The notes under the pieces: model-generated
What the model saw: only the letters and a program-made list of their open reading frames with translations
Told to the model about the DNA's origin: nothing
The model's database searches: none
Position numbers and translations under genes: made by a program
Origin: Candidatus Doudnabacteria bacterium
GTDB lineage: Bacteria > Patescibacteriota > Doudnabacteria > UBA920 > O2-02-FULL-48-8
Assembly: GCA_023246005.1 (NCBI GenBank)
Contig: JAHFJG010000007.1
Span: 7,312 to 71,311, forward strand
Length of the DNA: 64,000 nucleotides
Direction of reading: 5' to 3'
Shown here: positions 1 to 64,000 of the stretch, one piece after another
Position numbering within the stretch: the first letter of the stretch is position 1
Layout: each line of letters opens with the position of its first letter

Positions 1-502
1 AACAATTATTATCGTTATTGTTTTGCTTGTCGGCGGTGGATTTTATATTTATAAAAATTCCAGTAAAGTAGGCCAACCTTCACAAGGAAAAAATCTTCCA
101 GATTTGATAATTGACTCAATCTCATATAAAGTTGCGCCTCCGTCGCATGATTCATTTGACATGCCAGTTCTTGGCCCTGGAAAAACTTTGGAATTTACAG
201 TTAAGATAAAAAACATTGGTGACGTTCCTCTTACAAATCAATTTTATATCTCGAATAGCAGATCAAACTCAGACTTTACTAGCGACTATTACTCCCATAC
301 CCAAATTGTAAATGACAATAAGCAGAAAGTTGGTCCTGGCGGAACAATAGACGTAAAAATCCTAGATTCTGTTAATGAAGATACTAACAAGGTGCGTTTT
401 CTCATCGCCACCGACGGCAAGACTGGACAGAAAGATGTTCCCTTACCTAAAATTGAAGAACAAAACTATCAAAACAATACTTACGAACTCCTAGTGAAAT
501 AG
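1..502 (+). CDS. 5'-truncated secreted or membrane-anchored protein with a CARDB-like (cell-adhesion related) beta-sandwich domain
   Basis: The ORF runs off the window start. The N-terminus is a hydrophobic helix (IIIVIVLLVGGGFYIY). The CARDB-like signature PDLIIDSISY...GKTLEFTVKIKNIGDVP is present. Confidence 0.45.
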   Translation, partial: TIIIVIVLLVGGGFYIYKNSSKVGQPSQGKNLPDLIIDSISYKVAPPSHDSFDMPVLGPGKTLEFTVKIKNIGDVPLTNQFYISNSRSNSDFTSDYYSHTQIVNDNKQKVGPGGTIDVKILDSVNEDTNKVRFLIATDGKTGQKDVPLPKIEEQNYQNNTYELLVK

Positions 503-533
503 GAGAATTTGCCCCCAAAGAAAAACTTGTCAT

Positions 534-566
534 GCCAGAGGCAGATCCGCCTCTGGCGGAAAATTG
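534..566. repeat. GC-rich palindromic mini-element, family R1 (CCAGAGGCAGATCCGCCTCTGGCGGAAAA); further copies at 6333-6360, 30930-30965 and 43598-43645
   Basis: Perfect hairpin CCAGAGGC/GCCTCTGG. The same core GGC(A/G)GATCC...TC(T/C)GGCGGAAAA recurs four times in the window. Confidence 0.6.
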
Positions 567-814
567 TTAATCTTCGCTCCGGAATCTTTTTTGCCCGCCC
601 GAAACGTCAGACGTTTCCCGCCCATTCCGAGTCCGCCGGAGGCGGACGAGGAGCAAATTCCGTTCGAGCTATTTTCAGAATACACCGCCTATCCCGGGCT
701 GTACCCGGATCGTCCATTTCGTTCCCAATATTTGGCAAATGTATCTGGTCTGCCGCGGAACAAAGAAAGATACAAGTTAATTTGTTCATCACTGATCTGC
801 TGTTGCATGTAGAA

Positions 815-1867
815 TCAGTTCTTTCGGTAACGCGTGGTCCGACCTTGTCCCACGCGCTCGACTTTTTTAAGCCGGATTAGCGTTTCAAGCGCTTGGGAAA
901 CCGTGGGCCGGGCGACTTTTGCGGATTTTGCGATTTCGCCAGGTGTCGCCTCGGATACGCGTTCAAGATACTTCCAGACAGCAAGCTGTTTGGGAGACAA
1001 AAGTTTCTCAATATTTTCTTGAGAAAGAAGCTTAAGAGCGGCTTGGGCTTGGGCCAGGCAAATGTTGAGAAAAAATTCCAGCCACGGCAAGACAGTTTCG
1101 TGGTCTGTCCGGAATGTTTTTTGCGCTTGACGGAGCGAGATATAATATTCCGCTTTATTGTCTTCAATTAACTTTTCATGCGACACGTATGCTACATATT
1201 CATAACCCGTTCGCAACATTAATAAGTTTGTGAGCACGCGGGAAAGACGCCCATTACCGTCCTGGAACGGATGGATATTTAAAAATTCAACCAGAAAGTT
1301 AGCGATAATCAGCAGTGGATGCGATTCACCCGTAAGCAACGCTTCGCGCGTCCAATCAACTAACTCCTGCATGGCTTTTGGAGTAAGGTATGTCGGAGCC
1401 GTGTCAAACAGAATGCCGATTGATTCTCCGACTTCATTTATCATTTCAACTTTATTTTCGGTTTTTTTGTATTCTCCGCGATGCCGTTCGTCCTTTTCCG
1501 CGTATTTAAGTAGCTCTTTATGGAAATGTTTGATTGTGCTTTCAGAAAAATGGATGTGTTTCCAGGAATTCAAGACATTGTCCAGCAGTTCGTAGTAGCC
1601 TTTGACCTCTTGTTTGTCTCTATTCTTAAATTTTTGCATGGAAAGCCCGCGCATTAATTTTTCCACGTCTTCGTCAGTGAGTTTGGCACCTTCAATTCGA
1701 GTTGAAGCTCCAGTTGAGGTAATTAACACTGAACGTTTAAGACGCCCTAGTGCTTGCGGGTTAAGTTTAGCTCCGCCAATCCACTGGCCTTTGAGTTCGT
1801 CAATTTGATTGATCAAAAGCCAAATTTTTTGCGGTAAATTTTTGATTCGCCTGTCCATCTGGCTCAC
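815..1867 (-). CDS. Fic/DOC family protein with C-terminal winged-helix DNA-binding domain
   Basis: Fic motif HPFQDGNGRLSR. The C-terminal wHTH-like segment is GEIAKSAKVARPTVSQALETLIRLKKVERVGQGRTTRY. Confidence 0.8.
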   Translation of the reverse strand: MSQMDRRIKNLPQKIWLLINQIDELKGQWIGGAKLNPQALGRLKRSVLITSTGASTRIEGAKLTDEDVEKLMRGLSMQKFKNRDKQEVKGYYELLDNVLNSWKHIHFSESTIKHFHKELLKYAEKDERHRGEYKKTENKVEMINEVGESIGILFDTAPTYLTPKAMQELVDWTREALLTGESHPLLIIANFLVEFLNIHPFQDGNGRLSRVLTNLLMLRTGYEYVAYVSHEKLIEDNKAEYYISLRQAQKTFRTDHETVLPWLEFFLNICLAQAQAALKLLSQENIEKLLSPKQLAVWKYLERVSEATPGEIAKSAKVARPTVSQALETLIRLKKVERVGQGRTTRYRKN

Positions 1868-2000
1868 ATTGAAGAAGTTAATTTAATATATAGTATATAT
1901 GAGATTATATTAGATTTATAATGATCTGTCAACTTGATAGTCTTATAGACCGGCCCTTCAAAATCCCCATATTTTAGGGTATGATGAGAGTGGGGCGACC

Positions 2001-2030
2001 CGAGTAGTTCGAGTCGCTTGCTCTCCGCCA
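2001..2030 (+). other. tRNA 3'-half-like fragment (GTTCGAGTC...CTCTCCGCCA) resembling the 3' end of tRNA-Ser at 4014-4101; no foldable 5' half
   Basis: It shares a T-loop-like GTTCGAGTC and the acceptor/CCA tail CTCTCCGCCA with the intact tRNA-Ser 2 kb downstream. No complementary acceptor 5' strand is present. Confidence 0.35.
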
Positions 2031-2037
2031 GTTGGAA

Positions 2038-2065
2038 CACCCTTTTTTCAAGGGCTTTTTTTTAT
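2038..2065 (+). terminator. rho-independent terminator-like hairpin (CCCTTttttcAAGGG plus T8)
   Basis: 5-bp GC stem followed by TTTTTTTT, directly after the tRNA-like fragment. Confidence 0.45.
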
Positions 2066-2097
2066 AACTGCCTATTTATGGTAAAATATAGCTTACT

Positions 2098-2158
2098 TGC
2101 CCAGTAGTGTAATTCGATTTTTAAAGGCGATTAGCCTATCGAATTTCTACTACTGGGG
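2098..2158. repeat. conserved inverted-repeat element (CCCAGTAGTGTAATTCGAT...ATCGAATTTCTACTACTGGG); second copy at 39014-39130
   Basis: 19-bp imperfect inverted-repeat arms. The same arms (CCCGGTAGTGAAGTTCGAT / ATCGAACTTCTACTACTGGG) lie upstream of smpB. Confidence 0.5.
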
Positions 2159-2194
2159 CTTTGTAACAAATCTTAAAGACAAACGTCTTAGTTT

Positions 2195-2731
2195 ATGATA
2201 GAGGAAGAATTAAAACGCAATCTGCAAAAAGCCCAAAATGGCGACCAAGAAGCTTTTGGCGCAATTTATGACCATTTTGCAGATAAAATTTACAGATTCA
2301 TCTACTTCCGCGTCAGCAACAAGGAAGTGGCTGAAGATATTTTATCTGACACTTTTGTCAAAGCTTGGCAGAAAATCAATCAGATCAATTCAGCTGCTGC
2401 CCTCTCCGCCTGGATTTACCAGATTGCCAAAAATAACATCATCGATTATTACCGTCTGAAAAAGGATCTGGTTTCTCTGGATGAAGTTGAAGAAATTCTA
2501 GAAGTCGAGATCAGCCCCATCGATACGATGGAAGTTAATCTCCAACAAAAAAAAATTTTAAAAGTTTTGGATCAGCTTTCAGAAGATCAGCGACAAGTTA
2601 TCGCATACCGTTTTTTTGAAGATTTATCAATTGAAGAAATTGCTTACGTCATGAGCAAGACCCAAGGCGCGGTTCGCGTGTTACAACACAGAGCAATTGC
2701 CAGGCTCAAAGAAATATTAGGCAAAAAATAG
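2195..2731 (+). CDS. ECF-type RNA polymerase sigma factor (sigma-70 regions 2 and 4)
   Basis: Region 2-like FGAIYDHFADKIYRFIYFRVSNKEVAEDILSDTFVKAW. Region 4 HTH DLSIEEIAYVMSKTQGAVRVLQHRAIARL. Confidence 0.85.
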   Translation: MIEEELKRNLQKAQNGDQEAFGAIYDHFADKIYRFIYFRVSNKEVAEDILSDTFVKAWQKINQINSAAALSAWIYQIAKNNIIDYYRLKKDLVSLDEVEEILEVEISPIDTMEVNLQQKKILKVLDQLSEDQRQVIAYRFFEDLSIEEIAYVMSKTQGAVRVLQHRAIARLKEILGKK

Positions 2732-2732
2732 C

Positions 2733-3797
2733 ATGGAATTAGATTACCCCCGACGCAAGGTCGGGGCTCCGACTGAAACGTCGGAGGAAAAGTTAATAGA
2801 CGAGATCACCAATCGTTTAAAAACTAATGGTGATGTTTCTGTTTATAAAAAAAACCGAAAGATTACCGGCTTCGTAACTTTACTTTCAAAACTTAATGAT
2901 TTGCCAAAAACAATTATTCCCTCTGCTGACCTGTTAAGAGTCAAAAATCAAATGCTTGATCGAATAGTAGTTCCGCAGATAAAGCAGGAAACTTATAGTT
3001 GGTTCGGTTTTACTGCAACGCTTCCTCAAATCTTGAGAATTAGCGCGGGAGTCCTCGGCACCTTACTGATTGTTATCAGCTTAAGTCTAGGTACAGCTGT
3101 CGTTGCATTAAACAGTGTTCCTGGACAAGCCGTCTATCCTCTAAAGAAAATCGTTGAAAATATTGAACTGAAACTTGCTTCTCAAGACCAGCAAACAAAT
3201 CTACAACTTAAATTTGCGGATAACCGCATTGATGAACTCCAACAGGTCTTGCAACAACAGCAAAGCGGCCAATTATCGCCCCAGGATGCTCAAAAAATCG
3301 TATCTGCTACTGTCAAAGATATCCAGAAATCTACCATTGCAGCTGCCAAGTCCGCGACTGCTCAACAGCCCAAAACCGTTATCGCCACCAAACTGGCTGA
3401 CATTTCAAATAAGCTCAAGATTGCTTCAATCCAAAGCGAAGGCCAGGTCAAAATCGAACTTGAACAAGCCAGCCAAGATATTCAACAAGCTGGAATTAAA
3501 GCGCAAGGCTCGTCTACTGTCTCTGACAATTCAGTTTCCGCTCAGGGCAAATTAACGGCTGTTGCTGATACCTATGTCAGCATTGGCAGTGCGAAATTTT
3601 TGATCAATAAAGATACTAAGTATGTCGACATAACAGCCGCGGACTTAAAAATCGATCAAGTCGTGGACATTGAAGGCCAAATCGTTGAAAATAAAACGTA
3701 TGCTCAAACAATAACTTTAGTTGCTGATCTTAAAACTTCTTCTGATATTAAAACCGATTCTTCTGCCACCCAAACTATACCTCCTGTTTCACAGTAA
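2733..3797 (+). CDS. putative membrane-anchored anti-sigma factor (single TM, extracytoplasmic coiled-coil region)
   Basis: Start is translationally coupled to the sigma gene (TAG-c-ATG). One TM helix lies around aa 100-125. Assignment is by operon context only. Confidence 0.4.
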   Translation: MELDYPRRKVGAPTETSEEKLIDEITNRLKTNGDVSVYKKNRKITGFVTLLSKLNDLPKTIIPSADLLRVKNQMLDRIVVPQIKQETYSWFGFTATLPQILRISAGVLGTLLIVISLSLGTAVVALNSVPGQAVYPLKKIVENIELKLASQDQQTNLQLKFADNRIDELQQVLQQQQSGQLSPQDAQKIVSATVKDIQKSTIAAAKSATAQQPKTVIATKLADISNKLKIASIQSEGQVKIELEQASQDIQQAGIKAQGSSTVSDNSVSAQGKLTAVADTYVSIGSAKFLINKDTKYVDITAADLKIDQVVDIEGQIVENKTYAQTITLVADLKTSSDIKTDSSATQTIPPVSQ

Positions 3798-3864
3798 GCT
3801 TACTAAATTTTCTAGTTATGGGGTTAACCCATAATTTCCAAAAGGAAGAAACTCATATGCGGGA

Positions 3865-3893
3865 AGGGCCATGGTGAAAACCATGGCCTTTTC
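3865..3893 (+). terminator. rho-independent terminator (GGCCATGG tgaaaa CCATGGCC TTTTCT)
   Basis: Perfect 8-bp stem plus T-run downstream of the anti-sigma gene. Confidence 0.6.
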
Positions 3894-4013
3894 TGTTATA
3901 ATGACACCTGGAAGGAGAGGTGCATGGGTGGTTTAAACGGACAGTCTTGTCCCGCCGTTAGCGGGATCCCGCCAACGTTTAAAAATTAACAGCAGTGGCG
4001 GGAAAAACCGCAT

Positions 4014-4101
4014 GGAGAGTTGCGCCGAATGGTAAGGCACCAGTCTTGAAAACTGGGGCCCCGTAAGGGGCTTGCAGGTTCGAGTCCTGCACTCTCCGCC
4101 A
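4014..4101 (+). tRNA. tRNA-Ser (anticodon TGA), class II with long variable arm, encoded CCA
   Basis: Acceptor GGAGAGT/ACTCTCC. Anticodon stem CCAGT/ACTGG with loop CTTGAAA. Variable arm GGCCCCGTAAGGGGCT. T-arm GCAGG-TTCGAGT-CCTGC. Ends in CCA. Confidence 0.85.
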
Positions 4102-4108
4102 AAAATTC

Positions 4109-4597
4109 ATGGAAAATAAACCACACAACAAATTGCCTGAAGGCATCATCTGGAAAGCTCTAAGCCATGAGCCGCAACGCCGGCCACCTGGCTGGTATCT
4201 TGCTTTCGCCCTCATCTCTTTGGGTTTGATAATTTTTGGGCTTTATAGTCACAGTATCCTGACAGTTGTTACTTTTTGCGTCATCATATTTTCAGTCTTG
4301 CTGCTTGGCAATTTACAACCAAGCGCGGTCACGTACAAAGCCACCAAAACCGGGATTGCCTTGGGCAATACAATCTATCCTTATAAGATTATTAAAACTT
4401 TTTGGATTGTGTATAATCCGCCAGAAGTTAAAACTTTGAATTTTGAAACCACGGCCTACTTTAACAATCAGCTAACTCTACAGTTAGGAAATCAAAATCC
4501 AATGGAGTTAAAGAGGTTTTTAAACCAATATCTGCAAGAAGATTTGAACCGCGAAGAATCAATGACTGATACTCTGGCCAGACGACTGAAAATTTGA
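4109..4597 (+). CDS. hypothetical membrane protein (2 TM helices)
   Basis: ORF with hydrophobic segments LAFALISLGLIIFGLY and VVTFCVIIFSVLLLG. No recognisable family. Start is 8 nt after the tRNA CCA, so the true start may be internal. Confidence 0.35.
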   Translation: MENKPHNKLPEGIIWKALSHEPQRRPPGWYLAFALISLGLIIFGLYSHSILTVVTFCVIIFSVLLLGNLQPSAVTYKATKTGIALGNTIYPYKIIKTFWIVYNPPEVKTLNFETTAYFNNQLTLQLGNQNPMELKRFLNQYLQEDLNREESMTDTLARRLKI

Positions 4598-4617
4598 TAA
4601 GATTTAGCCTCAATAAT

Positions 4618-4692
4618 GCGCTCGTCGTTCAACGGATAGGACTCAAGCTTGCGGAGCTTGTAATCGAGGTTCGATTCCTCGCGAGCGCACCA
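4618..4692 (+). tRNA. tRNA-Arg (anticodon reads GCG from the sequence, which is unusual), encoded CCA
   Basis: Acceptor GCGCTCG/CGAGCGC. D-arm GTTC-AACGGATA-GGAC. Anticodon stem CAAGC/GCTTG with loop TTGCGGA. T-arm CGAGG-TTCGATT-CCTCG. Discriminator A then CCA. Confidence 0.7.
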
Positions 4693-4744
4693 AGAATAAA
4701 TGGCGGCACCGTTGCCGTTTTTTATTTGCTATAATTGAACAAAT

Positions 4745-6814
4745 ATGTTTGACCTTACAATTCCAATTGAACAACTTTACTTGGTCGGTCCGGCGCGCGC
4801 CAAGTTGCTGAAAAACCTTGGCATCAAGACACTGGAAGACCTGCTTTTTTATTTTCCCCGCGCCCACAATGATCTGTCCAAGTTTACCTTGATTGCCGAT
4901 CTGAAACTTGGCGATAACGCCAATGTTAAAGCCAAAATTTTGGAAGTCAAAAGTTTCCGCACCAAGATCCGCAGATTTACTCTGACCCAGGCTTTGATCG
5001 AGGACGATACTGCGAGTATTCTTTGCGTTTGGTTTAACCAACCGTTTCTGACCAGAGTTTTGAAAAAAAATGAATACTTTATTTTTTCTGGCAAAGTCAC
5101 AATTAGCAAAAATAGGCTGCAGCTGCAAAACCCAGTTTATGAACAAGAACGGGACGAGCAGATTCATACTTCCCGCCTTGTTCCTCTCTATTCTCTAACT
5201 GCCAATCTAACCCAAAAACAATTGCGCTACATTATCAAAACTTATCTTGATAAAGTTACGATTCCTGAATATTTACCCAAAGATATTTTACAGAAAGAGA
5301 AGCTATTAAATGAAAATTACGCGGTCAAAACCTTCCACTTTCCTAAAGATTATTCGGCTCTAAATCAGGCGCAGAACCGTCTGGCATTTGATGAAATCTT
5401 CCAAACCCAGGTGCGTGTCCTGCAATATAAAAAAACGCGCGAGCAAAAAAATTCTTTCAAAATTAATGTTGATGTTGATTTAGCCGACAAAATAAAATCA
5501 CTCTCATTTGAATTAACAGCGGGACAAAAACAAGCCCTAGCTGAAATTATTAATGATTTTAAAAAGCCTTTCCCGGCCAATCGCCTGCTTGAAGGCGATG
5601 TCGGATCAGGCAAAACCATCATCGCCGCTCTGGCAGCTTATTTAATGGCTCAAAATGGCCTTCAGACTGCAATTCTGTCACCTACTGAAGTCTTGGCCAA
5701 TCAGCATTATTTCAACTTTTTAAAGCTGTTTGCCCGCGATAATTTTGATATAGCGCTTCTGACTTCTTCGCAAGCCCATTTTAACGGCAATCCTGCTACT
5801 CGCGCTACAGTTATTTCTCAAATTACATCGGGCAAAGCCAAAATTATTTTAGGCACCCACGCGCTGTTGGAAAAAGAAATTAAATTTGCCCAGCTTGGTT
5901 TGGTCATAATCGATGAGCAGCACCGCTTTGGCGTGCAACAACGCTCAATCCTGAAGCAAATCAGCAATGCCCATCTCCTGACCATGAGCGCCACTCCGAT
6001 CCCCCGCACTCTGGCTCTTACTTTGTACGGCGATTTGGATTTATCGCAACTAAAAGAGTTGCCGGCAGGCCGTCAGAAAATTTTAACGAAAATCGTGGCT
6101 GAAGAAAATCGAACCAAAGCTTACGAATTTATTGCCAAACAAATCGAATCCGGTAGACAGATATTTGTCATCTGTCCTCTCATTGATGACTCGGATAAAT
6201 TAGGAGTTAAATCAGCCACAGCTGAATTCAAAAAATTAGCCAACGAAATATTTCCACAATTCGAAGTTGGGCTTCTTCACGGTAAACTCAAAACCGCTGA
6301 AAAAGAAAAAACTATGCAGCAATTTTCCGCCAAAGGCGGATCCGCCTCCGGCGGAAAAGACTCCTATATCGACATTCTGGTGTCCACATCTGTGATCGAA
6401 GTTGGCGTGGATGTGCCCAATGCATCTGTCATGATGATTGAAGGCGCCCAGCGGTTTGGCCTGGCCCAGCTTCACCAGTTCCGCGGCCGCGTGGGCAGAA
6501 GTGACCATAAATCGTATTGTTTCCTATTTTCTGATGATCCAAACAGCATCAACAATCCTAGACTACAAGCTCTGGTGGAAAGCAATAATGGCTTTGATCT
6601 GGCGGAAAAAGATCTGCAAATCCGAGGAGCCGGCGATCTTTATGGCACCAAGCAATCAGGCTATGATTTTAAAATCGCCAGCCTGAACAATCTAGATTTA
6701 GTTGAGCGGTCCCGAAACTATGCTGAAAAACTTTTGGATCAAGATATTAACTTGAACAATTATCCCCTTTTGAAACAAAAAATGGATAGTCAACCCCTTG
6801 TGCATTTGGAATAA
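4745..6814 (+). CDS. recG: ATP-dependent DNA helicase RecG
   Basis: N-terminal wedge/OB region. Walker A DVGSGKT. DEQHRFGV. The C-terminal helicase motifs VIEVGVDVPNASVMMIEGAQRFGLAQLHQFRGRVGR closely match E. coli RecG. Confidence 0.9.
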   Translation: MFDLTIPIEQLYLVGPARAKLLKNLGIKTLEDLLFYFPRAHNDLSKFTLIADLKLGDNANVKAKILEVKSFRTKIRRFTLTQALIEDDTASILCVWFNQPFLTRVLKKNEYFIFSGKVTISKNRLQLQNPVYEQERDEQIHTSRLVPLYSLTANLTQKQLRYIIKTYLDKVTIPEYLPKDILQKEKLLNENYAVKTFHFPKDYSALNQAQNRLAFDEIFQTQVRVLQYKKTREQKNSFKINVDVDLADKIKSLSFELTAGQKQALAEIINDFKKPFPANRLLEGDVGSGKTIIAALAAYLMAQNGLQTAILSPTEVLANQHYFNFLKLFARDNFDIALLTSSQAHFNGNPATRATVISQITSGKAKIILGTHALLEKEIKFAQLGLVIIDEQHRFGVQQRSILKQISNAHLLTMSATPIPRTLALTLYGDLDLSQLKELPAGRQKILTKIVAEENRTKAYEFIAKQIESGRQIFVICPLIDDSDKLGVKSATAEFKKLANEIFPQFEVGLLHGKLKTAEKEKTMQQFSAKGGSASGGKDSYIDILVSTSVIEVGVDVPNASVMMIEGAQRFGLAQLHQFRGRVGRSDHKSYCFLFSDDPNSINNPRLQALVESNNGFDLAEKDLQIRGAGDLYGTKQSGYDFKIASLNNLDLVERSRNYAEKLLDQDINLNNYPLLKQKMDSQPLVHLE
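6333..6360 (+). repeat. R1 mini-element copy inside recG, in frame (encodes GGSASGGK)
   Basis: AAAGGCGGATCCGCCTCCGGCGGAAAAG. It coincides with ~10 extra residues relative to canonical RecG, between ...MQQF and ...VIEVGVD. Confidence 0.6.
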
Positions 6815-6875
6815 TCCTGCTAAAATAATTGCGTTCATGTACTGCTAGTTCACCCCAATCAGACAGGAGGTTTCC

Positions 6876-7065
6876 TATGCCCCAAGCGGATCAGCTCGGC
6901 CGCAAGATGCGCAAGCAGGTTGCCAAGTTCCGCAGTCAATTGGCGCGAAAAAAGATCCATACGAAAACGGATCTCGACGCCATGACCCGTGACATGCACC
7001 CTGAGGACTACAAACGCATCGCAGGTCTGATTCCGCACGTTTTCCCGGCGGCACGGCCGTCGTAA
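6876..7065 (+). CDS. small basic hypothetical protein (63 aa) in a GC-rich island
   Basis: Strong SD AGGAGG 7 nt upstream of the ATG. Local GC about 55-58% against about 38% background. Confidence 0.35.
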
Positions 7066-7174
7066 GATCAACGCTTCGTTGTCGATCGGAGGTGCGTTGT
7101 GGGACACGCTCGCCCACCACCCCAAACATTGCTTCTGTCCACCCGACTATTAACGCACATCGTGGAGACAAGCA

Positions 7175-7399
7175 ATGGCAGACCAAACTTTCCCATTCGT
7201 GGTAAGAGTCAACGGAAATATCAGATTCGTTCAACCGCAGCCCTTCAAGGAAGGAGCCCAGGCCACAATCGAAGGCGCGATGCCTAACGGTCAATTCGTG
7301 CATGTAAGGGAGCACAACCGACCTTTACATATTGACCGGTTCGACTTAAACGACGAGCAGCTGGATCTCATCCGTAACAAGCACAAGAGAGACTCGTAG
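7175..7399 (+). CDS. small hypothetical protein (74 aa) in a GC-rich island
   Basis: SD GGAGA before the ATG. GC3-rich codon usage atypical for the rest of the window. Confidence 0.35.
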   Translation: MADQTFPFVVRVNGNIRFVQPQPFKEGAQATIEGAMPNGQFVHVREHNRPLHIDRFDLNDEQLDLIRNKHKRDS

Positions 7400-7590
7400 A
7401 TAAAGTTTAAAGGCCTGAAGAGCAGAAAAAGGGGTAAATGACAGTCAATTCTGTGCTTCAGACTTTTAAGCGTGTTACCTTAGCGGTGAGAGACAACCTG
7501 ACTCCCGATGACTGTCGGGAAGGCCAAACTCAACCCAAAAGGTGACAGCCAGGTGGCTCACTACCAGCGGGCCACCTGGTCTATTTTCCC

Positions 7591-7624
7591 GCCGAAACGG
7601 CTTCCGTTTCGGCTTTTTTATTTC
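7591..7624 (+). terminator. rho-independent terminator (GCCGAAACGG cttc CGTTTCGGC plus T-run)
   Basis: 9-bp stem plus TTTTTTATTT. Two GC hairpins precede it (7504-7519, 7549-7579). Confidence 0.6.
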
Positions 7625-7663
7625 GACGAAGTCGAAATACTCCGACCGCGGAGCGCGTCGGAG

Positions 7664-8692
7664 TTACTTAGTAATCGTATAAAACTTTTGATCAGATGTG
7701 TTTGTAAAATACAAAGTGTTGCCAATCATTAGCAGATTACTGGCGCGAATATTTGAATCCGGCTCGAAATAACTTTCTTGTTTGAAAGTCGTCAAATCTT
7801 CTTTCACGAACACATCTGCTTTGTTGTCTTTTTTTGGTACAACCGCATACAAATACCTTCCGTCCGGATCAAAGGCAACTTTGTCCAGGGTCGTATTCAG
7901 AGAAAGATCAGTCGCTTGATGATTAGTAAAGTCATAAACATACAACTTTGGATAGGCTGCAATCGAGCTTTGCGCAAATACAAACCGGCTGCTGTTTGGA
8001 AGCCAAGAAGCTGCGATATTTTTACCCTGTTCGACGACAGTGGTAATTTCTCCTGTATTTAAATTTGCCGAATAAATTTTATTCGTATCGCCCTGTAAAT
8101 TTGATCGGTACAGAAGCGCGGTTTTTCCATCAGATCCGGCTTTCACGATTAAATCCGGCCAAAACACATCTGCAATCTTCTGAAAACCGCTGCCATCAGC
8201 ATTGGCGATTGCTAATTGTTGGTGAACATTATCGCCTGACTGCCAAATATACGCCACGCGCCTGGAATCCGGCAACCAATCCAGACTTTTAATATTGGCG
8301 GGTAAATTGACATAAATTTTCGATATATTATTATAATAATTTTTAATTTCATTGGCGCCAAAACCAGTGATTGCGATAAAATCCGAACCAGTCTTGGGCC
8401 ACAACACGCGGGTTAATTTGCCGCTGGACAAAACCGGCAATGGAAATTCCGACAAGCCGGTACCGTCAAGATTTACTCGAAACAACCGTCCGTCTGAATT
8501 AAAATACCATATCGCAGAATTATCAAATGAAGCGATCGGCGAAATCGCCATCTCATCCAAAACTTTTTTTATTTGAGGAGCTGCGACAACCGGTTGTTTA
8601 TTTTGTTTTTTAACCGCAATGAATAATAACCCGCCAGTGCCGGCAAGGATTAAAATGCCCAATGAAATTATAATTATCAGTCGTTTATTCAT
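7664..8692 (-). CDS. membrane-anchored TolB-like beta-propeller protein (PD40/WD40-like repeats)
   Basis: N-terminal TM helix. Repeated FxPDG/WLPDS/WLPNS motifs (AFDPDGRYLY, WLPDSRRVAY, WLPNSSRFVF). Confidence 0.5.
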   Translation of the reverse strand: MNKRLIIIISLGILILAGTGGLLFIAVKKQNKQPVVAAPQIKKVLDEMAISPIASFDNSAIWYFNSDGRLFRVNLDGTGLSEFPLPVLSSGKLTRVLWPKTGSDFIAITGFGANEIKNYYNNISKIYVNLPANIKSLDWLPDSRRVAYIWQSGDNVHQQLAIANADGSGFQKIADVFWPDLIVKAGSDGKTALLYRSNLQGDTNKIYSANLNTGEITTVVEQGKNIAASWLPNSSRFVFAQSSIAAYPKLYVYDFTNHQATDLSLNTTLDKVAFDPDGRYLYAVVPKKDNKADVFVKEDLTTFKQESYFEPDSNIRASNLLMIGNTLYFTNTSDQKFYTITK

Positions 8693-8701
8693 AAATTAAA
8701 A

Positions 8702-9592
8702 TCAGCTTGGTGCCGGAGGATTCGGGTAAGGAGCACAGTAGCTGCCGTCAGCTGATATTTTGTTAAATTCAACGTGCACGTGTCCGCCTGAAGTTCTTTC
8801 TACGGGATGGTTATATTCATCTATGGTATCGCCTGGAGGCGGATTGAATCCTGCGCCTTTTGCAATCTGAACTAATTTGGCAATTTGCGGATTACTGCTC
8901 CAGGGCTGACTAGGAGGGGGGCGAATAGAAATATCTACTGCTTCACCAAAAGCGTGCCTGCTTGGAAAATCGCCGCTTCTAAACGCACTGGTTATCGTAA
9001 CCTGGACTCCTGCGCTTGCCGCTGCGCCAACAATTTGCTGAACCTTGCCCAGCATGCACTGTCTGACTCTCGGATCCGAAGTTTGCGAATCAACACTTAC
9101 TCCGCTTAGAGCCACTAAATCAGCAGGCTCCCAAGCAAACGATGCTCCTCCCCCACCACCACCGCTAGTGCCACCATTAAACGCCAGCTGCTTACAAACA
9201 TCAATAGGAAAAAATTTCGAGGCAGCTCTAGTCACTAACCCAGTCAATCCAGTCTGATTGCAGCCAACAATCATAATAACGATTACCAACAAAGCGCCGC
9301 CTAGCACAAGCACAATCGGCCCCCAAACAGGAAAAGAGGCTCCAAGAAACTCAAGCACGATTCCCGCTTTTTTATACCTTCCATACCACTTCTTGGTTTT
9401 CTTTGCTTTGTCAGCAGATCCTGCTTGTTTTTGTTTCTGAATTTCGGCCAGTCTTTGCTGTTGATTGTATTCTTCTATCTCCTGCTCTAAAATATACTGA
9501 TCGACTTCTTCTTGCGAGGGTTGTTGATCTTCTTCTTCCGCCTCTTGTTCCAATAATTCTTCATCAAGACTGTTAGGCATATATTTTCCCAT
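8702..9592 (-). CDS. membrane-anchored peptidoglycan hydrolase-like protein with M15/LAS (VanY-like) metallopeptidase fold; candidate T4SS-associated wall hydrolase
   Basis: Acidic N-terminal region, TM helix, Gly-rich linker. Then SAFRS...HAFGEAVDI...GGHVHVEF, matching the LAS/M15 pattern SxxRS, HxxGxAxD, HxH. Confidence 0.5.
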   Translation of the reverse strand: MGKYMPNSLDEELLEQEAEEEDQQPSQEEVDQYILEQEIEEYNQQQRLAEIQKQKQAGSADKAKKTKKWYGRYKKAGIVLEFLGASFPVWGPIVLVLGGALLVIVIMIVGCNQTGLTGLVTRAASKFFPIDVCKQLAFNGGTSGGGGGGASFAWEPADLVALSGVSVDSQTSDPRVRQCMLGKVQQIVGAAASAGVQVTITSAFRSGDFPSRHAFGEAVDISIRPPPSQPWSSNPQIAKLVQIAKGAGFNPPPGDTIDEYNHPVERTSGGHVHVEFNKISADGSYCAPYPNPPAPS

Positions 9593-9646
9593 CGCGAGCG
9601 ACCGCTTTTATTTCTAAGGTTTAGTTCTGGCGGTCGCGTGGCGATC

Positions 9647-9973
9647 TTAATCTAAGTCATCGTAGAGATCACACCATTGTGGATTCGTAGATTCAATAAG
9701 TTTTATCTTATCTGCTCTAGATCCGGCCTTAATCTGCTTTTCTCTTGCTAAAGATGAATCAAAGTCATTATGAGCTTCATAATAGACCAGTTTCGTCAGG
9801 TTGTATTTTTTTGTAAAGCCTTCGACTAGTTTTTGCTTATGGGACCAAACTCTTGCTTTTAGTTCTGAGGAATAGCCTGTATATAGAGTCGTATTCGTAA
9901 AGTTAGTCATAATATAAACACAAAACACCTTTTCGTCTTGGTTAAGATTGCTTCGTCCCCTTTGGTAGTTCAT
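9647..9973 (-). CDS. GIY-YIG nuclease family protein (stand-alone, about 108 aa)
   Basis: VFCVYIMTNFTNTTLYTGYSSELKARVWSHK matches the GIY-YIG core. Confidence 0.75.
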   Translation of the reverse strand: MNYQRGRSNLNQDEKVFCVYIMTNFTNTTLYTGYSSELKARVWSHKQKLVEGFTKKYNLTKLVYYEAHNDFDSSLAREKQIKAGSRADKIKLIESTNPQWCDLYDDLD

Positions 9974-9994
9974 AAGCTCCTCGCAATGGAGAAA

Positions 9995-11881
9995 CTAATT
10001 CTCTGAACTCCCCTGCGCCTGCATTTCTTTTTTGGCTTCTTCAATTTCCAACGCTCGCTTTGGATCGGTTGTGATGATCTGATCTTCCATGTATGAAGCA
10101 ATTATCTTGATGGCCACGTGCTTGATCCCAGCAAAGAAAATTCCTTCCCCCACGTCTGATTCCAACAGCAAATATTTCTCGCCTTCAGTCAAAAAGAAAG
10201 TCTCGACTATCACATCAATCGCGGCTGGTGATTGCTTAAGCAGGAGCTGCAAAGACGAGTTGGTCACAATCGGTTTGCCATATGGAGATTGCAAAAAATC
10301 CGAAACGTCTTGGGTGACGGTCGTGACTCCCAAATAATATTTGCGCGCCCGCTTGGCAATGCCAAATAGAAATTTGGCCGAATCATCATGCTGCATCATC
10401 CACCACGCTTCGTCAATCACCAAAATTCTTTTTTTCAAAGTTGAACGGACTACGTTCCAGATATAATTTAAAGTCACATAAATAGCTATTGGGCGCAGAG
10501 CGTCTTCCAGATCTCGGATCGAAAATACGACTAACTGGTTATCCAAATTAATATTCGTGGTCTGGTTGAAAATTCCAGAAAAAGTCCCTTGCGTATACTT
10601 GGTCAAGCGTTGCGCCATGCTTTCTCCGCCAACCATGCCGGTTAAAATTTCTACCAAATCCTGCATAGTCGGCGGTTCGATATTGGTAAAATCAGAATTG
10701 GCAGTAATGTCTTTTTTGGCATAAGTTTCCCAAATCGCCCGATCCATAATCGCTTCTTCAGTGGGATCCAGTTTCCCAAGCATTAAATTCATCAGCCCCA
10801 ACAAATTAACGACTGCGGAACGTAAAATATCCTCTTTGCTTTCGCCTTCAATGCCTCTTGGCAAATCAAACGGATTAACGCGGGAATCGGAGTTCAAAGA
10901 AATATTCAAAAACGAACCGCCTACAGCATTGGAAAGATGCCGATATTCGTTTTCCGGATCTATGACAATCACATCAGTTCCCAACATTAAGGATCGCAGA
11001 ATCTCCAGCTTGACCGCATAACTTTTGCCCGAGCCTGACTTTGCAAACACGACTGAATTGGCGTTTTCCATCTGAAACCGATCAAACAAAATTAAGCTGT
11101 TATTATGCCGATTAATGCCGTATAAAATTCCGTCATTGGAAGTCAGTTCCGAAGATACAAACGGAAAAGTCGTAGACAAAGGCTGGGTATTCATGTTTGT
11201 GGCAATCGCCAACTCGTCATTGCCTAAAGGCAAGGTCGAGTTGAATCCTTGTTCCATCTGCAATATCGCCGGCTTGGCCACGATTAACTTGGACCCAAGC
11301 AAGGACTCGAGAGTTGCTGAAAATTGATCCAGCTCCTTTAAGTCGTCAGCGTATAAAGTAAAGTAGATGGAAAAACGAAAATATCGCTCGGTTCCTTGCT
11401 GCAGCCTGTTGCGCAATTCTTCCACATCCTGGAAAGCCGTTTCCATCATCGGATCTCTGACATTGCCTTTTTCCTGGCCAAGCCGCATGCTGGCTTCCAG
11501 CTGGCCGACTTTGCTCTTAAGCTTTTTCATAATTTCATCCGTCGCCATGGGGTAAATAAACATGGCCATATCAATTGGCGCATCCAAACTGATGATCGGA
11601 GCTAACCAGTCGACCGAAATAAATCGCGGATAGGACATGATGAAAAAAGACCGCGCCAACCTGCCTGATACCTCGACGGAATTTTGATTGACTCGAAAAG
11701 CTGATGGCGCAATTAAATCCCGCAGAGTATTTAACCCGCTTTTATATTCGCGTTCTTTCTTAACTATCTCACGCTGTAACTCGCGCTGCGGATCAGGTTG
11801 ATTATCGGAAAATAATGCCATATTATTCGCGATCCGAATGACCCGAATTTGCATCCGAATTATCCGAATCATAGTTCGCAT
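9995..11881 (-). CDS. VirB4/TrbE/CagE-family conjugal-transfer (type IV secretion) ATPase
   Basis: Walker A FAKSGSGKSYA. Walker B VLVIDEAWWMM. C-terminal VirB4-like region. The true start is probably the internal MALFSDN at about 11821. Confidence 0.85.
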   Translation of the reverse strand: MRTMIRIIRMQIRVIRIANNMALFSDNQPDPQRELQREIVKKEREYKSGLNTLRDLIAPSAFRVNQNSVEVSGRLARSFFIMSYPRFISVDWLAPIISLDAPIDMAMFIYPMATDEIMKKLKSKVGQLEASMRLGQEKGNVRDPMMETAFQDVEELRNRLQQGTERYFRFSIYFTLYADDLKELDQFSATLESLLGSKLIVAKPAILQMEQGFNSTLPLGNDELAIATNMNTQPLSTTFPFVSSELTSNDGILYGINRHNNSLILFDRFQMENANSVVFAKSGSGKSYAVKLEILRSLMLGTDVIVIDPENEYRHLSNAVGGSFLNISLNSDSRVNPFDLPRGIEGESKEDILRSAVVNLLGLMNLMLGKLDPTEEAIMDRAIWETYAKKDITANSDFTNIEPPTMQDLVEILTGMVGGESMAQRLTKYTQGTFSGIFNQTTNINLDNQLVVFSIRDLEDALRPIAIYVTLNYIWNVVRSTLKKRILVIDEAWWMMQHDDSAKFLFGIAKRARKYYLGVTTVTQDVSDFLQSPYGKPIVTNSSLQLLLKQSPAAIDVIVETFFLTEGEKYLLLESDVGEGIFFAGIKHVAIKIIASYMEDQIITTDPKRALEIEEAKKEMQAQGSSEN

Positions 11882-12245
11882 TAAGGACTCTTTTTGGCTT
11901 CAAAAATGCTGCTCTAAAATTTACTATTAGTCCGAGTTCTAAATTAGCGGCTTTGAGGTATCTTTGCATTTGGATATAATCTTCTTTCGTTATGACCCGT
12001 TTAGCCTTAAAATCTGTTAAAATTCTGCCAAAAATCAGGAAATCTACTCTGTTGCCTTCAGGGGAATCGCTCTGTAAATTCTTAAGCTCGTATTCTCTTT
12101 CAAATGGAATTTTTAGTTTTTTAAGTTTTTCTTCAAATTTATCTGCATATTGTCTTTCTCTAGCAAATCTTCCCAGCTCGTTATGTGTCTCAAAACAAAC
12201 CCCTGTTATTTTATATGATTCATCTGCGTATAATATTCGTGGCAT
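11823..12245 (-). CDS. GxxExxY-family protein (PD-(D/E)XK nuclease-like fold)
   Basis: ITGVCFETHNELG...E motif and size typical of the GxxExxY family. Flanked by inverted repeats (see findings). Confidence 0.5.
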   Translation of the reverse strand: MPRILYADESYKITGVCFETHNELGRFARERQYADKFEEKLKKLKIPFEREYELKNLQSDSPEGNRVDFLIFGRILTDFKAKRVITKEDYIQMQRYLKAANLELGLIVNFRAAFLKPKRVLNANYDSDNSDANSGHSDRE

Positions 12246-12263
12246 TCGGATGTCATTCGTGGA

Positions 12264-12959
12264 TTAGGATCGCAATATGTCCAAATCTTCTACGGATTTA
12301 ATTCTAATTGCCGAGGCTGTGTTTAAATTATAACTATTATACATAAGTTCGATCAGCTCCTCTGTGCTTAAAACCAGGGTTTTCAAGCCCATGGCTGAAA
12401 GTCCCGACACAATCTGATTAACTCGTTTGGACAGCTCTTCGCGGGCGTTTTCAAACTCCAGGCTTTTGCCGGCAATCTGTTTGGCCGGACTAAATAAATT
12501 TGTAACCTTTGACATAAAACCAGATTTGACTCCTGCTGTAGTTAATGGAACAACTACATAAAATGTCTTGTTCATTATGCTGGCAAATTCGATAAGCTTG
12601 CCGATGTATTCGATATATTCTTGCGTCTGCATACGCAGCAATTCGTTGGTTTGTTGTTGCATAATACTCCGCAGCTTGTCCAAATAAGCATGAATGTCGA
12701 GCTTCCTTGATTGCATGAGAATTTGGATGGGAAATTCAAGACCATTGAGAAAATTCTGATAAGCTGAAATTAGAGCGTTTTGTTCTTCCACGCTCTTTAA
12801 GGAAAAATTCGTGGAAGAAACTACCATCACCGTTCGCATGGACCCGTCCCGCATAATAATCGTTCCTTCTTTTATTTCATCAATGTCCAAATAAGCCTGC
12901 GTGCTGGCAGTTGGTTTATTATTGCCTATATTCGATTGCATTTCTTGCTTAGTAGACAT
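12264..12959 (-). CDS. hypothetical protein, T4SS-locus associated
   Basis: Intact ORF co-directional with virB4. No recognisable motif. Confidence 0.3.
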   Translation of the reverse strand: MSTKQEMQSNIGNNKPTASTQAYLDIDEIKEGTIIMRDGSMRTVMVVSSTNFSLKSVEEQNALISAYQNFLNGLEFPIQILMQSRKLDIHAYLDKLRSIMQQQTNELLRMQTQEYIEYIGKLIEFASIMNKTFYVVVPLTTAGVKSGFMSKVTNLFSPAKQIAGKSLEFENAREELSKRVNQIVSGLSAMGLKTLVLSTEELIELMYNSYNLNTASAIRIKSVEDLDILRS

Positions 12960-12986
12960 AGATCAGATAACAGTGAACAGTTAACA

Positions 12987-13352
12987 TTAACTCGTTTTAG
13001 CGCTTGGGACTTTAATTGTCCAGAGCATTGCCCCGATTTCATCCGCTAACTTTGATGATTGCAAATAATCTTCTTCAGTCATATAATTTTCCTTATAGGC
13101 AAATTCAAGAAGATATTTTGATTCTTGAAGAGAACCATAAGAGATATCAAAAAAATTCTGCTGTACTTTATCCCGAATGCGCGCATATCCTTCGATAAAA
13201 TTTAAAATAACCGACAAAGCAGATCTCCTTAACTGAGAAGTAACACCGTATAATTCATCTCTCGGAAAGCTTTTCGTAATTTTATAAACCAAATGAACAT
13301 AAATATCCATCTTTGCTCTTAGTTTATCAAAATATGATTCAGTCTGATGCAT
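12987..13352 (-). CDS. four-helix-bundle protein (23S rRNA intervening-sequence protein family; HEPN clan)
   Basis: Family-typical size (about 120 aa) and motifs (TSQLRRSALSVILNFIEGY...ES.YLL). Flanked by TCAGATAACAG inverted repeats. Confidence 0.8.
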   Translation of the reverse strand: MHQTESYFDKLRAKMDIYVHLVYKITKSFPRDELYGVTSQLRRSALSVILNFIEGYARIRDKVQQNFFDISYGSLQESKYLLEFAYKENYMTEEDYLQSSKLADEIGAMLWTIKVPSAKTS

Positions 13353-13363
13353 TTTGTTATCTG

Positions 13364-13807
13364 TTATCTGATATCTGTTTTCTGACGTATCAGTTCTTTC
13401 TCTTCTTCTGTTTTCTGGTCAAGCAAATATGCTAACTTTTTCAGTCTGCTCTGATCCGGTTCCTCGATGCGCCCTATTTTTGCTGGAGCTGGTTTAGCTT
13501 TTTGGGTTCTAACAACAATATCAACTTCTTCGCGTTTAAAAATCCTAACCTGCGGCTTGGAAAAAAAGCTGACAAATGCCCCTAGGTAAGCAAACATAGG
13601 CCGGCCATTAAATTTCGCAAACCCCACGGCAACGCCGATCAAGGTTACTGGTAGAGCAAATAAGAAAAAGAACACTGAAAACTTCAATAATGAGTAAAAA
13701 AACAAATCAACTCCGCCAGTGGCCAATAAAAACAAAAACTGCTTGAGAGTCAGAGGACCGATTAGTTTATCCTCAATGTCAGTGAATTGCGGTACGGCAA
13801 ATTGCAT
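13364..13807 (-). CDS. PrgI-like small membrane protein (2 TM), putative T4SS component
   Basis: Two hydrophobic helices and a charged C-terminus, adjacent to virB4 and virB6-like genes. Call rests on size and context only. Confidence 0.35.
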   Translation of the reverse strand: MQFAVPQFTDIEDKLIGPLTLKQFLFLLATGGVDLFFYSLLKFSVFFFLFALPVTLIGVAVGFAKFNGRPMFAYLGAFVSFFSKPQVRIFKREEVDIVVRTQKAKPAPAKIGRIEEPDQSRLKKLAYLLDQKTEEEKELIRQKTDIR

Positions 13808-13842
13808 GTTGCAAAGTAAAAAGTTAAAGGTAAAAAATAAAA

Positions 13843-14256
13843 CTAATCGTTATTCTTAAGGGAAACTATGCTAGCGCCTAGTATTTTTGATAATTCTTCA
13901 GCTTCGAGCAACAATTCTTTTGCTTTGTTAGGTTCAGCTTTAGCTGAATCAATCATTAAATTAAGCCAAAATTTTGTTTCGTTCGCAGATTTTAGAGCAT
14001 ATAAGTAAAAATTGATAAAATCCTTTCTGCTGCTAGCAGCTATGGCTTCAATTATATTGGCACCAATGCTTGTTCCACAACGCAATAGCTGTCGAGCCAG
14101 AATCTGAACATTAAAGTCCTTTTTGTCTAAAGTATCAATAAATACTATAACTTCTAGGGCAAATTTATAGCTTCTCGATTTAATGTCTATTTTTATTTTA
14201 GAGTTAGTTTCAGACATTTGCAGTAACTTTTCCACAATAACTATAACATAAAACAA
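13843..14256 (-). CDS. four-helix-bundle protein (23S-IVS protein family); probable true start at ATG 14217
   Basis: SIGANIIEAIAASSRKDF...ALKSANETKFWL, a family-typical motif. The listed start is TTG. Confidence 0.75.
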   Translation of the reverse strand: MFYVIVIVEKLLQMSETNSKIKIDIKSRSYKFALEVIVFIDTLDKKDFNVQILARQLLRCGTSIGANIIEAIAASSRKDFINFYLYALKSANETKFWLNLMIDSAKAEPNKAKELLLEAEELSKILGASIVSLKNND

Positions 14257-14314
14257 TCAAATTACCAAAAAGCCAGGGCGGCTTCCCAGGCTTTTACTTT
14301 TGACTTTTTACCTT

Positions 14315-14755
14315 TTACTTCATGAAAGCTTTTATCCACTTCATCCAGCCCTCTCCTTCATCCTCGTAATTATTCCAAAATTCTTCCGGCCTGACTATTT
14401 TTGTGCCTTGGAATTTTTCAAGCTTAAGAAGATGTTGATCAGAAGTAATCAAATAATCAGCATTGCAAGTAACGGCTGATTCTAAAATTTTATTGTCCTC
14501 GTCATCCTCAACAACGTGCAAAGATTCGCCTGGGCCAATCTGGCTGACCATTTCAAAAAAATATTCCAGTTTTTTGAGATAACCTTCATCATTAATTTTC
14601 TTCTGGGCTAAGAATTTATTTTCTCGCAAAGTGCCTTTGTTGGCATAAGCCTCAACTTGTCTGGCAATAACTAAATCTATGATCCTGTTAGCATAACTGT
14701 GATCATCATTTGATGCGTCTATTAAAGCATTGGTGTCAATCACGACTTTGAGCAT
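14315..14755 (-). CDS. PIN-domain protein (VapC-like putative toxin); no adjacent canonical antitoxin ORF
   Basis: N-terminal VVIDTNALID plus conserved acidic residues downstream (ITSDQHLL). Confidence 0.7.
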   Translation of the reverse strand: MLKVVIDTNALIDASNDDHSYANRIIDLVIARQVEAYANKGTLRENKFLAQKKINDEGYLKKLEYFFEMVSQIGPGESLHVVEDDEDNKILESAVTCNADYLITSDQHLLKLEKFQGTKIVRPEEFWNNYEDEGEGWMKWIKAFMK

Positions 14756-14792
14756 AAAAAGGTTGTAGGTTATAGTTGGTAGGTTGTAGTTA
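14756..14792. repeat. left arm of a ~35-bp inverted repeat bracketing the 4HB gene 14790-15152
   Basis: AAAAAGGTTGTAGGTTATAGTTGGTAGGTTGTAGTTA. Reverse complement of 15226-15260 begins with the same 14 bp AAAAGGTTGTAGGT and shares GGTAGGTTGTAG. Confidence 0.6.
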
Positions 14793-15152
14793 GGACTTAT
14801 CTAATTCTTGGGTCATCTTATTAAGCATGCGCATTATTTCATCCAAAAGATCAACCACGATCAAACTTTTGGCATCATTCCCAAAACCAAGCTTTTTAGA
14901 AATTATCAACTGAGTTTCTAATTCTGCGCCGGATCCATAAGCTGTGAATAAAAAATGACGGTAATCTTTTTTAGTTCCACGCTTACTACCTTCAGCAATA
15001 TTTGACGGGATCGAAACCGCACATCTACGCATTTGGGAAGTCAAACCAAATTGTTCTTCTCGAGGAAAATCTTTTGTTAATCCATAGACTGCAACCACCA
15101 GGTCTAGGGATTTTTGCCAAACAATGAGATCCTTATAAGATGATAAACTCAT
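14790..15152 (-). CDS. four-helix-bundle protein (23S-IVS protein family)
   Basis: Classic motif KDLIVWQKSLDLVVAVYGLTKDFPREEQFGLTSQMRRCAVSIPSNIAEG. Confidence 0.85.
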   Translation of the reverse strand: MSLSSYKDLIVWQKSLDLVVAVYGLTKDFPREEQFGLTSQMRRCAVSIPSNIAEGSKRGTKKDYRHFLFTAYGSGAELETQLIISKKLGFGNDAKSLIVVDLLDEIMRMLNKMTQELDKS

Positions 15153-15225
15153 ATATTATTAATTAATAATACTGAAGTACTTTAGCATTATCCTGAATAA
15201 AAATAAACCCCATGAGGAGGTCTAT

Positions 15226-15260
15226 TCTACAACCTATAACCTACCACCTACAACCTTTTA
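15226..15260. repeat. right arm of the inverted repeat bracketing the 4HB gene 14790-15152
   Basis: TCTACAACCTATAACCTACCACCTACAACCTTTTA. It abuts the stop codon of the upstream gene. Confidence 0.6.
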
Positions 15261-16730
15261 TAGTCTTTCAATTTCCTTACGAAGGTCTGCGATTGCTTCA
15301 AATTCTTGCAGCGTCAAATCGCTGCCGGCTTTGTTCGCGGCATTTTTGAACACCACTGTTCTATCAGCATTATTATCATGAATCATGGCAGAGCCAATTT
15401 GCAGATAAATCTTAAACAATGGGCTTTGTTCAAAGGCATTAACGACATAATACGGCAACAGCCGGTTGGCTTGCGCCAGATAAATGATTCGAGATTGGAG
15501 ATTCGAGATTTGAGCTTGCAAAGTTCCCGCGCGCAGATAGCTTAAATCAACTTTTTTCAAATCATCAACGATTTGAATATCATTTAATGATTTCGAAGGA
15601 GTCAATTTGACTGAAGCGGGCCTGTAATAATTCTCCGGTGCGACTGAAGACGGCAGAAACTTTGTAGGTAAAGGAACGGGCTTTGAGATCCGCAATCCTG
15701 AATTCATTTCAGGATCTCTTTTTTGAGATACTGAAACCCCTGAACTTGATTCAGGGTCAGCATTGCGAGGCGGAGAAACCAATTCCGGAGTTTTCACTTC
15801 ACGCTTAATTTCTTCCGGCGTCATCTTCACAAGCGTTTGTTTGCTGCTATCTGATATCTGTTTACTGATCCCTGTTTCCCCCATTTGCCGCCGCAAAACT
15901 TCCAGGTCTTGGCCGTGAGAAGGAGTTGGTGGTCTGGGAGGAGTTCGTGGTCGTGGGGCAACTGGTATATTCTGATTTTTAACAACTTGCTGGAAATCTA
16001 CTGTTGCTTCTTCAAAGGCTGTTCCGTATTTGAGCCAATCATAAAGCTCTAGAATAATAAGCAACAACTTTCGATCGGTATTGGACAACTTCCGGACAGT
16101 TTGGTTCTGATTTATGTACGTAATCCTTTCTATAGCTCCTCTTGTTTCGAGTATAGGTCCTGCTTTTCTTGTGTTTCGATCATAATCCAATAACCAGTTG
16201 CCTATTGAGGGTGGGACATTTTTATCTGCTATTGTTAGGGGATTACTACCAACTGTAACAAAACTCCTAAGCATGATATTAGCCAATGACTCGGCAATCG
16301 CTCCTTCTTCTCTAACGTCATCATAAACATTTAAAACATCCTGAAACTTTTCTTGGATTGGTATTTTGGCCTTTATTGCATCTGTCAGATGGTTCTTGAT
16401 CAAATTTTCTATTTCTGCAAAGGGCCTTGAGGACAAACATTCAAATTTCAACAGGACTATCAATTTCTGATATTTTTCGTACAGCTCCGGGGACTCAGTT
16501 TTCAGTTCTGGGTATTTGCCAATCAATATGTCTTCCAAAAGCATCCGAGCTTTCAAGGCCTCTTCCCGGTTATCAAACTCAATGCTTCCTTCAACTATTT
16601 GCTTGAACTGCTCAAAAACCTCCGGATATGCTAACTGCTTTCTGTCCGTGATGAAAGACAATGGTGTTGTATTACCAACCACAGCGGAGTTAGATGTTGT
16701 GCTTTGCTGAATTAGAGTTTCGTCTGGCAT
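15258..16730 (-). CDS. hypothetical protein (490 aa, Pro-rich linker), T4SS-locus associated
   Basis: Intact ORF between the 4HB gene and the VirB6-like gene. PRPRTPPRPPTP linker. No recognisable catalytic motif. Confidence 0.3.
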   Translation of the reverse strand: MPDETLIQQSTTSNSAVVGNTTPLSFITDRKQLAYPEVFEQFKQIVEGSIEFDNREEALKARMLLEDILIGKYPELKTESPELYEKYQKLIVLLKFECLSSRPFAEIENLIKNHLTDAIKAKIPIQEKFQDVLNVYDDVREEGAIAESLANIMLRSFVTVGSNPLTIADKNVPPSIGNWLLDYDRNTRKAGPILETRGAIERITYINQNQTVRKLSNTDRKLLLIILELYDWLKYGTAFEEATVDFQQVVKNQNIPVAPRPRTPPRPPTPSHGQDLEVLRRQMGETGISKQISDSSKQTLVKMTPEEIKREVKTPELVSPPRNADPESSSGVSVSQKRDPEMNSGLRISKPVPLPTKFLPSSVAPENYYRPASVKLTPSKSLNDIQIVDDLKKVDLSYLRAGTLQAQISNLQSRIIYLAQANRLLPYYVVNAFEQSPLFKIYLQIGSAMIHDNNADRTVVFKNAANKAGSDLTLQEFEAIADLRKEIERL

Positions 16731-16736
16731 ATTTTT

Positions 16737-19640
16737 TTATTTTGCATGTATATAGGCTCGTTTCTCTTTTCCTGCGGAATCTTTTTCGTCAGGAATATAG
16801 CCAGAAGGCCTCCAGCTCATGTCTTCCGGTCTTGTGTCTGGAGCCGGCGCGCCAGACCCGCTAAAATGCTTGAATGCCGCATCTAATTTTGAATCTCCTG
16901 AAGCATCGGCTAATTTTGTTCTTCCAAAATCAATCAAGGCGCTCATAGTTTCTCTATACTCTTTCTGCACTTTAGGATCTTGAATCAAATTAGCCGCCTC
17001 AAATATACGTTTCACATTCTGCGGCTTAGCCGCATTCATGGCTTGGTTCGCATTCATTTCATTTCTATTCACCCGGTTTTTGATAGCCTGATAATTAGTC
17101 ATATAATAGGTCAAACCAACTTCGTTGATGATCGAATCTCTTTTACCGCTAACGCCATAATCAGCAGCAGGAACTTCGTCGTAGAATATCAAACGGTTAC
17201 CTTCTCTCGTCAGCTTGGAGTCGTCTAGTTTAGCGTTCTCAGCAGCCTGTTCATTTTTTCGATCCTGTGCACTCTTCATCTCCAGACGGCCGTGTTTCGA
17301 TTCGTACATACGCATAATCGTCCTGTGTCCGCGTTTCTCAGCCAGATCACTGACATCACTCATGATTAGCATAGAACCTTGTTCACCCATGCCTAACTTC
17401 TCTTCCAAAATTTGTTTTCTGAAATCATCCATGCCTTCTGCCGAATAAGTCATGAATTCTCCAGCTTTATGTTGCTTTCCGTCAGCACCGATCATGTCTC
17501 TAGTATATTGGGTTTTATTTACCAATTCGTTATCATTATACGTGTCTGTCAGGTGCATAAGAATTGCGTTTGCCCGAGCTTGTTTACCCTCTTCTACGGC
17601 GCTATTAAATAAATCCACTAACTCATGCCAGTTATCAGTAAGAATATTTTTCTTCTCCTCATCCATGGCATGCCGGATCTTTTTCTGGGTAAAGTAATCG
17701 TCTGGATACATCAATGATTGTCCCTTCAACTCTGTCGCCCTTGCTCGGGCGAGTATCTGTTCTCTTGACTCCGTACCAAATGCTTTTTCTGCTTCATCGG
17801 CTTGGTCCAAAAGAGCTTGGGCTTTGACGCGCTTATCGGTTATTGCCAGATCCTTAGCTGCTTTTCCGTTTACATCAATAGCTGGCAGGGCTGCCTTTTC
17901 TCTCTCCAATTGCCTTGCTTCTTCTAGAGCTTGTTGTGCTTGCTTACGCAACTCCAATGGTGCATTCGCCTTTGTTTTTAATTCTTCCGCATCATGTAAT
18001 AATTCTCTTCCAGTTTCCGATCCACCGCCACGAGCTTTTTTTATCCCGCCCTTACCAAAATACCGCTGAAAAAAAGTAACTGGCGAAGCAAGGGCAGAGC
18101 CTTTTTCATATGCTTTGGTCATTCCCGCAGTTTCTCTAGCCGCTCTATTAATCTCCCGGGATTCTTTCCAACCCTCAATCCATTTCGCAGGTCGAATTTC
18201 TCTGCCGGTTCTTGCCTTATAGACCTCCGCCCCATAATTGGCTCCAGCCTTGACTCCTGCCCAAGCCCCTTTCTTCATCAAATTCTTGGCTCCACTGACC
18301 CCGCTCATTATCATATCCCCCCCCACCATCCCCGCTTGCTTGGCCACCAATACCGCGGCTGCCAAAAATGCTATTTCAATAAAGTAAATAAATGCAGTGC
18401 CATTTCCTTGGCCATTCTTCCAACCTGTCCAACTAAATCCATCTGATATAACTAAAGTATCTAATCTAATCATAAACAAAGCCACTGGCGCCCAAATCAA
18501 ATATTTAAGAAAGTGACTCCACCATTCTTCTGCGTATTTTTTGGTCGCCGGCAGAATATTTGCCACATAAGCAATAGGTGAAAAAATAATCAAAATGTAC
18601 AAACCCACAAGCCGGATAATAAACATTCCAGCCAGAGCTATAAATACAACTGCAGATACAAGCTGATAAAAGATTTTTCCTAAACTTAAAACAAGAGCTG
18701 TTGATGATCCTCCTGTAACGATAAGTCTAAAATCTTCCGCAGGCCAAGCCTGAGCGAAAGCCGTAGAAGCAATCTGTTTTCCCATTCCATCTTGATAAAA
18801 CACCGCGGCCAAAAAATTCACGGCATTCATGATAGTAACTGCGATAACTTGACTAAAGTTAACTAAAAGAGCCGCTATTATTAAATCTCTGAGCAAGTGG
18901 CCATATTCTTGATAATTTTTCAATCGTAAAATTACACCAAAGCCAATGACTATTAATGCCAAAATAAAAAACATATTACAGATATCGCGGACGACCATCC
19001 AGCCAATATTAACCGCTCTTGGCAAAGTCGTAATATTGATTATATTCCCCACAACTTCGCTGAAAATACTACCGGCAATAGAAGTCACAATTGCCAATAC
19101 TGCTGAAATAATTGAAGCTACGAAATCTAAAATCCATCCAATCACTTGACTGATAACATTAGCGGGGTCTTGAAATTTTTTCATATCAGCTGCTGCTTCA
19201 GCTATTCCTGTTTGATTTATTCCAGTTCCATTGACTATTGACGCTCTAACTGCTTGCATCTCAATCGGTATTTTTGTAATATCTTGAGTTGATGAAATGC
19301 CATCTGATAGAACTGGCCAGCTACCTGGCGCAGTTTCACAATAAGGTTCAGGTATTCCGCCTGTAGCAATTAATCCCCAAACTGCTCTGTACTTTTTCTG
19401 AGAGGCCTGTAATAATTTATCGCTCAATGCTTTACAGCCTGCTTCATTGGTTGCATTATCATAATCAGCTTTAGTAATAGTTACATTTGTTGTTGGCGCT
19501 GGCGTGGGAGCCGGGGCTGGAGCTGGAGTTTGCCCAAACGCAAAATTGGCAAGCAGAAGATTGGCCAGTAGAATTGCTGTTAAAATTTTGGTTATGCGGT
19601 TGAATTTTTGTTTTGGTTTCACTTTTGGAAAATTAGTCAA
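16737..19640 (-). CDS. VirB6/TrbL-like polytopic membrane protein with long hydrophilic C-terminal region
   Basis: Signal peptide plus PAPAPAPTPAPTT linker, at least 6 TM helices in the central part, and a long charged coiled-coil C-terminus, next to virB4. No searches run. Confidence 0.45.
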   Translation of the reverse strand: MTNFPKVKPKQKFNRITKILTAILLANLLLANFAFGQTPAPAPAPTPAPTTNVTITKADYDNATNEAGCKALSDKLLQASQKKYRAVWGLIATGGIPEPYCETAPGSWPVLSDGISSTQDITKIPIEMQAVRASIVNGTGINQTGIAEAAADMKKFQDPANVISQVIGWILDFVASIISAVLAIVTSIAGSIFSEVVGNIINITTLPRAVNIGWMVVRDICNMFFILALIVIGFGVILRLKNYQEYGHLLRDLIIAALLVNFSQVIAVTIMNAVNFLAAVFYQDGMGKQIASTAFAQAWPAEDFRLIVTGGSSTALVLSLGKIFYQLVSAVVFIALAGMFIIRLVGLYILIIFSPIAYVANILPATKKYAEEWWSHFLKYLIWAPVALFMIRLDTLVISDGFSWTGWKNGQGNGTAFIYFIEIAFLAAAVLVAKQAGMVGGDMIMSGVSGAKNLMKKGAWAGVKAGANYGAEVYKARTGREIRPAKWIEGWKESREINRAARETAGMTKAYEKGSALASPVTFFQRYFGKGGIKKARGGGSETGRELLHDAEELKTKANAPLELRKQAQQALEEARQLEREKAALPAIDVNGKAAKDLAITDKRVKAQALLDQADEAEKAFGTESREQILARARATELKGQSLMYPDDYFTQKKIRHAMDEEKKNILTDNWHELVDLFNSAVEEGKQARANAILMHLTDTYNDNELVNKTQYTRDMIGADGKQHKAGEFMTYSAEGMDDFRKQILEEKLGMGEQGSMLIMSDVSDLAEKRGHRTIMRMYESKHGRLEMKSAQDRKNEQAAENAKLDDSKLTREGNRLIFYDEVPAADYGVSGKRDSIINEVGLTYYMTNYQAIKNRVNRNEMNANQAMNAAKPQNVKRIFEAANLIQDPKVQKEYRETMSALIDFGRTKLADASGDSKLDAAFKHFSGSGAPAPDTRPEDMSWRPSGYIPDEKDSAGKEKRAYIHAK

Positions 19641-19669
19641 AAGGTAAAGGGTTACGATGCCCGGGTCGT

Positions 19670-20080
19670 TTAGGGGTTACGATTAGGGTTCTTAAACTTA
19701 CTCCATGCAGAGCCTAGGTTATAGAGCTGCCGACCTGTTTTATCATATATATCGACTAGTTCGGTGACTAAGGCAGGATTTATATCATAAATATCACGAC
19801 ATTGTTCAAGACTTACTATTGTTTCATTGCATTCTGCCATCGCATCATCGATATATTTTTGAAAACCTAGTTTTTGATGTCTTTTAGCATAACCTTCCGC
19901 AATTAATCTCGGGGATGCTTTACAAGAACGTCTCAATTGATCCTTTAGATCATACTTTTCTTCTTGAGGAATCTTGGGCAGAATTTCTTTCATTACCCGC
20001 AGCATTGCAGCGTAACTATTCTGATATACTTCTAGGTCTCGAAAGCTTTTAATTGGTTTCTTGTTTTCATCGTTGTTCAT
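19670..20080 (-). CDS. four-helix-bundle protein (23S-IVS protein family; HEPN clan)
   Basis: FRDLEVYQNSYAAMLRV...LKDQLRRSCKASPRLIAEGY, family-typical. Flanked by repeated palindromic motif ACGATGCCCGGGTCGT. Confidence 0.75.
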   Translation of the reverse strand: MNNDENKKPIKSFRDLEVYQNSYAAMLRVMKEILPKIPQEEKYDLKDQLRRSCKASPRLIAEGYAKRHQKLGFQKYIDDAMAECNETIVSLEQCRDIYDINPALVTELVDIYDKTGRQLYNLGSAWSKFKNPNRNP

Positions 20081-20257
20081 GACGTTACCTTTGACCGCCT
20101 TACGATACGGGCCTCGTTGCCGCTTTGAATTCGTTAATGGTTTAATGGTTATGATGCCCGGGTCGTCTAAAGGTGACGTCGAGGGCCTAAAAAACCGTTA
20201 CCTCTCAACTCCTCACCATACGGGCCTCGTTACCTCTTAACGCTAACCGATTTATAC

Positions 20258-20584
20258 TTAAATAACTTGTCTCTGTCCATAAAAAACTATTAGATCTTTC
20301 ATGACATCCTCTTTGATATACGGACTAACAGAAGCTTCAGTCAATAGATCGACTTTACTGTTTAGTCGTTCTGACAATTTTCTTTGTAAAGCGACTAAAT
20401 CCAGTAAACTTTTTTGCTTCTGCTGAGCATATCTAATAAGCAAGTCGATATCGCTCTCTTCCTTGGCTTCACCGCGAGCATACGAGCCAAAAACACCCGC
20501 AAACTCAACGTCATTGCTTTGAAGTATCGGGATGACTTTAGTTTTTAATTCATCAATTGTGGTTTTCATGAGTTCATTATGCAA
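20258..20584 (-). CDS. nucleotidyltransferase (MNT/antitoxin-type minimal NTase)
   Basis: GVFGSYARGEAKEESDIDLLI (the GSxxRGx...DxD NTase motif). Likely ATG start at 20569; the listed start is TTG. Confidence 0.75.
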   Translation of the reverse strand: MHNELMKTTIDELKTKVIPILQSNDVEFAGVFGSYARGEAKEESDIDLLIRYAQQKQKSLLDLVALQRKLSERLNSKVDLLTEASVSPYIKEDVMKDLIVFYGQRQVI

Positions 20585-20587
20585 TTT

Positions 20588-20698
20588 TTAGGACTTTTTG
20601 TCTATTGGAACAAACGCAAAATTGGCAATCAAAAGATTGGCCAGCAGAATCAGGGCTATTATTTTAACTATTTTATTCTGGGAAATCAGGCTTGACAT
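20588..20698 (-). pseudogene. orphan 36-aa ORF encoding only a signal peptide, paralogous to the VirB6-like N-terminus (R5 repeat)
   Basis: MSSLISQNKIVKIIALILLANLLIANFAFVPIDKKS* against the VirB6-like N-terminus ...ITKILTAILLANLLLANFAFGQ. Nucleotide repeat AAACGCAAAATTGGCAA.CA.AAGATTGGCCAG.AGAAT. Confidence 0.5.
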
Positions 20699-20761
20699 GA
20701 TTCTATGAATATGATAAGATGTAAATAGTTTACAGAACTGGCCCGAAAGAGCCGGGTTTTT

Positions 20762-21298
20762 TTATTTAAAGCCAATGTCGCCCCTAGGTTTTTCTTCAAA
20801 TGCCAACAGCTTTTTGATGGCCTGGAATACGACTTTAAATTGCTGATCATATTTCTTTTCTAATTTTTCTATCTTTTCTCGCAACTCTCTATTTGTCGCC
20901 AACATTTCCCTTATCTTGGTAAACGTTCTCATTATCTGGATATTTACCTGTACTGCTCGTTTGCTGTGTAGAACGCTGGACAGCATAGCCACTCCATGTT
21001 CAGTAAACACCAAAGGCGCTTTGCGTAATCCCATCTTTTCGCGATTGGAAGTGCCAAATTGGAACTTCCAAATTTCCATTTCTTTTTTACTCATTTGAAA
21101 CATAAAGTCATCAGGAAACCTGTCTAGATTGCGCCTGACCGCGCGGTTAAGTATTTTGGTTTCTACTTGATAAAGTTCAGCTAGATCCTTGTCAATCATC
21201 ACTTTTTTGCCACGAATAAAATAAATTTTACTTTCTAATCTTTTTTCAGGTAAAACAATTTTATAATTTTCTTTATTCATATGTTTCCGCAAAAGCAA
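20762..21298 (-). CDS. ORF6N/KilA-N-like domain protein (phage antirepressor-type DNA-binding domain)
   Basis: FIRGKKVMIDKDLAELYQVETKILNRAVRRNLDRFPDDFMFQMS matches the ORF6N family. Probable ATG start at 21280. Confidence 0.65.
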   Translation of the reverse strand: MLLRKHMNKENYKIVLPEKRLESKIYFIRGKKVMIDKDLAELYQVETKILNRAVRRNLDRFPDDFMFQMSKKEMEIWKFQFGTSNREKMGLRKAPLVFTEHGVAMLSSVLHSKRAVQVNIQIMRTFTKIREMLATNRELREKIEKLEKKYDQQFKVVFQAIKKLLAFEEKPRGDIGFK

Positions 21299-21377
21299 AA
21301 TTAGTCAGGAAAAGATTGGCCGGCAGAATCAGGGCGAGGAGTTTAGTTATGTGATTGTGTTTTTGTTTTGGTGTCAT
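21275..21377 (-). pseudogene. second orphan signal-peptide mini-ORF (R5 repeat copy), 34 aa
   Basis: MTPKQKHNHITKLLALILPANLFLTNFAFAETYE*. Third copy of the 5'-end module. Confidence 0.5.
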
Positions 21378-21575
21378 GAAACGAAAATGCTTACATTTGT
21401 TTATTTTTGTGCATTATGCGTTTTTTAAAAAGATTTTCTCGAAAACCGCCCTCTCGGACAAACTTCTCTTCCAGTGATGCTCCGGACACTGATTTTATAT
21501 ACCAGCAAATATTCATAACCGGCGTGCTTTTTGTATACTTCGTCTTTGTCCATATTGTTATATGATTCATGACCC

Positions 21576-23339
21576 CTAAGGGTTGCAGCTATTGCTAAAA
21601 TAACACGCCGTGTCTGGATCGCCAGGGTTGGTTGCCGGACCTGCATATTTCACACTTGCTTCTGTGGATGGCGGGCCTCCCAGCCATTGCGGGTTGTTGG
21701 CTCCTCCACTATCGCCCAAAATATCCGCACCCGAATTATCCGGATACGCAACAATGTCAGTTGCCAACCCATCGCATTGACCGGAGTGCCAAGTGGTCAG
21801 CGCCCCTGCGCCTTCGCCGCGCAATACCCAGGCCACGCGTTTGGTAATTTCAAACGCGCCGCAGTTGCCGCTTAAGTTTACGCCTTCGTCAACCAGATAT
21901 TTTTTCACCTGCCTGACTACTTCCGTATGATCCGGCATAGTGCAGGCGATTGCGGTGGGAACATCAACGCAGGTTGGCCCGGTGCCCGGGGTTGGCGGCG
22001 GAGTAATGGTCATAGCCGTCTTAGAGCCCTGGCATGGAGGACCGGTGGTCACTGTTGTCGAGCCATCGGGATTGGTTACCGGAAGCCCGCCATAAATACA
22101 AATATCCGGCTGGCCGTCGCCGTTGGTGTCATAACCGTCAATGATGCCATCGCCGTCGATATCAATCCCATTACTGCCAGGGGTAAACTCCCCGTACGTG
22201 GCGTCTGGATTATATTGTCCATTATAATCCGGCAAAGCCTGGCCTGATTTATTATCTGAACTATCCAAGGTTAATTGATTGAAGATGAAATTGCCGAACA
22301 GGGAACCGATAATCGCCCAAAAATTATTGGGATTAAAATTAGCATCGAGCTTGGTTAAAATCGAACCGCTTAAATATTTATCAACTGTTGCCGTGGGATT
22401 GTCGATAAATGACCTGGCTGTATCCAGCGCGGACGCATTCCATTTGCCTCCGCCAGCGGCACAGCTGACCGGATCCCAAAACCCGTCGCCATTGGTTTTC
22501 CCCCAATCAACGTTATCGGTTTGGTTGCTGCAAAAGCCGCCAATCACGCGGCCGGCTTTCAAACCGTAACCAGCCGCGACTTCAAGCTGTGCCGCTGTGG
22601 TAGCAGATGATTGGAATGCCCCAAATTGTCCCTGCAAATTTTGTTCGGTAAAGCTCCGCGGATTGGCAAAATAGGCTTGAGACATGGCAAAATAATCCCG
22701 ATCCGACATATTGGCCGGCGGATAGTAGACTTTATTCGGGTCAATGCCGCCTTGTTTAATATAATAATCAGCCATGGCTTTTTTAAGCTGTGGGATCAAG
22801 GCCTTCCTTGGATCCGGCGCGTTGGGATCCTTGGGATTAGCGCCGGTGGGCTGGCCTGTGACGTAACCGCGATACATCATGGTGTAAATTCCGCGCAAAT
22901 CAGGATCAGAAATCTTATCCGCTAAAAACTGATACAAATAATAGTCAGACAGATACTTGTCATAATAGAGAAAGTTCCTAATCCGATATTTGTCTTGCAG
23001 CTTATTGGTTAATCTGGTTAAATATTTATTAGAGATATTTAAGGCAACCGCCCTTAAAGCTCCTAGCGCGAGGTCTTTGCCTATTTGATATAAATCGCCG
23101 ATTTTTATCACAAGATCGGGCAGCCCGGGAATTAAACCTGCTTCCGCAGGTTTTGGCAGAAATAAACCAATGGAGACAATGGCAAACTGGCTGATTATGA
23201 AAATCGTCAAAACTAATGCTGCTGATGATTTTACTAGTCTGCTATTTGGCATTTTGGTATTTATTTTGAAGCCGGTTGGTTTCCAAAGTAATTTTTTGGA
23301 ATAAGCTGAATGTTGCCTGCGTTTTATCATACCAGGCAT
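21576..23339 (-). CDS. secreted or membrane-anchored hypothetical protein with thrombospondin-type-3-like Ca-binding motifs; C-terminal half GC-rich
   Basis: TM or signal at MPNSRLVKSSAALVLTIFIISQFAIV. Motifs DIDGDGIIDGYDTNGDGQPD. Gly/Pro/Thr-rich C-terminus. Confidence 0.4.
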   Translation of the reverse strand: MPGMIKRRQHSAYSKKLLWKPTGFKINTKMPNSRLVKSSAALVLTIFIISQFAIVSIGLFLPKPAEAGLIPGLPDLVIKIGDLYQIGKDLALGALRAVALNISNKYLTRLTNKLQDKYRIRNFLYYDKYLSDYYLYQFLADKISDPDLRGIYTMMYRGYVTGQPTGANPKDPNAPDPRKALIPQLKKAMADYYIKQGGIDPNKVYYPPANMSDRDYFAMSQAYFANPRSFTEQNLQGQFGAFQSSATTAAQLEVAAGYGLKAGRVIGGFCSNQTDNVDWGKTNGDGFWDPVSCAAGGGKWNASALDTARSFIDNPTATVDKYLSGSILTKLDANFNPNNFWAIIGSLFGNFIFNQLTLDSSDNKSGQALPDYNGQYNPDATYGEFTPGSNGIDIDGDGIIDGYDTNGDGQPDICIYGGLPVTNPDGSTTVTTGPPCQGSKTAMTITPPPTPGTGPTCVDVPTAIACTMPDHTEVVRQVKKYLVDEGVNLSGNCGAFEITKRVAWVLRGEGAGALTTWHSGQCDGLATDIVAYPDNSGADILGDSGGANNPQWLGGPPSTEASVKYAGPATNPGDPDTACYFSNSCNP

Positions 23340-24267
23340 TTCCTATTGGGTTATTGTCATCAAGCAGAATATCTTGGGGCGGAACTGTCAGAACGCCTGG
23401 CAACATTTGCAAAAATCCGATTGTGTATTTATGGAGTTGCACAAAATCCGGAGGCACTGGGAGTTTTTTTAATTCAGCCGCAGCTTTTAGCAAATTGACG
23501 CTGATTGAAGCCGTAGAGGACGCATCCTGATACTTGACCGCATTTTCTATTTGCGCTCCGAGATCTTTTGGCAAATATTTATTTAAAATCTCCTTAGTGC
23601 CTGCCAAATAAGTTGCGGCTGCTTGTTGGGAATTGTCTTTGCTCAAATTAAGTTCTGCGTCACTGATTTGAGGTACATCAATTTTGGTTAGATCACTGGA
23701 TTCGTTAATTAATTTTTTTATGTCGTAATTAAACACCAGGCTGTCGCCCAAAATAGTGTCGGGATTGGTAACCTGATCAAAGGTCATGTGACCCGACCGG
23801 CTCGGATCAAATCCTAATGCCACGAGCTGGCCATCGTTTAATTTATCTTTAACAGTATAAGCATTGAGCGGGTCAGTATGATAAAAAAATTCTTGCTGAT
23901 TCGAAAGACCGTCTTTGTCCGGATCGGCGTCCGGTTTGCAATTATCCTTGTCGCAAACGGATGATCCAAAATACTGCTGATACCACCAGCCAGGAATCGA
24001 ATTTGAAAACGCTTGAACCACAGCTTGTTTCTTTACCGGCTTGTTCTTAAACAAAACGATTCCAATTCCCAAAACAAAAATCACGACCATTAAAGCCGTA
24101 ATTAAAAGACGGATATTTTTCTTGTACCCCAGTCCCTCAATATGAAAGGTTCCGAACTGATTTGTATTTTTGTTTTTACTCATCTTTCTCTCAAACAAGC
24201 AAAAAATAGGCCTCTCTCTTAAACCTTTAGATCCGTTGTTTTGCTTTATTTTTGGTTTTTGTGTCAA
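23242..24267 (-). CDS. membrane-anchored hypothetical protein with a TSP3-like motif
   Basis: TM helix LLITALMVVIFVLGIGIVLF. Motif DADPDKDGLSNQQE. Probable start MSKNKN at about 24183. Confidence 0.35.
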   Translation of the reverse strand: MTQKPKIKQNNGSKGLRERPIFCLFERKMSKNKNTNQFGTFHIEGLGYKKNIRLLITALMVVIFVLGIGIVLFKNKPVKKQAVVQAFSNSIPGWWYQQYFGSSVCDKDNCKPDADPDKDGLSNQQEFFYHTDPLNAYTVKDKLNDGQLVALGFDPSRSGHMTFDQVTNPDTILGDSLVFNYDIKKLINESSDLTKIDVPQISDAELNLSKDNSQQAAATYLAGTKEILNKYLPKDLGAQIENAVKYQDASSTASISVNLLKAAAELKKLPVPPDFVQLHKYTIGFLQMLPGVLTVPPQDILLDDNNPIGNAWYDKTQATFSLFQKITLETNRLQNKYQNAK

Positions 24268-24399
24268 AACCTAACTTAACTTACTACTATTATAGCACAT
24301 ATTACTCCGACGCGCAAGCCCCGCGTAATGAGATTTTTTGTAATAAGCTCGCGGATCGGAGCCCCGACTTCAATTTAATATTAATAGTAGACGTCGGGG

Positions 24400-24432
24400 T
24401 AGCATAGAAAAAGCCGCTTGTCCAGCGGCTTT
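24400..24432 (-). terminator. rho-independent terminator (AAAAGCCGCTggacaAGCGGCTTTTT), functional on the minus strand
   Basis: Perfect GC stem plus U-run downstream of 24441-24680. Confidence 0.55.
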
Positions 24433-24440
24433 TGATTTTT

Positions 24441-24680
24441 CTAAGGATTATAGTCTAATCCAAGTTTGATAGAAGCTTTTTTGATCCAATCTTCCATACT
24501 GTTAACTTTGTGCTTGTAAACAGCGAGTTCTTGATGATAGGTATCAGTTTTCTTAGAATAATTATCTACGGACGTTTGCGAGGTTCTAAAATCCTTCCGA
24601 AGATCCTCAAAATCTTCCTTTGTGGGAAAAACTTCTTTTTCAGCCTTAATAATCAATTTTATATCATCAAGAGTTAACAT
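24441..24680 (-). CDS. small hypothetical protein (79 aa)
   Basis: Intact ORF upstream of rsmA followed by a terminator. No recognisable motif. Confidence 0.3.
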   Translation of the reverse strand: MLTLDDIKLIIKAEKEVFPTKEDFEDLRKDFRTSQTSVDNYSKKTDTYHQELAVYKHKVNSMEDWIKKASIKLGLDYNP

Positions 24681-24701
24681 AGTAAATCAATTTTAAACCA
24701 G

Positions 24702-25565
24702 CTATAAAAACTTGTCAAAGACTTGATAGAGTCGGATCCAATCCTCAATACTTAAATCTTGCGGTCTTAAAGTTGGGTCAATGCCTGCTTTTTGCAAAGC
24801 TTGAACATCAGTGATTGTATTTTTGATTTGTTTTCGTTTGCCGGCAAAAGCTGTTTTGATAATTCTGAAGAATAATTTTTTGTCTTCGATTTCTGGATAT
24901 TTGTTTTTTGGTTCAATTCTTAAAATTACAGAATCTACTTTGGGCATTGGCCAAAAACTGGTTTTGGGAATAATCAAAGGTGGAGTCTTCTCCCCAAAAC
25001 CATCCCGGACTTGATCCGGGATCTTAACTGTCGCAATCTCAACGTCCGCGTAAATCTGCACGGAAATTCCGAGGATGGATAATTCACCGGGTGCAGCCAC
25101 TACTCTCTCCCCAACTTCTTTCTGAACCATCAACACCAGTAACTTTGGCTGGTGTTCGCGCTCAAGAAATATTTGAAAAAGTTTGGAAGTCAAATAATAA
25201 GGAATATTGGCCACAACTTTATAATCGCCTTGAATAAATTTCTCAACATGGAATTTTAAAATGTCTTCGTTAATAATATTAAGATTCGGAATACTTTTAA
25301 ATTGTTTCTTCAAAAAAGCAACTAGATTAAAATCTTTTTCAATCGCATAAACTTGTTTGGCATATTTGATTAATTCCGAAGTTAGTACACCCAAGCCAGG
25401 GCCGACTTCCAAAACAACATCAGTCGATTTCAAATCAGCTGCGGCAACAATTGCGTGCAGTGCAGCTTTATCAACCAAAAAATTCTGGCCCAAATAATCT
25501 TTGGGTTTAAAGCCTGCGGTTCTTAGTAAATTTTTTATCTGTTCACTATCGGAAAGGTCTACCAT
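24702..25565 (-). CDS. rsmA: 16S rRNA (adenine1518/1519-N6)-dimethyltransferase RsmA/KsgA
   Basis: GQNFLVD...VLEVGPGLGVLTSEL SAM-binding motif. Typical length. Confidence 0.85.
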   Translation of the reverse strand: MVDLSDSEQIKNLLRTAGFKPKDYLGQNFLVDKAALHAIVAAADLKSTDVVLEVGPGLGVLTSELIKYAKQVYAIEKDFNLVAFLKKQFKSIPNLNIINEDILKFHVEKFIQGDYKVVANIPYYLTSKLFQIFLEREHQPKLLVLMVQKEVGERVVAAPGELSILGISVQIYADVEIATVKIPDQVRDGFGEKTPPLIIPKTSFWPMPKVDSVILRIEPKNKYPEIEDKKLFFRIIKTAFAGKRKQIKNTITDVQALQKAGIDPTLRPQDLSIEDWIRLYQVFDKFL

Positions 25566-27580
25566 GACAGGCTTCCTTGTTGAATTTCCAGCAATTCTTC
25601 GGGAATGGCTTTTAAAATTCTGGATGGAATCGAAATATTTCGCGTGCCGTATTGCTTGCGAGATGTCGCATAAACCAAATATAAATGCTTCCTAGCTCGC
25701 GTCACGCCGACATAAGCCAGCCGGATTTCTTCAGCGATTTCTTTTGGCTCAAGCAGAGATCGCGAATGCGGCAACAGTCCTTCTTCTAAACCTACCAAAA
25801 AAACCGTATCGAATTCCAGTCCTTTGGCTTGATGCAAAGTCATGAGTGTCACTTTCGGGGAATTCAGATCGACTTCATCGGCCTGCGTCATGAGCGCCAC
25901 CTCTTCCAAAAATTTGTTCAAGCCTTCTTTCCAATTCATGGCACGGAAGCTTCCCGCGACATTGAACAGTTCCTGAATATTTTCCCAGCGACTCTCCCCT
26001 TCTTCCGATCCATCGCGCAAAAAAGTCTCATAGCCTGAAAGTTTAAGAGTCTGGCGCAGCAAATCCAGAAGATTGGCGGTTTCATTAAGTTTGCTTAACA
26101 AATCCTGCATTTCAAAAAAATTCTTAATTGCTGGCCTAGCCGCGAACAATTCGGCAAGCTCTTGTTCTTTCTTTTCAAGCAACGCGTCTTTCAACAAATC
26201 AAAAGTCTTGGGTCCAATCCCCCGAGGCGGCGTATTTATTACGCGTTTTAAGCTGACTAAATCATTTCGATTAACCAACAAACGAAGATAGCTTAAGATA
26301 TCTTTAATTTCTTTTCGCTCATAAAATTTGAGTCCTCCGACAATTTGGTATGGAATACTAGCTTCAATCATAACTTCTTCCAGCACGCGCGACTGGGCAT
26401 GAGTCCGATATAGCACCGCCATGTGGTTCAGGCCGATTCGGTTTTTCAGTTTTGGCAAAATTTTTGATTTGGCTTGACGCATGATCCGACCCAAGATTGT
26501 TTCGTCATCCTCTGCCACATATTGGATTTCTTCTGTTTTTCCATCCTGATGTTCAATTATCTTGCTGGCAACAAAATAGGCTTCGGCTAATTCGTCTTCA
26601 GCCGCAAATAACAGAGGGATTTGCCCTTGTTCATTTTCAGTCCATAACCGCTTTTTGTGCTGGCGCGGGCTTAATTCAATGATTTTTTCAGCAATCGCAA
26701 GAATCGGGGCAGTAGATCGGTAATTTTGCTCTAATCTGATGATTTGGGCTGAAGGGTAGTCATCTTCAAAATCCAAAATATTCTGCAAATTAGCTCCGCG
26801 AAAACCATAAATTGCCTGGGCGTCATCCCCAACCACAAAAATATTTTTATGGGTGGCGACGAGCAATTTGGTAAACATGTATTGAACGTGGTTGGTATCC
26901 TGGTATTCATCCACCAGCAAATATTTCCAAAGCTCCTGGTATTTTTTCAAAATTTCCGGATGTGTCTGGAAAATCGTTACGGGCAAAACCAAAAGATCGC
27001 CGAAATCCACGGCATTGTTTTTTCGCAATTCGTCTTGATATTGCTCGTAGACTTGTTTAACGGTTTTTCTGAAGCGGTCGTCGTCATTGTCATAATCATC
27101 TGGTCCTTGTAAGTTATTCTTCGCCCGATCAATGATAGCCGCAAATAGCGATGGTTTGAATTTGGTCGGGTCAATTTTTAACCGCAACAAAATATCTTTC
27201 AGCAGACTTTCCTGGTCATTGTCATCATAAATTACAAAGTTGGACGCCAGTCCGGCGAGTTTCCCTTCCGCTCTCAAAATACGAACCCCGATCGAATGAA
27301 ATGTTCCCATGACTGGCATGGATGGAGACCTCTCTGTCCCTTGGTGTCGAAATCCCATTAGTTTGAAAATTCTCTGTTTCATCTCCCCGGCCGCTTTATT
27401 GGTAAAAGTCACGGCTAAAATATTTTCAGGCCTAAAGTTTAATTTTTTAATCAAATAAACTATGCGCATTGTCAACGCGCGCGTCTTGCCGCTGCCTGCG
27501 CCGGCCAAAATCAAAACCGGCCCCATGGGAGCTGTGACCGCTTCGATCTGCGCTTGATTAAGACCAAGGTTTTCTTTCAT
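25559..27580 (-). CDS. ATP-dependent DNA helicase UvrD/PcrA family
   Basis: Walker A AGAGSGKTRALT. DEYQDTN. Superfamily 1 helicase motifs throughout. Confidence 0.85.
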   Translation of the reverse strand: MKENLGLNQAQIEAVTAPMGPVLILAGAGSGKTRALTMRIVYLIKKLNFRPENILAVTFTNKAAGEMKQRIFKLMGFRHQGTERSPSMPVMGTFHSIGVRILRAEGKLAGLASNFVIYDDNDQESLLKDILLRLKIDPTKFKPSLFAAIIDRAKNNLQGPDDYDNDDDRFRKTVKQVYEQYQDELRKNNAVDFGDLLVLPVTIFQTHPEILKKYQELWKYLLVDEYQDTNHVQYMFTKLLVATHKNIFVVGDDAQAIYGFRGANLQNILDFEDDYPSAQIIRLEQNYRSTAPILAIAEKIIELSPRQHKKRLWTENEQGQIPLLFAAEDELAEAYFVASKIIEHQDGKTEEIQYVAEDDETILGRIMRQAKSKILPKLKNRIGLNHMAVLYRTHAQSRVLEEVMIEASIPYQIVGGLKFYERKEIKDILSYLRLLVNRNDLVSLKRVINTPPRGIGPKTFDLLKDALLEKKEQELAELFAARPAIKNFFEMQDLLSKLNETANLLDLLRQTLKLSGYETFLRDGSEEGESRWENIQELFNVAGSFRAMNWKEGLNKFLEEVALMTQADEVDLNSPKVTLMTLHQAKGLEFDTVFLVGLEEGLLPHSRSLLEPKEIAEEIRLAYVGVTRARKHLYLVYATSRKQYGTRNISIPSRILKAIPEELLEIQQGSLSW

Positions 27581-27843
27581 AAGCGCTTGTATTATAGCTT
27601 GTTGTTCGAATTATGAATAATGAATAAGGGATGAGGACCAGTTTCCTAATTCCTTATTCCAAATTCCTAATTCCTTTCTTGTGGATAAAGCTATTGACCA
27701 AATTAGCCTTTTTTGATAGGATTGATTGAGCGATTTATTGATGTACTGGATAGAATAGTTAAATCCAAAATTTACTTATTTACAGGAATTAAGTAGAAAT
27801 TGGCTGCATAGGAGCTCTTATTTTATCATTCAAAAAGAAGAGC

Positions 27844-29121
27844 ATGATTCAAAATTCAGATCAGCGTTCTTCTGTCTCTTTCTTCAAAAAACTTTCGGAA
27901 ATTTGGAAAACAAACAGCAAATTCACAATCCATCCTTTCAAATCCCTGCACTCACGACACCTTCTGCCTCTGTCCGTTCCTGACTATGCCGCGCGTTTTA
28001 GTTTTGAACTTGTCATATTGACAATCGCAATCTTCGCAGTAATCGTAAATTTTTCTCTTAATAATCACGCTAACCACATCTCCTCTTCTGATCAAAGCGT
28101 GATTTTTTCATTTTTAAAAAATAATCCAAACCTCAATCGCAACCTTTTAACAAATTCCGACACAACCACTATTCTTGCTCAAACCGACCAATTAATTGCC
28201 AAAGCTCAAGCTCAATCAACATTGGGAGTGGTGCTCACTTCAACTCAAATTCTAAACTCAAGACCTAACCCGACTACCATTCAAGAAGATGTAATTTTGA
28301 AAACCAATCCGGCTGATACCCAAAATACTAATCGACAAGGACTGACCAAATATGATGTTGCTCCAGGCGATACCATTACTGGCATTGCTTCAAGTTTCGG
28401 CATTTCGCCCCAAACAATCATGATGGAAAATAAGCTGAATGAAAACACAGTCTTGAAGCCAGGACAAGAACTGACCATCCTGCCGACCACAGGCATTACC
28501 TACACGCTCAAACCAAGTGACACGCTGGAATCAATTTTGAACAAATACAAAATTTCTGAAAATGATTTTCTTGATGCTAACAACATTGAATCATTCAATG
28601 ACTTGGATATCGGCAGTATTGTCGTCATCCCAATGCAGAATGTAAGTTTGCCCCAGGCGCCAAAGCCCCGATCTAAATTCGTTCTTGATGAAACTAACAA
28701 AGTAGCCTTGAAACAAGCTCTGGCGCCGGATAATCTGATTACAGGCCCAATTAGTTTTATTTGGCCAACTTCAGTTAAAAGCATTACTCAAGGATTTTCT
28801 CGCCGCCATTCTGGCATAGACATCTCTGACAGTAAAATGGAGCCAATTTACGCAGCAGCCGACGGTTTTGTCGAGATTTCAGGATATCAGGCCAATGGTT
28901 ACGGCAATACCATAGTCATTAACCATGGTGGCGGGTTTAAGACGCGTTATGGGCATGCTTCCGAGCTTTATGTCCAAGCCGGAGATTTCGTCAAAGCTGG
29001 CCAGCTGATTGCCAAACAAGGCCGCACAGGACGCGTCCGTGGAGCGACTGGAATTCACTTGCATTTTGAAATCATAAAAAATGGGATACATGTTAACCCC
29101 CTGGAATACGTCAAGCCATAA
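27844..29121 (+). CDS. LysM-domain M23 family metallopeptidase (peptidoglycan endopeptidase)
   Basis: Two LysM-like segments (YDVAPGDTITGIASSFG..., YTLKPSDTLESILNKYKIS...). M23 motifs HSGIDI...GYGNTIVINHGGGFKTRYGH...HLHFEI. Confidence 0.8.
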   Translation: MIQNSDQRSSVSFFKKLSEIWKTNSKFTIHPFKSLHSRHLLPLSVPDYAARFSFELVILTIAIFAVIVNFSLNNHANHISSSDQSVIFSFLKNNPNLNRNLLTNSDTTTILAQTDQLIAKAQAQSTLGVVLTSTQILNSRPNPTTIQEDVILKTNPADTQNTNRQGLTKYDVAPGDTITGIASSFGISPQTIMMENKLNENTVLKPGQELTILPTTGITYTLKPSDTLESILNKYKISENDFLDANNIESFNDLDIGSIVVIPMQNVSLPQAPKPRSKFVLDETNKVALKQALAPDNLITGPISFIWPTSVKSITQGFSRRHSGIDISDSKMEPIYAAADGFVEISGYQANGYGNTIVINHGGGFKTRYGHASELYVQAGDFVKAGQLIAKQGRTGRVRGATGIHLHFEIIKNGIHVNPLEYVKP

Positions 29122-29222
29122 ATCAGATAACAGTTAACAGTAAACAGATAACAGAAAACAAACCCAACATCGCATTGCTGGGTTTTATGTTATCTGATAT
29201 CTGATTTTTGTTATCTGACTCT
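29122..29222. terminator. extended imperfect palindrome with central terminator-like hairpin in a convergent gene junction; carries CAGATAACAG / CTGTTATCTG motif copies
   Basis: ATCAGATAACAGTTAACAGTAAACAGATAACAG...AACCCAACatcgcattGCTGGGTT...TGTTATCTGATATCTGATTTTTGTTATCTG. Confidence 0.5.
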
Positions 29223-29224
29223 TG

Positions 29225-31027
29225 CTACTGCACTGCTGTTCCGCGAGCATTCATGACATCATCATCAATATCACTGGTGGAGACAGAATTGATCATGTTA
29301 GTTTGAATCGGTAAATTGACAAAGGTATCAGTACCGGTTGCCTGAACATTGCCAAGTAAATTAATAAGCTTACCGCGATCTGCTTCGTTTGGCGTGACTT
29401 CAATTTGGAAACTAACTTTCAACGCAGGAATAAATTTGCCGGTAAAAGCGCCGAGAGTTCCGATGTTCCAGCGGATTTTGCCAGAATTAGGATCATAACT
29501 TAGCCGGTTTTTTTCTGAATCTGGAACAATCGCGTTTTTCCAAGCTAAAGGAGAAAGCGGCATTGAGGCCGTAACTAAAGTGTCTGACAAATCATTGCTT
29601 AAATTAGTCAAAAGAAAAGTCATTTCAAACAAAGTCGATTTCCCAACCTGCATCGGAGCAGCGCCTGACAAATAGTTGCCATTAACCGTTAAACCTAAAC
29701 TGGAAATTAATTTCAATTCTGAATTGGCGGCTTTGGTCGGCGTGGCAATTTCATCAGAAAAAATTGATCCCGAAGCGGTAATTGTTTGATTTTTAAGATT
29801 AGTCGATAAATCGCTTTTGACTGGTACTGTAAAATTAATTTCTCCTTTTTCGGTTGGAGACAAAACTGTCAGATTGCTCAATGTCGCCGATTTCCAAGTC
29901 AGAATATTGCCAGTAATAATCGCATTCTGGGCTTGAATGTGGGTTAAGTCTAACGCTGGCCCATCCAATTTGATGGTAATCACCAAATTGCTCAATCCAA
30001 TATTGCCTTGATTGGCATATTGCAAGGTATAATTAATCGTATCTCCAAGCTTCACAAAATTATTTTGTTGGGTTTTGATAATCAAAGCGACCGAAGACGG
30101 AATTATTTTAAATGTCGCGGTCGCGGCAATTTGCGGCGCAAAAGTATTATTAATCAGCTGTCCTAAATCAGCGCGCACAAGAGCGTCTTGCGATGAATCG
30201 CCGGTGAAGCTGCCTGTAATGTCAATGCTAGCTGTATTGTTAGCGCCAAGCTTGCTAATATTCCAGATATTTTTGTTTTTAGTCGGAGGTGGATTAGAAG
30301 AAGTAAAACTAAAGCCTGCTGGATAAGTCAATTGAACCGCTAAATTATCAAAATCCTGGGACGAAACGTTTGTAAAACTAACTATGAAAGTAGCGTCTTG
30401 GCCATTTACAACATCAACCGGCCCATTAACGTCCATAGTCAGATTGGGAGGTAAAATATTGGTTATCAGGCTTTGTTCTGCCAAAAATTCCGAATTAAAA
30501 TTTGATAATTTATAATGCAAACGGGCTTTAATTTCCTTACCCTCGCCAGTTGAACCTGAAAGTTTGCCGCGAATCATCACCTCGCCGTCTTGGCCTTGCT
30601 TTAAAATCGGCAAATTAAAAGTCTGGCCGGAAGAAGAAACGGCTGTCGGAGTTGCTGATTTAAATTTAAAACCAGTTGGATAAAACATTTCCAGAGAAAT
30701 TCCGACTAAGTCGGCATTTTCACCATTGCGGTAGACGATATGATACTCGGCTTCATTGTCTGAAGTTAACTGGGTTGGGCCTTTAACAAAAATCAAAACA
30801 TTAGTCGAGGTTGGGCTGGGCTGCGCGTTTGAGCGAAACAAAAAATACCAAAAAATACCAAATATAAGGATCAGCAATCCGATTGTTCCAAAAATCAATT
30901 TTGGATTTTTAAAAAATTTCTTTCCGCCAGAGACGCCCGCCTGCCCGGCCGGCAGGGATCCGCCTTCCGCGGACCAACCAGTGGGAAATTCGGCTCTAGT
31001 TTTGTCGTCTAATATTTGGTCGTTCAT
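29225..31027 (-). CDS. membrane-anchored surface protein with tandem Ig-like (DUF11/CARDB-like) repeats
   Basis: The N-terminus carries an R1-type motif (GGSLPAGQAGVSGGKK) and a TM helix, followed by several roughly 100-aa beta-rich repeats. Confidence 0.4.
   Translation of the reverse strand: MNDQILDDKTRAEFPTGWSAEGGSLPAGQAGVSGGKKFFKNPKLIFGTIGLLILIFGIFWYFLFRSNAQPSPTSTNVLIFVKGPTQLTSDNEAEYHIVYRNGENADLVGISLEMFYPTGFKFKSATPTAVSSSGQTFNLPILKQGQDGEVMIRGKLSGSTGEGKEIKARLHYKLSNFNSEFLAEQSLITNILPPNLTMDVNGPVDVVNGQDATFIVSFTNVSSQDFDNLAVQLTYPAGFSFTSSNPPPTKNKNIWNISKLGANNTASIDITGSFTGDSSQDALVRADLGQLINNTFAPQIAATATFKIIPSSVALIIKTQQNNFVKLGDTINYTLQYANQGNIGLSNLVITIKLDGPALDLTHIQAQNAIITGNILTWKSATLSNLTVLSPTEKGEINFTVPVKSDLSTNLKNQTITASGSIFSDEIATPTKAANSELKLISSLGLTVNGNYLSGAAPMQVGKSTLFEMTFLLTNLSNDLSDTLVTASMPLSPLAWKNAIVPDSEKNRLSYDPNSGKIRWNIGTLGAFTGKFIPALKVSFQIEVTPNEADRGKLINLLGNVQATGTDTFVNLPIQTNMINSVSTSDIDDDVMNARGTAVQ
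30930..30965. repeat. R1 mini-element copy (long variant) in the 5' coding region of 29225-31027
   Basis: Minus strand GGCGGATCCCTGCCGGCCGGGCAGGCGGGCGTCTCTGGCGGAAA. Confidence 0.55.
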
Positions 31028-31602
31028 CAGATTGAAATTAAGAATAATTCGGATTTAATGTTTCGCTCTAAAATATACTCAATAAACTTATTGATGGTAT
31101 GATGATTAAGCTGATCAACATCCTTCGGGATTTTAAAACCTAAGATCTCAAGTAATTCTACACAGAAGGAGTCCAGTAATCTAAAATACTGTTCCGAGTA
31201 ATTCTGACGGTCAAGGTTATAAAAAAAATCTGTCAATAAATTATAAGCCTCCGGATTCGGATGTTCGTCTGCTGTCATCTTCAGCATCAATTCTGCGGCA
31301 TAAAACGCAATCGCGGTTTTTTTAAGGTCTGTACGCAAGCTATTGAATTGCCGTACAGGCTTGGCTCCAATCAATGTTGGCAAATGCTTGCCAGCCAGAT
31401 ACAGTTCAACTTGGGCCAAATCCTGACACGCGTAATTAAGCTTGCTGGCCGGCTTGCGCAATGATTTGGCTAAAATGCGGACTTTGCCAGCTTCTTGGGT
31501 CCAGCAGCTAACTATTTGATCGGCTTCCCTGTAGTTTTGTTTCTTGAGGATTATGCCTGTGAGTTTTTTGTATTTCATCGTAAAATTTCTAACGGGATTC
31601 AT
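31027..31602 (-). CDS. recO: DNA repair protein RecO-like
   Basis: N-terminal OB-fold region KLTGIILKKQNYREADQIVSCWTQEAGKVRILAKSLRKPASKL. Length and context fit. Start overlaps the ileS stop. Confidence 0.55.
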   Translation of the reverse strand: MNPVRNFTMKYKKLTGIILKKQNYREADQIVSCWTQEAGKVRILAKSLRKPASKLNYACQDLAQVELYLAGKHLPTLIGAKPVRQFNSLRTDLKKTAIAFYAAELMLKMTADEHPNPEAYNLLTDFFYNLDRQNYSEQYFRLLDSFCVELLEILGFKIPKDVDQLNHHTINKFIEYILERNIKSELFLISI

Positions 31603-34600
31603 TATTTCTTTAAAGCAATGGTCACTTTTTTGTCGCCGATCATAATCTCTTCCCCGCCACTTAACCCCGTTTCTCCATTTATTCCCTTTATGTACGTCTT
31701 TTTTGTATCAAACAGTTCAAATGCAGCTCTTAATTCCGCGTCATCTGTATCATACGATAAATTGACCGATTCGCCAACCTTAAGTCCCGATTTTTTGCGC
31801 ATCTCTTGCACTGCTCGTTCCAGCTCGCGAGCCAGGCCTTCTTTTTTCAACTCTGGAGTAATTTCTAAATCAAATTCAAGCTTGTCCCCCAACTTAACTG
31901 CCTTAACATTCAACTCATCAGCTAAAATTTCCTCAAATTCTTTTGCTAATTTTTCTTTAGCATTATAAACAACTGACGCCAGTGGCTGTCGCAATTTTAG
32001 ATTCGAGGACTTTCTCAACGCATGACCTTGCTCGACGAGATTTCTGACTAACCGCATTTGATCCAAAACTGTTTTTTGTTCCTTGCTCAATTCTTTCTTT
32101 TCTGGCCAAGAAGCTAAATGGACTGATACCGTTTCTGTCTTATGATTCAAATTCAGGTAAATCATTTCCGACATATAAGGCATAACTGGCGCAGAGACTT
32201 TAGACAAAACCAAAAGTGCGTGCCGCAGAGTTCCAAAAAAATGGCTGTCTTTGCGGCCTCTGCTTCTTCGCAAATACCATGTTGAAAGTTCATTGATGTA
32301 ATCTTCTATCGCTCTTGTGGCTTTAACCGTGTTATACCCGTCAAGCTGATCGGTTACCTCGTTTACCAATTTTTGTATCTTAGCAACAATCCATAAATCC
32401 AAAACATTCGTTAAGTCAGGCTTGTATCCGGCCGGTTTCGGTTCCCATCCGGCTTCGTTGGCGTATGTTACGAAGTAGTTAAAGATGTTCCAAAGAATCA
32501 AAATATTTTTGCGATAAACAATTCCTAATTCTCTTTCGTTGAAATCTAAATTCTCGGCTTGCATTACTGGCGAGCTCATCAAATAGAATCTCAACGCATC
32601 AATTCCGTACTTTTCAATCACTTCCCACGGATCCGGATAATTATTTTTTGACTTGCTCATCTTGGAACCATCTTCAGCCTGAATCGTACCTGTCGTCACG
32701 ACATTTTCAAACGGCGCTTTGCCGAACAAATTGTAAGACACCACGTGCATGACATAAAACCATGCTCTGGTTTGCGCTATGTATTCGGCCACAAACTGCG
32801 CAGGAAAACGGCTTTCAAACACCTCTTTCTGGTCAAACGGATAGTGATACTCGGCAAACGGCATGCTGCCAGCCTCGACCCAAGAATCAAAGATTTCGCT
32901 GATTCTATGGGCATCTTTGCCGCATTGCTTGCACTTAATCACAATTTCATCAATGTACGGCCGGTGCAAATCAACAATGCTGACGTCCATTTCATAGGCT
33001 TCGCCGAGTTTTGGGTATTCCAGTTCTGACCCAAAATATTTCTGCAAAATAAACAATGGGTCGCCGTGGCCGACAACTAAAATCTTTTTTCCTTCATATT
33101 TTTGATTGATTTCTTGCACAAATTCAAGCATGCGCTTTTGCACATCCAGATTACTCTCCCCACCATCTGGTCCTTTTTCCCATCGGGCTTCAAACGGAAA
33201 TGCTTTCCAAAGTTCGTCGTAACTTTTGCCGTTGTAAACGCCGGTATTAAATTCGTGTAGACGGGCATCAAACTGCACTTCGACTGCCAATGCTTGGCCA
33301 ATCAACTCGGCCGTTTCTTTGGTGCGAGTGATGTCAGAAGCAAAAATTAAATCAATTCCTGCTTGTTTCAATCTACTACTTGCAGCTTCGGCTTCTTTTG
33401 TTCCCGTCGCGGTCAAAGAATACTTCTTTTTTCTCTCCGGAAAACAATCATTGATTCCAAGGATGTTGTTCTCGGCTTCGCCATGGCGAGCAAAATAAAA
33501 AGTATTTCGACTCAAACCTAATTCCTTGATCGAACCAACCACAGTGACGTGTCCATCTTCACATTTCCAAACCGGAATTGGATTACCCCAATAACGGTTG
33601 CGGGAAATGTTCCAGTCGGGCGCGGCTTCGACTGACTTTTGGTAGCGGCCGTGTTTGAGGTGGTCTGGAAACCAATTGATTTCTTTTTCATTAGTTTTCA
33701 GAAGTCCTGGCTTGATTTTTTGAATATTCATAAACCATGCGGGAATCGCATTGTAATAAAGTGTCGTGCCGCAGCGCCAACAATGCGGATAAGAATGTTT
33801 GTGCTGTTGCTTGGCAAACAATAATCCCCTGCTTTCCAAATCTTTCTTAATGACTTTTTCTGAATCTTTAAAATACATCCCGCGGATCAACTCTGGAGCC
33901 TTGTCATTGAACTTCCCTTTTTCATCAAGCAAAGGAACCACGGGCAAACCAACTTTTAAGCCCAAATTATAGTCATCTTCGCCATAAACTACGGCAGCAT
34001 GAACAATTCCTGTGCCCTCTTCTGTGTTCACAAAATCAGCAGCGTAAACTTTAAAAGATTTGTCAGTTATAACATCAGGAACTTCAAATAACGGCTCGTA
34101 TTCTAAGCCGACCAAATCCTTGCCTTTTAACTTCTCAAGCACCTCAAAACCATCGCGAGCCTGCGAAGCAGGCGTGGCGATCTTGTCTTGGATTGCCGCG
34201 TCGCCGCCATGACTTATACTTTGAGAAAAGCGGCTCCTCGCAATGGTTTCTGCAAGCCTTTCTTTTGCCAAAATATAAAACTCGTCACCAACTTTCACTT
34301 TCACATAATCAATATCTTCACCAACCGCTAGCGCCACATTGCCCGGTAAAGTCCAGGGCGTTGTTGTCCAGGCCAATAGATAAGTATTGGCGAATTGCGG
34401 ATTACGAATTGCGAATTTCACTGTCACGGTTTCTTCGGTCACTTCCTGATAACTGTTGTCCATAGCCACTTCAAAGTTGCTGATCGGCGTTTCGCACCGC
34501 GGGCAGTACAATAGCACACGCCGGCCTTCGTAAACCAATCCTTTATCGTAAATTTGTTTGAACGCCCACCAGACCGATTCCATATAGTCGCGGTCCATGG

Positions 34601-35057
34601 TTTTGTAAGAATTATCAAAATCAACCCAGCGGGCAATTCGCCGCACGGTTTTCTTCCACTCCGTGACATACTCCAAAACCATGCTCCGACAAGTTTCATT
34701 AAATTTTTTTATTCCCAGTTTTTCAATGTCTTTTTTGCCGGAAATTCCAAGTTTGCGCTCCACAATTTCTTCAATCGGCAGACCATGACAATCCCAGCCC
34801 CATCTGCGCCGGACAAACCGGCCTTTCATAGTCTGATAGCGCGGAAATAAATCTTTGACTGTGGAGCCTAAAATGTGTCCGTAGTGCGGCGTGCCGGTGG
34901 CAAACGGCGGGCCATCATAAAAAGTGTACGGTTTGCCGTTTTTGGTTTGCTCCAAAGATTTGTGAAAAATCTGATTATCTTCCCAAAACTTCAAAACCTC
35001 TTCCTCAAGCTTTGGAAAATCTGGCTTAGGATCGATTGGTTTGAATGTATTGCTCAT
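31602..35057 (-). CDS. ileS: isoleucyl-tRNA synthetase with an inserted histidine-phosphatase (PGAM-like) domain
   Basis: HIGH motif PHYGHIL and KMSKS motif KMSKSKNNY. Also WNISRNRYWGNPIPVW and a zinc-finger CxxC. About 170 extra residues (aa about 518-690) carry RHGEAENN and VVGHGDP motifs. Confidence 0.9.
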   Translation of the reverse strand: MSNTFKPIDPKPDFPKLEEEVLKFWEDNQIFHKSLEQTKNGKPYTFYDGPPFATGTPHYGHILGSTVKDLFPRYQTMKGRFVRRRWGWDCHGLPIEEIVERKLGISGKKDIEKLGIKKFNETCRSMVLEYVTEWKKTVRRIARWVDFDNSYKTMDRDYMESVWWAFKQIYDKGLVYEGRRVLLYCPRCETPISNFEVAMDNSYQEVTEETVTVKFAIRNPQFANTYLLAWTTTPWTLPGNVALAVGEDIDYVKVKVGDEFYILAKERLAETIARSRFSQSISHGGDAAIQDKIATPASQARDGFEVLEKLKGKDLVGLEYEPLFEVPDVITDKSFKVYAADFVNTEEGTGIVHAAVVYGEDDYNLGLKVGLPVVPLLDEKGKFNDKAPELIRGMYFKDSEKVIKKDLESRGLLFAKQQHKHSYPHCWRCGTTLYYNAIPAWFMNIQKIKPGLLKTNEKEINWFPDHLKHGRYQKSVEAAPDWNISRNRYWGNPIPVWKCEDGHVTVVGSIKELGLSRNTFYFARHGEAENNILGINDCFPERKKKYSLTATGTKEAEAASSRLKQAGIDLIFASDITRTKETAELIGQALAVEVQFDARLHEFNTGVYNGKSYDELWKAFPFEARWEKGPDGGESNLDVQKRMLEFVQEINQKYEGKKILVVGHGDPLFILQKYFGSELEYPKLGEAYEMDVSIVDLHRPYIDEIVIKCKQCGKDAHRISEIFDSWVEAGSMPFAEYHYPFDQKEVFESRFPAQFVAEYIAQTRAWFYVMHVVSYNLFGKAPFENVVTTGTIQAEDGSKMSKSKNNYPDPWEVIEKYGIDALRFYLMSSPVMQAENLDFNERELGIVYRKNILILWNIFNYFVTYANEAGWEPKPAGYKPDLTNVLDLWIVAKIQKLVNEVTDQLDGYNTVKATRAIEDYINELSTWYLRRSRGRKDSHFFGTLRHALLVLSKVSAPVMPYMSEMIYLNLNHKTETVSVHLASWPEKKELSKEQKTVLDQMRLVRNLVEQGHALRKSSNLKLRQPLASVVYNAKEKLAKEFEEILADELNVKAVKLGDKLEFDLEITPELKKEGLARELERAVQEMRKKSGLKVGESVNLSYDTDDAELRAAFELFDTKKTYIKGINGETGLSGGEEIMIGDKKVTIALKK

Positions 35058-35671
35058 ATTTTATTAATTTCCCAGAAACCGCCCGTTTGGTTTGGGTGAG
35101 CTCTCATTGCTTCATACATCTTCTTCATCGTAGCAATCTTCCATTTAGGCCCGCGTGTTGGATCAACAAAACGCATTGTTCCTTTTGACGGATATATTCT
35201 ATCTAAAACTACCACGTGCCCGTTATCTTTTGTCGGATCATCAGCAAGCGTTCCGTGATGAAAACACAGTAAGACATCAAAATCTTTCTTAGAAAGTTCC
35301 GATAAATATTTTTTAAAACCTGAGAAATTTTTAAAACTTCGGATTGATCTTAATTTCATCGTTAATGGAATGCCAAGTTTTTTGAAAATTTTGTCCGGCT
35401 CATATTTTTTCTCAAAAACTCTTGTGCCGTATCCTGCAATTGGACGAAAAGAATTAGCTCGTCGTTTGCCTGTACGCATTCGCCAAAAAAATCCAGCAAC
35501 TTTTTTAGGTACTGTAAGTCCTAGATAATAACCTAGTTCTTCAGCTGGAATAAGTGGAATTCCATGACGATACATTATTATTTGAATGGAAGTAGGCACA
35601 CAACAATAGGGCTGTTGCGTGAACGGAATGTATCTGCTATTTTTTGGAACTATGTCTTTCATAAAAAACAA
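35054..35671 (-). CDS. putative papain-like cysteine peptidase (C39-like fold)
   Basis: Q...C...H arrangement (FTQQPYCCVPTS ... CFHHG ... GHVVVLD). Weak call. Confidence 0.3.
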   Translation of the reverse strand: MFFMKDIVPKNSRYIPFTQQPYCCVPTSIQIIMYRHGIPLIPAEELGYYLGLTVPKKVAGFFWRMRTGKRRANSFRPIAGYGTRVFEKKYEPDKIFKKLGIPLTMKLRSIRSFKNFSGFKKYLSELSKKDFDVLLCFHHGTLADDPTKDNGHVVVLDRIYPSKGTMRFVDPTRGPKWKIATMKKMYEAMRAHPNQTGGFWEINKI

Positions 35672-36009
35672 AAGCCACTCATGCGATCCAGCTCCAGTTT
35701 TTCAAACTGGGGCTGGAGGTACCATCGCAATTCCTTTTGGCTCTTAATTAACTGGATTACGGCCAGCGCCGGGCGGTTCTCATCGCAATCCTGAATTTAT
35801 TTCAGGATCTCGTAATAGATTCCGAACCGAGTTCGGAATTACGAATTTTCCGCCAGCTCATCGGTTGATTGCCGATTCAACGCTTCTGAAATTCTTGCCT
35901 TAATTATAACAAATTTGTCGCAAAAACAAAAACGCCTCGGTCAAAGCTAAGGCGTTTTGTTGTCTGATTACGGATTAGTCCCGGTTGGTGCTGGTGTAGT
36001 CGCGCTAGC

Positions 36010-36795
36010 TCACCACGCAGCTTTCAGAGCTTGTCTGGCCGCTTCTACCGCTTGCCTAAAGGCTTGATTCGCAGCTTGGATCGCCTGGTCGCGGGTCTTA
36101 GCCAACTGGATCAGGGTTCCATCCGGCAAAGCAATCACGACTTGGCGGAAGGCCTCATTGGCTTTTCGAATACCGTTATACATTGTTTGCCTGGCAGTTA
36201 CTGGAGCAACCTTGTTGGCGCAATCGGTTTTGGCTTGAGCAATGGCTGCATTGACTGCGTTCTGGAACGCTGTTGCGGCATTTTTAACTTTATTTTCGCG
36301 GTCAGTGATCGTTTGCTGGGCCGCTGTCTGGTAAGCGCTCACTGCGGCATCCACGGCTTGTTTGCGAGTGGCTTGCGCCGCCAGCACTGCGACTTTGAAA
36401 GCCGCAATCGCGGCTTTCTGCGCGTCAGTCGTAGCTTTCGAACCGAGCGAATTTATATGATCTGCAAACTTCGTTCTGGCTGCATCGCGCAAACTTTGCA
36501 CTTCCGCTGCCCGCTTGGTTTTGCGATCCGACAAATTTTGCAGCATGGTCGTTCTGATCTTGCCGCGATTGTCTGCCAATTTGGTCAGCAAATTGTTCAA
36601 CTGGCTGGAAGTGTCGTTGATCTTCGTGCAGAAATTGTTCGTGGGCATTCGACCTTGGGAAGTTGAACTGTTCCCGCCAGTAGTAGTATTCGTAGCCAAA
36701 GATACGAACGGACTAATCATTAAACCAATTGTCGCCGCGCTAACGGCTAATTTTTTAATAGTTTGCATTGGAAACTTCGTTTGAATCATTGACAA
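36010..36795 (-). CDS. secreted alpha-helical/coiled-coil hypothetical protein
   Basis: Signal peptide KKLAVSAATIGLMISPFVSLA. Ala/Gln-rich helical repeats. Confidence 0.35.
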   Translation of the reverse strand: MSMIQTKFPMQTIKKLAVSAATIGLMISPFVSLATNTTTGGNSSTSQGRMPTNNFCTKINDTSSQLNNLLTKLADNRGKIRTTMLQNLSDRKTKRAAEVQSLRDAARTKFADHINSLGSKATTDAQKAAIAAFKVAVLAAQATRKQAVDAAVSAYQTAAQQTITDRENKVKNAATAFQNAVNAAIAQAKTDCANKVAPVTARQTMYNGIRKANEAFRQVVIALPDGTLIQLAKTRDQAIQAANQAFRQAVEAARQALKAAW

Positions 36796-37087
36796 CTGCT
36801 TGATCTGCTTTCAACAAATCAGTGTCTGATTGCGAATTAGTAATTGCTTCGCTATTAACGCTCGACTGCAAATCGTTAACAGCTGCGTCAACTTGGCCAG
36901 AGGCTGAACTGGGGTTTGCCGCCTGCTGGTTTGATTGCGCGTTGCCTGTTTGGGCAGATTGGCCGGACTGCTGATTGCTCGCTGTCCCGCCTGGGCCGGT
37001 TTGGGTCGGCTGCTTGCTCGCCTGCTGGCTGTTGCATGCCGCGGCAAACAAAACCACCGCTCCCGCCACTAGTAATACTTTCCTCAT
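36755..37087 (-). CDS. small lipoprotein (signal peptide with lipobox LFAAAC), low-complexity Gln/Ser-rich
   Basis: MRKVLLVAGAVVLFAAAC followed by a Q/S/N-rich mature region. Confidence 0.4.
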   Translation of the reverse strand: MRKVLLVAGAVVLFAAACNSQQASKQPTQTGPGGTASNQQSGQSAQTGNAQSNQQAANPSSASGQVDAAVNDLQSSVNSEAITNSQSDTDLLKADQAVVNDSNEVSNANY

Positions 37088-37133
37088 TAGTTTAGGGGTT
37101 AATTATATTAATATTGATACAAATTTATCGAAA

Positions 37134-37245
37134 ACGCAAGTCCCGCACCACTTTTAAATAATCAGTAATTTGTTGTACTAATTCCGGAAATTTCAACTTC
37201 AAAAATTATCAAATCAAACTATAATTCGGCTAAAGTGGTGCGGGA
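37134..37245. repeat. MITE-like element: perfect 14-15-bp terminal inverted repeats (TCCCGCACCACTTT / AAAGTGGTGCGGGA) around about 80 nt of AT-rich DNA, directly downstream of the argS stop
   Basis: gcaagTCCCGCACCACTTTt ... AAAGTGGTGCGGGAttac. Confidence 0.45.
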
Positions 37246-38925
37246 TTACATCTCGTCCAATGGCTCAATCCCCAACAACTTTAATCCTTGGCCCAGAACA
37301 TTTTTGGCGGATGAGATCAGAGCCAGCCGAAAATCTTTTACCTTCTCGTCTTTCTCTTGGGTCACTGGGCTCTCGTGATAAAACTTATTCAACAGTGTAG
37401 CAAAGTTAAATAAATAATTTGCTAAAATGTTTGGCAGATAATCTTTCAGGCTCTCTTGTACGACCTCGGCTAATATTGATGATTTGAACAGCACTTCACG
37501 CTCGGTTGCCGAAATAGCGACATCTGTAAACTTTCCGTCTAATCCGGCTTTTCGAAGAATGCTGCTCAACCTGGCATAAGCATATTGCAAATACGGCCCG
37601 CTATCGCCTTCAAAGTCCAAAACTTTGTCCCAGTCAAATTCAATGTCGCTGTGGCGATTGCGAGAGAGGTCAAAATATTTCAAAGCGCCAACGCTCACCG
37701 CATGAATCACTTTTTCTTTATTTTTCAAATCCGGATTTTTTTCAGCAATAATCTTGGCCACTCTTTTGTTTGCTTCAGCCAGCACATCTTCAGCCAAAAC
37801 CATATTTCCTTTGCGAGTGGAGAGCACTTCACCTTTGAAACTAATGAAACCATAATCAATATGAACTCCTTCGCCTTCTTTTATTTCTCCCAACGTTTTC
37901 AAAATTGCAAAAAGTTGTTTGTAATGATGCGACTGGCGATTGTCCACCACATAAAGATGTTTGGCAAATCCTTGTTTTTTTCCGAAAATAAATGTCGCTA
38001 GATCCCGTAAAAGATAAGTTGTGCCGCCATCAGACTTGATGATTACGGCAATTCCCAAATTTTTGGTGTCTTCTCCGCCTACGGCGGACAGATTAACAAT
38101 CTGCGCTCCTTGCGATTCAACCAAAAGTTTTTTCTTTTTCAATTCTTGCAAAACCACCGGCATCTTGTCTTCATAAAAACTTTCCGGCCAGTGGTGGTCA
38201 AACGGCAAAATGTCTAAAGTTTCATTGATTTGCAAAAACTGCTTCTTGCTTTCATCAACCAGGTTTTGCCAAATCTTTCTATTTTCAGTGTCATGCTTTT
38301 CAAGCTTTACGAACTCCTGTTTGGCTTGTTCGTGGATCGATTTATCATTTTCGGCCTCCGAGTTCAATTGGGCATACAGTTTGTCATTGACTTCTCCGTA
38401 CTTCTTGTAAGCCAAAATCAAATAGCCAAACTGGGTGCCCCAATCCCCCATGTGAGTGTCTGATTCAACCTTGTAGCCCAAATACAAAAACATGCGCTTA
38501 AGAACATCACCAATAATCGCGGTGCGCAAATGGCCCATGTGCAAAGGCTTGGCAATGTTTGGCTGAAAGTACTCAAGCAAAATTTTTTCTTTCTTGTTTA
38601 TTTCTGGCTTAGGCGGTTTTTCAATCGCTTGAATTAGAACTTCATTTTTCAAAGTAAAATTTATAAAGCCCGGACCAGCGACTTCGACTGTTTCAAATAT
38701 TGTCTGGTCTAAATTTTCGATAATTTTTTTAGCCAGGTCAGCGGGCTTGATCTTCAGCAGTTTGCTGCCAACAAGAGGAATATTGCTAGCATAATCACCA
38801 AACTTCGGATCTGAAGAGTAACCAACATCAAAAACCAAATCAGAAGTTAAGCCTGATTTGGAACCCGCATCAACCAGCAATTGCTTGATCTTTTCCTTCA
38901 TCCCGTTTAGAAATTTATCTGACAT
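37246..38925 (-). CDS. argS: arginyl-tRNA synthetase
   Basis: HIGH-type motif PNIAKPLHMGHLRTAIIGD. Class I ArgS architecture and length. Confidence 0.9.
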   Translation of the reverse strand: MSDKFLNGMKEKIKQLLVDAGSKSGLTSDLVFDVGYSSDPKFGDYASNIPLVGSKLLKIKPADLAKKIIENLDQTIFETVEVAGPGFINFTLKNEVLIQAIEKPPKPEINKKEKILLEYFQPNIAKPLHMGHLRTAIIGDVLKRMFLYLGYKVESDTHMGDWGTQFGYLILAYKKYGEVNDKLYAQLNSEAENDKSIHEQAKQEFVKLEKHDTENRKIWQNLVDESKKQFLQINETLDILPFDHHWPESFYEDKMPVVLQELKKKKLLVESQGAQIVNLSAVGGEDTKNLGIAVIIKSDGGTTYLLRDLATFIFGKKQGFAKHLYVVDNRQSHHYKQLFAILKTLGEIKEGEGVHIDYGFISFKGEVLSTRKGNMVLAEDVLAEANKRVAKIIAEKNPDLKNKEKVIHAVSVGALKYFDLSRNRHSDIEFDWDKVLDFEGDSGPYLQYAYARLSSILRKAGLDGKFTDVAISATEREVLFKSSILAEVVQESLKDYLPNILANYLFNFATLLNKFYHESPVTQEKDEKVKDFRLALISSAKNVLGQGLKLLGIEPLDEM

Positions 38926-38965
38926 TGTTTAGTGAAAATTGAATATTAATCCTACTGACCCATCT

Positions 38966-39006
38966 TTAGCGATAATTCAGGTTCCCGAAATTTCTAACGG
39001 GATTCA
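38966..39006 (-). other. 13-codon orphan mini-ORF (MNPVRNFGNLNYR*) duplicating the 5' end of recO, 38 nt upstream of argS
   Basis: AAATTTCTAACGGGATTCATTA is shared with 31583-31604, the recO start. RecO begins MNPVRNF. Confidence 0.45.
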
Positions 39007-39013
39007 TTAATTT

Positions 39014-39130
39014 ACCCGGTAGTGAAGTTCGATTATTTTATAAAAAATTCGGCCTTTAATATCTGCTCAAAAAGTAAAATTTCGATATACTTTATTTTTT
39101 AACCTCTATCGAACTTCTACTACTGGGCAT
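39014..39130. repeat. second copy of the inverted-repeat element seen at 2098-2158, with a longer loop
   Basis: CCCGGTAGTGAAGTTCGAT ... ATCGAACTTCTACTACTGGG. Confidence 0.5.
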
Positions 39131-39159
39131 AAGCACATTATATCTGATAATATTAGGGT

Positions 39160-39609
39160 ATGCCAACCTATGCTTCCAACCGCAAAGCTTTTCATGATTA
39201 CTCAATCGAAGACACAGTTGAGGCCGGTTTGGTTTTGGAAGGCCACGAAGTCAAAAGCGCCAAGACTGGCCAAGCTACACTCACGGGCGCTTACGTCACA
39301 ATTCGGGCCGGAGAAGCCTATCTTCGCAATGCCTATATTGGCCGCTATAAACAATCAGCTGGCCTGGAAACCCATGATGAAATACGCGAACGAAAACTCT
39401 TGCTCCATAAAAATGAAATTATCCGCTTGCAAAACAAAACCAAGGATAAAGGCCTAACCTTGATTCCTCTGGAACTCTACTCTCATAAAGGTTTAATCAA
39501 ATTGAAAATCGGCGTGGCCAAAGGCAAAAAACAATTCGACAAAAGAGAATCAATCAAGAAAAAAGAATTAAAACGAAAAATCGATCGTACCATTAGAACT
39601 AAAATTTAA
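39160..39609 (+). CDS. smpB: SsrA-binding protein SmpB
   Basis: KAFHDYSIEDTVEAGLVLEGHEVKS...LLLHKNEI...ELYSHKGLIKLKIGVAKGKK, typical SmpB. Basic C-terminal tail. Confidence 0.9.
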   Translation: MPTYASNRKAFHDYSIEDTVEAGLVLEGHEVKSAKTGQATLTGAYVTIRAGEAYLRNAYIGRYKQSAGLETHDEIRERKLLLHKNEIIRLQNKTKDKGLTLIPLELYSHKGLIKLKIGVAKGKKQFDKRESIKKKELKRKIDRTIRTKI

Positions 39610-39649
39610 AAACCGCCCATCATTATAGGGCGGTTTATTAGTTTTTTCT

Positions 39650-42600
39650 TTAATAATCAGTCGATCGATAGCCGGATAATACAGAGCTGTCCACAACTTT
39701 TATCTGGCTAAACTTATAGCCTTGAGTGATGAAATCTTCCATGGATCTAAACGGTCTAATTTCAACGCTCCTAACCACTACATAAACCGTATTGTTGTCA
39801 GCAGTCTTAAGCAATGTCCCGCTAGGATACCTGCTGATTGACACGCCTTTAATCCGAGGGCCAACAGGCGCCCCAATAGGCACTGCCAGGTCAGCCAGGT
39901 TAGCGGAAACTATCTGTCTGAACTTATTGCCCCAAGAAAAGAAAATGCTTGAGGATGGAAAAGCGTATCGGTAGCTGCGACCCATGAAATAGATTGTCCC
40001 GTTGTCATTAACTAACGTGCCTCTGGGATGTCTATGGACAATGTCTGTGACGTCAGAGCCTTGGGCAATGCTGGATATATCTGCATCTATGATATTGGAG
40101 AGTTTGTAGCCGAGACCATAGAAGACACCCATGGAACTAAAAGCTCGCTTCAGTCCATTTTCAATCACATAGATCACGCCATTATCCTTAACCAAGGATC
40201 CATCATCATATTTGGTTGTTGGAGCTGGATTAGGCGTGGGTGTGGGAGTAGGAATCGGTGTTGGCGGTGGTGGAGGTGGTGTGGGTGTCGGTGTTGGAGT
40301 GGGCGTCGGAGTAGGAGTAGGAGTCGGAGTCGGAGTCGTGGTAATGGTCAGAAAATCTTCTGCGGACCAGCCGTCCACGCCGGAATCGTAATTGATCTGC
40401 CACCAGTTGTATCCTCCCGAAGCGATAGAACCGGCAATAACCGTTCCCAAGGCGCCCGTCGGCTGCGTCCCCAAAAGTGTCCCGGTCATGGATGCCGTAG
40501 CGCGGACATTAAGAGGCCCGGAGGAAACCTGCACGCGATTGCTGATGGTGAATTTTGTGGAAGGAGTAGGTGTCGGCGGAGTATTAACTGTCACCGTCAC
40601 GGACTGACTCGTGCTCCCTCCTGCACCGGAACAGGTCAGCGTGTAGGTCGTCGTCGCCGTGGGGAACGCCGTCGAATTTCCGAAGACTGCTTGTGTTCCC
40701 GCCCATCCGCCCGAAGCGGTACACGCCGTCGCGTTCGTTGATGACCATCCGAGCGTCACGGATGCGCCCGCGGTTATGGCGTTGCTCGAAATCGAGAACG
40801 ATAAAGTGGGAACTGGTGTAGGAGTAGGAGTAGGAGATATTGTCCAACATGCGGTCATTGGCGCATCAAGATTCAGATTCTTTTTAATAGAGCTGAATCG
40901 CATACTGTTCATGACAGGACAGAAAGTCGCGGTGTTCCCGGAATATTCGGCGTTGAACACGGCCTTACCCGCATTAATGAAAGGCACAAGCGTACTGCAT
41001 TCGTTGTACTGGTTACACTGCTCATCAAGAGCCCAATCGAAATCACCAACCAGGCTCGTGACCTGACCGACGTCATTTTTGAGTCCGATGGACAACCCTT
41101 TACCGTGCGCCGTCGTGGCGAGGAAGCGATTATAAGTGATCTGGTCATTTGCGGTCAGAGGAAATCCGGTGCTGTTCGAGTAGCCATCGATATTATCGGG
41201 CTCTATGGCATCGCAACCTTTCTGCACTGCAAGGTCCATCCGCGCGTTCATGATCGGGCCCAGGATGCTCGTCTGGCGAATGTCCAGCCAATTTTCGCCC
41301 GGCCAACCGTTGCCATTGCCTTTGACCGACGCAGGGAAGCTTGCCGCGTCAGTGCGCCAGTTCTCGTAGGTTCCGGCGCTGATATAACAGATGACCTTCC
41401 TGCCTGCCGCATGGAGCGAAGTAATGGTTGTTGCGGAGTTGTCGAAAAGATCGATGTCGTAGGCCTGCGCGTTGAAACTCTGATCAACGGTCCCCGTAAG
41501 TTGCCACTGCCAAGTCGTCATCGGAGCGGGGTACCAAATATTTGCGGCGGGTGTTGGAGTCGGTGTTGGAGTCGGTGCGGGCGTCGTCGTCTTTACGAGA
41601 TAATCTTCTGCGGACCACCCGTCCACGCCGGAATCGTAATTGATCTGCCACCAGTTATATCCTCCCGAAGCGATAGGGCCGGCAACGACCGTTCCTAGGG
41701 CGCCCGTCGGCTGCGTTCCCAAAAGCGTTCCAGTCGTGGATGCCGTAGCGCGGACATTAAGAGGTCCGGAGGAAACCTGTACGCGGTCACCGATAACGAA
41801 TTTTATGGAAGGAGTAGGTGTCGGCGTTGGGGTTGGGGTTGGCGTTGGCGTGTTGCTATACAAATTAGCAGGCATAGCATTGCCGGCAGCTTCCCAGATG
41901 TACTGGGTCAACGAGGGCGAAGAGCAGAAACCCCGGGTGACGCCGGCATCCGTGCACATTTCTTTTTTAATCCTAGCTTCATTCGGCCAGCTCCAGAGCG
42001 GATTCGAAGTCAACGTATTGAATCCCGCATCACCCCAAAAAGTCCCGTCTTGCCCGTAAGCGTACATCACGTTTGCCCCATAATCCGCTCCCCCGTTCCC
42101 CGTACCCTTGAGTGACGATCCATTTTCTATCCGGGTAATGTATTTAAGCGAACCATCCGTTAAAGGATTCGTAGTTTTACAACCCACGCTGCAGGTGGCG
42201 TCACCATAAGCGGGCGTAACATTATTATCTATATAAGTTGGAGTAACCGCTCCGAAATAGCCATAGCGTCCGGATCCCGCAGCAATGAGGTTTTTCGCCG
42301 AAGAGCTACCGGCATAGTGGACATTGATAACATCTCCATTATTATTAGAAGAACTCTTATACGCCGTCAGATTCTGAAGGACCGCCTGTTGGTCGGTGCA
42401 ACCCTGGCACTGGGAGTTAAAGCCGGTCCCCCGGGGGTTCCATGCGACGTCATCCTTATAGATCGCAGCTGGATTAGTAACTCCCGAGGTATTGTCGGTA
42501 TCGGTGGTAAACGCGCTGTATTGGCTGTTAAGCGAAATACTGCCTAGCCATTCGTTGCCGCCAAAAGGATGAGTTCCGGCATTCGTGTGCCACGCCGTCC

Positions 42601-43537
42601 AAAAATCCGCGCCGCCGCCGAATCCCGCGGGCCCCAGAATATTGTCCAAAGCCATAACGTTTTGCAGCGAGGCCTGACTGGTGTTATAGATGGTGGTCGC
42701 GCTCATGTAATTGCCGGAGTTGCTCCCGCAATAATCTGCGGAGGAGTTGCAACCGTCGTTTCTTAAAATGACTCGGCGCAGAACGATATGGTCCGCATTG
42801 AGTGGAGCAAATGCCTTGCGATCGTTGCCCCAAAGCCAACTATCTTCGAGTGTGATATAAGAAGAAACAAGATTTCCATTATTATCGTTTGTGCCGATAT
42901 TGAAGACCCCGTTACCTCCGCTATTGTCCGTCACCCCTATGTTTTTGAAAAAGAGGTGGTCGCCATGATAGATGCCGACGGCGTGAGCAATTTTAAAACC
43001 TTGAAATTTAATGAACTTCTTCGTGATAGGGATCGTGCCAAGCTGGATCGTATCGATAGTCACTGCGCCATCGTTCAATGCGATGATTTTCGTCATGGCG
43101 CCGACGGCCGTACCATCTTGCGGCACACCGGAAGGCGCACCCGAATTCTGATTGATCGCACCGTTCACGGCCGAGGTATACGCTCCATCCATTAAGTACA
43201 ACGTGCCGCTGGCAGGCAGAGCCGAGAACGCCTTGGCAAACGTCTTGAAAGAAGTAGATTGAGAAGCGCCGTTATTCGAATCAGAGCCAGTCGGGGAAAT
43301 ATAATAGATTGACCCGGTGCCGGCCGCGCTGGCCACGTTTGGAGTTAAAATAACATCGGCGCCAGAAATTTGATTAAACAAAACCGTGCCAACTAATAAA
43401 GAGATGAAAATAAAAATAACCCAGTGAAAGAGAGGATATGTCTTGTGCATATGCCATTTGGAATAGCCTTTGTATTTTTGTTCCAGCATCTCGTGCAATT
43501 TTTGCATATTCTGTTTTGCTTGGTAAGCAATCTTCAA
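39650..43537 (-). CDS. giant secreted multidomain surface protein: beta-helix region, two SH3b domains, GH114-like glycoside hydrolase domain, Pro-Thr linkers, C-terminal tandem ~60-aa repeats
   Basis: N-terminal TM or signal. GH114-like YDIDLFD...VICYISAGTYENWR. Duplicated SH3b module. (PT)n linkers. C-terminal repeats TVYVIENGLKRAF...GYKLS. The central 3 kb is GC-rich. Confidence 0.55.
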   Translation of the reverse strand: MKIAYQAKQNMQKLHEMLEQKYKGYSKWHMHKTYPLFHWVIFIFISLLVGTVLFNQISGADVILTPNVASAAGTGSIYYISPTGSDSNNGASQSTSFKTFAKAFSALPASGTLYLMDGAYTSAVNGAINQNSGAPSGVPQDGTAVGAMTKIIALNDGAVTIDTIQLGTIPITKKFIKFQGFKIAHAVGIYHGDHLFFKNIGVTDNSGGNGVFNIGTNDNNGNLVSSYITLEDSWLWGNDRKAFAPLNADHIVLRRVILRNDGCNSSADYCGSNSGNYMSATTIYNTSQASLQNVMALDNILGPAGFGGGADFWTAWHTNAGTHPFGGNEWLGSISLNSQYSAFTTDTDNTSGVTNPAAIYKDDVAWNPRGTGFNSQCQGCTDQQAVLQNLTAYKSSSNNNGDVINVHYAGSSSAKNLIAAGSGRYGYFGAVTPTYIDNNVTPAYGDATCSVGCKTTNPLTDGSLKYITRIENGSSLKGTGNGGADYGANVMYAYGQDGTFWGDAGFNTLTSNPLWSWPNEARIKKEMCTDAGVTRGFCSSPSLTQYIWEAAGNAMPANLYSNTPTPTPTPTPTPTPSIKFVIGDRVQVSSGPLNVRATASTTGTLLGTQPTGALGTVVAGPIASGGYNWWQINYDSGVDGWSAEDYLVKTTTPAPTPTPTPTPAANIWYPAPMTTWQWQLTGTVDQSFNAQAYDIDLFDNSATTITSLHAAGRKVICYISAGTYENWRTDAASFPASVKGNGNGWPGENWLDIRQTSILGPIMNARMDLAVQKGCDAIEPDNIDGYSNSTGFPLTANDQITYNRFLATTAHGKGLSIGLKNDVGQVTSLVGDFDWALDEQCNQYNECSTLVPFINAGKAVFNAEYSGNTATFCPVMNSMRFSSIKKNLNLDAPMTACWTISPTPTPTPVPTLSFSISSNAITAGASVTLGWSSTNATACTASGGWAGTQAVFGNSTAFPTATTTYTLTCSGAGGSTSQSVTVTVNTPPTPTPSTKFTISNRVQVSSGPLNVRATASMTGTLLGTQPTGALGTVIAGSIASGGYNWWQINYDSGVDGWSAEDFLTITTTPTPTPTPTPTPTPTPTPTPPPPPPTPIPTPTPTPNPAPTTKYDDGSLVKDNGVIYVIENGLKRAFSSMGVFYGLGYKLSNIIDADISSIAQGSDVTDIVHRHPRGTLVNDNGTIYFMGRSYRYAFPSSSIFFSWGNKFRQIVSANLADLAVPIGAPVGPRIKGVSISRYPSGTLLKTADNNTVYVVVRSVEIRPFRSMEDFITQGYKFSQIKVVDSSVLSGYRSTDY

Positions 43538-43597
43538 AAGCTTCCAAAAAATAAAGCTTAAAGAAGCCCCAATAATTGCTCTATTTAATTGTTTTTT

Positions 43598-43645
43598 CCG
43601 CCAGAGGCGCCTGCCTGCCCGACCGACAGGGATCCGCCCGATTTG
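43598..43645. repeat. R1 mini-element copy (long variant) just upstream of the giant surface-protein gene
   Basis: Minus strand GGCGGATCCCTGTCGGTCGGGCAGGCAGGCGCCTCTGGCGGAAAAAAC. It encodes GGSLSVGQAGASGGK followed by a stop codon. Confidence 0.55.
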
Positions 43646-43936
43646 GTTTTGAATTGTGGCAAAGTTTTACCTTTTGTTTCTGTAGAGTTATTTACTCTAT
43701 ATAATATATGATAGCATATATTTTAGAATATTGCAACAAAATAAAATACGGGATTTTAACTCTCAATACCCTAAACCTTTACATTTAAGCAAAAATCTGA
43801 TAAGCTATGTTTCGTCGCAGTTGGTCGACACTTCGTGATCCCGCAATAAGTAGGATGCGCTACGGTCGACATAGCTGTTCCTCTCAAATTGAAATACAAT
43901 AGCTGATTCTTATCGGCATTTCAATTTGTAAAAATT

Positions 43937-44319
43937 GGGGCTGTTTAGATTCGACAAAAGTTCTTTGATAAATACTGCAAGTCCGATTAGCCTAATTTCT
44001 CGGTTAAAAAAATAAGGCAAATCATAAATGCCAATTCTTTGGTAAGCAAGATTAAGAACGCTTTTGCGTTCTCTCCTGCTTTGGCAGTCGCTTAAACAGT
44101 TACTGCCCATCTGTCCTGCAAAGTCTGTGCGCAGATCACAGGTGTTATATTATCGGACTTACTTTAGTTGACGCCTGACAGCTAAAGGACACTTAAGGCT
44201 GACCTTAAGGCGCTTTGGTCTGCTTCTATGTCTTAAGGGAAATTTTAAAGCAGTCTAAGCTTGTAGAAGTATTTGTTAAAATCTTTTGGACGGGAGTGCA
44301 AATCTCCCCAGCTCCACCA
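43937..44319 (+). ncRNA. ssrA: tmRNA (ssrA)
   Basis: 5' end GGGGCTGTTTAGATTCGAC. 3' end has T-arm GGGAG-TGCAAAT-CTCCC, acceptor CAGCTCC, then ACCA. G3-U70 pair. Candidate tag reading frame ends ...AFAFSPALAVA*. Confidence 0.7.
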
Positions 44320-44481
44320 TTCGACTCCGTAATGCTTCGCATTACTTCGCTCATGGTCTCCGTTTTCGTTTTAAACGAAAACTTCGACCACATTGTTGAG
44401 TCGAATGGTGGAGTCCCGAGTGAGGAGTATAACGACGAATCGAGGGACTAACGAAGTGAGGAGTCGAGGGACTAATTTTAT

Positions 44482-44733
44482 ATGTCATTTTATTTTTATA
44501 TTGCTAAATGTCAGAATCAAAGTTTGTACTGTGGATCTACAAACAACATTGATCAAAGAATAATCCGCCATAACTCAGGCCAAGGCGCTAGATGGTTTAA
44601 ACAGCACGGTCCAGGCGAAATTGTCTATTCTGAAAACTTTGATACACTAGGCGAAGCCAGAAAAAGAGAAACCCAAATTAAAAAATGGTCGCGAATAAAA
44701 AAAGAAAATCTCATTAAAGGACTAAAACCATAA
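44482..44733 (+). CDS. GIY-YIG nuclease family protein (stand-alone, 83 aa)
   Basis: MSFYFYIAKCQNQSLYCGSTNNIDQRIIRHNSG matches the GIY...YxG...R...H core. Confidence 0.7.
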   Translation: MSFYFYIAKCQNQSLYCGSTNNIDQRIIRHNSGQGARWFKQHGPGEIVYSENFDTLGEARKRETQIKKWSRIKKENLIKGLKP

Positions 44734-44910
44734 CGGCTTTCATTGGCCGTTTCTCGTCCGACGTAGCCTTGCGCGAAGTCGGATTTAGTTTTCCATTTTT
44801 GATACCTGAAGGGTTTGGAAAACTAAATTGAGCAAAATTAGGCTCTTTTTGATCAATCTAGTAAATGGTATACTTAACTTAGGCATTAAACTGATTTTTG
44901 AAACAAAAAT

Positions 44911-46524
44911 ATGGTTACCCCAGAACTTATCGAGTATATTAAATCGCGATTGGCGGCAGGTGAAAATGTAGAGACAATTCGAACAAGTCTAAAACAAGCA
45001 AATTGGGCTGACCAAGATATAGAGGAAGCATTAAAAAACGAAGCTGGTCTTATTAACAACGAAATTCAGGCTATTGTAGCACCTAAGACTAATTGGTTTT
45101 TAAGGCATAATGTTTTATATTCTTTAATAGGCGTTTTGCTTTTGGTTGTGATTGTGGGATCGGTATACTGGTGGCAGCAAATCAAAAAGACTAACGAGTT
45201 GCACCAAGCAGTTACAGATCAGTTTGCTGATCTGGATATCAATGGCTCGGCTGAATATAAAACCTATGTTGAATCTATCGATAAAATTGGCGACCAATGG
45301 GCAGCAACTGAAGCTCAAATGAAAGCAAAGGGCTCAAGCCCTGAAGATATTGAATTGGCGAAAAGAGAATTTTTTCAATTTTTTGCTTCGACTCTTCTGC
45401 TGAAAATAAAGTTTGAGGGAACAACAATGAGTAACAGAGAAAAAGAAGCTGTCGCAAGTAAACTGCAACAATTGTCAAAGGATATAAACATTAATTTATC
45501 AGTTGATACAGGCTGCGAATACACAGAACAAAAATTAACTCTCCAAAATTTCTTTGTTGGTGCTACACTTAAATTTAAGAAGCCAATGGTCTATGTAGAC
45601 TGGAAAGAAGAGCAAGCAAAATATTGCTCTCCAAGTTATGCTTCAGCCAAATATTATTCTTTGGAATCAGCTAGTCAGTGGAACAGTACAATCTTTGATA
45701 AAGAAGGTAGAGGGATAAAGGATTATAAAATTGATCCTTCGGTTACTTTTAAAGTAGAAGGCAGATTCAAACTACATAGCCGAAGCCTATTTAGCGAAGG
45801 TAATCGGGATCACTATATCATCAAGGATAGCAATGGTGTAATTAGTATAGTTCCATTTTTCGATATTTTTGATCAATATTATAAAACTGATACTGTAGAC
45901 GATGGCGAAGCTGGTGCTGAATTATACAAAAACGGCCAGTACATCGGATATGTTGTTTCTGATATACATAGCGGCGGCGTTTGGATCCATGGTGCTCCAA
46001 TCCCGCAGGATGTAATAGATGCAAATACTCCAGAAATACCGACCAGCTTTACTGGCCCCACATCAAAACGAACGGAATTTATGCAGCGAGTAGCTGTAGC
46101 CATTGGTGATGGGAAGATTGTGAATTACACTAGTCAAGAAATAATCAACTCGGATCTAGGTAAGGATTTATATACCTATAAAGACGGAGAAGTCATTAAC
46201 GACTTTGGAGGTAAAATAACGATTAAAAAGAATGGCGATAAGGTATCCGTCATATTTGATAAAATTCCCAAGGGAGAAGACTGTTATGAATTTTATTACA
46301 TAAATGATCCAGAAACTTATGGTTTCAAAGAGAGTTATATTGATGGAGTTCTTGAAGAGTATGATTTTACGAATTCCAAGAATTGGAATCCGATTATTGA
46401 TGCATTTAAACAAAAAGTGTGTTTTCCTGCTAATGGAACAACTACGATAGAATTTCGTGGCAACATTAATGATATTAAAAATGCCGCGCTTTGGATTAAG
46501 AAACGATATGATCCAAAATATTAG
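44911..46524 (+). CDS. hypothetical membrane-anchored protein (537 aa)
   Basis: One TM helix LYSLIGVLLLVVIVGSVYWW. No recognisable domain. Confidence 0.3.
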   Translation: MVTPELIEYIKSRLAAGENVETIRTSLKQANWADQDIEEALKNEAGLINNEIQAIVAPKTNWFLRHNVLYSLIGVLLLVVIVGSVYWWQQIKKTNELHQAVTDQFADLDINGSAEYKTYVESIDKIGDQWAATEAQMKAKGSSPEDIELAKREFFQFFASTLLLKIKFEGTTMSNREKEAVASKLQQLSKDININLSVDTGCEYTEQKLTLQNFFVGATLKFKKPMVYVDWKEEQAKYCSPSYASAKYYSLESASQWNSTIFDKEGRGIKDYKIDPSVTFKVEGRFKLHSRSLFSEGNRDHYIIKDSNGVISIVPFFDIFDQYYKTDTVDDGEAGAELYKNGQYIGYVVSDIHSGGVWIHGAPIPQDVIDANTPEIPTSFTGPTSKRTEFMQRVAVAIGDGKIVNYTSQEIINSDLGKDLYTYKDGEVINDFGGKITIKKNGDKVSVIFDKIPKGEDCYEFYYINDPETYGFKESYIDGVLEEYDFTNSKNWNPIIDAFKQKVCFPANGTTTIEFRGNINDIKNAALWIKKRYDPKY

Positions 46525-46762
46525 CTATTGATTATTAATAGCCTTACTCAGAGGTAGAGAACTGCTAGAATTGACCAAAGCCTTGTATATCTGGCTAACT
46601 AAAGCCATCCACCTTCGCTGAAACTTCGGTGGACAAGAAGCAGTTTGCCGCCCCGACTTCGTTATAGACTTCGTCGGGCAGGCTGATCAGTCCTGCTCCA
46701 CCAGTTGACCAAAAGACTTTAAAAATCTATAATTTACTTGGTTTAACATTTAAGTTACCTCG

Positions 46763-47275
46763 ATAGCACTAAGAACCAGAATCAACAATCAAATACGCGT
46801 CCCGGAAGTGCGGGTCATTGATGCTGATGGCAAGATGGTCGGCATTATGAAAATCGAAGAAGCCTTAGCTTTAGCGCGAGAAAAAGAAGTTGATTTAGTC
46901 GAGATTTCGCCCCAAGCCAAGCCGCCAGTGGTGAAACTGCTCAACTATGACAAGTACCGTTACCAGCAAGAAAAAGCCGCCCAGGAAGCTAAAAAAAAGG
47001 TTAAGAAGGTGACTATTAAGGGTGTTCGCCTATCAGTAAGGATTGGCGAACACGATCTAAACTTTAAAGCTAAACAAACCGGTGAGTTTCTGACCGAAGG
47101 CAACAAAGTCAAAATAGATGTAGTCATGCGCGGTCGAGAACAAGCTCATCCAGAATTAGCCTTTGATCTCATCAGAAAATTTCAGACTTTGATCACTATC
47201 CCCTTTATGAAAGAAGCTGGTCCGACCAGAATGGGCAACACTGTTTCTATCATTGTTGCTCCCCCACTTAAATAA
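46763..47275 (+). CDS. infC: translation initiation factor IF-3, probably starting at a non-AUG (AUA/AUU-type) codon
   Basis: RINNQIRVPEVRVIDADGKMVGI...VDLVEISPQAKPPVVKLLNYDKYRY matches the IF3 N-terminus. The conserved N-terminus extends upstream of the first ATG (46808), in frame to a stop at 46751. Confidence 0.75.
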   Translation: MALRTRINNQIRVPEVRVIDADGKMVGIMKIEEALALAREKEVDLVEISPQAKPPVVKLLNYDKYRYQQEKAAQEAKKKVKKVTIKGVRLSVRIGEHDLNFKAKQTGEFLTEGNKVKIDVVMRGREQAHPELAFDLIRKFQTLITIPFMKEAGPTRMGNTVSIIVAPPLK

Positions 47276-47276
47276 T

Positions 47277-47468
47277 ATGGCTAAACAGAAGACCAATAAA
47301 CGCGTTGCGAAAACATTCTGGAAAACGGGCAGCGGCAAACTCATGCGCCGCAAATCCGGCCAAGCTCATTTTAATTCCAGAGAATCAGGCAATACGACTA
47401 AGAACAAACGCCGAGATTTGGCAGTTCACAAAACGAATCTAAAGATTAAACTATTAATGCGAGGATAA
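47277..47468 (+). CDS. rpmI: 50S ribosomal protein L35
   Basis: MAKQKTNKRVAKTFWKTGSGKLMRRKSGQAH. The infC-rpmI-rplT order is conserved. Confidence 0.8.
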   Translation: MAKQKTNKRVAKTFWKTGSGKLMRRKSGQAHFNSRESGNTTKNKRRDLAVHKTNLKIKLLMRG

Positions 47469-47470
47469 TT

Positions 47471-47815
47471 ATGACTAGAGTTAAACGCGGAGTTGCCGCA
47501 CACAAACGAAGAAAATACGTATTAGCCAGAACCAAAGGCTTTACCAATCGTCGTCGAACCAATGCCATTGCAGCCAAGGAAGCCTTGCTTCATGCTGACT
47601 CTTATGCCTATGGCCACAGACGACTGCGCAAGCGAGACTTTAAAAAACTTTGGACAATCAGGATTAATGCTGCCAGCCGCGGACAAGGTTTAACCTATAG
47701 CAAACTGATGGATAAGCTTAATAAAAATAAAGTCTTGCTCAATCGCAAAATGCTGGCGGAACTCGCTGTCAGAAACCCCAAAGCTTTCGAATCAATCATA
47801 GCGGCGGTAAAATAA
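47471..47815 (+). CDS. rplT: 50S ribosomal protein L20
   Basis: MTRVKRGVAAHKRRKYVLARTKGF... Confidence 0.9.
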   Translation: MTRVKRGVAAHKRRKYVLARTKGFTNRRRTNAIAAKEALLHADSYAYGHRRLRKRDFKKLWTIRINAASRGQGLTYSKLMDKLNKNKVLLNRKMLAELAVRNPKAFESIIAAVK

Positions 47816-48510
47816 TGCCTTCCAAAAAAATAAGAGCCATTTCACGTGGCTCTTTAATTATCGACCAAATTTTCCTCGAGATCGTCAAACTGCTGAAAAG
47901 TCAAAAAACCGGTTTGACGGAAATTAAAATTGCCAATTTGATCAGGCGCAGAGCGAAAAAATTGGGAGCCAGCGGTATGGCCTTCCCACCAATTGTTTCA
48001 TTCGGCCAAAGCTCGGCAGAGATCCACCACTCCCCTTCCTCCAAAAAAATCGGCAAAAATAATTTTCTAATGCTCGATTTCGGGGTCAAGACCCAAGGAT
48101 ATTGTTCAGATTTCACTCGTACGCTATTTTTGGGCCGGCCAAAAAAATTCCACGAACAAATCTATAATATTGTTTTGAAGGCGCAGCTGACCGCAATTAA
48201 AAAAGTTTCAATTGGCCGGCATAGTGACGAAATCGACTTTACCGCTCGCCACATCATCAATCACTCTGGCTACGGAAAATTTTATGTCCACGGCACAGGC
48301 CACGGCGTGGGCAAAAAAATCCATGAAACACCGAACTTTAAGTCCAACTCCGGAGATTCGATAGCCAAAAATGACATCGTCACTATTGAACCCGGAATTT
48401 ATCTGCCGAAGAAATTTGGCGTCAGAATAGAAGATATGATTTTAGTCTCCAGCAAACCGAAAATCTTTTCCAAAGTTGGAAAAGATTTTCGAAATATGAT
48501 AATCAGCTGA
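47815..48510 (+). CDS. M24-family metallopeptidase (Xaa-Pro aminopeptidase/creatinase-type catalytic domain)
   Basis: HGTGHGVG, IEPGIY, RIED motifs. Overlaps the rplT stop (ATGA). Confidence 0.7.
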   Translation: MPSKKIRAISRGSLIIDQIFLEIVKLLKSQKTGLTEIKIANLIRRRAKKLGASGMAFPPIVSFGQSSAEIHHSPSSKKIGKNNFLMLDFGVKTQGYCSDFTRTLFLGRPKKFHEQIYNIVLKAQLTAIKKVSIGRHSDEIDFTARHIINHSGYGKFYVHGTGHGVGKKIHETPNFKSNSGDSIAKNDIVTIEPGIYLPKKFGVRIEDMILVSSKPKIFSKVGKDFRNMIIS

Positions 48511-48513
48511 CGA

Positions 48514-51153
48514 TTACTTTTTTAACGAATCGATTTGCTGTTGTAATTGAGGATTATTTAAACCAATAATCTGCTGGACTTTTTCAAACTCAGCTAATGC
48601 TTTCTCCTTATCCCCTCTTTGCGCATAAATCAGCCCTAAAGAATAAAGCGCATTAGCGTGGTTTGGAACCAAGACAAGAACTCGATTAAAGATTTTTTCG
48701 GCAGTCGCATAATCCTTTTGATTGAAAGTAATTCTACCTTGCTCAAACAAAACATCAGAGTTGTTAGGTAACAACTGCACAGCGATGCCAATTTCTTTTT
48801 TCGCATCATCAACTTTGTTATCGCGCTCATAGATGCGGGCTAATTGAATATAAAATTCGGACAAATCTGACTTTAGTTCAATTGCCTTATTTAATTCGTC
48901 CTCGGCCTGCTTCATCACTACAGGATCAATCTTAGTTATAGCTGCTATCTGATCAGAAGTAAGAGACCCGGATCCTGCCGGATTCAAACCGGATTTAACC
49001 TCATCTCCATCTGAAATGCCATTCTTGTTAGTATCCGGATTATTCGGATCAGATCCAAGCTTAGCTTCCAGCGCATCCGGCAAGCCATCTTTGTCAGTAT
49101 CAGGACCAGTAAACAGGGACGTGTCGGTTACTTGAGCAGAAGTAGAATATGCCTGGCCTAGTTGATAATACAAAGCTGGATTATGCGGATCTCGATCAAT
49201 GGCTTTTTGCAACGCATCAATGATAAACTTGTCTGAACCCGTAACCAAGGGTCGGATGTTGCTGTAGAATCTAGCTAAAGTCAACCAGTTGGAAGCTTTT
49301 GTTGGTGAAATTTGCACAGCTTGCTGGCCTGCTGTTATTAAGCTTGCCATCCAGGATTTAATCAAATTTGTATTTGGCTGTGGTTTGGCGAATTCTTGCG
49401 AGGCTTGATAAATCAAACTCTGTCCATAACCTAAATAGTAAACATCACGATAAGGATTTAAACTAATTGCCCGAGAAAAATCATTGGAAACTTTAGCATA
49501 ATTTGGATTAGTTTGAGCTGATTCTTTAAGGCCCAAATTATAATACGCCTCTCCCCCGTACACTGCGACCTCGAAAAATAAGCCCAACAATAATACTGCC
49601 AAAATCAACAAACTGGCAAATGTCCAAGAAAGAGTCGAACGCGGAGACGAAATCAATGATAGATTTCGATCTTGAGCCTCTGGTCCTTCGTTCCAATGCG
49701 CTATCGCCATAAACATGGCGATTGACAACCAAAACAGGAAATAGAAAGTCGTGTTAAAAAAATAAAAGAAATGAGTAACATACAAAGTAAACCATAAAAT
49801 AAAAAATCCTAGAGCATAAATCCAACCATTGTGTTGGATTTTTTTAAGGATGAAAAACAAAGCATAAATCAGGAATAAAATGGAGGTGAGTTCAAAGGCT
49901 AATAATCCCAATAGTCCAGTTTCAATCGCAATGTTTGCCAGTTCGCTTGTTGCTCGATCAAAATTCAAACTCCAGGCAATCGTTTTATTTAATTCTACGG
50001 GCTTAAAATCGCCAAAAATAACACCGATTGTACCAGGACCAGAGCCTAGGATGGCTTGTTTGACATTACTAGTTAAAGAATTCTTGGCCAAAGTCCAAAT
50101 AGTAGAATTAGAAAGTTGAATCTCTGCTGGCAATTTAAGATTAACCAATTTGCTCGGATTGATGATTTGCGGCAGAAACTGCAAAGCAACAAATAATATA
50201 GCAAGAACTAAAATAATCATTGGTTTCCAAAACCAGGCTTGGGAATTTTGGGCCTGATTGCCTAAAGTCATAGTCAAAGCCAAAAATACTACCATACCTA
50301 AGGCTAGGACTAACCAAGCAACAAAAGCATTAAGTAAAAACAAAACCGCAAAAGCAACTAAGCTTAATAAAACCAAAATGCCCTTCCGAATTTTACTGGG
50401 CTTAAGGTTGTTTAACATCAACCACTGGAAAAAAATTAAACTGAGAGATGCAAAGATTGCTAAACCAGCCAAACTACCGATTGGGTTGAATGAACGATTA
50501 TGAGTGAGTGCCAGAGGTAAAATAAATAAACCTAAAATTTGCAATAAACTATAAACCAAAACAAGTCCAGAGCTAACTAACAAACAATCCAAAAGCCGTT
50601 TTACGGTTTTTTCTGATCTGACATTATTTACGATCAGAAAATATAAAACGATAAAAGTTGCGACTGAAATAAAACTTCCGATAAATCGGCCATAATAACC
50701 CAAAAAAGAAGAAGCCTTATCTACTGAAACAAAACTTGTTATAAAATAAATAGCCAGATATGCCAACAAGATATAATCGAGAGAAGTTTTAACCCAAGAA
50801 ACTCTGCGCGTCGTGAGAATTTTGATCACCCAAACTCCCAGCATTATCACCATAACTAAAAATAGCAAGGCTTGTTTGTTAAATTCTCTTACTTCTGAAG
50901 TAATAGAAATAAACAACAATGGGGTCAATAATACCGCGGCGTATAAACAATAATCAATAATTCTATTAAAAAAACTTGTTCCTGGAGTTGTAGTTATAGG
51001 AGTCAAGATCGGGGTAGCTTGGGTCGCTTGCTGGGGCTTAATTTCTCTAATCTCCCTAACCGATTCCCGAGCCATGTCCATACCAGTAGCTTTGGCTTGG
51101 TGGTGTACGCGTTGGTCGCCTGGAGTCGGCTTTTTCTTTAAAAATTCGAACAT
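48514..51153 (-). CDS. polytopic membrane protein (O-antigen ligase/Wzy-like) fused to C-terminal TPR repeats
   Basis: At least 10 TM helices N-terminally. C-terminal TPR-like repeats (...ALYYQLGQAYS..., ...ALYSLGLIYAQRGD...). TSP3-like DTDKDGLPD motif. Confidence 0.45.
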   Translation of the reverse strand: MFEFLKKKPTPGDQRVHHQAKATGMDMARESVREIREIKPQQATQATPILTPITTTPGTSFFNRIIDYCLYAAVLLTPLLFISITSEVREFNKQALLFLVMVIMLGVWVIKILTTRRVSWVKTSLDYILLAYLAIYFITSFVSVDKASSFLGYYGRFIGSFISVATFIVLYFLIVNNVRSEKTVKRLLDCLLVSSGLVLVYSLLQILGLFILPLALTHNRSFNPIGSLAGLAIFASLSLIFFQWLMLNNLKPSKIRKGILVLLSLVAFAVLFLLNAFVAWLVLALGMVVFLALTMTLGNQAQNSQAWFWKPMIILVLAILFVALQFLPQIINPSKLVNLKLPAEIQLSNSTIWTLAKNSLTSNVKQAILGSGPGTIGVIFGDFKPVELNKTIAWSLNFDRATSELANIAIETGLLGLLAFELTSILFLIYALFFILKKIQHNGWIYALGFFILWFTLYVTHFFYFFNTTFYFLFWLSIAMFMAIAHWNEGPEAQDRNLSLISSPRSTLSWTFASLLILAVLLLGLFFEVAVYGGEAYYNLGLKESAQTNPNYAKVSNDFSRAISLNPYRDVYYLGYGQSLIYQASQEFAKPQPNTNLIKSWMASLITAGQQAVQISPTKASNWLTLARFYSNIRPLVTGSDKFIIDALQKAIDRDPHNPALYYQLGQAYSTSAQVTDTSLFTGPDTDKDGLPDALEAKLGSDPNNPDTNKNGISDGDEVKSGLNPAGSGSLTSDQIAAITKIDPVVMKQAEDELNKAIELKSDLSEFYIQLARIYERDNKVDDAKKEIGIAVQLLPNNSDVLFEQGRITFNQKDYATAEKIFNRVLVLVPNHANALYSLGLIYAQRGDKEKALAEFEKVQQIIGLNNPQLQQQIDSLKK

Positions 51154-51649
51154 TGTTGTTTCCTCTCTTTTATCAAATTGACCTATCTATTATACCACAA
51201 GGTTTAAAAAACATAATAACCAGGTGAGAGAGCCTGGTTATTATGTGTATTGAAAGACAGTATTTGTGAGGAAAGCTACTATTTTGGTAACCCCTCACCA
51301 CTGACCTTCAATTTGGTATTCCCTGTCCAGAACAAATCTTCGGTGGTTAAGCCTAATGATTGTGTTCCAGGCCGGAAATAAGCGAATTTAAAAGGTGCGA
51401 TCTTTGAGTTTCTTGAATTTCTGTTTTTGTTTCAAACTAGGCGAACAAACCTAAACCATCCTTCATATGTTAGGATCGTTTAGTTTGCTTAGCGCCCGAT
51501 TTGGAAAACCATATTGTTATTTTGTCTTGATTTCTACTTGAGTATTTTTTATACTATAAATAGTATAGCAAATTTTTCGGTTCTTGTAAAGAGCGATTTG
51601 ACAATAATTAGCCATAAGAATACAATTTATTTACTTTAACAATTATTAA

Positions 51650-51775
51650 TTGACAGTTCCATTAAGGTCGGTTGGGGAAGTGGGCGTAAATCCCACACTG
51701 TGCCGCAACTGTAATTGTTACGTGTTACATGATAAATGTTACGTGACTTAAGTCAGAGTACCAACCAACTGTCAA
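51650..51775 (+). promoter_or_regulatory. candidate cobalamin (AdoCbl-type, short variant) riboswitch aptamer
   Basis: P1 TTGACAGTT/AACTGTCAA encloses GGGGAAG..GGGCGTAAATCCCAC..CTGTGCCGCAACTGTAA (compare consensus AGGGAA..GGTGnAAnTCC..CCCGCnACTGT.A) and a B12-box-like AAGTCAGAGTACCAACC. Confidence 0.45.
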
Positions 51776-51790
51776 ACTACAAATATGACA

Positions 51791-51819
51791 CCTCTTCGAG
51801 CAAAGAGGAGCGCTTTTTT
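51791..51819 (+). terminator. terminator-like hairpin (CCTCTTcgagcaAAGAGG...TTTTTT) forming a putative expression platform; a second hairpin at 51832-51856 could sequester a GGAGG
   Basis: Hairpin plus T6 between the aptamer and the ATG at 51874. Confidence 0.4.
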
Positions 51820-51873
51820 AAATCATAAAAGGCCGCTTCCTTCTTGGAGGCGGTCTTATTTAGAAAGGCGTAT

Positions 51874-53487
51874 ATGAGAAGACTCGTTGTCTTACTCAGT
51901 TTTGGCGCGATTCTGTTCGGCCCCTTGACGGTGTTTGCTAGTTACAACCAAACATCTGCAGAAAGTTATTTAACGGCGCATGCGAGTAATCCCTGGAGTA
52001 CCATGGCCCTGGCCATGCTCAATTCCAGTTCTATCCCATCAGATTATCTCAAAACGATTAATGGGACAACTGCCATCGAATATGCAGCTCCCATCCTTGC
52101 CATCACAGCCTTGGGTCAGGACCCGCGAACTTTTGGCGATAAAGATCTTATCGCAGAACTAGAAAAATTTCACACAAGTAATCAAATCGGCGATACAGCT
52201 ACAATTAATGATGATATCTTCGGCCTGTTCGCCTTGCTCTCTGCAGGAGTTCCGAACAATGATCCAACAATTATAGATGCTGAAAATTTTATCCTCGCGC
52301 ACCAGCAAGCCAATGGCGGCTGGGGCTTTGCTACCAGCGGCGGTACTGACAGCAATATGACCTCTGCGGCAATTGTCGCACTCATCGCGGACGGAGTTTT
52401 GGCAACAGATACTAAAATTCAAAACGCCTTAGATTATCTGAAGACTGCGCAAAATGCCGACGGCGGGTTTACCTATGACCCGCAAAGTCAATTTGGAACA
52501 GATTCGGATTCTTCTTCCACTGCCTGGGTCCTCTGGGCGCTTAATGCCGCAAAAATTAATCCTGACGACTGGACCAAACCTAACGGCTCCCCGACTTCGT
52601 ATTTGGAATCTAACCAAGTTGCAACTGGTTTCTTCAAATATCAAAGCATTTCCACTGAAGATTCTTTTTCAGCGACAACCACAGCTTATGCCGTGATGGC
52701 GCTAAACGGAAAAACTCTGCCTCTCAATATCTTTACTGCTCCAATTCCGACTTTTACACTGACCTATATTGCGGGGCCAAACGGCAGTCTAACGGGATCG
52801 GCTTCCCAAACAGTAAGTTTGGGTGCTGATGGGACAGCGGTCACTGCGGTAGCCGTAGACGGCTTTCATTTCAGTAATTGGAGCGATGGCGTGCTTGCTG
52901 CTGCCCGCACTGACACGAATGTCTCAACAAATATCTCTGCCACGGCAAACTTTGTAGTTGACCTTAAAGGCGGAGGCGGATGGGGCGGAGGGGGAATCTT
53001 CTGCTTAGACTGCAGCACTTTTGTGCCAAGCACAACTGTAACTTCAGCCCCAACTCCGAACCCAACCCCACCAAGCCATATTCCTATACCAACAAATCCG
53101 CCTGGGCAGGTTTTGGGAACGACCGCTTTCGCTTCGGGCACTTTAGTCAAAACAACAAATGATGCCACTGTCTATATCGTAGAAAACGAGAAATACCGAC
53201 CGTTTAGCAATGAGCTGACATTCCTTACCCGCGGGTTAAGATTTTCGGATGTTCAAATTATTGATTCTAATCTCATAAGCACAAATAACTTTGGAAAGAT
53301 TATGGGCTTTGCTGACGGCATTTTGATCAAAGGAAGTTCAGCAACAGTGTACATGATTTTAAAAAACACCAAACTCGGCTTTGTATCCATGGGCGTTTTA
53401 TCGCGGATGAAATTGTCTTTAGACAACGTTGTCGAAATCAGCGATGCAGATTTGGCTAGTTATGACGATGGCGAGATAATGCAATAA
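51874..53487 (+). CDS. secreted alpha/alpha-toroid protein (prenyltransferase/squalene-cyclase-type repeats) with C-terminal ~60-aa surface repeats; candidate extracellular cobalamin-binding protein
   Basis: Signal peptide MRRLVVLLSFGAILFGPLTVFA. Repeats HQQANGGWGF and AQNADGGFTY. C-terminal modules TVYIVENEKYRPF...GLRFSDV are homologous to the C-terminus of 39650-43537. Confidence 0.45.
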   Translation: MRRLVVLLSFGAILFGPLTVFASYNQTSAESYLTAHASNPWSTMALAMLNSSSIPSDYLKTINGTTAIEYAAPILAITALGQDPRTFGDKDLIAELEKFHTSNQIGDTATINDDIFGLFALLSAGVPNNDPTIIDAENFILAHQQANGGWGFATSGGTDSNMTSAAIVALIADGVLATDTKIQNALDYLKTAQNADGGFTYDPQSQFGTDSDSSSTAWVLWALNAAKINPDDWTKPNGSPTSYLESNQVATGFFKYQSISTEDSFSATTTAYAVMALNGKTLPLNIFTAPIPTFTLTYIAGPNGSLTGSASQTVSLGADGTAVTAVAVDGFHFSNWSDGVLAAARTDTNVSTNISATANFVVDLKGGGGWGGGGIFCLDCSTFVPSTTVTSAPTPNPTPPSHIPIPTNPPGQVLGTTAFASGTLVKTTNDATVYIVENEKYRPFSNELTFLTRGLRFSDVQIIDSNLISTNNFGKIMGFADGILIKGSSATVYMILKNTKLGFVSMGVLSRMKLSLDNVVEISDADLASYDDGEIMQ

Positions 53488-53493
53488 TTTTTA

Positions 53494-54789
53494 CTACTTC
53501 CCAAAAGCTATCGCGTCTGGGGCAAAATCGACGGTTTTCGCCAGTAGTCCCGATCGAATCGTGAATTCGCCGTATTTGTTATTAATCCTGTCGAGTGTAT
53601 TCGTCAGATTTAAAAACTTATCTGAAAATAAAGTCAGTTGATTGATTTTGCGATTCAAATAAATAAAACCCACAGCAATGTGCATAACCTCACTGGCAAA
53701 ATTCCAGCTTTTCGAAATGTTCATAGCTTGCTCATATAATTGCAAACCAGTTTCAATTTGAAATTGAAGCTTTTTCGACCAGTGAAGCCGGGTACCATCC
53801 ACAAGGCTTATGGATAAATATAAACCCGAAGCCACAAAGCCCTTATGCCGCATCCGCCGTGAGGCTTTTTCTGCCAGACGCAAGATGACAATTTTTAAAC
53901 GCTCCTTGTTAACCGTGCGGAAATTCAAAACCCAGGAATGGCCAAATGATTTAGGTTCGTCCCCATCATTACTGATTTCATCTTCTTCCAATCCATTCAC
54001 CCTCTGCCAAATATAAAACCCAGGCTTGCCAAACATAGCCATCAAATTTTCTACTGGATAATCAAGCAGCTGCAAAGGACTTGTAATATTCAGCTTTGCC
54101 AACCTTGTCTGCCAGCCCTTGCCGATCCCCCATAAATCCGACAACTCCTTGTGCTTATAAATTTCCGACAAATTTTCGCGCCAAACTATACCGATGTCAT
54201 CGTTTCTGTACACCCCCACACCAAAATTTTGGTGTGGGGGTAAATCAGCCGCGAGTTTGGCCATAAATTTGTTTGGGGCAATGCCCACAGAGCATGTTAG
54301 CCATTCGCCAACTTCTTTCTTAATACGCTCTTTGATTAGAGAACCAATAATTAAAGGGTTTGTAGCGTGCCGATTTATCGGCTCATGCAAATCCAAAAAT
54401 GATTCATCCACACTATAAGTCTCAATTCTATTGGCATAATCAGCAAATATTCGATTAATCTGCCTATTGACCTCGCGATATTTTTCCGGCTCTGAATCCA
54501 CAACTAAAATTTTCGGATAAATTTTTCGGGCCTTGTATAATGGTAAACCGTTTTTGATTCCCAAGGCCTTGGCTTCTTTGGATGTCCCAATCAAACAGGA
54601 TGCCTCGAGCCGGCTATTCGAGACACCCAAAGGCTTGCCTCGCAAAAATGGATTAGCCTGTTGTTCGACAGAAGCAAAAAACGAATTCATGTCCACAAGC
54701 ATGATTCTGGGAAATTGACGAATTGCGGATTTCGAATTTCGAATTAATCCGTAATCCGTTAATTCATAATTCGTTAATTTATTCTGCAT
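53494..54789 (-). CDS. dinB: Y-family DNA polymerase IV (DinB/ImpB family); true start probably M at about 54702
   Basis: MLVDMNSFFASVEQ...; SVDESFLD; Y-family little-finger region. The listed N-terminal 29 aa are probably not translated. Confidence 0.85.
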   Translation of the reverse strand: MQNKLTNYELTDYGLIRNSKSAIRQFPRIMLVDMNSFFASVEQQANPFLRGKPLGVSNSRLEASCLIGTSKEAKALGIKNGLPLYKARKIYPKILVVDSEPEKYREVNRQINRIFADYANRIETYSVDESFLDLHEPINRHATNPLIIGSLIKERIKKEVGEWLTCSVGIAPNKFMAKLAADLPPHQNFGVGVYRNDDIGIVWRENLSEIYKHKELSDLWGIGKGWQTRLAKLNITSPLQLLDYPVENLMAMFGKPGFYIWQRVNGLEEDEISNDGDEPKSFGHSWVLNFRTVNKERLKIVILRLAEKASRRMRHKGFVASGLYLSISLVDGTRLHWSKKLQFQIETGLQLYEQAMNISKSWNFASEVMHIAVGFIYLNRKINQLTLFSDKFLNLTNTLDRINNKYGEFTIRSGLLAKTVDFAPDAIAFGK

Positions 54790-55036
54790 AACTTTCTAAT
54801 AATGTCCAGGTTAAATTTTCCGAATTAAACTGTAGTTTAAAGTAATTCGTACTATCTGAAACTGCAAAAAAATAAAACTTGGCCCGGCCTTGCCAGCTGG
54901 TGTAAACCAAGTTAATTTTTTTGATCACAACTTCTCGGTCTTGCCACAAAAACTTCATTGGTAAAAGTTTACCTGCAGAAAATTTTGCCACAACTTCGAT
55001 TGGTTCGTTGATTTGATTAAACATAAAAGACGGCAT
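54779..55036 (-). CDS. small hypothetical protein (85 aa) upstream of dinB
   Basis: Intact ORF. No recognisable motif. Confidence 0.3.
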   Translation of the reverse strand: MPSFMFNQINEPIEVVAKFSAGKLLPMKFLWQDREVVIKKINLVYTSWQGRAKFYFFAVSDSTNYFKLQFNSENLTWTLLESYAE

Positions 55037-55128
55037 TTCTGCCGCCTCTTATTTTTGATATTAGTGTCCCAACATGATTATGTTGTTAATACTAACAACA
55101 GTATTCTATCAGATACAAAATTTATTTG

Positions 55129-55518
55129 TCAATCATCTTTTTTCAGCATTAAGCAAGCGGAATTGATGCAATAGCGCTTGCCGCCTTTATCCGACGGCCC
55201 ATCGTCAAAAACGTGGCCTAGGTGCGAACCGCAATTTTTGCAAATGACTTCAGTCCGGATCATCCCGTGGTCATTATCTTCACGGAGCTCAACATTTTTT
55301 AGGTTAGCAGGTTCGGTAAAGCTGGGCCAGCCTGTGCCGGAATCAAACTTGGTGTCTGACGAAAATAATTGATTGCCGCACGCCGCGCAAACAAACATGC
55401 CTTTCTCATGATTATCCACATACTTTCCGCTGAAAGGCGCCTCGGTTCCCTTTTCCCTCATTATCTTATACTGATCCGGAGTCAACTTCTGCTTTATTTC
55501 TTCTTCTGTCATAGTCAT
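55129..55518 (-). CDS. msrB: peptide-methionine (R)-S-oxide reductase MsrB
   Basis: CAACGNQLFSS...GWPSF...CKNCGSHLGHVFDDGP (two CxxC pairs plus catalytic region). Confidence 0.85.
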   Translation of the reverse strand: MTMTEEEIKQKLTPDQYKIMREKGTEAPFSGKYVDNHEKGMFVCAACGNQLFSSDTKFDSGTGWPSFTEPANLKNVELREDNDHGMIRTEVICKNCGSHLGHVFDDGPSDKGGKRYCINSACLMLKKDD

Positions 55519-55544
55519 ATATTAATAATGCCAAAAACTGCTAT

Positions 55545-56270
55545 TCAAATAAATCGAGTAATTAAAAAAATAAATACAACACCTAGAACTGTAAGCCCGA
55601 TTAATTTCGCTGAACTTTGTTTGCTATGGGCTTCCGGTAAAATATCGCTGGCGCCAATATATAACAGGAAACCGGCAAAAAATCCTAAGTATAAAACCAA
55701 AAAATGGGACGAGACTTTAAAAAACAAAGTTGATAATGCTCCTAATACTGGCGTAACTGCGTCTAATACTAAAAACATTTTCGATTTCCTCGGGGTATTA
55801 TTATTGATTAACATTAAAGCGACCGTATTCATGCCATCAGTAAAATCGTGGGAAATTACCGCAATCGCCACTAGCAAACCAACTGCTGGGTTAACTTGAA
55901 AACCTAAACCAATACCCACTCCATCCATAAAACTATGTCCAGCTAATGCTAAGGCCGAAAGAATTCCGACTTGCGGATGCCTATGATCGGCATAATCTCC
56001 TTCATGCAAATGGTGGATGACTAAAAATTTTTCTAGGACATGAAACAAAAGAAATCCAATAACTAGTGCAATCATGACCTCGGTAGAGCTAAAATGATTT
56101 TCTTTTATTTGATTGATTATCTCTGGAAAAATATCAAAACTCACCACTCCCAAAAGCACGCCAGCAGTGAAACCCATTATCAAATGGAGTTTATCTTTGA
56201 ATTTCACCGCAAATAATCCACCTAGCAAGGTCGAAAAAAAAGTAAAGATTGTTAGAATAATAGCTTGCAT
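55545..56270 (-). CDS. ZIP-family divalent metal transporter (ZupT-like)
   Basis: Eight TM helices. His-rich loop HHLHEGDYADHRH. Motif HSFMDGVGIGLGF. Confidence 0.7.
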   Translation of the reverse strand: MQAIILTIFTFFSTLLGGLFAVKFKDKLHLIMGFTAGVLLGVVSFDIFPEIINQIKENHFSSTEVMIALVIGFLLFHVLEKFLVIHHLHEGDYADHRHPQVGILSALALAGHSFMDGVGIGLGFQVNPAVGLLVAIAVISHDFTDGMNTVALMLINNNTPRKSKMFLVLDAVTPVLGALSTLFFKVSSHFLVLYLGFFAGFLLYIGASDILPEAHSKQSSAKLIGLTVLGVVFIFLITRFI

Positions 56271-56358
56271 TGTTTAATCATAACAAAAAATCGCCGAAAT
56301 GGCGATTTTTTACAAGGCCTTGAAATATTAATCAAAATCTGATAAAATTTCTTTACGT

Positions 56359-56433
56359 TCGGGCGTAGCTCAGCGGTAGAGCAGCTGACTGTTAATCAGC
56401 GGGTCGCTGGTTCGAATCCAGCCGCCCGAGCCA
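56359..56433 (+). tRNA. tRNA-Asn (anticodon GTT), encoded CCA
   Basis: Acceptor TCGGGCG/CGCCCGA. D-arm GCTC-AGCGGTA-GAGC. Anticodon stem GCTGA/TCAGC with loop CTGTTAA. T-arm GCTGG-TTCGAAT-CCAGC. Ends G-CCA. Confidence 0.85.
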
Positions 56434-56449
56434 AATTAAGCGATATATT

Positions 56450-56758
56450 ATGATACTTGAAGAAGTTAAGAAAAAAATCATGCCCATTCTGCATGCCAAC
56501 GGAGTAGAATATGCGGCGATTTTTGGATCCGCGGCACGCGGACAGACGACTCCGAATAGTGATGTCGATATTTTAGTTCGGTTCAATAAGCCGATTTCTC
56601 TTCTAGACCATATTGGAGTTGCTCAAGAACTTGAAGATATCTTACGGCAGAAGGTTGATTTAATTACCGAACAAAGCTTGAACAAATATGTAGTCCCAAA
56701 TGTAAAAAAAGATTTAATTGTTTTATATGGACAAGGCCAACGATCAGATTTACAGTAA
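56450..56758 (+). CDS. nucleotidyltransferase (MNT-type antitoxin)
   Basis: AIFGSAARGQTTPNSDVDILV NTase motif. Confidence 0.75.
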   Translation: MILEEVKKKIMPILHANGVEYAAIFGSAARGQTTPNSDVDILVRFNKPISLLDHIGVAQELEDILRQKVDLITEQSLNKYVVPNVKKDLIVLYGQGQRSDLQ

Positions 56759-57056
56759 ACACATTTTGAAAGCGATTGAAGGAATCGAAGCTTTTGTTTT
56801 GGCTATGAACTTTGATCATTTTAAAGCAGATATTAAGACGCAGATGGCTGTTACCCGGGAATTAGAAATTATCGGGGAAGCGGCTAAACGCTTGTCAGAA
56901 GAATTTAAAACCAATCACGAGAGTATCCCTTGGCGTAGAATAGCCGGCATGAGAGATTTTCTTATCCATGATTATATGGATGTAGATATAAAAGAAGTTT
57001 GGAAAGCGGCAACGGAAGATATACAAGAGCTGAAGAAAGTAATAGAAAACCTTTAA
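56727..57056 (+). CDS. HepT-like HEPN toxin (DUF86)
   Basis: R-x4-HxY motif RDFLIHDY. Overlaps the 3' end of the MNT gene. Confidence 0.7.
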   Translation: MDKANDQIYSKHILKAIEGIEAFVLAMNFDHFKADIKTQMAVTRELEIIGEAAKRLSEEFKTNHESIPWRRIAGMRDFLIHDYMDVDIKEVWKAATEDIQELKKVIENL

Positions 57057-57202
57057 AGCACATTAGCGAAGGCTAGTGTTTTTTATTGACACTTGCCAGG
57101 ATTCGAACTTGAAAATTTAAGCACTGACAAGGATCATAAATTTTATTAAACTATAATGTTCTTAGAATTGGTCCGCAATAACACACAGGAGGTAGTTCCG
57201 AC

Positions 57203-57466
57203 ATGGAACCGTCAGGTTCGGATAAACGCAAGGGCAGAAAGAGTCGTATTCCAAACACGGCAGAACTGACTGATGAAGAAGTGGTGAGAGTGGCGCTGAG
57301 TCCGTTCAGAGATGCTGTAGAGGAGCAAGCACGGTTACAAAACCAAAAGGGACGGATGGGCCCAAGAAGCTTGCTCCACCGCTTCCATCAGTTCCTGCGT
57401 CATGCGTCACGCAAGAATTCGAAATATCTCTTTCTGATTCAGATCCAAAAACGTTCCCAAAGCTAA
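57203..57466 (+). CDS. small basic hypothetical protein (87 aa), moderately GC-rich
   Basis: SD AGGAGG before the ATG. Local GC about 50%. Confidence 0.3.
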   Translation: MEPSGSDKRKGRKSRIPNTAELTDEEVVRVALSPFRDAVEEQARLQNQKGRMGPRSLLHRFHQFLRHASRKNSKYLFLIQIQKRSQS

Positions 57467-57509
57467 TGTTTTTTGTTAAACTAAAGCCAGCAAAAATTAA
57501 CCTATTTAT

Positions 57510-58661
57510 ATGCCCAAAGGCGAAGTTTTGGAATTTAGTGAGGGCTTGGAAGAACAGAACAAAACAATCGAACGAGAAGAAATTTTGAAAAAGTTGAACG
57601 TTCCTAATATTATTGAAGTTTATGCCAATTTAAGCTTAATTTGGCGAGCTGATAAGCGACTGGCTTTAGCAGTGATAATAAGAGATGGATTGGCTTTGCA
57701 TTACGCTTCCGCGGAATTACAGAATGATCCGGAAGTGGTCGAAGCAGCAGTTGCTAATACCGAACTAGCATGGCCATTTGCTTCCAATGACATGCAGGCT
57801 CGCCGTTTCGAAATTATGGCGCGGATTGAAAGCAAACTAAAAAGTGGCCGAGCAGAAAGAATTACGGAACTTCAAAGAGAAACTCAGAGAGAAATGGAAG
57901 CCAGTCACGAATACAGTCGCGAGTTAGAAAGGATTAAGGCTATAATAACAAAAAATTTTTGGAAGTCTCCCGACCCGGAAAAGAATATTAGGATTATGGC
58001 CAAAGAGTTAGCCATGGACCCCAAAGAGGTCTGGAAAGTTATCGAAGAAGCCCATACTCCGGAAATTCTGGTCAAAGTTTCAAACAAACCACTGGTGGAA
58101 GCCCTGGATCAGAAAAAAATTGAAATGTATTGTTTATTGGAGGCTTTGAAAGAAGCAGGGTTTACTCCTGCTGTGTGGACTTTGGGCAATAAGAAATGGC
58201 AATTAAAAAAACTTGAGCTCACAGGAGCTAAGAAATATTTTGACGAAGAACATATATTCGTGGCAGAAAACGAGAAAACAGATGAGAAAACTTCTGAACT
58301 TCGTAGAATCTTTGATAAAATTTTAGAAGACAAATCCAGAGGCAGACCGATTCATGTTTACATTGTGGATGACAAACAGAAAGAAATAGATGCGGCTATG
58401 GGTTTATCCCAAGTTTATGAACAACAAGGAATTATAATCCACAATTTTAGGTTTGATCTGAAGAATAGCCAGGCAGATGGCACCAAATTTTATGGATGGA
58501 TATTGGAAGAACGCGAAAAGCATTCTAATTTAGTTTTAGTCTTGGATTTCGATCAAGTGATCGCGGATACCAATGGAGCGCTAGATCAGGCCTGCAAAAA
58601 TATTTTAATACGAAAGTCAAAACAAGAAAAGCAAGAATCTGATCACGCCATGGCCGCATGA
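57510..58661 (+). CDS. hypothetical protein with N-terminal DUF4116-like repeats (ALHYASAELQNDPEVV) and C-terminal alpha/beta domain
   Basis: Repeat motif ...ALHYASAELQNDPEVVEAAV.... C-terminal IHVYIVDD...VLVLDFDQVIADTNG, possibly HAD-like. Confidence 0.3.
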   Translation: MPKGEVLEFSEGLEEQNKTIEREEILKKLNVPNIIEVYANLSLIWRADKRLALAVIIRDGLALHYASAELQNDPEVVEAAVANTELAWPFASNDMQARRFEIMARIESKLKSGRAERITELQRETQREMEASHEYSRELERIKAIITKNFWKSPDPEKNIRIMAKELAMDPKEVWKVIEEAHTPEILVKVSNKPLVEALDQKKIEMYCLLEALKEAGFTPAVWTLGNKKWQLKKLELTGAKKYFDEEHIFVAENEKTDEKTSELRRIFDKILEDKSRGRPIHVYIVDDKQKEIDAAMGLSQVYEQQGIIIHNFRFDLKNSQADGTKFYGWILEEREKHSNLVLVLDFDQVIADTNGALDQACKNILIRKSKQEKQESDHAMAA

Positions 58662-58686
58662 GAAGCAGATTCGGGATTCCAGAACA

Positions 58687-60087
58687 TTAGTTGGATATTT
58701 TCTGGGTTTTAGTCAGATCAAACGTGCTGTTTTCGAGATTATTTTTGATTGGAATCGAAAAAGCGAAAGTTGAACCCTTGCCCTCGCCTTGCGATTCGAC
58801 CCAAATCTTGCCATTGTGCTGTTCAATCACGATTTTGGCAACATATAAACCAAGGCCTAAGCCAGCTGAATTTTTAGATTTTTCTTTGCCTCGATCAAAT
58901 TTTTCAAAAATACTTTTTTCTTGTTCCACCGTAACCCCCTTACCTGTATCAGTAACTTTGATTATCAAATCCTGATCTGTTTCTGACAATTCGACTACAA
59001 CCCGGCCTTGTTTGGTGTATTTTATAGCATTGTCAATTAAATTATTAATTACTTGACGCAATTTTTCTTTGTCAGCAATAATTTGGGGAAGAGTTGTTTC
59101 TGGCTGATTAAAAATCAGCTGAATTTTTTTATTTTCAGCTTGTGGCAGCAGTTGATCAACTGTAAGTTGAGTAATGGCTAACAGATCAATTGGTTCAAAA
59201 TTAAACTCCAATTTGCCGCGTTCAATCCTAGAAACATTAAGCAAATCGTCAATTAAAGATATCATGGAATTATTAGTCAGTTGAGTTTTTTGTAATTGCT
59301 TTTTCACTTCCTCTGGCAACTGACCAAAATCGTTAGCCAAAATTGATGCTAAATACCACTTAATGGTCGTAGGCGGTGTGCGCAGCTGGTGGCTGGCGAT
59401 AGTGATAAATTCTGCCCGGGCTTGATCCAAAATTTTCAGTTGTTCATTAGCCTCTCTTAATTGCTCGTATAAGAAAGCTTTGTCTAAAGCAACGGCTACT
59501 ACATCAACCAAGCTATTAATCGAATCCTTTTCGTGTTCATTTAAGACGCTGTAGTCGCGATTAAGTCCCAGAAAAAGAGCGCCAATTACTCGATTTTGCG
59601 TCACCAAAGGATATAAAAGAATCGTCTTGATGTGTGATTGATCCGAAATCGTTTTCAGTTTTATTGACGGAATTGTTCCACCCCAAATTACGTCCAAATT
59701 ATTTGGCTGGGCTGGAGCTTTTTCATAAAAAACTTGCTTAAGAATTGGTTTTTTTGAAACTTCAGTGATTTGTAAATCTTTAAATAAAAAACCGAGTTTG
59801 TTCATTATATTCTTCAAACGTTCTGATTTGGAAAACATAAAAGAAGTCAGTGTGTCGGTTTTATCGTCAAAATGCATCACGCCCACAGCTTCCATATTTA
59901 AATCAACCCTAACTGTTTCTGAAATCTTTTCAGAAAGCGAGGGCGGGTCTAGAGTTAACAAGCTGATTTGATAAAGCTTTCGCAGAAGCGAAAGCGTTTT
60001 ATTGACAATTGCAAGTTCTAAGTTGCGCTTATAGATTTCCTCGTTGATCTCTTGCAAGTGTCCGTCGTTGGAATCAGTATTTGACAT
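58687..60087 (-). CDS. sensor histidine kinase (GAF-like sensor, HisKA, HATPase_c)
   Basis: H-box FITIASHQLRTPPTTI. N-box NLIDNAIKYT. G-boxes DTGKGV and GLGLGLYVAK. Confidence 0.8.
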   Translation of the reverse strand: MSNTDSNDGHLQEINEEIYKRNLELAIVNKTLSLLRKLYQISLLTLDPPSLSEKISETVRVDLNMEAVGVMHFDDKTDTLTSFMFSKSERLKNIMNKLGFLFKDLQITEVSKKPILKQVFYEKAPAQPNNLDVIWGGTIPSIKLKTISDQSHIKTILLYPLVTQNRVIGALFLGLNRDYSVLNEHEKDSINSLVDVVAVALDKAFLYEQLREANEQLKILDQARAEFITIASHQLRTPPTTIKWYLASILANDFGQLPEEVKKQLQKTQLTNNSMISLIDDLLNVSRIERGKLEFNFEPIDLLAITQLTVDQLLPQAENKKIQLIFNQPETTLPQIIADKEKLRQVINNLIDNAIKYTKQGRVVVELSETDQDLIIKVTDTGKGVTVEQEKSIFEKFDRGKEKSKNSAGLGLGLYVAKIVIEQHNGKIWVESQGEGKGSTFAFSIPIKNNLENSTFDLTKTQKISN

Positions 60088-60089
60088 AT

Positions 60090-60395
60090 TTATTTCAGAC
60101 TCGTGGGCACTTGGTCTTTCGGCAATTCGACGATCAGATCCTGGACCGCATCTTTACAGACTTCGGTTGAAGCTCGTCCAAACAATCGTGTGTATTGAGC
60201 CACTAGTTTATTCAGGACTTCTTTAGCATCGCCATCAAAGGAAACTTGGCCTTTGGATTGGTCAACGATATGGAATCCAGAAACTTTTTTCGCTTCTTCC
60301 CAAGCCACTGGTCCGATGATCAGTTCTTGTTCTTTGATAATCCGCAATGATATTTGATCAAAGATACTTGCGCTGGTTGTGGCTGTCGCAATCAT
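60090..60395 (-). CDS. small hypothetical protein (101 aa) downstream of the kinase gene
   Basis: Intact ORF 3 nt after the HK stop. No confident family. Confidence 0.3.
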   Translation of the reverse strand: MIATATTSASIFDQISLRIIKEQELIIGPVAWEEAKKVSGFHIVDQSKGQVSFDGDAKEVLNKLVAQYTRLFGRASTEVCKDAVQDLIVELPKDQVPTSLK

Positions 60396-60399
60396 AAAA

Positions 60400-61224
60400 T
60401 TAACTATTTTTTATCTTATAAAAAGTCGAGCCTAGTTTTATAAGACTAAGGGTCATCATAAAGTAAGCGAGTAAATATAAAAGATCACTAAAAATTATAT
60501 TGCTCCCTATATAAAAATTTCTATTTGATAAAAACAAAAAAACATAATCTGCAACAAATTGAGCAAATAACGCGACGATAAAAAATAAAACGGGTTTTTT
60601 CATGATGCCCCCAAGAAAACGTGATGAGGTAATAAAAGTAATAATGGCCATTGAAACATAAATGGCTTGTCCGAGCGGATAACCAAAGTCAAAAAAAATG
60701 GTAAGAGGATGACTCCAGTCGAATTGATAGCCTTTCAAGAAAATATTGTATGAAAACCCTAAAATACAAACGGGTATTAACAAAGCCAAAATTCTTATAG
60801 ACCAAGAGCTGAAAAAATTCCGTGATCGTAGTGCCTTATATAAAAAATAAATACCACATATATACAAAGGAATGCTCCCAAAAAAACCAATGTCAGCAAT
60901 GGAAGGATAAAGTACTTCAACTTGCTTATAAGTAAAATAGCTAAAGACGAATTGGCCAAAAGATTGAGCAAGAAGTCCTGAAGCAAAGGCTAAATTAGCT
61001 CGACCGATTTGACTCTTCCAACCGCCCCATAAATTTGAAAAATAAATGCCATAGAAAACGCCAAACCAAGCAATTATCTGGTATATCGCGGACCAGAATT
61101 GCGCATTATAGCTATTTGGGTCTGATTTAGTAAAAACAAAGAAAAGACCCCAAATCATCAAGATAATAAAAACGATAACTGGTATAAATATTGTTCTTTT
61201 CGCTATATTCTCTTTGAGTTCCAT
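60400..61224 (-). CDS. polytopic membrane protein (about 8 TM), hypothetical
   Basis: Hydrophobic throughout. Follows the DUF2156-like gene. Confidence 0.35.
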   Translation of the reverse strand: MELKENIAKRTIFIPVIVFIILMIWGLFFVFTKSDPNSYNAQFWSAIYQIIAWFGVFYGIYFSNLWGGWKSQIGRANLAFASGLLAQSFGQFVFSYFTYKQVEVLYPSIADIGFFGSIPLYICGIYFLYKALRSRNFFSSWSIRILALLIPVCILGFSYNIFLKGYQFDWSHPLTIFFDFGYPLGQAIYVSMAIITFITSSRFLGGIMKKPVLFFIVALFAQFVADYVFLFLSNRNFYIGSNIIFSDLLYLLAYFMMTLSLIKLGSTFYKIKNS

Positions 61225-61231
61225 AAAGCAA

Positions 61232-62215
61232 TTATATTACAAAATCATCCAAATAAGCAATTGAGTATTTTTTTAGGAAATGTGCTGGTCTATAGGAATT
61301 TTTAGAGAACCGCAAATTCGGTAATCCTAAATCTTGCTCATCATTATGATAGTCAATTCCCATATCCAAAAAAAATTTTGCGTGACTTTGCATTAAAAAT
61401 TGTGAAATACCTTCATAACCTATATTCGATTTTCCAAAATGCGAAAGGCAATAATCGTCCATTATTCTCTCACTAACAATGAAGCTCGCTAATTTATCTT
61501 CAATAAAAATAGAAAAGCATATTAATGATTTCAAAAAATCGTCAGGTGATGATAATAATTTTTTAAAAGCAATTGATTCGTTTTTAAAATCTTCTAATTC
61601 TTTATAATTTTTTGTATTGTCTATTTTATCTTTTTTCTTTTTTGTCCATAAGTCAACTAAATCTTGTAATATTTTTTTATTCTTTTCCTCTGTAAGGTTC
61701 ATGAATTTGACTTCAAATTTGTGTATTTCCTTGAAGCGACGAGTATTTTTTCTATGCTTTTTATATTCCGAGCCAACATATGCGGCAAGGTTTTTTATTG
61801 AGTAGATATAATCAAAATGATTTCGTTCTTCTATAATATTAAATTTATTTTGATCCATTTTTACTACAGAATTCTCGGGTACTAATTTAAGTACTGGTCT
61901 TATTTTCTCTTTCTTTGATAATTCTAGTAAGGCTTCAGCGGTTTCATTCGTTTTTTCACGTCCTAAAAACGAATAGAACGATTCTTCAGACAAATAGTCT
62001 GAAAATTTAACCAGTAAATTACCATTCAACTGAGAGATACGAATCGCATTCTTAATATCCCAAACCCACAGAGAAACAAAATTAAAATCCGAATACGGCG
62101 GGTACTGCAACGTAATTTCTTCTATATCGGCCTTGTCAGTTATTTCAAGTTTTTTAAATTGTGGAAACTTTGGAAGCATAATAAATTGAGGTTTTTCACC
62201 CTCTGCGGATAACAT
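61232..62215 (-). CDS. DUF2156-like protein (aminoacyl-phosphatidylglycerol synthase MprF C-terminal-domain-like), tentative
   Basis: About 330 aa, soluble. Motif YSDFNFVSLWVWD near the N-terminus resembles the MprF synthase domain. Very AT-rich. Recognised by eye only. Confidence 0.35.
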   Translation of the reverse strand: MLSAEGEKPQFIMLPKFPQFKKLEITDKADIEEITLQYPPYSDFNFVSLWVWDIKNAIRISQLNGNLLVKFSDYLSEESFYSFLGREKTNETAEALLELSKKEKIRPVLKLVPENSVVKMDQNKFNIIEERNHFDYIYSIKNLAAYVGSEYKKHRKNTRRFKEIHKFEVKFMNLTEEKNKKILQDLVDLWTKKKKDKIDNTKNYKELEDFKNESIAFKKLLSSPDDFLKSLICFSIFIEDKLASFIVSERIMDDYCLSHFGKSNIGYEGISQFLMQSHAKFFLDMGIDYHNDEQDLGLPNLRFSKNSYRPAHFLKKYSIAYLDDFVI

Positions 62216-62256
62216 TATTGTAGCATGGTCGTGTTGTTTTCCAAAAGAATTTAGGA

Positions 62257-63711
62257 TTGACTAAAGATGAAATAAATGCTAAGTTATTAAGTCAAGGATG
62301 GCTTTTGCCTCTTTGCGATCTTGAACAATCAGCAGGAGGCAAAAGCATACGAAATTACAGCGTTGAGTCTGTTTTTCCAGGAGGGAGTTCCATCATGAAA
62401 AAGCAGTACGTTTCAGACCTCCATCAGAGACTCGACGTTGACCAAAACGTCGTTCTCTACGGATGGGTTAAGGCCAGGCGGATACATGGACGCATCGTCT
62501 TTATCGATGTCGTCGATTCGACTGGAACTATACAGGCGGTGTTTGAGAAAGGTCAGTGTCCCGATGTCGTGTTCGTAATGGCCAAAGGCTTAACTCTTGA
62601 GTCGAGCGTTAAGGTACAAGGTCAGCTGCGGGCTCGGGGGATACAACGCGAGATCGTGGCGTGTTGTCTCGATGTAATCAGCCAAGCCAGTATCGCAGTT
62701 GATCCTCATGTCCGCGATCCCATCGACATCTTCGACCCCGCGATTCAGGAACAGCTTTTAGGCCATCGTCATTTCTATCTTCGCAATGAGAAGGTAATGG
62801 CGATCCTCAAGTTCCGTCACTTGCTGATGGGTTTGGTTCATCAGTGGTTCCGAAGTCAGGGCTATACCGAGATCACGGCTCCAGTTCTGACTGCAGTTCC
62901 ACTCTACGACGATCGCTCCGCTATCGGGCTGACAGTCGACAACCAGTCAATCTTCCTCACACAGTGCGTTGGCTTCTACCTAGAATGGGCCGTGCACGCC
63001 TTTGAGAAGGTCTACAACATCGGCCCGAGTTTCCGGGGAGAAGAAAGTCGCAGCAAGCGTCACCTTATGGAGTATTGGCACATCAAGGCCGAGATGGCAT
63101 TTGCGGATCTGGAGGACGTTATCGCTACGGTCGAAAGCCTGATCAGTTTCGTTTCGGTGGCCTGCCACGAACAAGGGGGCGACCTGGCGAAAACATTAGG
63201 CCGATCGATTTGCCGCGACGGCGTCAGCACTCCATACCCGCGGATCACTTACGCGGAAGCGGTCGAAAGCCTCAAGCGCGATGGTGTCGATTTTCAGTTC
63301 GGCAAAAGCCTCGGCTCTGACGAGGAAGAACTGCTCTCCAGGCAATTCAAACAGCCCTTCTGGATCGTCGGTGTTCCGCGCACGATCGAACCGTTTCCGT
63401 ATGTTGTCGATCCGAACGACCCGCGCGTCACGCGCACAGCCGATCTGATCGCGACCAACGGTTATGGCGAACTGCTCGGCGTTGCTGAAAAAATTCAGGA
63501 TCTCTCGATGCTGGACGAACGGCTCGCTGAGAAGGGCAAGCTTGGCAATCCGCTCTATGAATGGATGCGTGACCTCCGGAAGTTCGGCTGCGTTCCCCAT
63601 GTCGGTTTCGGCTTGGGGGTCGAACGTTTTATCCGGTGGCTGATCGACATCCCGCACGTCCGCGATACCATTCCTTTCCCGAGAACTTTTCGGCGAAAGA
63701 TTTTCCCTTAG
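62257..63711 (+). CDS. class IIb aminoacyl-tRNA synthetase, AsnRS-like (GC-rich, likely horizontally acquired)
   Basis: N-terminal OB anticodon-binding fold. Motif 2 FRGEESRSKRHLMEYWHIKAEMAF. Motif 3 GFGLGVERFIRWL...RDTIPFPRT closely resembles the AsnRS C-terminus. GC about 57%. Confidence 0.7.
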   Translation: MTKDEINAKLLSQGWLLPLCDLEQSAGGKSIRNYSVESVFPGGSSIMKKQYVSDLHQRLDVDQNVVLYGWVKARRIHGRIVFIDVVDSTGTIQAVFEKGQCPDVVFVMAKGLTLESSVKVQGQLRARGIQREIVACCLDVISQASIAVDPHVRDPIDIFDPAIQEQLLGHRHFYLRNEKVMAILKFRHLLMGLVHQWFRSQGYTEITAPVLTAVPLYDDRSAIGLTVDNQSIFLTQCVGFYLEWAVHAFEKVYNIGPSFRGEESRSKRHLMEYWHIKAEMAFADLEDVIATVESLISFVSVACHEQGGDLAKTLGRSICRDGVSTPYPRITYAEAVESLKRDGVDFQFGKSLGSDEEELLSRQFKQPFWIVGVPRTIEPFPYVVDPNDPRVTRTADLIATNGYGELLGVAEKIQDLSMLDERLAEKGKLGNPLYEWMRDLRKFGCVPHVGFGLGVERFIRWLIDIPHVRDTIPFPRTFRRKIFP

Positions 63712-63724
63712 TGAGGTAAACTAC

Positions 63725-64000
63725 AATGCTGAGAATTCTCGTTTCCCAGCTTGGCAACTACATCGGCCAGACCGTCACGATCGCCGGTTGGGTTGAAAAC
63801 GCCAGGCTCCTCAAGCGCATGCAGTTTCTCGTCGTGCGCGACCACAGCGGTTCGTTGCAGGCGATTCACGAGCGATCGGTTGACGAAGCGTTGGCCGCGG
63901 TAATTGACAGCATTAGCAACGAGTCGGCGGTCACGGTGACCGGCGTGGTCGTTGAAAATGCGCAGGTTAAACTCGGTGGCTTGGAGCTTCAGATCAAGGC
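63725..64000 (+). CDS. second class IIb aaRS-like gene (AspRS/AsnRS-type N-terminal OB fold), 3'-truncated by window end
   Basis: TIAGWVENARLLKRMQFLVVRDHSGSLQAI is a typical OB-fold anticodon-binding domain start. GC-rich. Confidence 0.5.

Follow-up and report, generated by a model that had tools for sequence, protein, structure and literature searches.

What is the short GC-rich palindrome that recurs in this stretch of Doudnabacteria DNA, and how did it come to lie in spacers as well as in genes? The 64-kb stretch analysed here (the window) has a G+C content of about 0.38–0.50, so that copies of the repeat stand out as GC-rich islands. The names of the closest RecG homologues place the organism among Candidatus Doudnabacteria, within the Candidate Phyla Radiation (CPR). 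An initial annotation had described a family of four copies, and all four are present where they were placed; the 21-mer GGATCCGCCTCYGGCGGAAAA, with up to three mismatches, has four matches in the window versus 0.01 expected from shuffled sequences. The 15-nt unit TCCGCC-NNN-GGCGGA, with at most one mismatch, is found at six places versus 0.08 expected, which adds two solo units that the four-copy list had missed. In an independent repeat search, 534–566 was paired with 6320–6352 (33 nt, 91% complementary) and 30918–30964 with 43592–43638 (47 nt, 89% identical).

The repeat unit is a 15-nt GC-rich hairpin, TCCGCC-NRA-GGCGGA, with a 6-bp stem and a 3-nt loop. Its common form is a 30-nt inverted doublet, in which the unit is joined to its reverse complement with GGATCC at the centre, and in Doudnabacteria a 51-nt subfamily carries 21 extra bases inside the second half of the doublet. 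These 21 bases hold a further hairpin, CCTGCC-GGCCG-GGCAGG, which was found on its own neither in 1.08 Mb of loci nor in viral contigs. An origin of GGCGG..CCGCC from a tRNA T-arm was considered and dropped for want of a real match, and an involvement of DraI/BamHI-type restriction was dropped as a pure coincidence of sites.

Two copies lie in the 312-nt convergent spacer 503–814. The doublet that had been reported as 534–566 spans 531–560 (repeat search, unit match and folding; no strand assigned), 29 nt past the stop of the open reading frame (ORF) at 23–502. Its left half is decayed (CATGCCAGAGGCAGA) and contains a compensated pair, C:G to T:A, its right half is perfect (TCCGCCTCTGGCGGA) and followed by AAA, and the copy is predicted to fold as a DNA hairpin of −11 kcal/mol (z −3.8). 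The second copy, identified by the unit search, is a solo unit TCCGCC-GGA-GGCGGA at 632–646 (z −3.1; likewise without strand), and a terminator scan called no intrinsic terminator at either of these spacer copies. A perfect doublet is found in recG at 6326–6355 on the plus strand, where TCCGCC AAA GGCGGA TCCGCC TCC GGCGGA lies between TTT (6323–6325) and AAA (6356–6358), with a predicted folding energy of −15.1 kcal/mol (z −5.1). The host gene (4745–6814, plus strand) codes for 689 aa, versus 679 aa in a typical orthologue, and the copy encodes SAKGGSASGG in the in-frame context ...MQQF-SAKGGSASGG-KDSYIDILVSTSVIEVG.... On the minus strand, a 51-nt long-form copy at 30923–30973 separates TGG from AAG close to the start of the gene for a 600-aa DUF11-domain membrane or surface protein (29225–31027, minus strand). 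It encodes SAEGGSLPAGQAGVSGG in frame (...PTGW-SAEGGSLPAGQAGVSGG-KKFFKNPK...), in the N-terminal tail ahead of a predicted transmembrane helix. The second of the added solo units, found by the unit search and by orthologue comparison, is located in the arginyl-tRNA synthetase (ArgRS) gene (38074–38088 within 37246–38925, both minus strand); its sense strand reads TCCGCC GTA GGCGGA between CTG and GAA and encodes SAVGG (...IVNL-SAVGG-EDTKNLG...).

The remaining copy, a long form with a truncated first half at 43597–43641 (minus strand; paired in the repeat search), is non-coding according to the frame reading. It lies 55–90 nt upstream of the gene for a 1295-aa GH114/SH3 surface protein (39650–43537, minus strand), its GGS..GGK frame meets TAA, and the frame of the long ORF has no start codon before 43537. 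A promoter-like site at 43736–43708 (minus strand) is located just upstream, and this copy is therefore probably in the 5' untranslated region of the GH114/SH3 gene. Both long copies show partial decay, and their predicted folding does not exceed that of shuffled sequence. A possible half-unit remnant (TTTTCCGCCAG on the plus strand) was noted with low confidence in a hairpin-rich spacer at 35846–35856 (minus strand). Rfam at gathering thresholds identified only a tmRNA and three tRNAs in the window, with no match at the repeats. The proposal that three of the four copies lie inside or at the 5' end of coding sequence thus holds for those in recG and the DUF11 gene but not for the copy upstream of the GH114/SH3 gene. 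Likewise, both long variants do carry the extra internal palindrome, and an N-terminal coding position applies to the DUF11 copy only. That the copies always translate as GGS..GGK follows trivially from their DNA identity, and among the four reported copies only those in recG and the DUF11 gene are translated in this way.

The anatomy of the element was further described from 123 copies, taken from among the matches listed in a scan of species-representative genomes (see below). In these copies, T occupies positions −3, −2 and −1 of the left flank in 59, 82 and 61% and A occupies positions +1, +2 and +3 of the right flank in 62, 78 and 61%, each against a background of 27%, which gives the junction consensus TTY^AAA. 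Since empty alleles already contain TTY and AAA, the flank bias represents a target preference and not insert sequence. The first loop is RRA-like (AGA, AAA, GGA, GAA, CAA, CGA and others) and the second of the complementary type TYY, a polarity seen in 121 of the 123 copies as counted from the loop table. Hence, in the element a unit comes first and its reverse complement second, and the opposite order hardly ever occurs. A nearly always fills the third loop position, though this was not demanded by the search pattern, and the two loops are exactly complementary in 23 copies versus 16 expected. Only a minority of copies are true solo units, as most apparent solos are the halves of decayed doublets.

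Short copies, treated as single-stranded DNA, have predicted folding energies of −7 to −15 kcal/mol (z −3 to −5). Copies in spacers decay, with the hairpin of decayed halves retained via compensatory changes: nine decayed halves that lie beside a perfect half contain seven compensated base pairs versus 0.65 expected, and none of 5000 permutations reached seven, in a small sample that includes variants recurring as subfamilies. Such changes are seen in TTCGCC...GGCGAA, CCCGCC...GGCGGG and CATGCC...GGCAGA. The compensatory changes indicate that propagating variants keep each 15-nt half self-complementary, and their pattern favours a two-hairpin fold over a single long hairpin.

Comparison with orthologues allows the inserted DNA to be delimited. 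The usual length of RecG among 112 full-length orthologues is 679 aa, with the local sequence ...MQQF-KDN.L.ILVSTSV... and no block, and the block of the window's RecG is missing from most of them. SA.GGSA.GG blocks, including the long form GGSLPAGQAGASGG, occur sporadically at five positions, near reference residues 120, 330, 379, 515 and 527. In a codon alignment of eight Doudnabacteria genes (that of the window and the DNA of seven orthologues), the filled allele at four of the five positions is longer than the empty one by exactly 30 nt (51 nt where the long form is present). The inserted DNA starts with TCCGCC and ends with GGCGGA, and the junctions at the four aligned positions are AAT^AAA, TTY^AAA, TTA^AAG and TTY^AAA. 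Target-site duplications, for which the initial annotation had proposed to look, are absent from this alignment. A metagenome scan for RecG relatives, as a source of filled and empty DNA pairs, returned three loci. The corresponding junctions of the in-gene copies in the window are TTT|AAA (recG), TGG|AAG (DUF11) and CTG|GAA (ArgRS). Synonymous positions of the stems are invariant in the recG alignment and flanking codons vary. At RecG position 120, the nearest relatives of all four filled proteins are empty proteins, and the RecG proteins P0038 and P0026, which are 96% identical outside the inserts, differ by the presence or absence of one insert.

The other two host genes give a similar picture. 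The 17 residues of the DUF11 insert are missing in 97 of 97 orthologues, which read ...GW-KRFFKNKK..., and SAVGG is missing from the 60 ArgRS orthologues printed, with the motif occurring nowhere else among the 116 scanned; in three ArgRS orthologues this spot is occupied by another insert, of 18 aa. Same-site insertions recur in distant orthologues, at RecG residue 527 and at the ArgRS site. We read this recurrence as site preference combined with loop tolerance, though loss or recombination could also give rise to it. Independent ENA assemblies contain RecG and ArgRS proteins identical to those of the window.

The lengths of the element (15, 30 and 51 nt) are multiples of three and its consensus is free of stops in all six frames, so that insertion into a gene adds 5, 10 or 17 residues, a short flexible loop of Ser, Ala and Gly in the usual frame. 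Three peptide read-outs are possible, SA.GGSA.GG, PP.ADPP.AE and R.RRIRL.RK; a peptide predicted from such an insert is FSAKGGSASGGK. Among the matches listed, 125 copies could be placed relative to ORFs: 46 are placed well within long ORFs, 25 near a start or upstream of one, five near ORF 3' ends and 49 in non-coding DNA or short ORFs. The Ser-Ala-x-Gly-Gly frame is used by 42 of the 46 internal copies (p = 3e-16 versus one third). The phase of T|AAA-type target sites in the genes of the window predicts 47–55% in the SA.GGSA.GG frame, and the excess persists against a proportion of 0.5 (p = 2.6e-9). This excess beyond the target-site phase points to selection on the peptide, and hence to an insert that is translated and neither spliced out nor bypassed; ribosomal bypass or removal of the insert from the RNA was dropped, being contradicted by the frame bias. 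In an AlphaFold2 model of RecG (65-sequence alignment, mean pLDDT 83), the insert forms a loop between helix 517–531 and strand 544–547, and residues 532–539, a disordered loop, are the lowest-confidence stretch of the protein. The RecG positions near 120, 330 and 515 are also located between secondary-structure elements in this model, and the in-gene copies examined occupy either a loop or an N-terminal tail.

When one genome per GTDB species was scanned for exact matches to the pattern TCCGCCNNNGGCGGATCCGCCNNNGGCGGA (24 specified bases), at least 119 loci matched, so the element occurs well beyond this genome. All 80 record titles shown among the matches listed are those of metagenome-assembled genomes. 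About half of the 80 belong to the CPR (Kaiser-, Saccharibacteria, Doudna-, Lipton-, Moran-, Campbell-, Terry-, Giovannoni-, Davies-, Falkow-, Portnoy- and Magasanikbacteria). According to third-party labels, the others of the 80 are Omnitrophota, Kiritimatiellae, Lentisphaerae, Verrucomicrobiota, Planctomycetales, Ignavibacteria and Bacteroidota, as well as Chloroflexota/Dehalococcoidia, Firestonebacteria, Desulfotomaculaceae, Deltaproteobacteria and 'Gammaproteobacteria' (TPA MAGs). Doudnabacteria loci carry about one unit per 10 kb, with none at all in some of them. The pattern occurs in two of 2.9 million viral contigs and in none of 72,556 plasmids, and phage records gave only a chance-level match. 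BLAST of the flanks between loci found similarity almost solely within one genome, with three weak or unexplained cross-locus matches; what recurs is therefore the 30-nt core, since different genomes share no related flanks. One Kiritimatiellae MAG is an exception, with the element inside a composite repeat of about 185 nt.

We consider it probable, at roughly 80%, that the repeats are copies of a miniature non-autonomous insertion element. Four other readings have to be weighed against this. All translated copies read SA.GGSA.GG(K), as would be expected of a conserved Gly/Ser linker peptide that is inherited vertically and whose DNA likeness stems from codon usage. This is very improbable: the residues are missing from most RecG orthologues and, as far as examined, from every or nearly every orthologue of ArgRS and of the DUF11 protein, which excludes a vertically inherited peptide motif, the same DNA is found in non-coding positions and in other frames, and the stems are invariant at synonymous positions next to variable flanking codons. 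Thus, most relatives do not carry the same residues and the element is not confined to this genome, the opposite of what the initial annotation had named as refuting a mobile element. The provenance of every titled match from a metagenome-assembled genome could point to an artefact of assembly, library or contamination (a technical palindrome, for example, or a join between chimeric pieces), yet the chance of this is close to nil. The same inserts are present in independent assemblies of one population, the matches come from MEGAHIT, SPAdes-type and other assemblies, and the strong frame bias, loop location, loop variation and decay speak against an artefact. Also, several matches lie on contigs of 0.7–1.6 Mb, so that mis-binning cannot account for the taxonomic spread.

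Selection by the host has somewhat more in its favour, in that the hairpin is kept via compensatory changes, the core is identical across phyla and many copies lie in spacers and near gene 5' ends. The repeat would then be a DNA or RNA motif and not a selfish one, for instance an mRNA-stabilising REP-like hairpin, a site for a nucleoid or repair protein or an uptake signal in competent CPR, spread by recombination and maintained by selection. We regard this as unlikely, since copies are found in loops of unrelated genes, are missing from most orthologues, and decay. DNA uptake sequences are lineage-specific, occur at about one per kb and arise by point mutation, whereas the repeat has a low density of about one per 10 kb, crosses phyla and was added in precise 30-nt blocks. 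In an intrinsic terminator a GC hairpin is followed by a T run, in contrast to the arrangement TTT-hairpin-AAA, which is the reverse, with an A-rich downstream flank on both strands; none was called. Less probable still is the proposal of the initial annotation that the palindrome is a target site of stand-alone GIY-YIG nucleases, which can be widened to a recognition or cleavage site of such or other small nuclease-like proteins, or to mobilisation of the element by a structure-specific nuclease of this kind. The window does encode GIY-YIG (9647–9973), PDDEXK_3 and PIN_3 proteins, and in a few loci (L002, L093) a GIY-YIG or 23S_rRNA_IVP gene lies about 0.2–1 kb from the element. However, the palindrome is itself the inserted DNA and is missing in empty alleles, so that it cannot be a homing target, and GIY-YIG genes are present in only five of the 119 listed loci (843 kb), or about one per 170 kb versus about one per 60 kb in Doudnabacteria loci generally. 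A tblastn comparison of the GIY-YIG, 23S_rRNA_IVP, PDDEXK_3 and PIN_3 proteins of the window with the 119 listed loci matched eight loci and revealed no enrichment. Genes of these four families are scattered through a type IV secretion-like cluster.

The miniature insertion element is thus the preferred reading. The suggestion of a REP- or MITE-like mini-element that tolerates in-frame insertion is upheld in its main part by orthologues without the residues, several sites per gene and occurrence in many genomes, whereas the label MITE in the strict sense does not apply. The comparisons show that the element depends on hairpin symmetry, decays after insertion and inserts repeatedly at permissive sites. 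They also show that a fixed block is added precisely and without target duplication at T-rich|A-rich junctions (TTY^AAA), that survivors in genes are nearly all in the Ser-Ala-x-Gly-Gly(-Ser-Ala-x-Gly-Gly) frame and that copies in spacers decay. Spread would require each half to form its own hairpin when the DNA is single-stranded, and an enzyme supplied in trans might recognise this hairpin, in the way that REP and REPIN hairpins are recognised by IS200/IS605 TnpA and RAYT transposases. Such mobilisation in trans by an enzyme that recognises single-stranded DNA hairpins is the model we prefer, proposed tentatively, by analogy and at a rather low probability. It fits the hairpins, the doublet and the missing duplication, but not the two-sided flank constraint, the lack of a GTAG/CGTC head and the intragenic copies.

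A gene for such an enzyme was sought around the element. Pfam identified no transposase or integrase in the window, and precomputed Pfam tables of seven Doudnabacteria loci contain no transposase. No RAYT gene was found in the loci searched (the window, the seven Doudnabacteria loci and the surroundings of the 119 listed loci), and a motif regex for IS200/IS605 TnpA, a crude test that gives a weak negative, had no match near the 119 loci. All-against-all clustering of 1,699 ORFs found no neighbour gene in more than four of the 119 loci, and the recognisable families are housekeeping ones. No active transposition or excision events were observed. The near-identical core across phyla, unusual for lineage-specific REP-type repeats and with no vector seen in viral and plasmid collections, also speaks against the reading as an insertion element, and so do the constraint on both flanks and the same-site insertions in distant orthologues.

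How does the element compare with described small repeats? REPs, of about 20–40 nt, are extragenic and lineage-specific, have a GTAG or CGTC head and lie beside a RAYT gene (PMC3116915; PMC3733652), and REPINs are moved by RAYT (IS200-like Y1) transposases (PMC3116915). The element resembles REPs and REPINs in being a short, GC-rich, imperfect palindrome that is dispersed in many copies and presumably non-autonomous, and, like a REPIN, it is an inverted doublet that can be folded as one long or two hairpins and for which no target duplication is expected. Unlike REPs, at least 37% of copies are located inside ORFs (46 of 125; three of the six copies in the window are in genes), and the ends are TCCG...CGGA with TTT/AAA flanks instead of a GTAG/CGTC head. 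Unlike in REPINs, the doublet has no spacer, measures only 30 nt and has the same core across phyla. Rickettsia palindromic elements (RPEs) are reportedly selfish DNA of about 100–150 bp inserted in frame in genes of Rickettsia and its relatives, to which they are restricted, as put forward by Ogata et al. in 2000. In-frame insertion in protein-coding genes and translation as an extra surface peptide compatible with function are shared with RPEs. The element is set apart from these by its size (15–51 nt) and by its hosts, which include CPR, Omnitrophota, PVC-group phyla, Ignavibacteria and others. The small dispersed repeats (SDRs) of cyanobacteria are reported to be 21–27 nt long, with hairpin potential, nested insertions and an association with short tandem 'word' repeats (Elhai et al., 2008). 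The element is likewise very small, dispersed and hairpin-forming and shows nested insertion; what sets it apart from the SDRs as described is its different sequence and hosts, its 15-nt unit, strict 3n length, in-frame gene insertions and cross-phylum occurrence.

Yeast mitochondrial GC clusters and the 'byp' elements of Magnusiomyces are also short GC-rich palindromes of AT-rich genomes that occur in coding regions too. Both belong to organelles, and ribosomes skip the byps, in contrast to the insert described here, which the frame bias shows to be translated. Palindrome-associated elements derived from IS200/IS605 share the hairpin ends, the absence of target duplication and a short specific adjoining sequence. 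They have guides outside the hairpins and a one-sided target, whereas the present element stops at the feet of its hairpins and both of its flanks are constrained. Strictly speaking, the element is no MITE, because there is no target-site duplication and the whole element is a palindrome without a body; terminal inverted repeats around a body of 50–500 bp are lacking, and no parent IS was found. By kind, its nearest kin would thus appear to be small palindromic mobile repeats of the REPIN, RPE and SDR type. Searches of the literature for the DNA core, for each of its three peptide read-outs and for elements of CPR and Omnitrophota that are palindromic or inserted in frame turned up no account of it.

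It is conceivable, if speculative, that the element is among the smallest mobile DNAs, a 15-nt hairpin that moves mainly as a 30-nt doublet and spreads horizontally among phyla that are distant and for the most part uncultivated (CPR, Omnitrophota, PVC-group phyla, Ignavibacteria and Chloroflexota). Unrecognised hairpin-specific machinery might then paste it without duplication into TTY^AAA, with genome-wide insertions of flexible loops in essential proteins as a by-product. The tiny size, the precise and duplication-free insertion and the cross-phylum core suggest a mobilisation and a horizontal route that are not fully covered by any described system, and the element would be of mechanistic interest should it prove active. 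If the reading is true, SA.GGSA.GG inserts and spurious PP.ADPP.AE or R.RRIRL.RK peptides in proteins of CPR and other candidate phyla would trace back to a single DNA element instead of being protein features of particular lineages, which matters for annotation, alignment and phylogenomics of the candidate phyla. The inserts would also provide a natural test of where essential enzymes (RecG, ArgRS, PheRS and others) have loops that can bear 5–17 extra residues, and the element could serve as a marker of gene flow among co-occurring ultra-small bacteria.

In addition to the 30-nt palindrome, the window carries a second family of mini-hairpins, of the forms ATCCTGAA-N5-TTCAGGAT and CCCTGAA-N5-TTCAGGG. 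Two of them (15695-15715 and 15738-15756) lie inside the minus-strand ORF 15258-16730, where they are translated as ...ADPESSSGVSVSQKRDPEMNSGLRIS..., and this segment is missing from the syntenic orthologues at loci L125, L127, L128 and L131. A further copy is located in a spacer next to the hairpin ATTCCGAAC-cga-GTTCGGAAT (spacer positions 35788-35808 and 35819-35839). In-frame insertion in this genome may therefore not be limited to a single hairpin family.

Other inserts are found in ArgRS and RecG orthologues. The ArgRS proteins P0129, P0149 and P0151 have a different insert of 18 residues, for instance SASAKSYGGSAKALREGG, exactly at the site where the window protein has the SAVGG residues encoded by the solo 15-nt unit (38074-38088). 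This could be either a second element or a longer, related variant. Short, lineage-specific RecG inserts (AAQEGRASLSEAER, AAPEGRASPIFDGR and GGQELARAEPEHHALGSASGG) are located near reference residue 480 in P0007 and P0019 and at residue 527 in P0026, and their possible sources are additional GC-rich elements or frame-shifted variants. A larger repeat of ~185 nt in a Kiritimatiellae MAG includes the 30-nt palindrome. This repeat is present in at least three copies of 97-100% identity (L005 4569-4752, L005 6390-6572 and L050 at about 7325) and contains additional hairpins, which are translated as ...HSERSEESRRERSLRLRSGQAL....

In the isoleucyl-tRNA synthetase of the window (31602-35057, minus strand), which has a class I tRNA-synt_1 domain and an anticodon-binding domain, the catalytic domain is interrupted by an entire histidine-phosphatase domain (His_Phos_1, residues 521-683, E = 1e-33). 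The gene for the GH114/SH3 surface protein (39650-43537, minus strand) harbours long, GC-rich, imperfect 12-nt tandem repeats (40217-41844) and a 285-nt duplication of 85% identity, which together account for the local G+C peak of 0.50. This gene lies between smpB (39160-39609) and the tmRNA gene (43937-44319, tag ANSLVSKIKNAFAFSPALAVA), which are ~4.3 kb apart.

Some spacers of the window contain 'word' repeats that resemble heptamers, recur quasi-periodically and are of two types, GTTATCT and GGTTGTA (13353-13385, 15836-15882 and 29118-29218; 14757-14789 and 15227-15259). One inverted pair of these exactly brackets a 23S_rRNA_IVP gene. In other phyla, word repeats of a similar kind flank many of the palindromes that lie between genes, for example at loci L036, L059, L061 and L117. 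A type IV secretion-like cluster (9647-21298) encodes VirB4/TraC-like, PrgI and TrbL proteins and is interspersed with small genes, namely GIY-YIG (9647-9973), PDDEXK_3 (11823-12245), four 23S_rRNA_IVP genes (12987-13352, 13843-14256, 14790-15152 and 19670-20080), PIN_3 (14315-14755), NTP_transf_2 (20258-20584) and ORF6N (20762-21298). Which of the small genes are present, and at which places in the cluster, varies among syntenic Doudnabacteria loci, and they are possibly selfish.

Follow-up and report, generated by a model that had tools for sequence, protein, structure and literature searches.

An in-frame insertion of a small GC-rich palindromic repeat in a Doudnabacteria RecG gene, and the repeat's probable behaviour as selfish mobile DNA

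Palindromic repeats in genes and genomes

The RPEs of Rickettsia are palindromic selfish repeats that interrupt housekeeping genes of unrelated kinds without shifting the frame and, it appears, in ways compatible with protein fold and function (Ogata et al. 2000, reviewed in PMC10969869); they are also intergenic, are about 100-150 bp in length with peptides of tens of residues, and form families confined to Rickettsia. REP and BIME sequences are GC-rich palindromes of 20-40 bp, often arranged as head-to-head dimers (Di Nocera et al. 2013, PMC3733652). Most REPs are extragenic, but some are intragenic, notably in replication and repair genes (uvrA, uvrB), and there encode short peptides; those of the tagged type have stems of 5-13 bp and, at one end, an unpaired GTAG or CGTC, and RAYT tyrosine (HUH/Y1) transposases have been proposed to mobilise them in trans (PMC3733652). 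MITEs, according to the background given in the same paper, are 70-300 bp long, with terminal repeats of 15-30 bp and target-site duplication. In fungal mitochondria, GC clusters and double hairpins, such as GC42 of yeast, are short, GC-rich and substituted mostly in their loops (PMC4478555). These fungal mitochondrial clusters are mostly intergenic with putative target-site duplications, their units merge and shuffle into composites, and spread between lineages occurs via homologous recombination of the flanks, the mechanism of mobilisation being unknown (PMC4478555).

The RecG gene in the 64-kb stretch of DNA analysed here (the window) contains a 30-nt element that resembles the RPEs of Rickettsia and the REPs located within genes, from which it differs in its smaller size, its lack of a tag and its occurrence across phyla. 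As with RPEs, a palindrome lies in frame within unrelated genes, here Pfam-confirmed hosts, with 45 of the 49 strictly intragenic copies read in a single phase, S-A-x-G-G-S-A-x-G-G (p = 1.5e-17); unlike RPEs, the unit is 30 nt or 10 aa (with a 51-nt variant), it occurs in metagenome-assembled genomes (MAGs) of many labelled phyla, and it has no sequence in common with them. The likeness to REPs lies in a small, GC-rich, multi-copy palindrome, the 30 nt being a dimer of 15-nt hairpins, whereas the 6-bp stems, 3-nt loops, T-rich and A-rich flanks and lack of a GTAG or CGTC tag set it apart, as does the location of 74 of 130 copies in long open reading frames, in one phase, when REPs are mostly extragenic. 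Its sequence is absent from the text and supplements of the REP survey (PMC3733652).

Loop-concentrated variation and composites are shared with the mitochondrial GC clusters, the parallels being the 51-nt three-hairpin variant and a mosaic RecG allele (P0047), but the present element has bacterial hosts, is mostly intragenic and creates no duplication. Like a MITE, it is a small non-autonomous repeat, and the halves of the palindrome could be taken for terminal inverted repeats that adjoin one another; unlike a MITE, it measures 30 nt and leaves no target-site duplication. Elements derived from IS200/IS605 (PATE-like) have ends defined by hairpins, lack terminal inverted repeats of the usual sort and target duplication, and insert beside a short specific sequence; the absence of duplication and a short T-rich flank would fit such an origin, but the flank signal appears two-sided and the element leaves no space for guide sequences. 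Searches of the literature by DNA string, by peptides, and for palindromic or in-frame inserts in the Candidate Phyla Radiation (CPR) found no description of the element, and no Rfam family matched either the element or the spacer downstream of RecG.

The element in RecG

The open reading frame at 4745-6814 (+ strand) encodes a RecG protein of 689 aa, as established by its domain set (wedge domain, DEAD/ResIII, Helicase_C, RecG_dom3_C) and by full-length similarity to solved RecG structures. Pfam families PF17191, PF00270, PF00271 and PF19833 were assigned to its cluster of homologues, which are named 'ATP-dependent DNA helicase RecG'; the protein matched T. maritima RecG (PDB 1GM5) with E = 2.3e-147 over residues 3-663 and the E. 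coli-type RecG 9wm0 with E = 2.8e-105. RecG is a conserved repair helicase that is not generally essential, and its designation as an essential helicase core in an earlier note on this DNA was too strong.

Alignment of 119 homologues showed that the majority of Doudnabacteria RecG proteins are 679 aa long and read QQF-KDN where the present protein reads QQF-SAKGGSASGG-KDS; the nearest relatives, at 77-78% identity, are without the insert. The 10-residue gap in these relatives defines the inserted block as SAKGGSASGG, encoded at 6326-6355, in place of the GGSASGGKDS originally proposed. At the codon level, empty sites in three relatives (L005, L006, L007) read CAA TTC/AAA GAC, as compared with CAA TTT[TCCGCCAAAGGCGGATCCGCCTCCGGCGGA]AAA GAC in the filled gene, a difference of +30 nt. 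Alignment and codon comparison together bear out the earlier claim of an in-frame insertion of about ten residues derived from a dispersed palindromic repeat. The 28-mer AAAGGCGGATCCGCCTCCGGCGGAAAAG, which had been placed at 6333-6360, is indeed present, one base earlier at 6332-6359; it occurs once in the window and matched in 0 of 100 shuffles.

On the + strand the codons of the element spell S-A-K-G-G-S-A-S-G-G, numbered 528-537 or 529-538 according to the assignment of the F and K on either side. In the AlphaFold model, residues 529-538 lie between a helix (517-528) and a strand (544-547), pLDDT falls below 50 over 531-539, and the insert is predicted to be a disordered surface loop directly N-terminal to helicase motif V, between motifs IV and V, as the earlier note had anticipated in proposing a surface loop between helicase motifs.

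The element consists of two abutting hairpins of the form TCCGCC-N3-GGCGGA, each of 15 nt with a 6-bp stem and a 3-nt loop; in RecG these are TCCGCC-AAA-GGCGGA followed by TCCGCC-TCC-GGCGGA, and the same 30-mer is repeated elsewhere. With its TTT and AAA flanks it forms a 36-nt near-palindrome (6323-6358), predicted to fold as a stable RNA hairpin of -23 kcal/mol on the + strand (z -4.8) and -28.1 kcal/mol on the - strand (z -6.2). A reading as two hairpins was preferred over one long hairpin because the loop triplets are fully complementary in just 23 of 130 copies, although RNA folding of the RecG copy nonetheless favours a long imperfect hairpin. Loop triplets vary between copies, some degenerate copies retain their stems via compensatory changes (TTCGCC/GGCGAA, CCCTCC/GGAGGG), and a discrete 51-nt variant with three hairpins recurs across loci.

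The flanks of the copies are T-rich on the 5' side (TTY) and A-rich on the 3' side (RAA), with the same logo for genic and non-genic copies. Among 130 copies, T occupies positions -3, -2 and -1 of the 5' flank in 59, 82 and 62%, respectively, and GTAG or CGTC is absent from the logo of 260 flanks. A strict TT/AA test made the target look one-sided, yet per-position logos show a T-rich signal on either side, about 84% of flanks having T at position -2, and the apparent asymmetry was not relied on.

Spread, recurrence and competing explanations

A scan of one genome per species, in which perfect stems were demanded, recovered at least 119 stretches of the element, every one in a MAG, labelled as Patescibacteria, Omnitrophota, Ignavibacteriota, Planctomycetes/Planctomycetota, Chloroflexota and others; these taxonomic labels thus rest on binning, and the perfect-stem requirement biases the age and decay spectrum of the copies. 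The repeat phenomenon extends far beyond the source genome. Hosts confirmed by Pfam include DnaG, PurA, two class II aaRS, AdoHcyase, PheT and UvrB, as well as transketolase, FolD, Mfd, DnaE, HsdR and ArsA. The translated strand was the less hydrophobic one in 22 cases versus 7 (p = 0.008), and this strand bias, together with the phase bias, implies that copies are translated and filtered by selection.

Comparison of RecG alleles showed how the sites differ when filled and empty. At the two RecG sites compared, TTC/AAA became TTT[30]AAA and AAT/AAA became AAT[30]AAA, and neither filled site showed a target-site duplication or direct repeat relative to its empty counterpart. One RecG site is occupied by the element in at least four to five separate lineages, a minimum of four further sites in RecG also carry it, and an identical 30-mer is located at a different RecG site in two other genomes (L002:3574 and L006:10367). 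In all 50 of 50 bootstraps of the neighbor-joining trees, Fitch parsimony called for no fewer than five changes of state at the helicase site and no fewer than four at the wedge site. Some of the recurrence at one site could reflect transfer of alleles via homologous recombination; the P0047 RecG allele, for example, appears mosaic. A precise empty allele with the organism's own flanks was not found in metagenome contigs, a result that is uninformative on polymorphism within the population.

The RecG insert is most probably a copy of a very small, GC-rich palindromic repeat family that has no coding capacity and behaves as selfish mobile DNA. The RecG site has gained or lost the element at least four to five times. 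By this explanation insertions would land in all reading phases, and selection would retain solely those in which a surface loop or turn is extended by a flexible Gly/Ser/Ala peptide (SAxGGSAxGG). Given such selection for harmless loops, the RecG copy, lying between helicase motifs IV and V, would be translated but near-neutral, a passenger and not an adaptation of RecG.

An element that serves the host, such as a protein-binding site, a recombination or repair signal, or a hairpin affecting mRNA stability or ribosome pausing, maintained by selection, would account for stems that are conserved across labelled phyla with some compensatory changes, for the high stability of the hairpin (-23 kcal/mol), and for hosts that apparently include many replication and repair genes, as do those of intragenic REPs (Di Nocera et al. 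2013, PMC3733652). It is nevertheless unlikely, in that, at all sites examined, the closest relatives are without the element, its positions in host proteins are scattered, copies decay (P0081, P0089, L004), and, with several copies in a MAG, copy number per genome is low and occurrence patchy. A terminator in particular is not formed on either strand, since the run of T lies before the hairpin and the run of A after it.

The possibility that the 30 nt are not translated, through ribosome bypass in the style of T4 gene 60 or of mitochondrial 'byp' elements, or through excision from the mRNA, draws on the strong hairpin within a coding region and on a precedent: Lang et al. 2014 (as cited in PMC4478555) reportedly described the bypass of GC-rich mobile hairpins in one yeast mitochondrion. 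However, the single phase and the bias toward the less hydrophobic strand are sensible only if the insert is translated, all copies are multiples of three and free of stops in the phase that is read, and the RecG copy (TTT ... AAA) does not have matching take-off and landing codons, making bypass very improbable.

That RecG merely underwent a lineage-specific expansion of a loop under protein-level selection, with a chance resemblance to the repeat, would fit an insert in a tolerant loop and the common variation in length of Gly/Ser-rich loops. This explanation, which the earlier note had set against its own, was rejected because the insert codons are conserved at the nucleotide level among RecG lineages that are just 50-68% identical, while flanking synonymous sites differ. 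Copies of the same 30 nt at other RecG sites, in unrelated genes of many genomes and in intergenic DNA likewise refute it, the chance expectation of the sequence being zero; moreover, the nearest neighbours of every RecG with the insert are proteins without it, and the insert-bearing proteins are not monophyletic, leaving scarcely any room for this explanation. Least credible of all is an artefact of assembly, binning or the laboratory, to be entertained in that all genome matches are MAGs and that synthetic Gly-Gly-Ser linkers containing a BamHI site look similar to the core GGCGGATCC (literature matches to the string being cloning primers), but countered by occurrence in assemblies from many projects and many assembly programs, some of them with contigs of 0.7-1.6 Mb, by variable loop bases and a discrete 51-nt variant, by insertion sites and flanks inherited among related species, by the biological signatures of phase and strand bias, and by the lack of vector sequence flanking any copy.

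Mobilisation, consequences and further copies in the window

With the insert taken as a selfish palindrome, the element is too small for a gene and may be mobilised by an enzyme acting in trans. Speculatively, the mover might be a single-strand DNA transposase of the HUH/Y1 type that recognises hairpins, by analogy with IS200/IS605 and REP/RAYT, an assignment that fits the hairpin-defined ends and the absence of duplication but is doubtful, a guess, since no such gene was found adjoining copies. A tblastn search with approximate IS200 and IS608 TnpA queries, covering the window together with some 0.9 Mb of loci, gave a single IS200-like TnpA near a copy (L073), whose own end hairpins are unrelated to the element. 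No RAYT, a gene that REPs typically flank (a REPtron), was found near copies in the same material, and all-against-all clustering of 1,995 open reading frames from 119 loci gave no neighbour family present in more than five loci and none that was transposase-like. PLSDB plasmids and INPHARED phages yielded no convincing match to the element, and IMG/VR yielded two ambiguous ones.

A broader proposal is put forward tentatively, with somewhat less than even confidence: that the 30-nt double hairpins and their modular 51-nt derivatives constitute an undescribed family that is actively moving within and between distant labelled phyla, colonising essential genes as translated 10-residue loops, and doing so repeatedly at the same TTY/RAA sites. 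The selfish reading would mean that a repeat of 30 nt is remodelling the protein-coding genes of uncultured bacteria with streamlined genomes. For annotation, such inserts would account for many of the SAxGG... indels, 10 or 17 residues long, that CPR protein alignments show, and for phylogenomics they should be masked. They also flag loops that tolerate insertion in conserved enzymes, among them RecG, DnaG, DnaE, UvrB, Mfd and tRNA synthetases. Recurrent identical sites and one sequence across phyla pose a testable question, namely what enzyme moves a 30-nt hairpin pair without target duplication. Were a trans-acting enzyme found to move the element between phyla, the element would be the smallest known mobile DNA to invade proteins, and movement between phyla, if true, would make it a natural tracer of DNA exchange between ultra-small symbionts and their neighbours.

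The window itself contains five family members, including the RecG copy, as compared with 0 expected from shuffles. The repeat copy that the earlier note reported near 534 is real and intergenic, situated between convergent genes at 531-560 (CATGCCAGAGGCAGA abutting TCCGCCTCTGGCGGA), but it is diverged, with four substitutions in its left hairpin. Its 21-nt core matches directly at 540-560, and its best match is in the reverse orientation (30 of 33 nt, 534-566 versus 6320-6352), as expected of an element that is a near-perfect 36-nt palindrome. The variant left arm of this copy recurs at L082:1345, and a single hairpin unit, TCCGCC-GGA-GGCGGA (632-646), shares the same intergenic spacer.

The remaining two members relate to the 51-nt variant. 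At 30923-30973 (- strand) the complete three-hairpin form is in phase in the N-terminal tail of a 600-aa open reading frame (29225-31027), where it is read as S-A-E-G-G-S-L-P-A-G-Q-A-G-V-S-G-G; the same variant is found at the helicase site of another RecG (P0038; L002:4819), and metagenome contigs have it in further genes, again in phase. A truncated form without the right hairpin, 89% identical to the copy at 30918 (the 30923-30973 element), is intergenic at 43597-43638, about 300 nt upstream of a tmRNA gene (43937-44319).

The in-frame insertion in RecG

The RecG gene of the window (4745-6814, plus strand) is a 689-aa ORF whose homologues, named in the source as RecG of Candidatus Doudnabacteria (Patescibacteria/CPR lineage), have wedge, DEAD/ResIII, Helicase_C and RecG C-terminal domains; a solved structure, that of RecG from Thermotoga maritima (1GM5), matches the window protein with E = 2.3e-147. 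Alignment with 119 homologues showed that the usual Doudnabacteria RecG has 679 aa and reads ...MQQF-KDNxLxILVSTSVIEVGVD..., versus ...MQQF-SAKGGSASGG-KDSYIDILVSTSVIEVGVD... at the same position in the window. At the codon level, empty alleles (those lacking the element) at loci L005, L006 and L007 of other genomes read CAA TTC|AAA GAC and the filled window allele reads CAA TTT[TCC GCC AAA GGC GGA TCC GCC TCC GGC GGA]AAA GAC, so that exactly 30 nt (6326-6355) have been inserted. The Phe and the Lys on either side were already present, and comparison of filled and empty alleles revealed no target-site duplication; an empty allele of the window's own organism was not found among metagenome contigs. 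The 28-mer that the earlier note had read as an in-frame repeat occurs once in the window and has no match in shuffled sequences, but it lies at 6332-6359, one base from the range proposed.

The element comprises two directly abutting hairpins, TCCGCC-N3-GGCGGA, and with its TTT/AAA flanks forms a 36-nt near-palindrome (6323-6358) with a predicted RNA fold of -23 kcal/mol (z = -4.8). In the observed phase both strands encode S-A-x-G-G-S-A-x-G-G. No Rfam family matched the element.

In an AlphaFold2 model built from 56 sequences (mean pLDDT 81.5), the insert follows helix 517-528 and precedes strand 544-547, the strand that runs into motif V (STSVIEVGVD), and pLDDT falls below 50 at residues 531-539. 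In the 1GM5 alignment the insert falls in the gap separating ...MLEFAEG from RYDILVSTTVIEVG. Copies at a second position, the wedge site (N^K), lie at the turn of a beta-hairpin with strands 111-121 and 124-134. The surface loop anticipated by the earlier note is thus borne out in the model, where helicase-site (F^K) and wedge-site copies both appear to occupy surface loops.

Recurrence across the RecG family

Among RecG homologues, the helicase site is filled with SAKGGSASGG in P0001 and P0047, with SASGGSASGG in P0041, with long forms in P0026 and P0038 (the latter SAGGGSLPAGQAGASGG, the 51-nt variant), and with SARGGSASGG in P0117, from a lineage only ~50% identical. The wedge site (AAT|AAA versus AAT[30 nt]AAA) is filled in P0009, P0038 and P0073 and carries a degraded copy in P0081; P0118, P0029 (long form) and P0089 (degraded) carry the element at further positions. 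The wedge-site 30-mer of L002 and L006 is identical at all bases to the helicase-site 30-mer of the window. In RecG lineages picked by protein similarity rather than DNA pattern, the insert codons (TCC GCC ... GGC GGA) are identical although flanking synonymous sites have diverged, so it is the nucleotide sequence that is conserved.

Every insert-bearing RecG is closest in similarity to insert-free sequences, and Fitch parsimony on neighbour-joining trees requires no fewer than five state changes for the helicase site and no fewer than four for the wedge site (50/50 bootstraps), so that the element has been repeatedly gained or precisely lost. P0047 looks mosaic over RecG residues ~510-545, agreeing with the insert-free P0002 on the upstream side of the insert (LLHGKMKPADKELVMQQF) and with P0001 on the downstream side (SAKGGSASGGKDSYIDI), a pattern that suggests spread of the filled allele by homologous recombination, or chimeric assembly; recombinational allele transfer may therefore explain part of the repeated gain or loss. 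Different inserts occur at one more RecG hotspot, near query residue 480 in P0007 and P0019 (AAQEGRASLSEAER and AAPEGRASPIFDGR) and near 482 in P0035 and P0104 (PARLNDISRSGG); they could represent other repeat families in translated form.

Distribution, constraint and mobility

Four more relatives of the element lie in the window, versus none expected from shuffles: a diverged copy between convergent genes (531-560), a single hairpin (632-646), the 51-nt three-hairpin variant (30923-30973) and a truncated copy of this variant (43597-43638), ~300 nt upstream of the tmRNA gene (43937-44319). The first is the palindrome at 534 that the earlier note equated with the RecG insert; it is indeed a relative, but diverged, its best match being inverted (30/33 nt). 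The 30923-30973 copy, in phase when read on the minus strand, encodes SAEGGSLPAGQAGVSGG in the N-terminal tail of a 600-aa ORF (29225-31027), and the variant was found in seven metagenome stretches, in phase within ORFs in five, some of them non-RecG genes. A variant left arm, CATGCC-N3-GGCAGA, is joined to TCCGCC-N3-GGCGGA both at 531-560 and at L082:1345 (a MAG labelled Gammaproteobacteria); sub-families likewise seem common to distant taxonomic labels.

An exact-pattern scan for TCCGCCNNNGGCGGATCCGCCNNNGGCGGA in one genome per GTDB species, with perfect stems required, gave at least 119 stretches, so that abundance, age spectrum and range of the element are sampled in part. All matches listed come from MAGs, with taxonomic labels as in the records, and include Patescibacteria of many classes (Kaiser-, Portnoy-, Lipton-, Moran-, Campbell-, Terry-, Giovannoni-, Magasanik-, Davies-, Falkow- and Doudnabacteria, and Saccharibacteria), Omnitrophota, Kiritimatiellae, Verrucomicrobiota, Lentisphaerae, Planctomycetales, Bacteroidota, Chloroflexota/Dehalococcoidia, Desulfotomaculaceae, Firestonebacteria, 'Gammaproteobacteria' and, on 1.6 Mb contigs, Ignavibacteriota; GC of these host loci ranges from 30 to 70%. 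Pfam recognised 15 of 20 scanned hosts as conserved proteins: DnaG, PurA, two class II aminoacyl-tRNA synthetases, AdoHcy hydrolase, PheT, metallo-beta-lactamase, UvrB, transketolase, amylase, FolD, Mfd, DnaE, HsdR and ArsA. At L012:6246-6662 (a Kiritimatiellae MAG), two copies with identical flanks adjoin DNA encoding ...HPERSEEPALSEVEG...IPRYARNDN..., strings that we take to be translated copies of another short hairpin repeat of many phyla; there may be clusters of distinct cross-phylum hairpin repeats.

Among the matches listed, 74 of 130 copies are read in the S-A-x-G-G phase within frames that run for 150 codons or more from stop to stop; under strict intragenic criteria (ORF of 200 codons or more, with a minimum of 40 codons on either side) 45 of 49 are in this phase (binomial p = 1.5e-17). 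Where the strand peptides differ, the strand read has the lower hydrophobicity in 22 cases versus 7 (p = 0.008, same matches). The 260 flanks of these matches have T at 59%, 82% and 62% of positions -3 to -1, mirrored by A on the 3' side; the logo does not differ between genic and non-genic copies, so TTY|RAA belongs to the element or its target rather than to codon usage. The loop triplets are variable; the commonest combination is A[AG]A with TC[CTG] or TTC, and the two are fully complementary in only 23/130 listed copies. Among degenerate copies from the same loci are some with compensatory stem changes (TTCGCC/GGCGAA, CCCTCC/GGAGGG), which suggests that the hairpins themselves are under constraint.

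The element has the hallmarks of a selfish, non-autonomous repeat, a reading based on multi-copy dispersal, exact presence/absence, nucleotide conservation in unrelated genes, fixed flanks and decaying copies; we infer both its mobility and a mobilising enzyme. The phase and strand biases would be best explained by translation of insertions followed by purifying selection retaining the flexible-linker phase; the two alternative phases would encode RRRIRLRR-like or PPxADPPxAE-like peptides. Given these biases and the linker peptide, the RecG copy is most likely a near-neutral passenger within a tolerant loop. Hairpin-defined ends and lack of duplication resemble IS200/IS605 and REP/RAYT chemistry, by analogy; neither a Y1/HUH transposase nor any other gene recurred near copies at the loci listed. 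The element was not found in cultured plasmids and phages, and viral contigs gave two ambiguous matches.

The closest precedents are Rickettsia RPEs, palindromic selfish DNA of about 100-150 bp that lies in frame (PMC10969869); intragenic REP dimers, described in replication/repair genes such as uvrA and uvrB (PMC3733652); and fungal mitochondrial GC clusters, with loop-biased substitutions, unit merger and flank-recombination transfer, of unknown mechanism (PMC4478555). RPEs are much larger than the element, which moreover carries neither the GTAG nor the CGTC tag typical of REP super-families, is absent from the REP survey (PMC3733652) and, in contrast to MITEs and GC clusters, leaves its target unduplicated; it also differs from the precedents in being mostly intragenic and common to MAGs labelled as many phyla. 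In openly accessible full-text literature, no description of the element was found by DNA string, encoded peptides or related terms.

Other features of the window

The spacer between RecG and the next gene (~850 nt, 6815-7663) is kept in two close relatives (L005:4267-5106 and L007:2221-3003) and absent from L001 and L006. It begins with a conserved GGAGG...ATGCCCCAA, which suggests a small ORF, and has conserved blocks in its final 250 nt (e.g., AGACTTTTAA..GGTGAGAGA..CCCGATGACAGTCGGGAAGG); no Rfam match was found even at E <= 1, and the spacer could be a small gene plus a structured RNA of a new type. Three tRNA genes lie at 4014-4098, 4618-4689 and 56359-56430.

A 33-nt inverted repeat (14757-14789 / 15227-15259, 85% complementary) encloses, at about 14790-15152, a 23S_rRNA_IVP/bAvd-family gene of 120 aa. 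Three genes of this type, with GIY-YIG and PDDEXK_3 genes, are scattered through a type IV secretion-like operon (TraC-like, PrgI, VirB4/TraG-type ATPase, TrbL; positions are contig coordinates minus 391). Relatives differ in which of these genes are present, and the genes look like mobile cassettes. A second repeat family of TATCTG/TTATCTGA units (13353-13385, 15836-15882, 29118-29218 and 51714-51746), including an inverted pair between convergent genes (29123-29218), is unrelated to the GC-rich hairpins. Finally, a 1,295-aa ORF (39650-43537, minus strand; especially 40217-41844) lies where the window is richest in GC (50-56%), with 12-nt periodic GTnGGn repeats encoding Gly-Val/Gly-rich runs and a 285-nt internal duplication of 85% identity.

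Follow-up and report, generated by a model that had tools for sequence, protein, structure and literature searches.

A probable Patescibacteria-clade type IV secretion system of a Doudnabacteria-type host, interspersed with small cassette genes

Analysis of the window (the whole 64-kb stretch of DNA analysed) revealed a run of genes resembling a type IV secretion system (T4SS) with several small genes between them. This arrangement raises the questions of whether the locus is a resident machine or a conjugation module, and whether the small genes are parts of it or passengers. A co-directional minus-strand run with genes for VirB4, PrgI-like, VirB6/TrbL-like and M15-like wall peptidase proteins, and with small GIY-YIG, GxxExxY and four-helix-bundle (4HB) genes between them, had been described in an earlier sequence-only reading. 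This description was confirmed, and all of the ORFs that it listed are real, lie on the minus strand and have the coordinates given there. The module limits proposed in that reading (8702-19640) were too narrow. Synteny comparison across relatives placed the conserved cluster at 7664-24267 on the minus strand, which adds the beta-propeller gene and two conserved membrane-protein genes. A profile scan of the window outside the cluster revealed housekeeping genes. By sequence, the core of the cluster comprises the genes listed here, followed by two candidate control elements:

7664..8692, minus strand: membrane-anchored TolB-like beta-propeller, last conserved gene of the cluster (TIGR02800 TolB propeller, 2.8e-12, partial)
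8702..9592, minus strand: membrane-anchored LAS/M15-like zinc peptidase (VanY/M15, E 8e-4, weak and below cut-off; motif in orthologues)
9995..11821, minus strand: VirB4 ATPase, MPF_FATA type (profile and PDB matches, Walker motifs)
12264..12959, minus strand: TrsD-like protein, homologous to the VirB4 N-terminal part but encoded on its own (NCBIfam VirB4_plasma, 3.6e-9; precomputed Pfam PF26593, TraC-like)
13364..13807, minus strand: PrgI/VirB3-like small membrane protein (Pfam PrgI, 4.7e-8, above cut-off)
14315..14755, minus strand: PIN_3-domain protein (Pfam PIN_3, 5e-16)
15258..16730, minus strand: hyp490, cluster-specific cytoplasmic all-alpha protein (homologue search, alignments, AF2 model)
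16737..19640, minus strand: extended VirB6/TrbL-like polytopic membrane protein (Pfam TrbL, 4.7e-3, below cut-off, and orthologues)
21576..23339, minus strand: hyp587, a conserved bitopic membrane protein whose extracytoplasmic part is large (homologues, synteny, AF2 model)
23242..24267, minus strand: hyp341, bitopic membrane protein, first conserved gene of the cluster (synteny; weak TSP3_bac and Amuc_1099 matches only)
24690..24718, minus strand: candidate promoter, TTGACA-17-TAAAAT, the sequence upstream of the cluster that best fits a sigma-70-like consensus (11 of 12 positions in a consensus scan)
7591..7613, no strand assigned: GC-rich hairpin about 50 nt past the last gene, a possible terminator inferred from the consensus scan

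The VirB4 and VirB6 assignments of the sequence-only reading held on profile search. The ORF listed for VirB4 spans 9995-11881 and has its true start at the ATG at 11821 (MALFSDNQ); the 20 codons 5' of this ATG belong to a cassette repeat arm. The protein scored 361.5 bits against NCBIfam conju_CD1110 (cut-off 325; profile positions 182-733 of 752), matched the VirB4 structure 4ag5 in the PDB (6.7e-44) and has intact Walker A (GSGKS) and Walker B (VIDEAW) motifs. On the NCBIfam VirB4_plasma profile, the 628-aa VirB4 protein maps to positions 283-893 and the TrsD-like protein to positions 97-233. The best 120 of the 881 TrsD-like homologues are all 222 to 243 aa long, and the best 150 of 3026 clusters in a representative library are all stand-alone. 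The gene at 12264-12959, once proposed as a candidate new T4SS subunit, does not qualify as one: it encodes a TrsD-like detached N-terminal piece of VirB4, which is already published and is the commonest T4SS component in Patescibacteria (PMC12102498).

In 34 of 35 related loci, the PrgI gene is positioned just upstream of the TrsD-like gene, either adjoining it or with only a cassette in between. The VirB6-like protein consists of a signal/TM segment, a multi-TM core (residues ~160-460) and a hydrophilic C-terminal extension of ~500 aa. The TrbL profile matches 14 of 22 VirB6-like orthologues (best 2.6e-9), and the orthologue in locus L001 has the TrbL_3 domain (PF19590). Only 6 of the 18 peptidase orthologues reach the M15 Pfam families; H213, D220 and H273 are invariant in all 18 within SxHxxGEAxD...GGHxHVEF. 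For the window proteins, which lie below the Pfam cut-offs, the VirB6 and M15 assignments are thus predictions from orthologues, synteny and motifs. The peptidase is likely the cell-wall-opening enzyme, a VirB1 analogue. The beta-propeller gene is syntenic in ~30 loci.

The cluster also encodes four lineage-specific conserved proteins: hyp490, hyp587, hyp341 and the PIN protein. Hyp490 has 37 homologues and no Pfam match. Its two all-alpha domains (AF2 pLDDT >90) flank a disordered Pro-rich linker with the conserved motifs HGxDLExL and EIKREVxTPELP. The protein is split into two adjacent genes in distant relatives. The proposal of 15258-16730 as a candidate new T4SS subunit with such a fold was not supported: hyp490 is a conserved cluster member, but the comparison of its AF2 model with the PDB gave no fold match (best E 0.6) and no VirB8/VirB3/TraM-like fold. 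Hyp587 has an Asp-rich DxDxDG stretch and a C-terminal domain with Cys. Its 64 homologues are all hypothetical proteins of Doudnabacteria type, and the gene is syntenic in relatives; its AF2 model (mean pLDDT 70, C-terminal domain ~90) had no match in the PDB (best E 1.7). Hyp341 carries a TM segment at residues ~55-75 of the long ORF and a TSP3-like Ca-binding motif, has an orthologue at the equivalent position in 14 loci and likely starts at M29 (24183).

The cluster is flanked by recG on one side and ksgA-uvrD on the other, with identical gene order in 35 related loci (L001-L035) from different species-level genomes: ksgA - hyp341 - hyp587 - VirB6 - hyp490 - (PIN) - PrgI - TrsD - VirB4 - peptidase - propeller - recG. 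A degraded MPF_FATA conjugation system left in the chromosome by an ICE or plasmid, with the small genes as accessory or decay products, would account for the best VirB4 match being a VirB4 family of Firmicutes conjugative elements (conju_CD1110), and for the presence of mobile-element-type genes (ORF6N, nucleotidyltransferase, GIY-YIG) within the cluster. However, gene order and flanks are constant, the core ORFs are undecayed with lengths equal to those in relatives, and the GC content of the cluster does not differ from that of its flanks. No integrase was found in the window ORFs, and relatives lack the ORF6N and nucleotidyltransferase genes, which are hence secondary insertions. Relatives carry intact core genes in the same order, which contradicts a decayed ICE; a remnant is extremely improbable and, judged by synteny, largely refuted. 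The earlier remark that the window shows no relaxase or coupling protein was borne out: a scan of the sizeable ORFs of the 64-kb window revealed neither a relaxase nor VirD4, which could lie elsewhere in the genome. Because the window contains neither and the locus lies between housekeeping genes, it does not appear to be a conjugation module. The earlier view of a Gram-positive-type (MPF_FATA-like) T4SS core in a CPR/Patescibacteria bacterium was supported. Taken together, the locus is probably an intact, chromosomal, vertically inherited Patescibacteria-clade T4SS of a Doudnabacteria-type host, likely a host-interaction machine, with the small cassette genes as selfish insertions resembling rRNA intervening sequences (IVS).

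The Patescibacteria-clade T4SS derives from monoderm MPF_FATA conjugation machinery. Quinonero-Coronel et al. (2025) described this clade, with TrsD beside virB4, a near-universal absence of relaxase and a distant T4CP (PMC12102498). The locus shares its VirB4 of MPF_FATA ancestry, the TrsD-like gene immediately upstream of virB4, the nearby PrgI/VirB3-like and VirB6-like genes, the peptidase directly downstream of virB4, the chromosomal location and the lack of a relaxase and nearby T4CP. In contrast to the clade, it shows no VirB2-like pilin array, uses a LAS/M15-type peptidase as wall enzyme, adds hyp341, hyp587, hyp490, PIN and the TolB-like propeller, and has an unusually high cassette load. 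No gene for a VirB8-like protein or a VirB2-like pilin could be identified in the cluster. The pGO1/pSK41-type systems (TrsD and TrsE/VirB4, an MPF_FATA subclass) also have a separate N-terminal VirB4-like TrsD next to a shorter VirB4 and lack outer-membrane core components, but they serve plasmid conjugation with relaxase, T4CP and oriT, and the NCBIfam TrsD model matches the TrsD-like protein of the locus at only E 0.0067, far under its cut-off. The Prg/Pcf system of pCF10 comprises PrgH (VirB6-like), PrgI (VirB3-like), PrgJ (VirB4), PrgK (hydrolase) and PrgL (VirB8-like). It shares the order VirB6 - VirB3 - VirB4 - wall hydrolase with the locus, whose PrgI passes the Pfam cut-off. Unlike pCF10, the locus has no adhesin, T4CP or relaxase, its hydrolase is from a different enzyme family, and no PrgL/VirB8-like fold was found in it, the hyp490 and hyp587 models being without PDB match.

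From T4SS knowledge and literature, the peptidase would open the wall, and the energy for a membrane channel built on VirB6 would come from VirB4 acting with TrsD, with PrgI as the tether. The cargo, passing between the ultra-small cell and the host, may be protein or another kind of macromolecule. Wang et al. in 2023 reportedly found the T4SS to be essential in Southlakia epibionticum. Published work on Southlakia gives the T4SS as essential and its role as unknown (PMC11665869, PMC12857230). By analogy with the essential Saccharibacteria system, for which such a role has been proposed, the machine most likely serves in host interaction; this extrapolates from published Tn-seq data on Saccharibacteria rather than Doudnabacteria. 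A ComB-like or Ced-like device importing host DNA or nucleotides, instead of an effector exporter, would suit the inability of Patescibacteria to synthesise nucleotides and the lack of a nearby T4CP and relaxase, and uptake has been raised for the Saccharibacteria T4SS (PMC11665869). VirB4 also matches the archaeal DNA-import ATPase CedB (2.7e-10), but this match is weak and far below that to conjugative VirB4; the cluster has no DNA-binding or ComEC-like partner, and the sequence carries no indication of transport direction. Import is therefore considered unlikely.

The PIN gene had been regarded as an interleaved selfish toxin. The PIN_3 family consists mostly of toxin-antitoxin toxins, 5 close loci and the distant group lack the gene, and its hyp490/PrgI slot is also favoured by cassettes. 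However, no antitoxin-sized gene adjoins it, and it has no inverted-repeat flanks, unlike the cassettes. It occupies the identical slot in 18 of 36 loci (mean identity 57.6%), where its pairwise divergence follows the TrsD divergence (Spearman 0.77, p 3e-31) as closely as that of core PrgI does. The protein has conserved acidic residues, candidate catalytic ones by position. The selfish-toxin proposal fails on these grounds, and it is rather unlikely that the gene encodes the toxin of a toxin-antitoxin system or is some other selfish insert. PIN is best read as a stable cluster member of one subclade, vertically co-inherited with the cluster and thus not a random insert.

The remaining small genes are distributed differently:

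9647..9973, minus strand: GIY-YIG nuclease-domain cassette gene, between the VirB4 and peptidase genes (Pfam GIY-YIG, 1.9e-12)
11822..12263 (gene 11823-12245), minus strand: GxxExxY (PD-(D/E)XK) cassette (PDDEXK_3, 2e-20; TIGR04256, 5.6e-20)
12962..13372 (gene 12987-13352), minus strand: 4HB_a cassette (Pfam 23S_rRNA_IVP, 1.9e-26)
13814..14320 (gene 13843-14256), minus strand: 4HB_b cassette (Pfam 23S_rRNA_IVP, 1.8e-21)
14757..15259 (gene 14790-15152), minus strand: 4HB_c cassette (Pfam 23S_rRNA_IVP, 1.2e-37)
19670..20080, minus strand: 4HB_d cassette gene (Pfam 23S_rRNA_IVP, 6e-18)
20258..20584, minus strand: orphan MNT-type nucleotidyltransferase gene (Pfam Polbeta, 1.5e-16)
20762..21298, minus strand: ORF6N-domain gene (Pfam ORF6N, 1.1e-32)

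All four interleaved 4HB genes reported earlier are present, the fourth (19670-20080) just beyond the end given for the module. The 4HB, GxxExxY and GIY-YIG cassettes are presence/absence-polymorphic, lie exactly at stop/start junctions and all point in the direction of the operon. The GxxExxY cassette directly abuts the TrsD TAA on one side and the VirB4 ATG on the other, and the 4HB_c cassette occupies the gap between the hyp490 stop and the PIN ATG. Most cassettes are bracketed by inverted repeats, and the arms in the window are tandem units, about four of 7 nt (4HB) or 9 nt (GxxExxY). The GxxExxY arms (11832-11848 and 12235-12251, inverted repeat 88%) consist of CCGAAT/ATTCGG repeats. 4HB_a has 18-nt arms of CAGATAA-type units (89%; tandem units by TRF), and 4HB_b has 29-nt arms of AAAGTAA/TTTTACT units (83%, TRF-supported), with the closing stem in both the MFE and the centroid RNA fold. 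The 33-nt arms of 4HB_c (14757-14789 and 15227-15259) each contain ~4.3 copies of the unit (TRF period 7) and are 85% complementary; the RNA fold closes at the arms (z -6.1). No clear terminal inverted repeat was found in the window copies of GIY-YIG and 4HB_d, two of the six window cassettes; GGTAACGARGCCCGTATCG arms accompany the 4HB_d gene type in loci L018 and L022. Comparison of 25 cassettes with 52 control genes revealed a difference in inverted-repeat score (Mann-Whitney p 1e-8). The arm motifs go with gene type across different genomes and junctions, hairpins without an ORF occur at the identical junction in L007 and L015, and the arrangement was seen again in an independent assembly.

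Junction polymorphism and inverted-repeat arms support the earlier idea of embedded small selfish genes. Alternatively, the 4HB, GxxExxY and GIY-YIG genes could be functional accessories that serve the T4SS as regulators, immunity factors or secreted effectors. Within the 64-kb window, 4HB genes (four in number) and GxxExxY genes (one) occur only inside the cluster, all cassettes share the operon orientation, and many relatives also carry cassettes there. However, the cluster is intact in L001, which lacks cassettes, and in the many other loci where none was detected; cassette type, number and position differ between genomes, the four 4HB paralogues of the window share only 28-37% identity, ORF-less hairpin versions exist, and CPR rRNA-gene insertions carry the same gene families (PMC11270868). 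An accessory role is distinctly improbable. The six cassettes, together with the ORF6N and nucleotidyltransferase genes, are read as later insertions, absent or different in relatives. The cassettes are proposed to be selfish IVS-like elements carried along by operon transcription, whose closing stem would leave the flanking cistrons functional; the repeats could act on DNA rather than RNA.

The 23S rRNA IVS and the non-intron insertions of CPR rRNA genes resemble the cassettes in ORF families (23S_rRNA_IVP, GIY-YIG), complementary flanks able to form a long stem, sporadic and polymorphic distribution and ORF-less versions (PMC11270868). The cassettes differ in occupying spacers between protein cistrons of an operon rather than an rRNA helix and in having arms of tandem 7-nt (or 9-nt) units. 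No published description of such inverted-repeat cassettes in protein operons was found. If anything in the locus is new, it is their architecture, the T4SS itself being of an already known kind. T4-like phages carry free-standing homing endonuclease genes (seg/mob) between conserved genes. Like these, the cassettes are polymorphic among relatives and include small nuclease-fold genes (here GIY-YIG and PD-(D/E)XK) inserted exactly at the boundaries of conserved genes, but most encode the non-nuclease 4HB protein, and profile search detected no separate DNA-binding domain in the ~100-aa cassette GIY-YIG proteins. Inverted-repeat arms are not known from seg/mob genes.

The GIY-YIG gene was undetected at the VirB4/peptidase junction in all related loci, where the sole cassette seen is a 4HB in L022. 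The ORF6N gene, undetected at the hyp587/VirB6 junction in 35 related loci, lies between the hyp587 and VirB6-like genes within a ~1.9-kb insertion, which it shares with the nucleotidyltransferase gene. The latter has no adjoining HepT partner; its paralogue at 56450-56758 does have one.

Analysis of the genomic localization of the T4SS genes revealed an unbroken run of minus-strand ORFs from 7664 to 24267. This conserved cluster is wider than the interval 8702 to 19640 delimited by the earlier sequence-only reading. Outside the cluster, the window is ordinary chromosome carrying housekeeping genes (recG, tRNAs, a sigma factor, ksgA, uvrD/pcrA, ileS, recO, argS, smpB, tmRNA, infC, map, dinB, and asnS/aspS-type genes), and the GC content of the cluster (0.37 to 0.44) is the same as that of its surroundings. 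The principal genes of the cluster are as follows.

8702-9592, minus strand: M15-like peptidase; weak M15/VanY matches, LAS signature
9647-9973, minus strand: GIY-YIG gene; secure profile match
9995-11881, minus strand: VirB4 ATPase; NCBIfam conju_CD1110, 361.5 bits (cut-off, 325)
11823-12245, minus strand: GxxExxY gene; secure profile match
12264-12959, minus strand: TrsD-like protein, 231 aa; NCBIfam VirB4_plasma, model positions 97 to 233, 3.6e-9
13364-13807, minus strand: PrgI/VirB3-like small membrane protein; Pfam PrgI, 33.9 bits (cut-off, 27)
14315-14755, minus strand: PIN_3 protein; secure Pfam PIN_3 match
15258-16730, minus strand: hyp490, 490 aa; no Pfam domain, conserved with the cluster
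16737-19640, minus strand: TrbL/VirB6-like polytopic membrane protein; Pfam TrbL, E 4.7e-3
21576-23339, minus strand: hyp587; structural model with a confident C-terminal domain
23242-24267, minus strand: hyp341
four genes including 19670-20080, minus strand: four-helix-bundle genes 4HB_a to 4HB_d; secure Pfam 23S_rRNA_IVP matches, 6e-18 to 1e-37

The closest homologues are labelled Candidatus Doudnabacteria or Patescibacteria group. Thirty-five related loci (L001 to L035) were collected, 2 by exact-protein look-up and 33 by taking a single genome for each species, and the window proteins were mapped onto their ORFs with phmmer. Close relatives share, as far as their contigs reach, the order ksgA - hyp341 - hyp587 - VirB6-like - hyp490 - (PIN) - PrgI - TrsD - VirB4 - peptidase - propeller - recG. 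In the more distant loci L024 to L035, hyp341, hyp587, and the peptidase were undetected by phmmer. Core ORFs are full-length throughout. The conserved gene order and the intact core ORFs indicate that the cluster is vertically inherited and chromosomal and is not a decaying ICE; the same order and the housekeeping flanks recur in the 35 loci. As noted in the sequence-only reading, no relaxase or VirD4/TraG coupling protein was matched among the ORFs of the 64-kb window. Features of a conjugative element (relaxase, oriT, or coupling protein) were likewise absent from the window and from the recorded Pfam content of the relatives' ±10-kb flanks. The spacer that separates recG from the final gene of the cluster (6815 to 7663; about 850 nt) has slightly higher GC content and no convincing ORF, and its conservation in L003, L005, and L009 is limited to short patches. 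Rfam gave no match in this spacer or in the cluster.

The assignments of VirB4 and VirB6/TrbL made from the sequence were borne out by profile searches. The VirB4 protein exceeded the conju_CD1110 cut-off, matched the Pfam TraG P-loop family (6e-25) and the VirB4 C-terminal domain in the PDB (entry 4ag5; 6.7e-44), and contains intact NTP-binding motifs (Walker A, GSGKS; Walker B, VIDEAW). A published survey placed 2,425 of 2,474 patescibacterial VirB4 proteins inside a monophyletic Patescibacteria VirB4 clade (PMC12102498); from this proportion and the Doudnabacteria taxonomy of the relatives, we infer that the window VirB4 falls within the same clade. The VirB6-like protein itself scored 17.2 bits against TrbL, under the cut-off of 25.9. 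The assignment holds through its orthologues, 14 of 22 of which match TrbL (best, 2.6e-9), and through a precomputed TrbL_3 match in L001. For the proposed M15-type wall hydrolase, 18 orthologues share an unchanged LAS zinc-peptidase signature (SxHxxGEAxD...GGHxHVEF), but every M15 Pfam match of the peptidase and its orthologues lies under the cut-off. The protein is not a VirB1-family lytic transglycosylase.

The product of 12264-12959 had been proposed as a candidate new T4SS subunit. It corresponds instead to TrsD, a component already described as a remote homologue of the N-terminal portion of VirB4 (PMC12102498). In the same VirB4_plasma model, the 628-aa VirB4 protein spans positions 283 to 893. 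TrsD homologues have a recorded Pfam PF26593 (TraC-like) domain and the JGI label VirB4 component, and the best 120 of 881 are all 222 to 243 aa long with 65 to 81% identity. An exhaustive profile search yielded 3026 clusters, the best 150 of which are all stand-alone. PDB sequence searches with TrsD alone and with a TrsD profile returned chance matches only. The VirB4_plasma match, PF26593, the stand-alone conservation, and the published description together identify a known component. TrsD is the most abundant T4SS component of Patescibacteria, is usually encoded beside virB4, and is essential in Southlakia (PMC12102498).

In L001 and L002, TrsD abuts VirB4 in the same frame (...TAA ATG GCA TTA TTT), an arrangement compatible with a single gene carrying an in-frame stop that is read through or recoded. 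This possibility was rejected because other relatives have spacers of 1, 2, 7, and 10 nt that break the frame (a 9-nt spacer also occurs), because whole cassettes of 442 to 454 nt occupy the junction, and because stand-alone TrsD is the rule over the 3026 clusters. The variable spacers and the whole cassettes between TAA and ATG indicate that TrsD and VirB4 are separate products. Their split, which is the norm for the clade, is ancient; being older than the GxxExxY insertion, it was not caused by it. Two exceptions to the otherwise fixed arrangement were observed: in L034 TrsD lies about 5 kb from VirB4, and in L028 the VirB4 ORF has 872 aa, about 260 aa more than elsewhere.

The second candidate subunit, hyp490, is indeed conserved and cluster specific, but its AlphaFold model shows no VirB8-, VirB3-, or TraM-like fold. 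Its 37 homologues belong to the same lineage, and all are hypothetical proteins without Pfam domains. No transmembrane segment was found. The model, built from a 34-sequence alignment (mean pLDDT, 77.5), comprises two all-alpha domains (residues ~30 to 235 and 380 to 490; pLDDT, >90) joined by a disordered, proline-rich linker with the conserved motifs HGxDLExL and EIKREVxTPELP. Searching the PDB with the hyp490 profile gave chance matches only, and Foldseek found generic helical repeats with a best E value of 0.6; the lack of any better Foldseek match argues against a VirB8 (NTF2), VirB3, or TraM-like fold. In L024 to L033, hyp490 is represented by two adjacent genes, the second lying between the N-domain gene and PrgI (e.g., L025:8477-9277). 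One encodes the N-terminal helical domain and the other the Pro-rich linker with the C-terminal FEQSPLY...EEFEF domain. The separate genes for the two domains in these distant relatives support the view of hyp490 as a two-module protein conserved with the cluster; the window form would be a fusion of the two parts or else the ancestral state. The hyp490 and VirB6-like genes are 6 nt apart, and we interpret hyp490 as a cluster-specific protein of the cytoplasm and a putative partner of the extended VirB6. The model of hyp587 has no match in the PDB, and no VirB8-like (NTF2-fold) bitopic protein was recognized when the hyp490 and hyp587 models were compared with the PDB. VirB8 is mostly undetectable across Patescibacteria T4SS (PMC12102498), so membership of the clade does not strictly require it.

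In composition, order, and context, the cluster matches the published Patescibacteria-clade T4SS, which was found in 2,417 of 3,035 genomes (PMC12102498), in agreement with the Gram-positive-type core of CPR bacteria proposed from the sequence. It is one more well-resolved Doudnabacteria example of an already catalogued system. The differences are modest: the window cluster lacks a VirB2-like pilin array, its putative wall enzyme is a LAS peptidase, and it contains a set of lineage-specific conserved genes. Within such a system, VirB4, together with TrsD and PrgI, would energize a VirB6-based channel for which the peptidase would open the wall, and the apparatus would serve host interaction, not conjugation. 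The Patescibacteria T4SS is essential for the epibiotic growth of a Saccharibacterium, with its function stated to be unknown (PMC11665869, PMC12857230). Import of DNA or nucleotides is a less probable alternative role. The comparison now separates the truly conserved neighbours (hyp341, hyp587, the two-domain hyp490, PIN, the LAS peptidase, and a TolB-like propeller) from passengers, and the former are now concrete candidates to fill the vacant VirB8, adhesin, or substrate recruitment roles.

The PIN gene belongs among these neighbours. The fold was predicted correctly in the sequence-only reading, which further took the gene for a toxin and an embedded selfish gene. Neither an adjoining partner ORF (antitoxin) nor inverted-repeat flanks were found, and the gene is inherited vertically with the cluster. 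PIN, which has conserved acidic residues (IDTN, E, ED.ED, and TSD), occupies the slot between hyp490 and PrgI in 18 of 36 loci (window included). Its mean identity is 57.6%, compared to 55.1% for PrgI, and its pairwise identities follow those of TrsD (Spearman, 0.77; p 3e-31). Five close loci have lost PIN or carry a replacement, and the distant group does not have it. PIN behaves like a gene resident in the cluster of one subclade and not like a cassette. In L019, an alanine racemase-like gene is inserted at the same slot together with one of 196 aa (7338 to 9110); the slot takes larger cargo than the small cassettes.

The remaining small genes (4HB, GxxExxY, and GIY-YIG) are insertions, as had been proposed. 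None is present in L001, and other loci contain different cassettes at different junctions: 4HB genes at ksgA|hyp341, PIN|PrgI, and TrsD|VirB4 in L006 and at VirB4|peptidase in L022; a GxxExxY gene at PrgI|TrsD in L016; and GIY-YIG genes at hyp490|PIN or hyp490|PrgI in L004 and L022. At TrsD|VirB4 in the window, a 442-nt GxxExxY cassette lies exactly between TAA and ATG, and a 454-nt 4HB cassette occupies the same point in L006. All of the approximately 26 cassettes detected within clusters or at cluster boundaries have the orientation of the operon. The GIY-YIG and GxxExxY calls in the window are secure by profile. All four 4HB genes said to be interleaved in the module were confirmed, but the fourth (19670-20080) lies just beyond the end at 19640 previously set for it. 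The four paralogues share only 28 to 37% pairwise identity, which indicates independent, old acquisitions. The window carries the heaviest load, with six cassette genes, an ORF6N gene, and an orphan nucleotidyltransferase. The cluster makes up 26% of the 64-kb window yet contains all four of its 4HB genes and its single GxxExxY gene, and in the relatives about 19 cassettes lie in the cluster or at its edge versus 1 in the flanks, an apparent enrichment.

Terminal inverted repeats flank four of the six window cassettes and three of the four 4HB genes (arms of 18 to 33 nt, 83 to 89% complementary); an inverted-repeat search revealed no clear terminal repeats at the window GIY-YIG gene and 4HB_d.

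12962-12979 / 13355-13372: arms of 4HB_a, 18 nt, 89% complementarity
13814-13842 / 14292-14320: arms of 4HB_b, 29 nt, 83% complementarity
14757-14789 / 15227-15259: arms of 4HB_c, 33 nt, 85% complementarity
11832-11848 / 12235-12251: arms of GxxExxY, 17 nt, 88% complementarity

The arms reach from the upstream core gene's stop codon to a few bases short of the next ATG; the upstream arm of 4HB_c lies >70 nt upstream. Analysis with Tandem Repeats Finder showed that 4HB arms consist of 4.1 to 4.3 copies of a cassette-specific 7-nt unit and that the GxxExxY arm has a period of 9. In RNA folds of whole cassettes, the arms form a closing stem in both the MFE and the centroid structure. The overall fold energy is significant for 4HB_c only (z-score, -6.1), since the z-score of 4HB_b is only -1.2, with 15 of 100 shuffles folding equally well. 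Cassette flanks were also scored in all loci by a wide ungapped flank-to-flank inverted-repeat score, with the PIN and PrgI genes as controls. The median best score was 12 for 25 cassettes versus 7.5 for 52 controls (Mann-Whitney p 1e-8). The arm motif goes with the gene type across genomes and junctions: ATCCGAATGC.C.GAA accompanies GxxExxY in the window and L016, and GGTAACGARGCCCGTATCG accompanies one 4HB type in L018 and L022 and is also found beside 4HB_d in the window. At TrsD|VirB4, the junction of the window GxxExxY cassette, L007 (10691-10785; 95 nt) and L015 (10712-10855; 144 nt) contain ORF-less hairpins with tandem-repeat inverted arms, which are CCGAAT-type in L015. These hairpins may be scars of decayed cassettes or MITE-like derivatives. 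A 7-nt tandem repeat in the cassette-arm format (GATTCGA, 4.1 copies) was also observed inside the hyp490 coding region (15486 to 15514); it may be a coincidence or a trace of repeat-arm sequence.

The cassettes are most like ORF-bearing 23S rRNA intervening sequences (IVS); 23S_rRNA_IVP and GIY-YIG ORFs occur in non-intron rRNA insertions of CPR bacteria (PMC11270868). Common to both is a 23S_rRNA_IVP ORF between complementary flanks that pair into a closing stem; in the window, three of the four 4HB cassettes have such flanks. Unlike rRNA IVS, which lie in an rRNA helix and are excised by RNase III, the window cassettes lie between protein-coding genes. We tentatively propose, as a possibility short of an even chance, that 4HB, GxxExxY, and some GIY-YIG genes form distinct, miniature, IVS-like mobile cassettes at stop|start junctions of a putatively essential mRNA operon. 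The arms would be candidate binding sites for the encoded protein or candidate RNase III substrates. A cassette would rely on operon transcription; its closing stem could act as an insulator or be cleaved out of the transcript, and the element could thus be excised from, or tolerated in, the polycistronic mRNA with the flanking cistrons unharmed. If these heptamer-armed, stem-closed cassettes are of the rRNA IVS type, such elements would be general intergenic parasites of compact genomes, and the T4SS operon would supply natural alleles (filled, empty, and scar) with which to study their movement and operon tolerance. Searching one literature library for 4HB/IVS-protein cassettes in protein operons returned only papers on rRNA insertions and DGR/Avd, and no description of heptamer-repeat arms or of cassettes between protein-coding cistrons was found there, which is not proof of novelty. 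The heptamer-armed architecture is the part with possible novelty and is worth follow-up.

Related small genes were observed outside the cluster. A second small GIY-YIG gene (44482-44733, plus strand) follows the tmRNA gene (43937-44319) at a distance of about 160 nt, with no convincing terminal inverted repeat around it. An MNT nucleotidyltransferase/HepT (HEPN RNase) toxin-antitoxin pair (56450-57056, plus strand) is located about 20 nt downstream of a tRNA-Asn gene; the cluster nucleotidyltransferase (20258-20584) is a paralogue of this MNT without a HepT partner. Two further minus-strand genes stand out in the window. The 1151-aa isoleucyl-tRNA synthetase (31602-35057) contains an unusual insertion, a His_Phos_1 histidine-phosphatase domain (residues 521 to 683) within the class I catalytic domain. 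The gene at 39650-43537, where the GC content of the window is highest (0.545 versus ~0.41), encodes a secreted-type protein of 1295 aa that contains SH3 and GH114 glycoside-hydrolase domains, and it may have been acquired horizontally.
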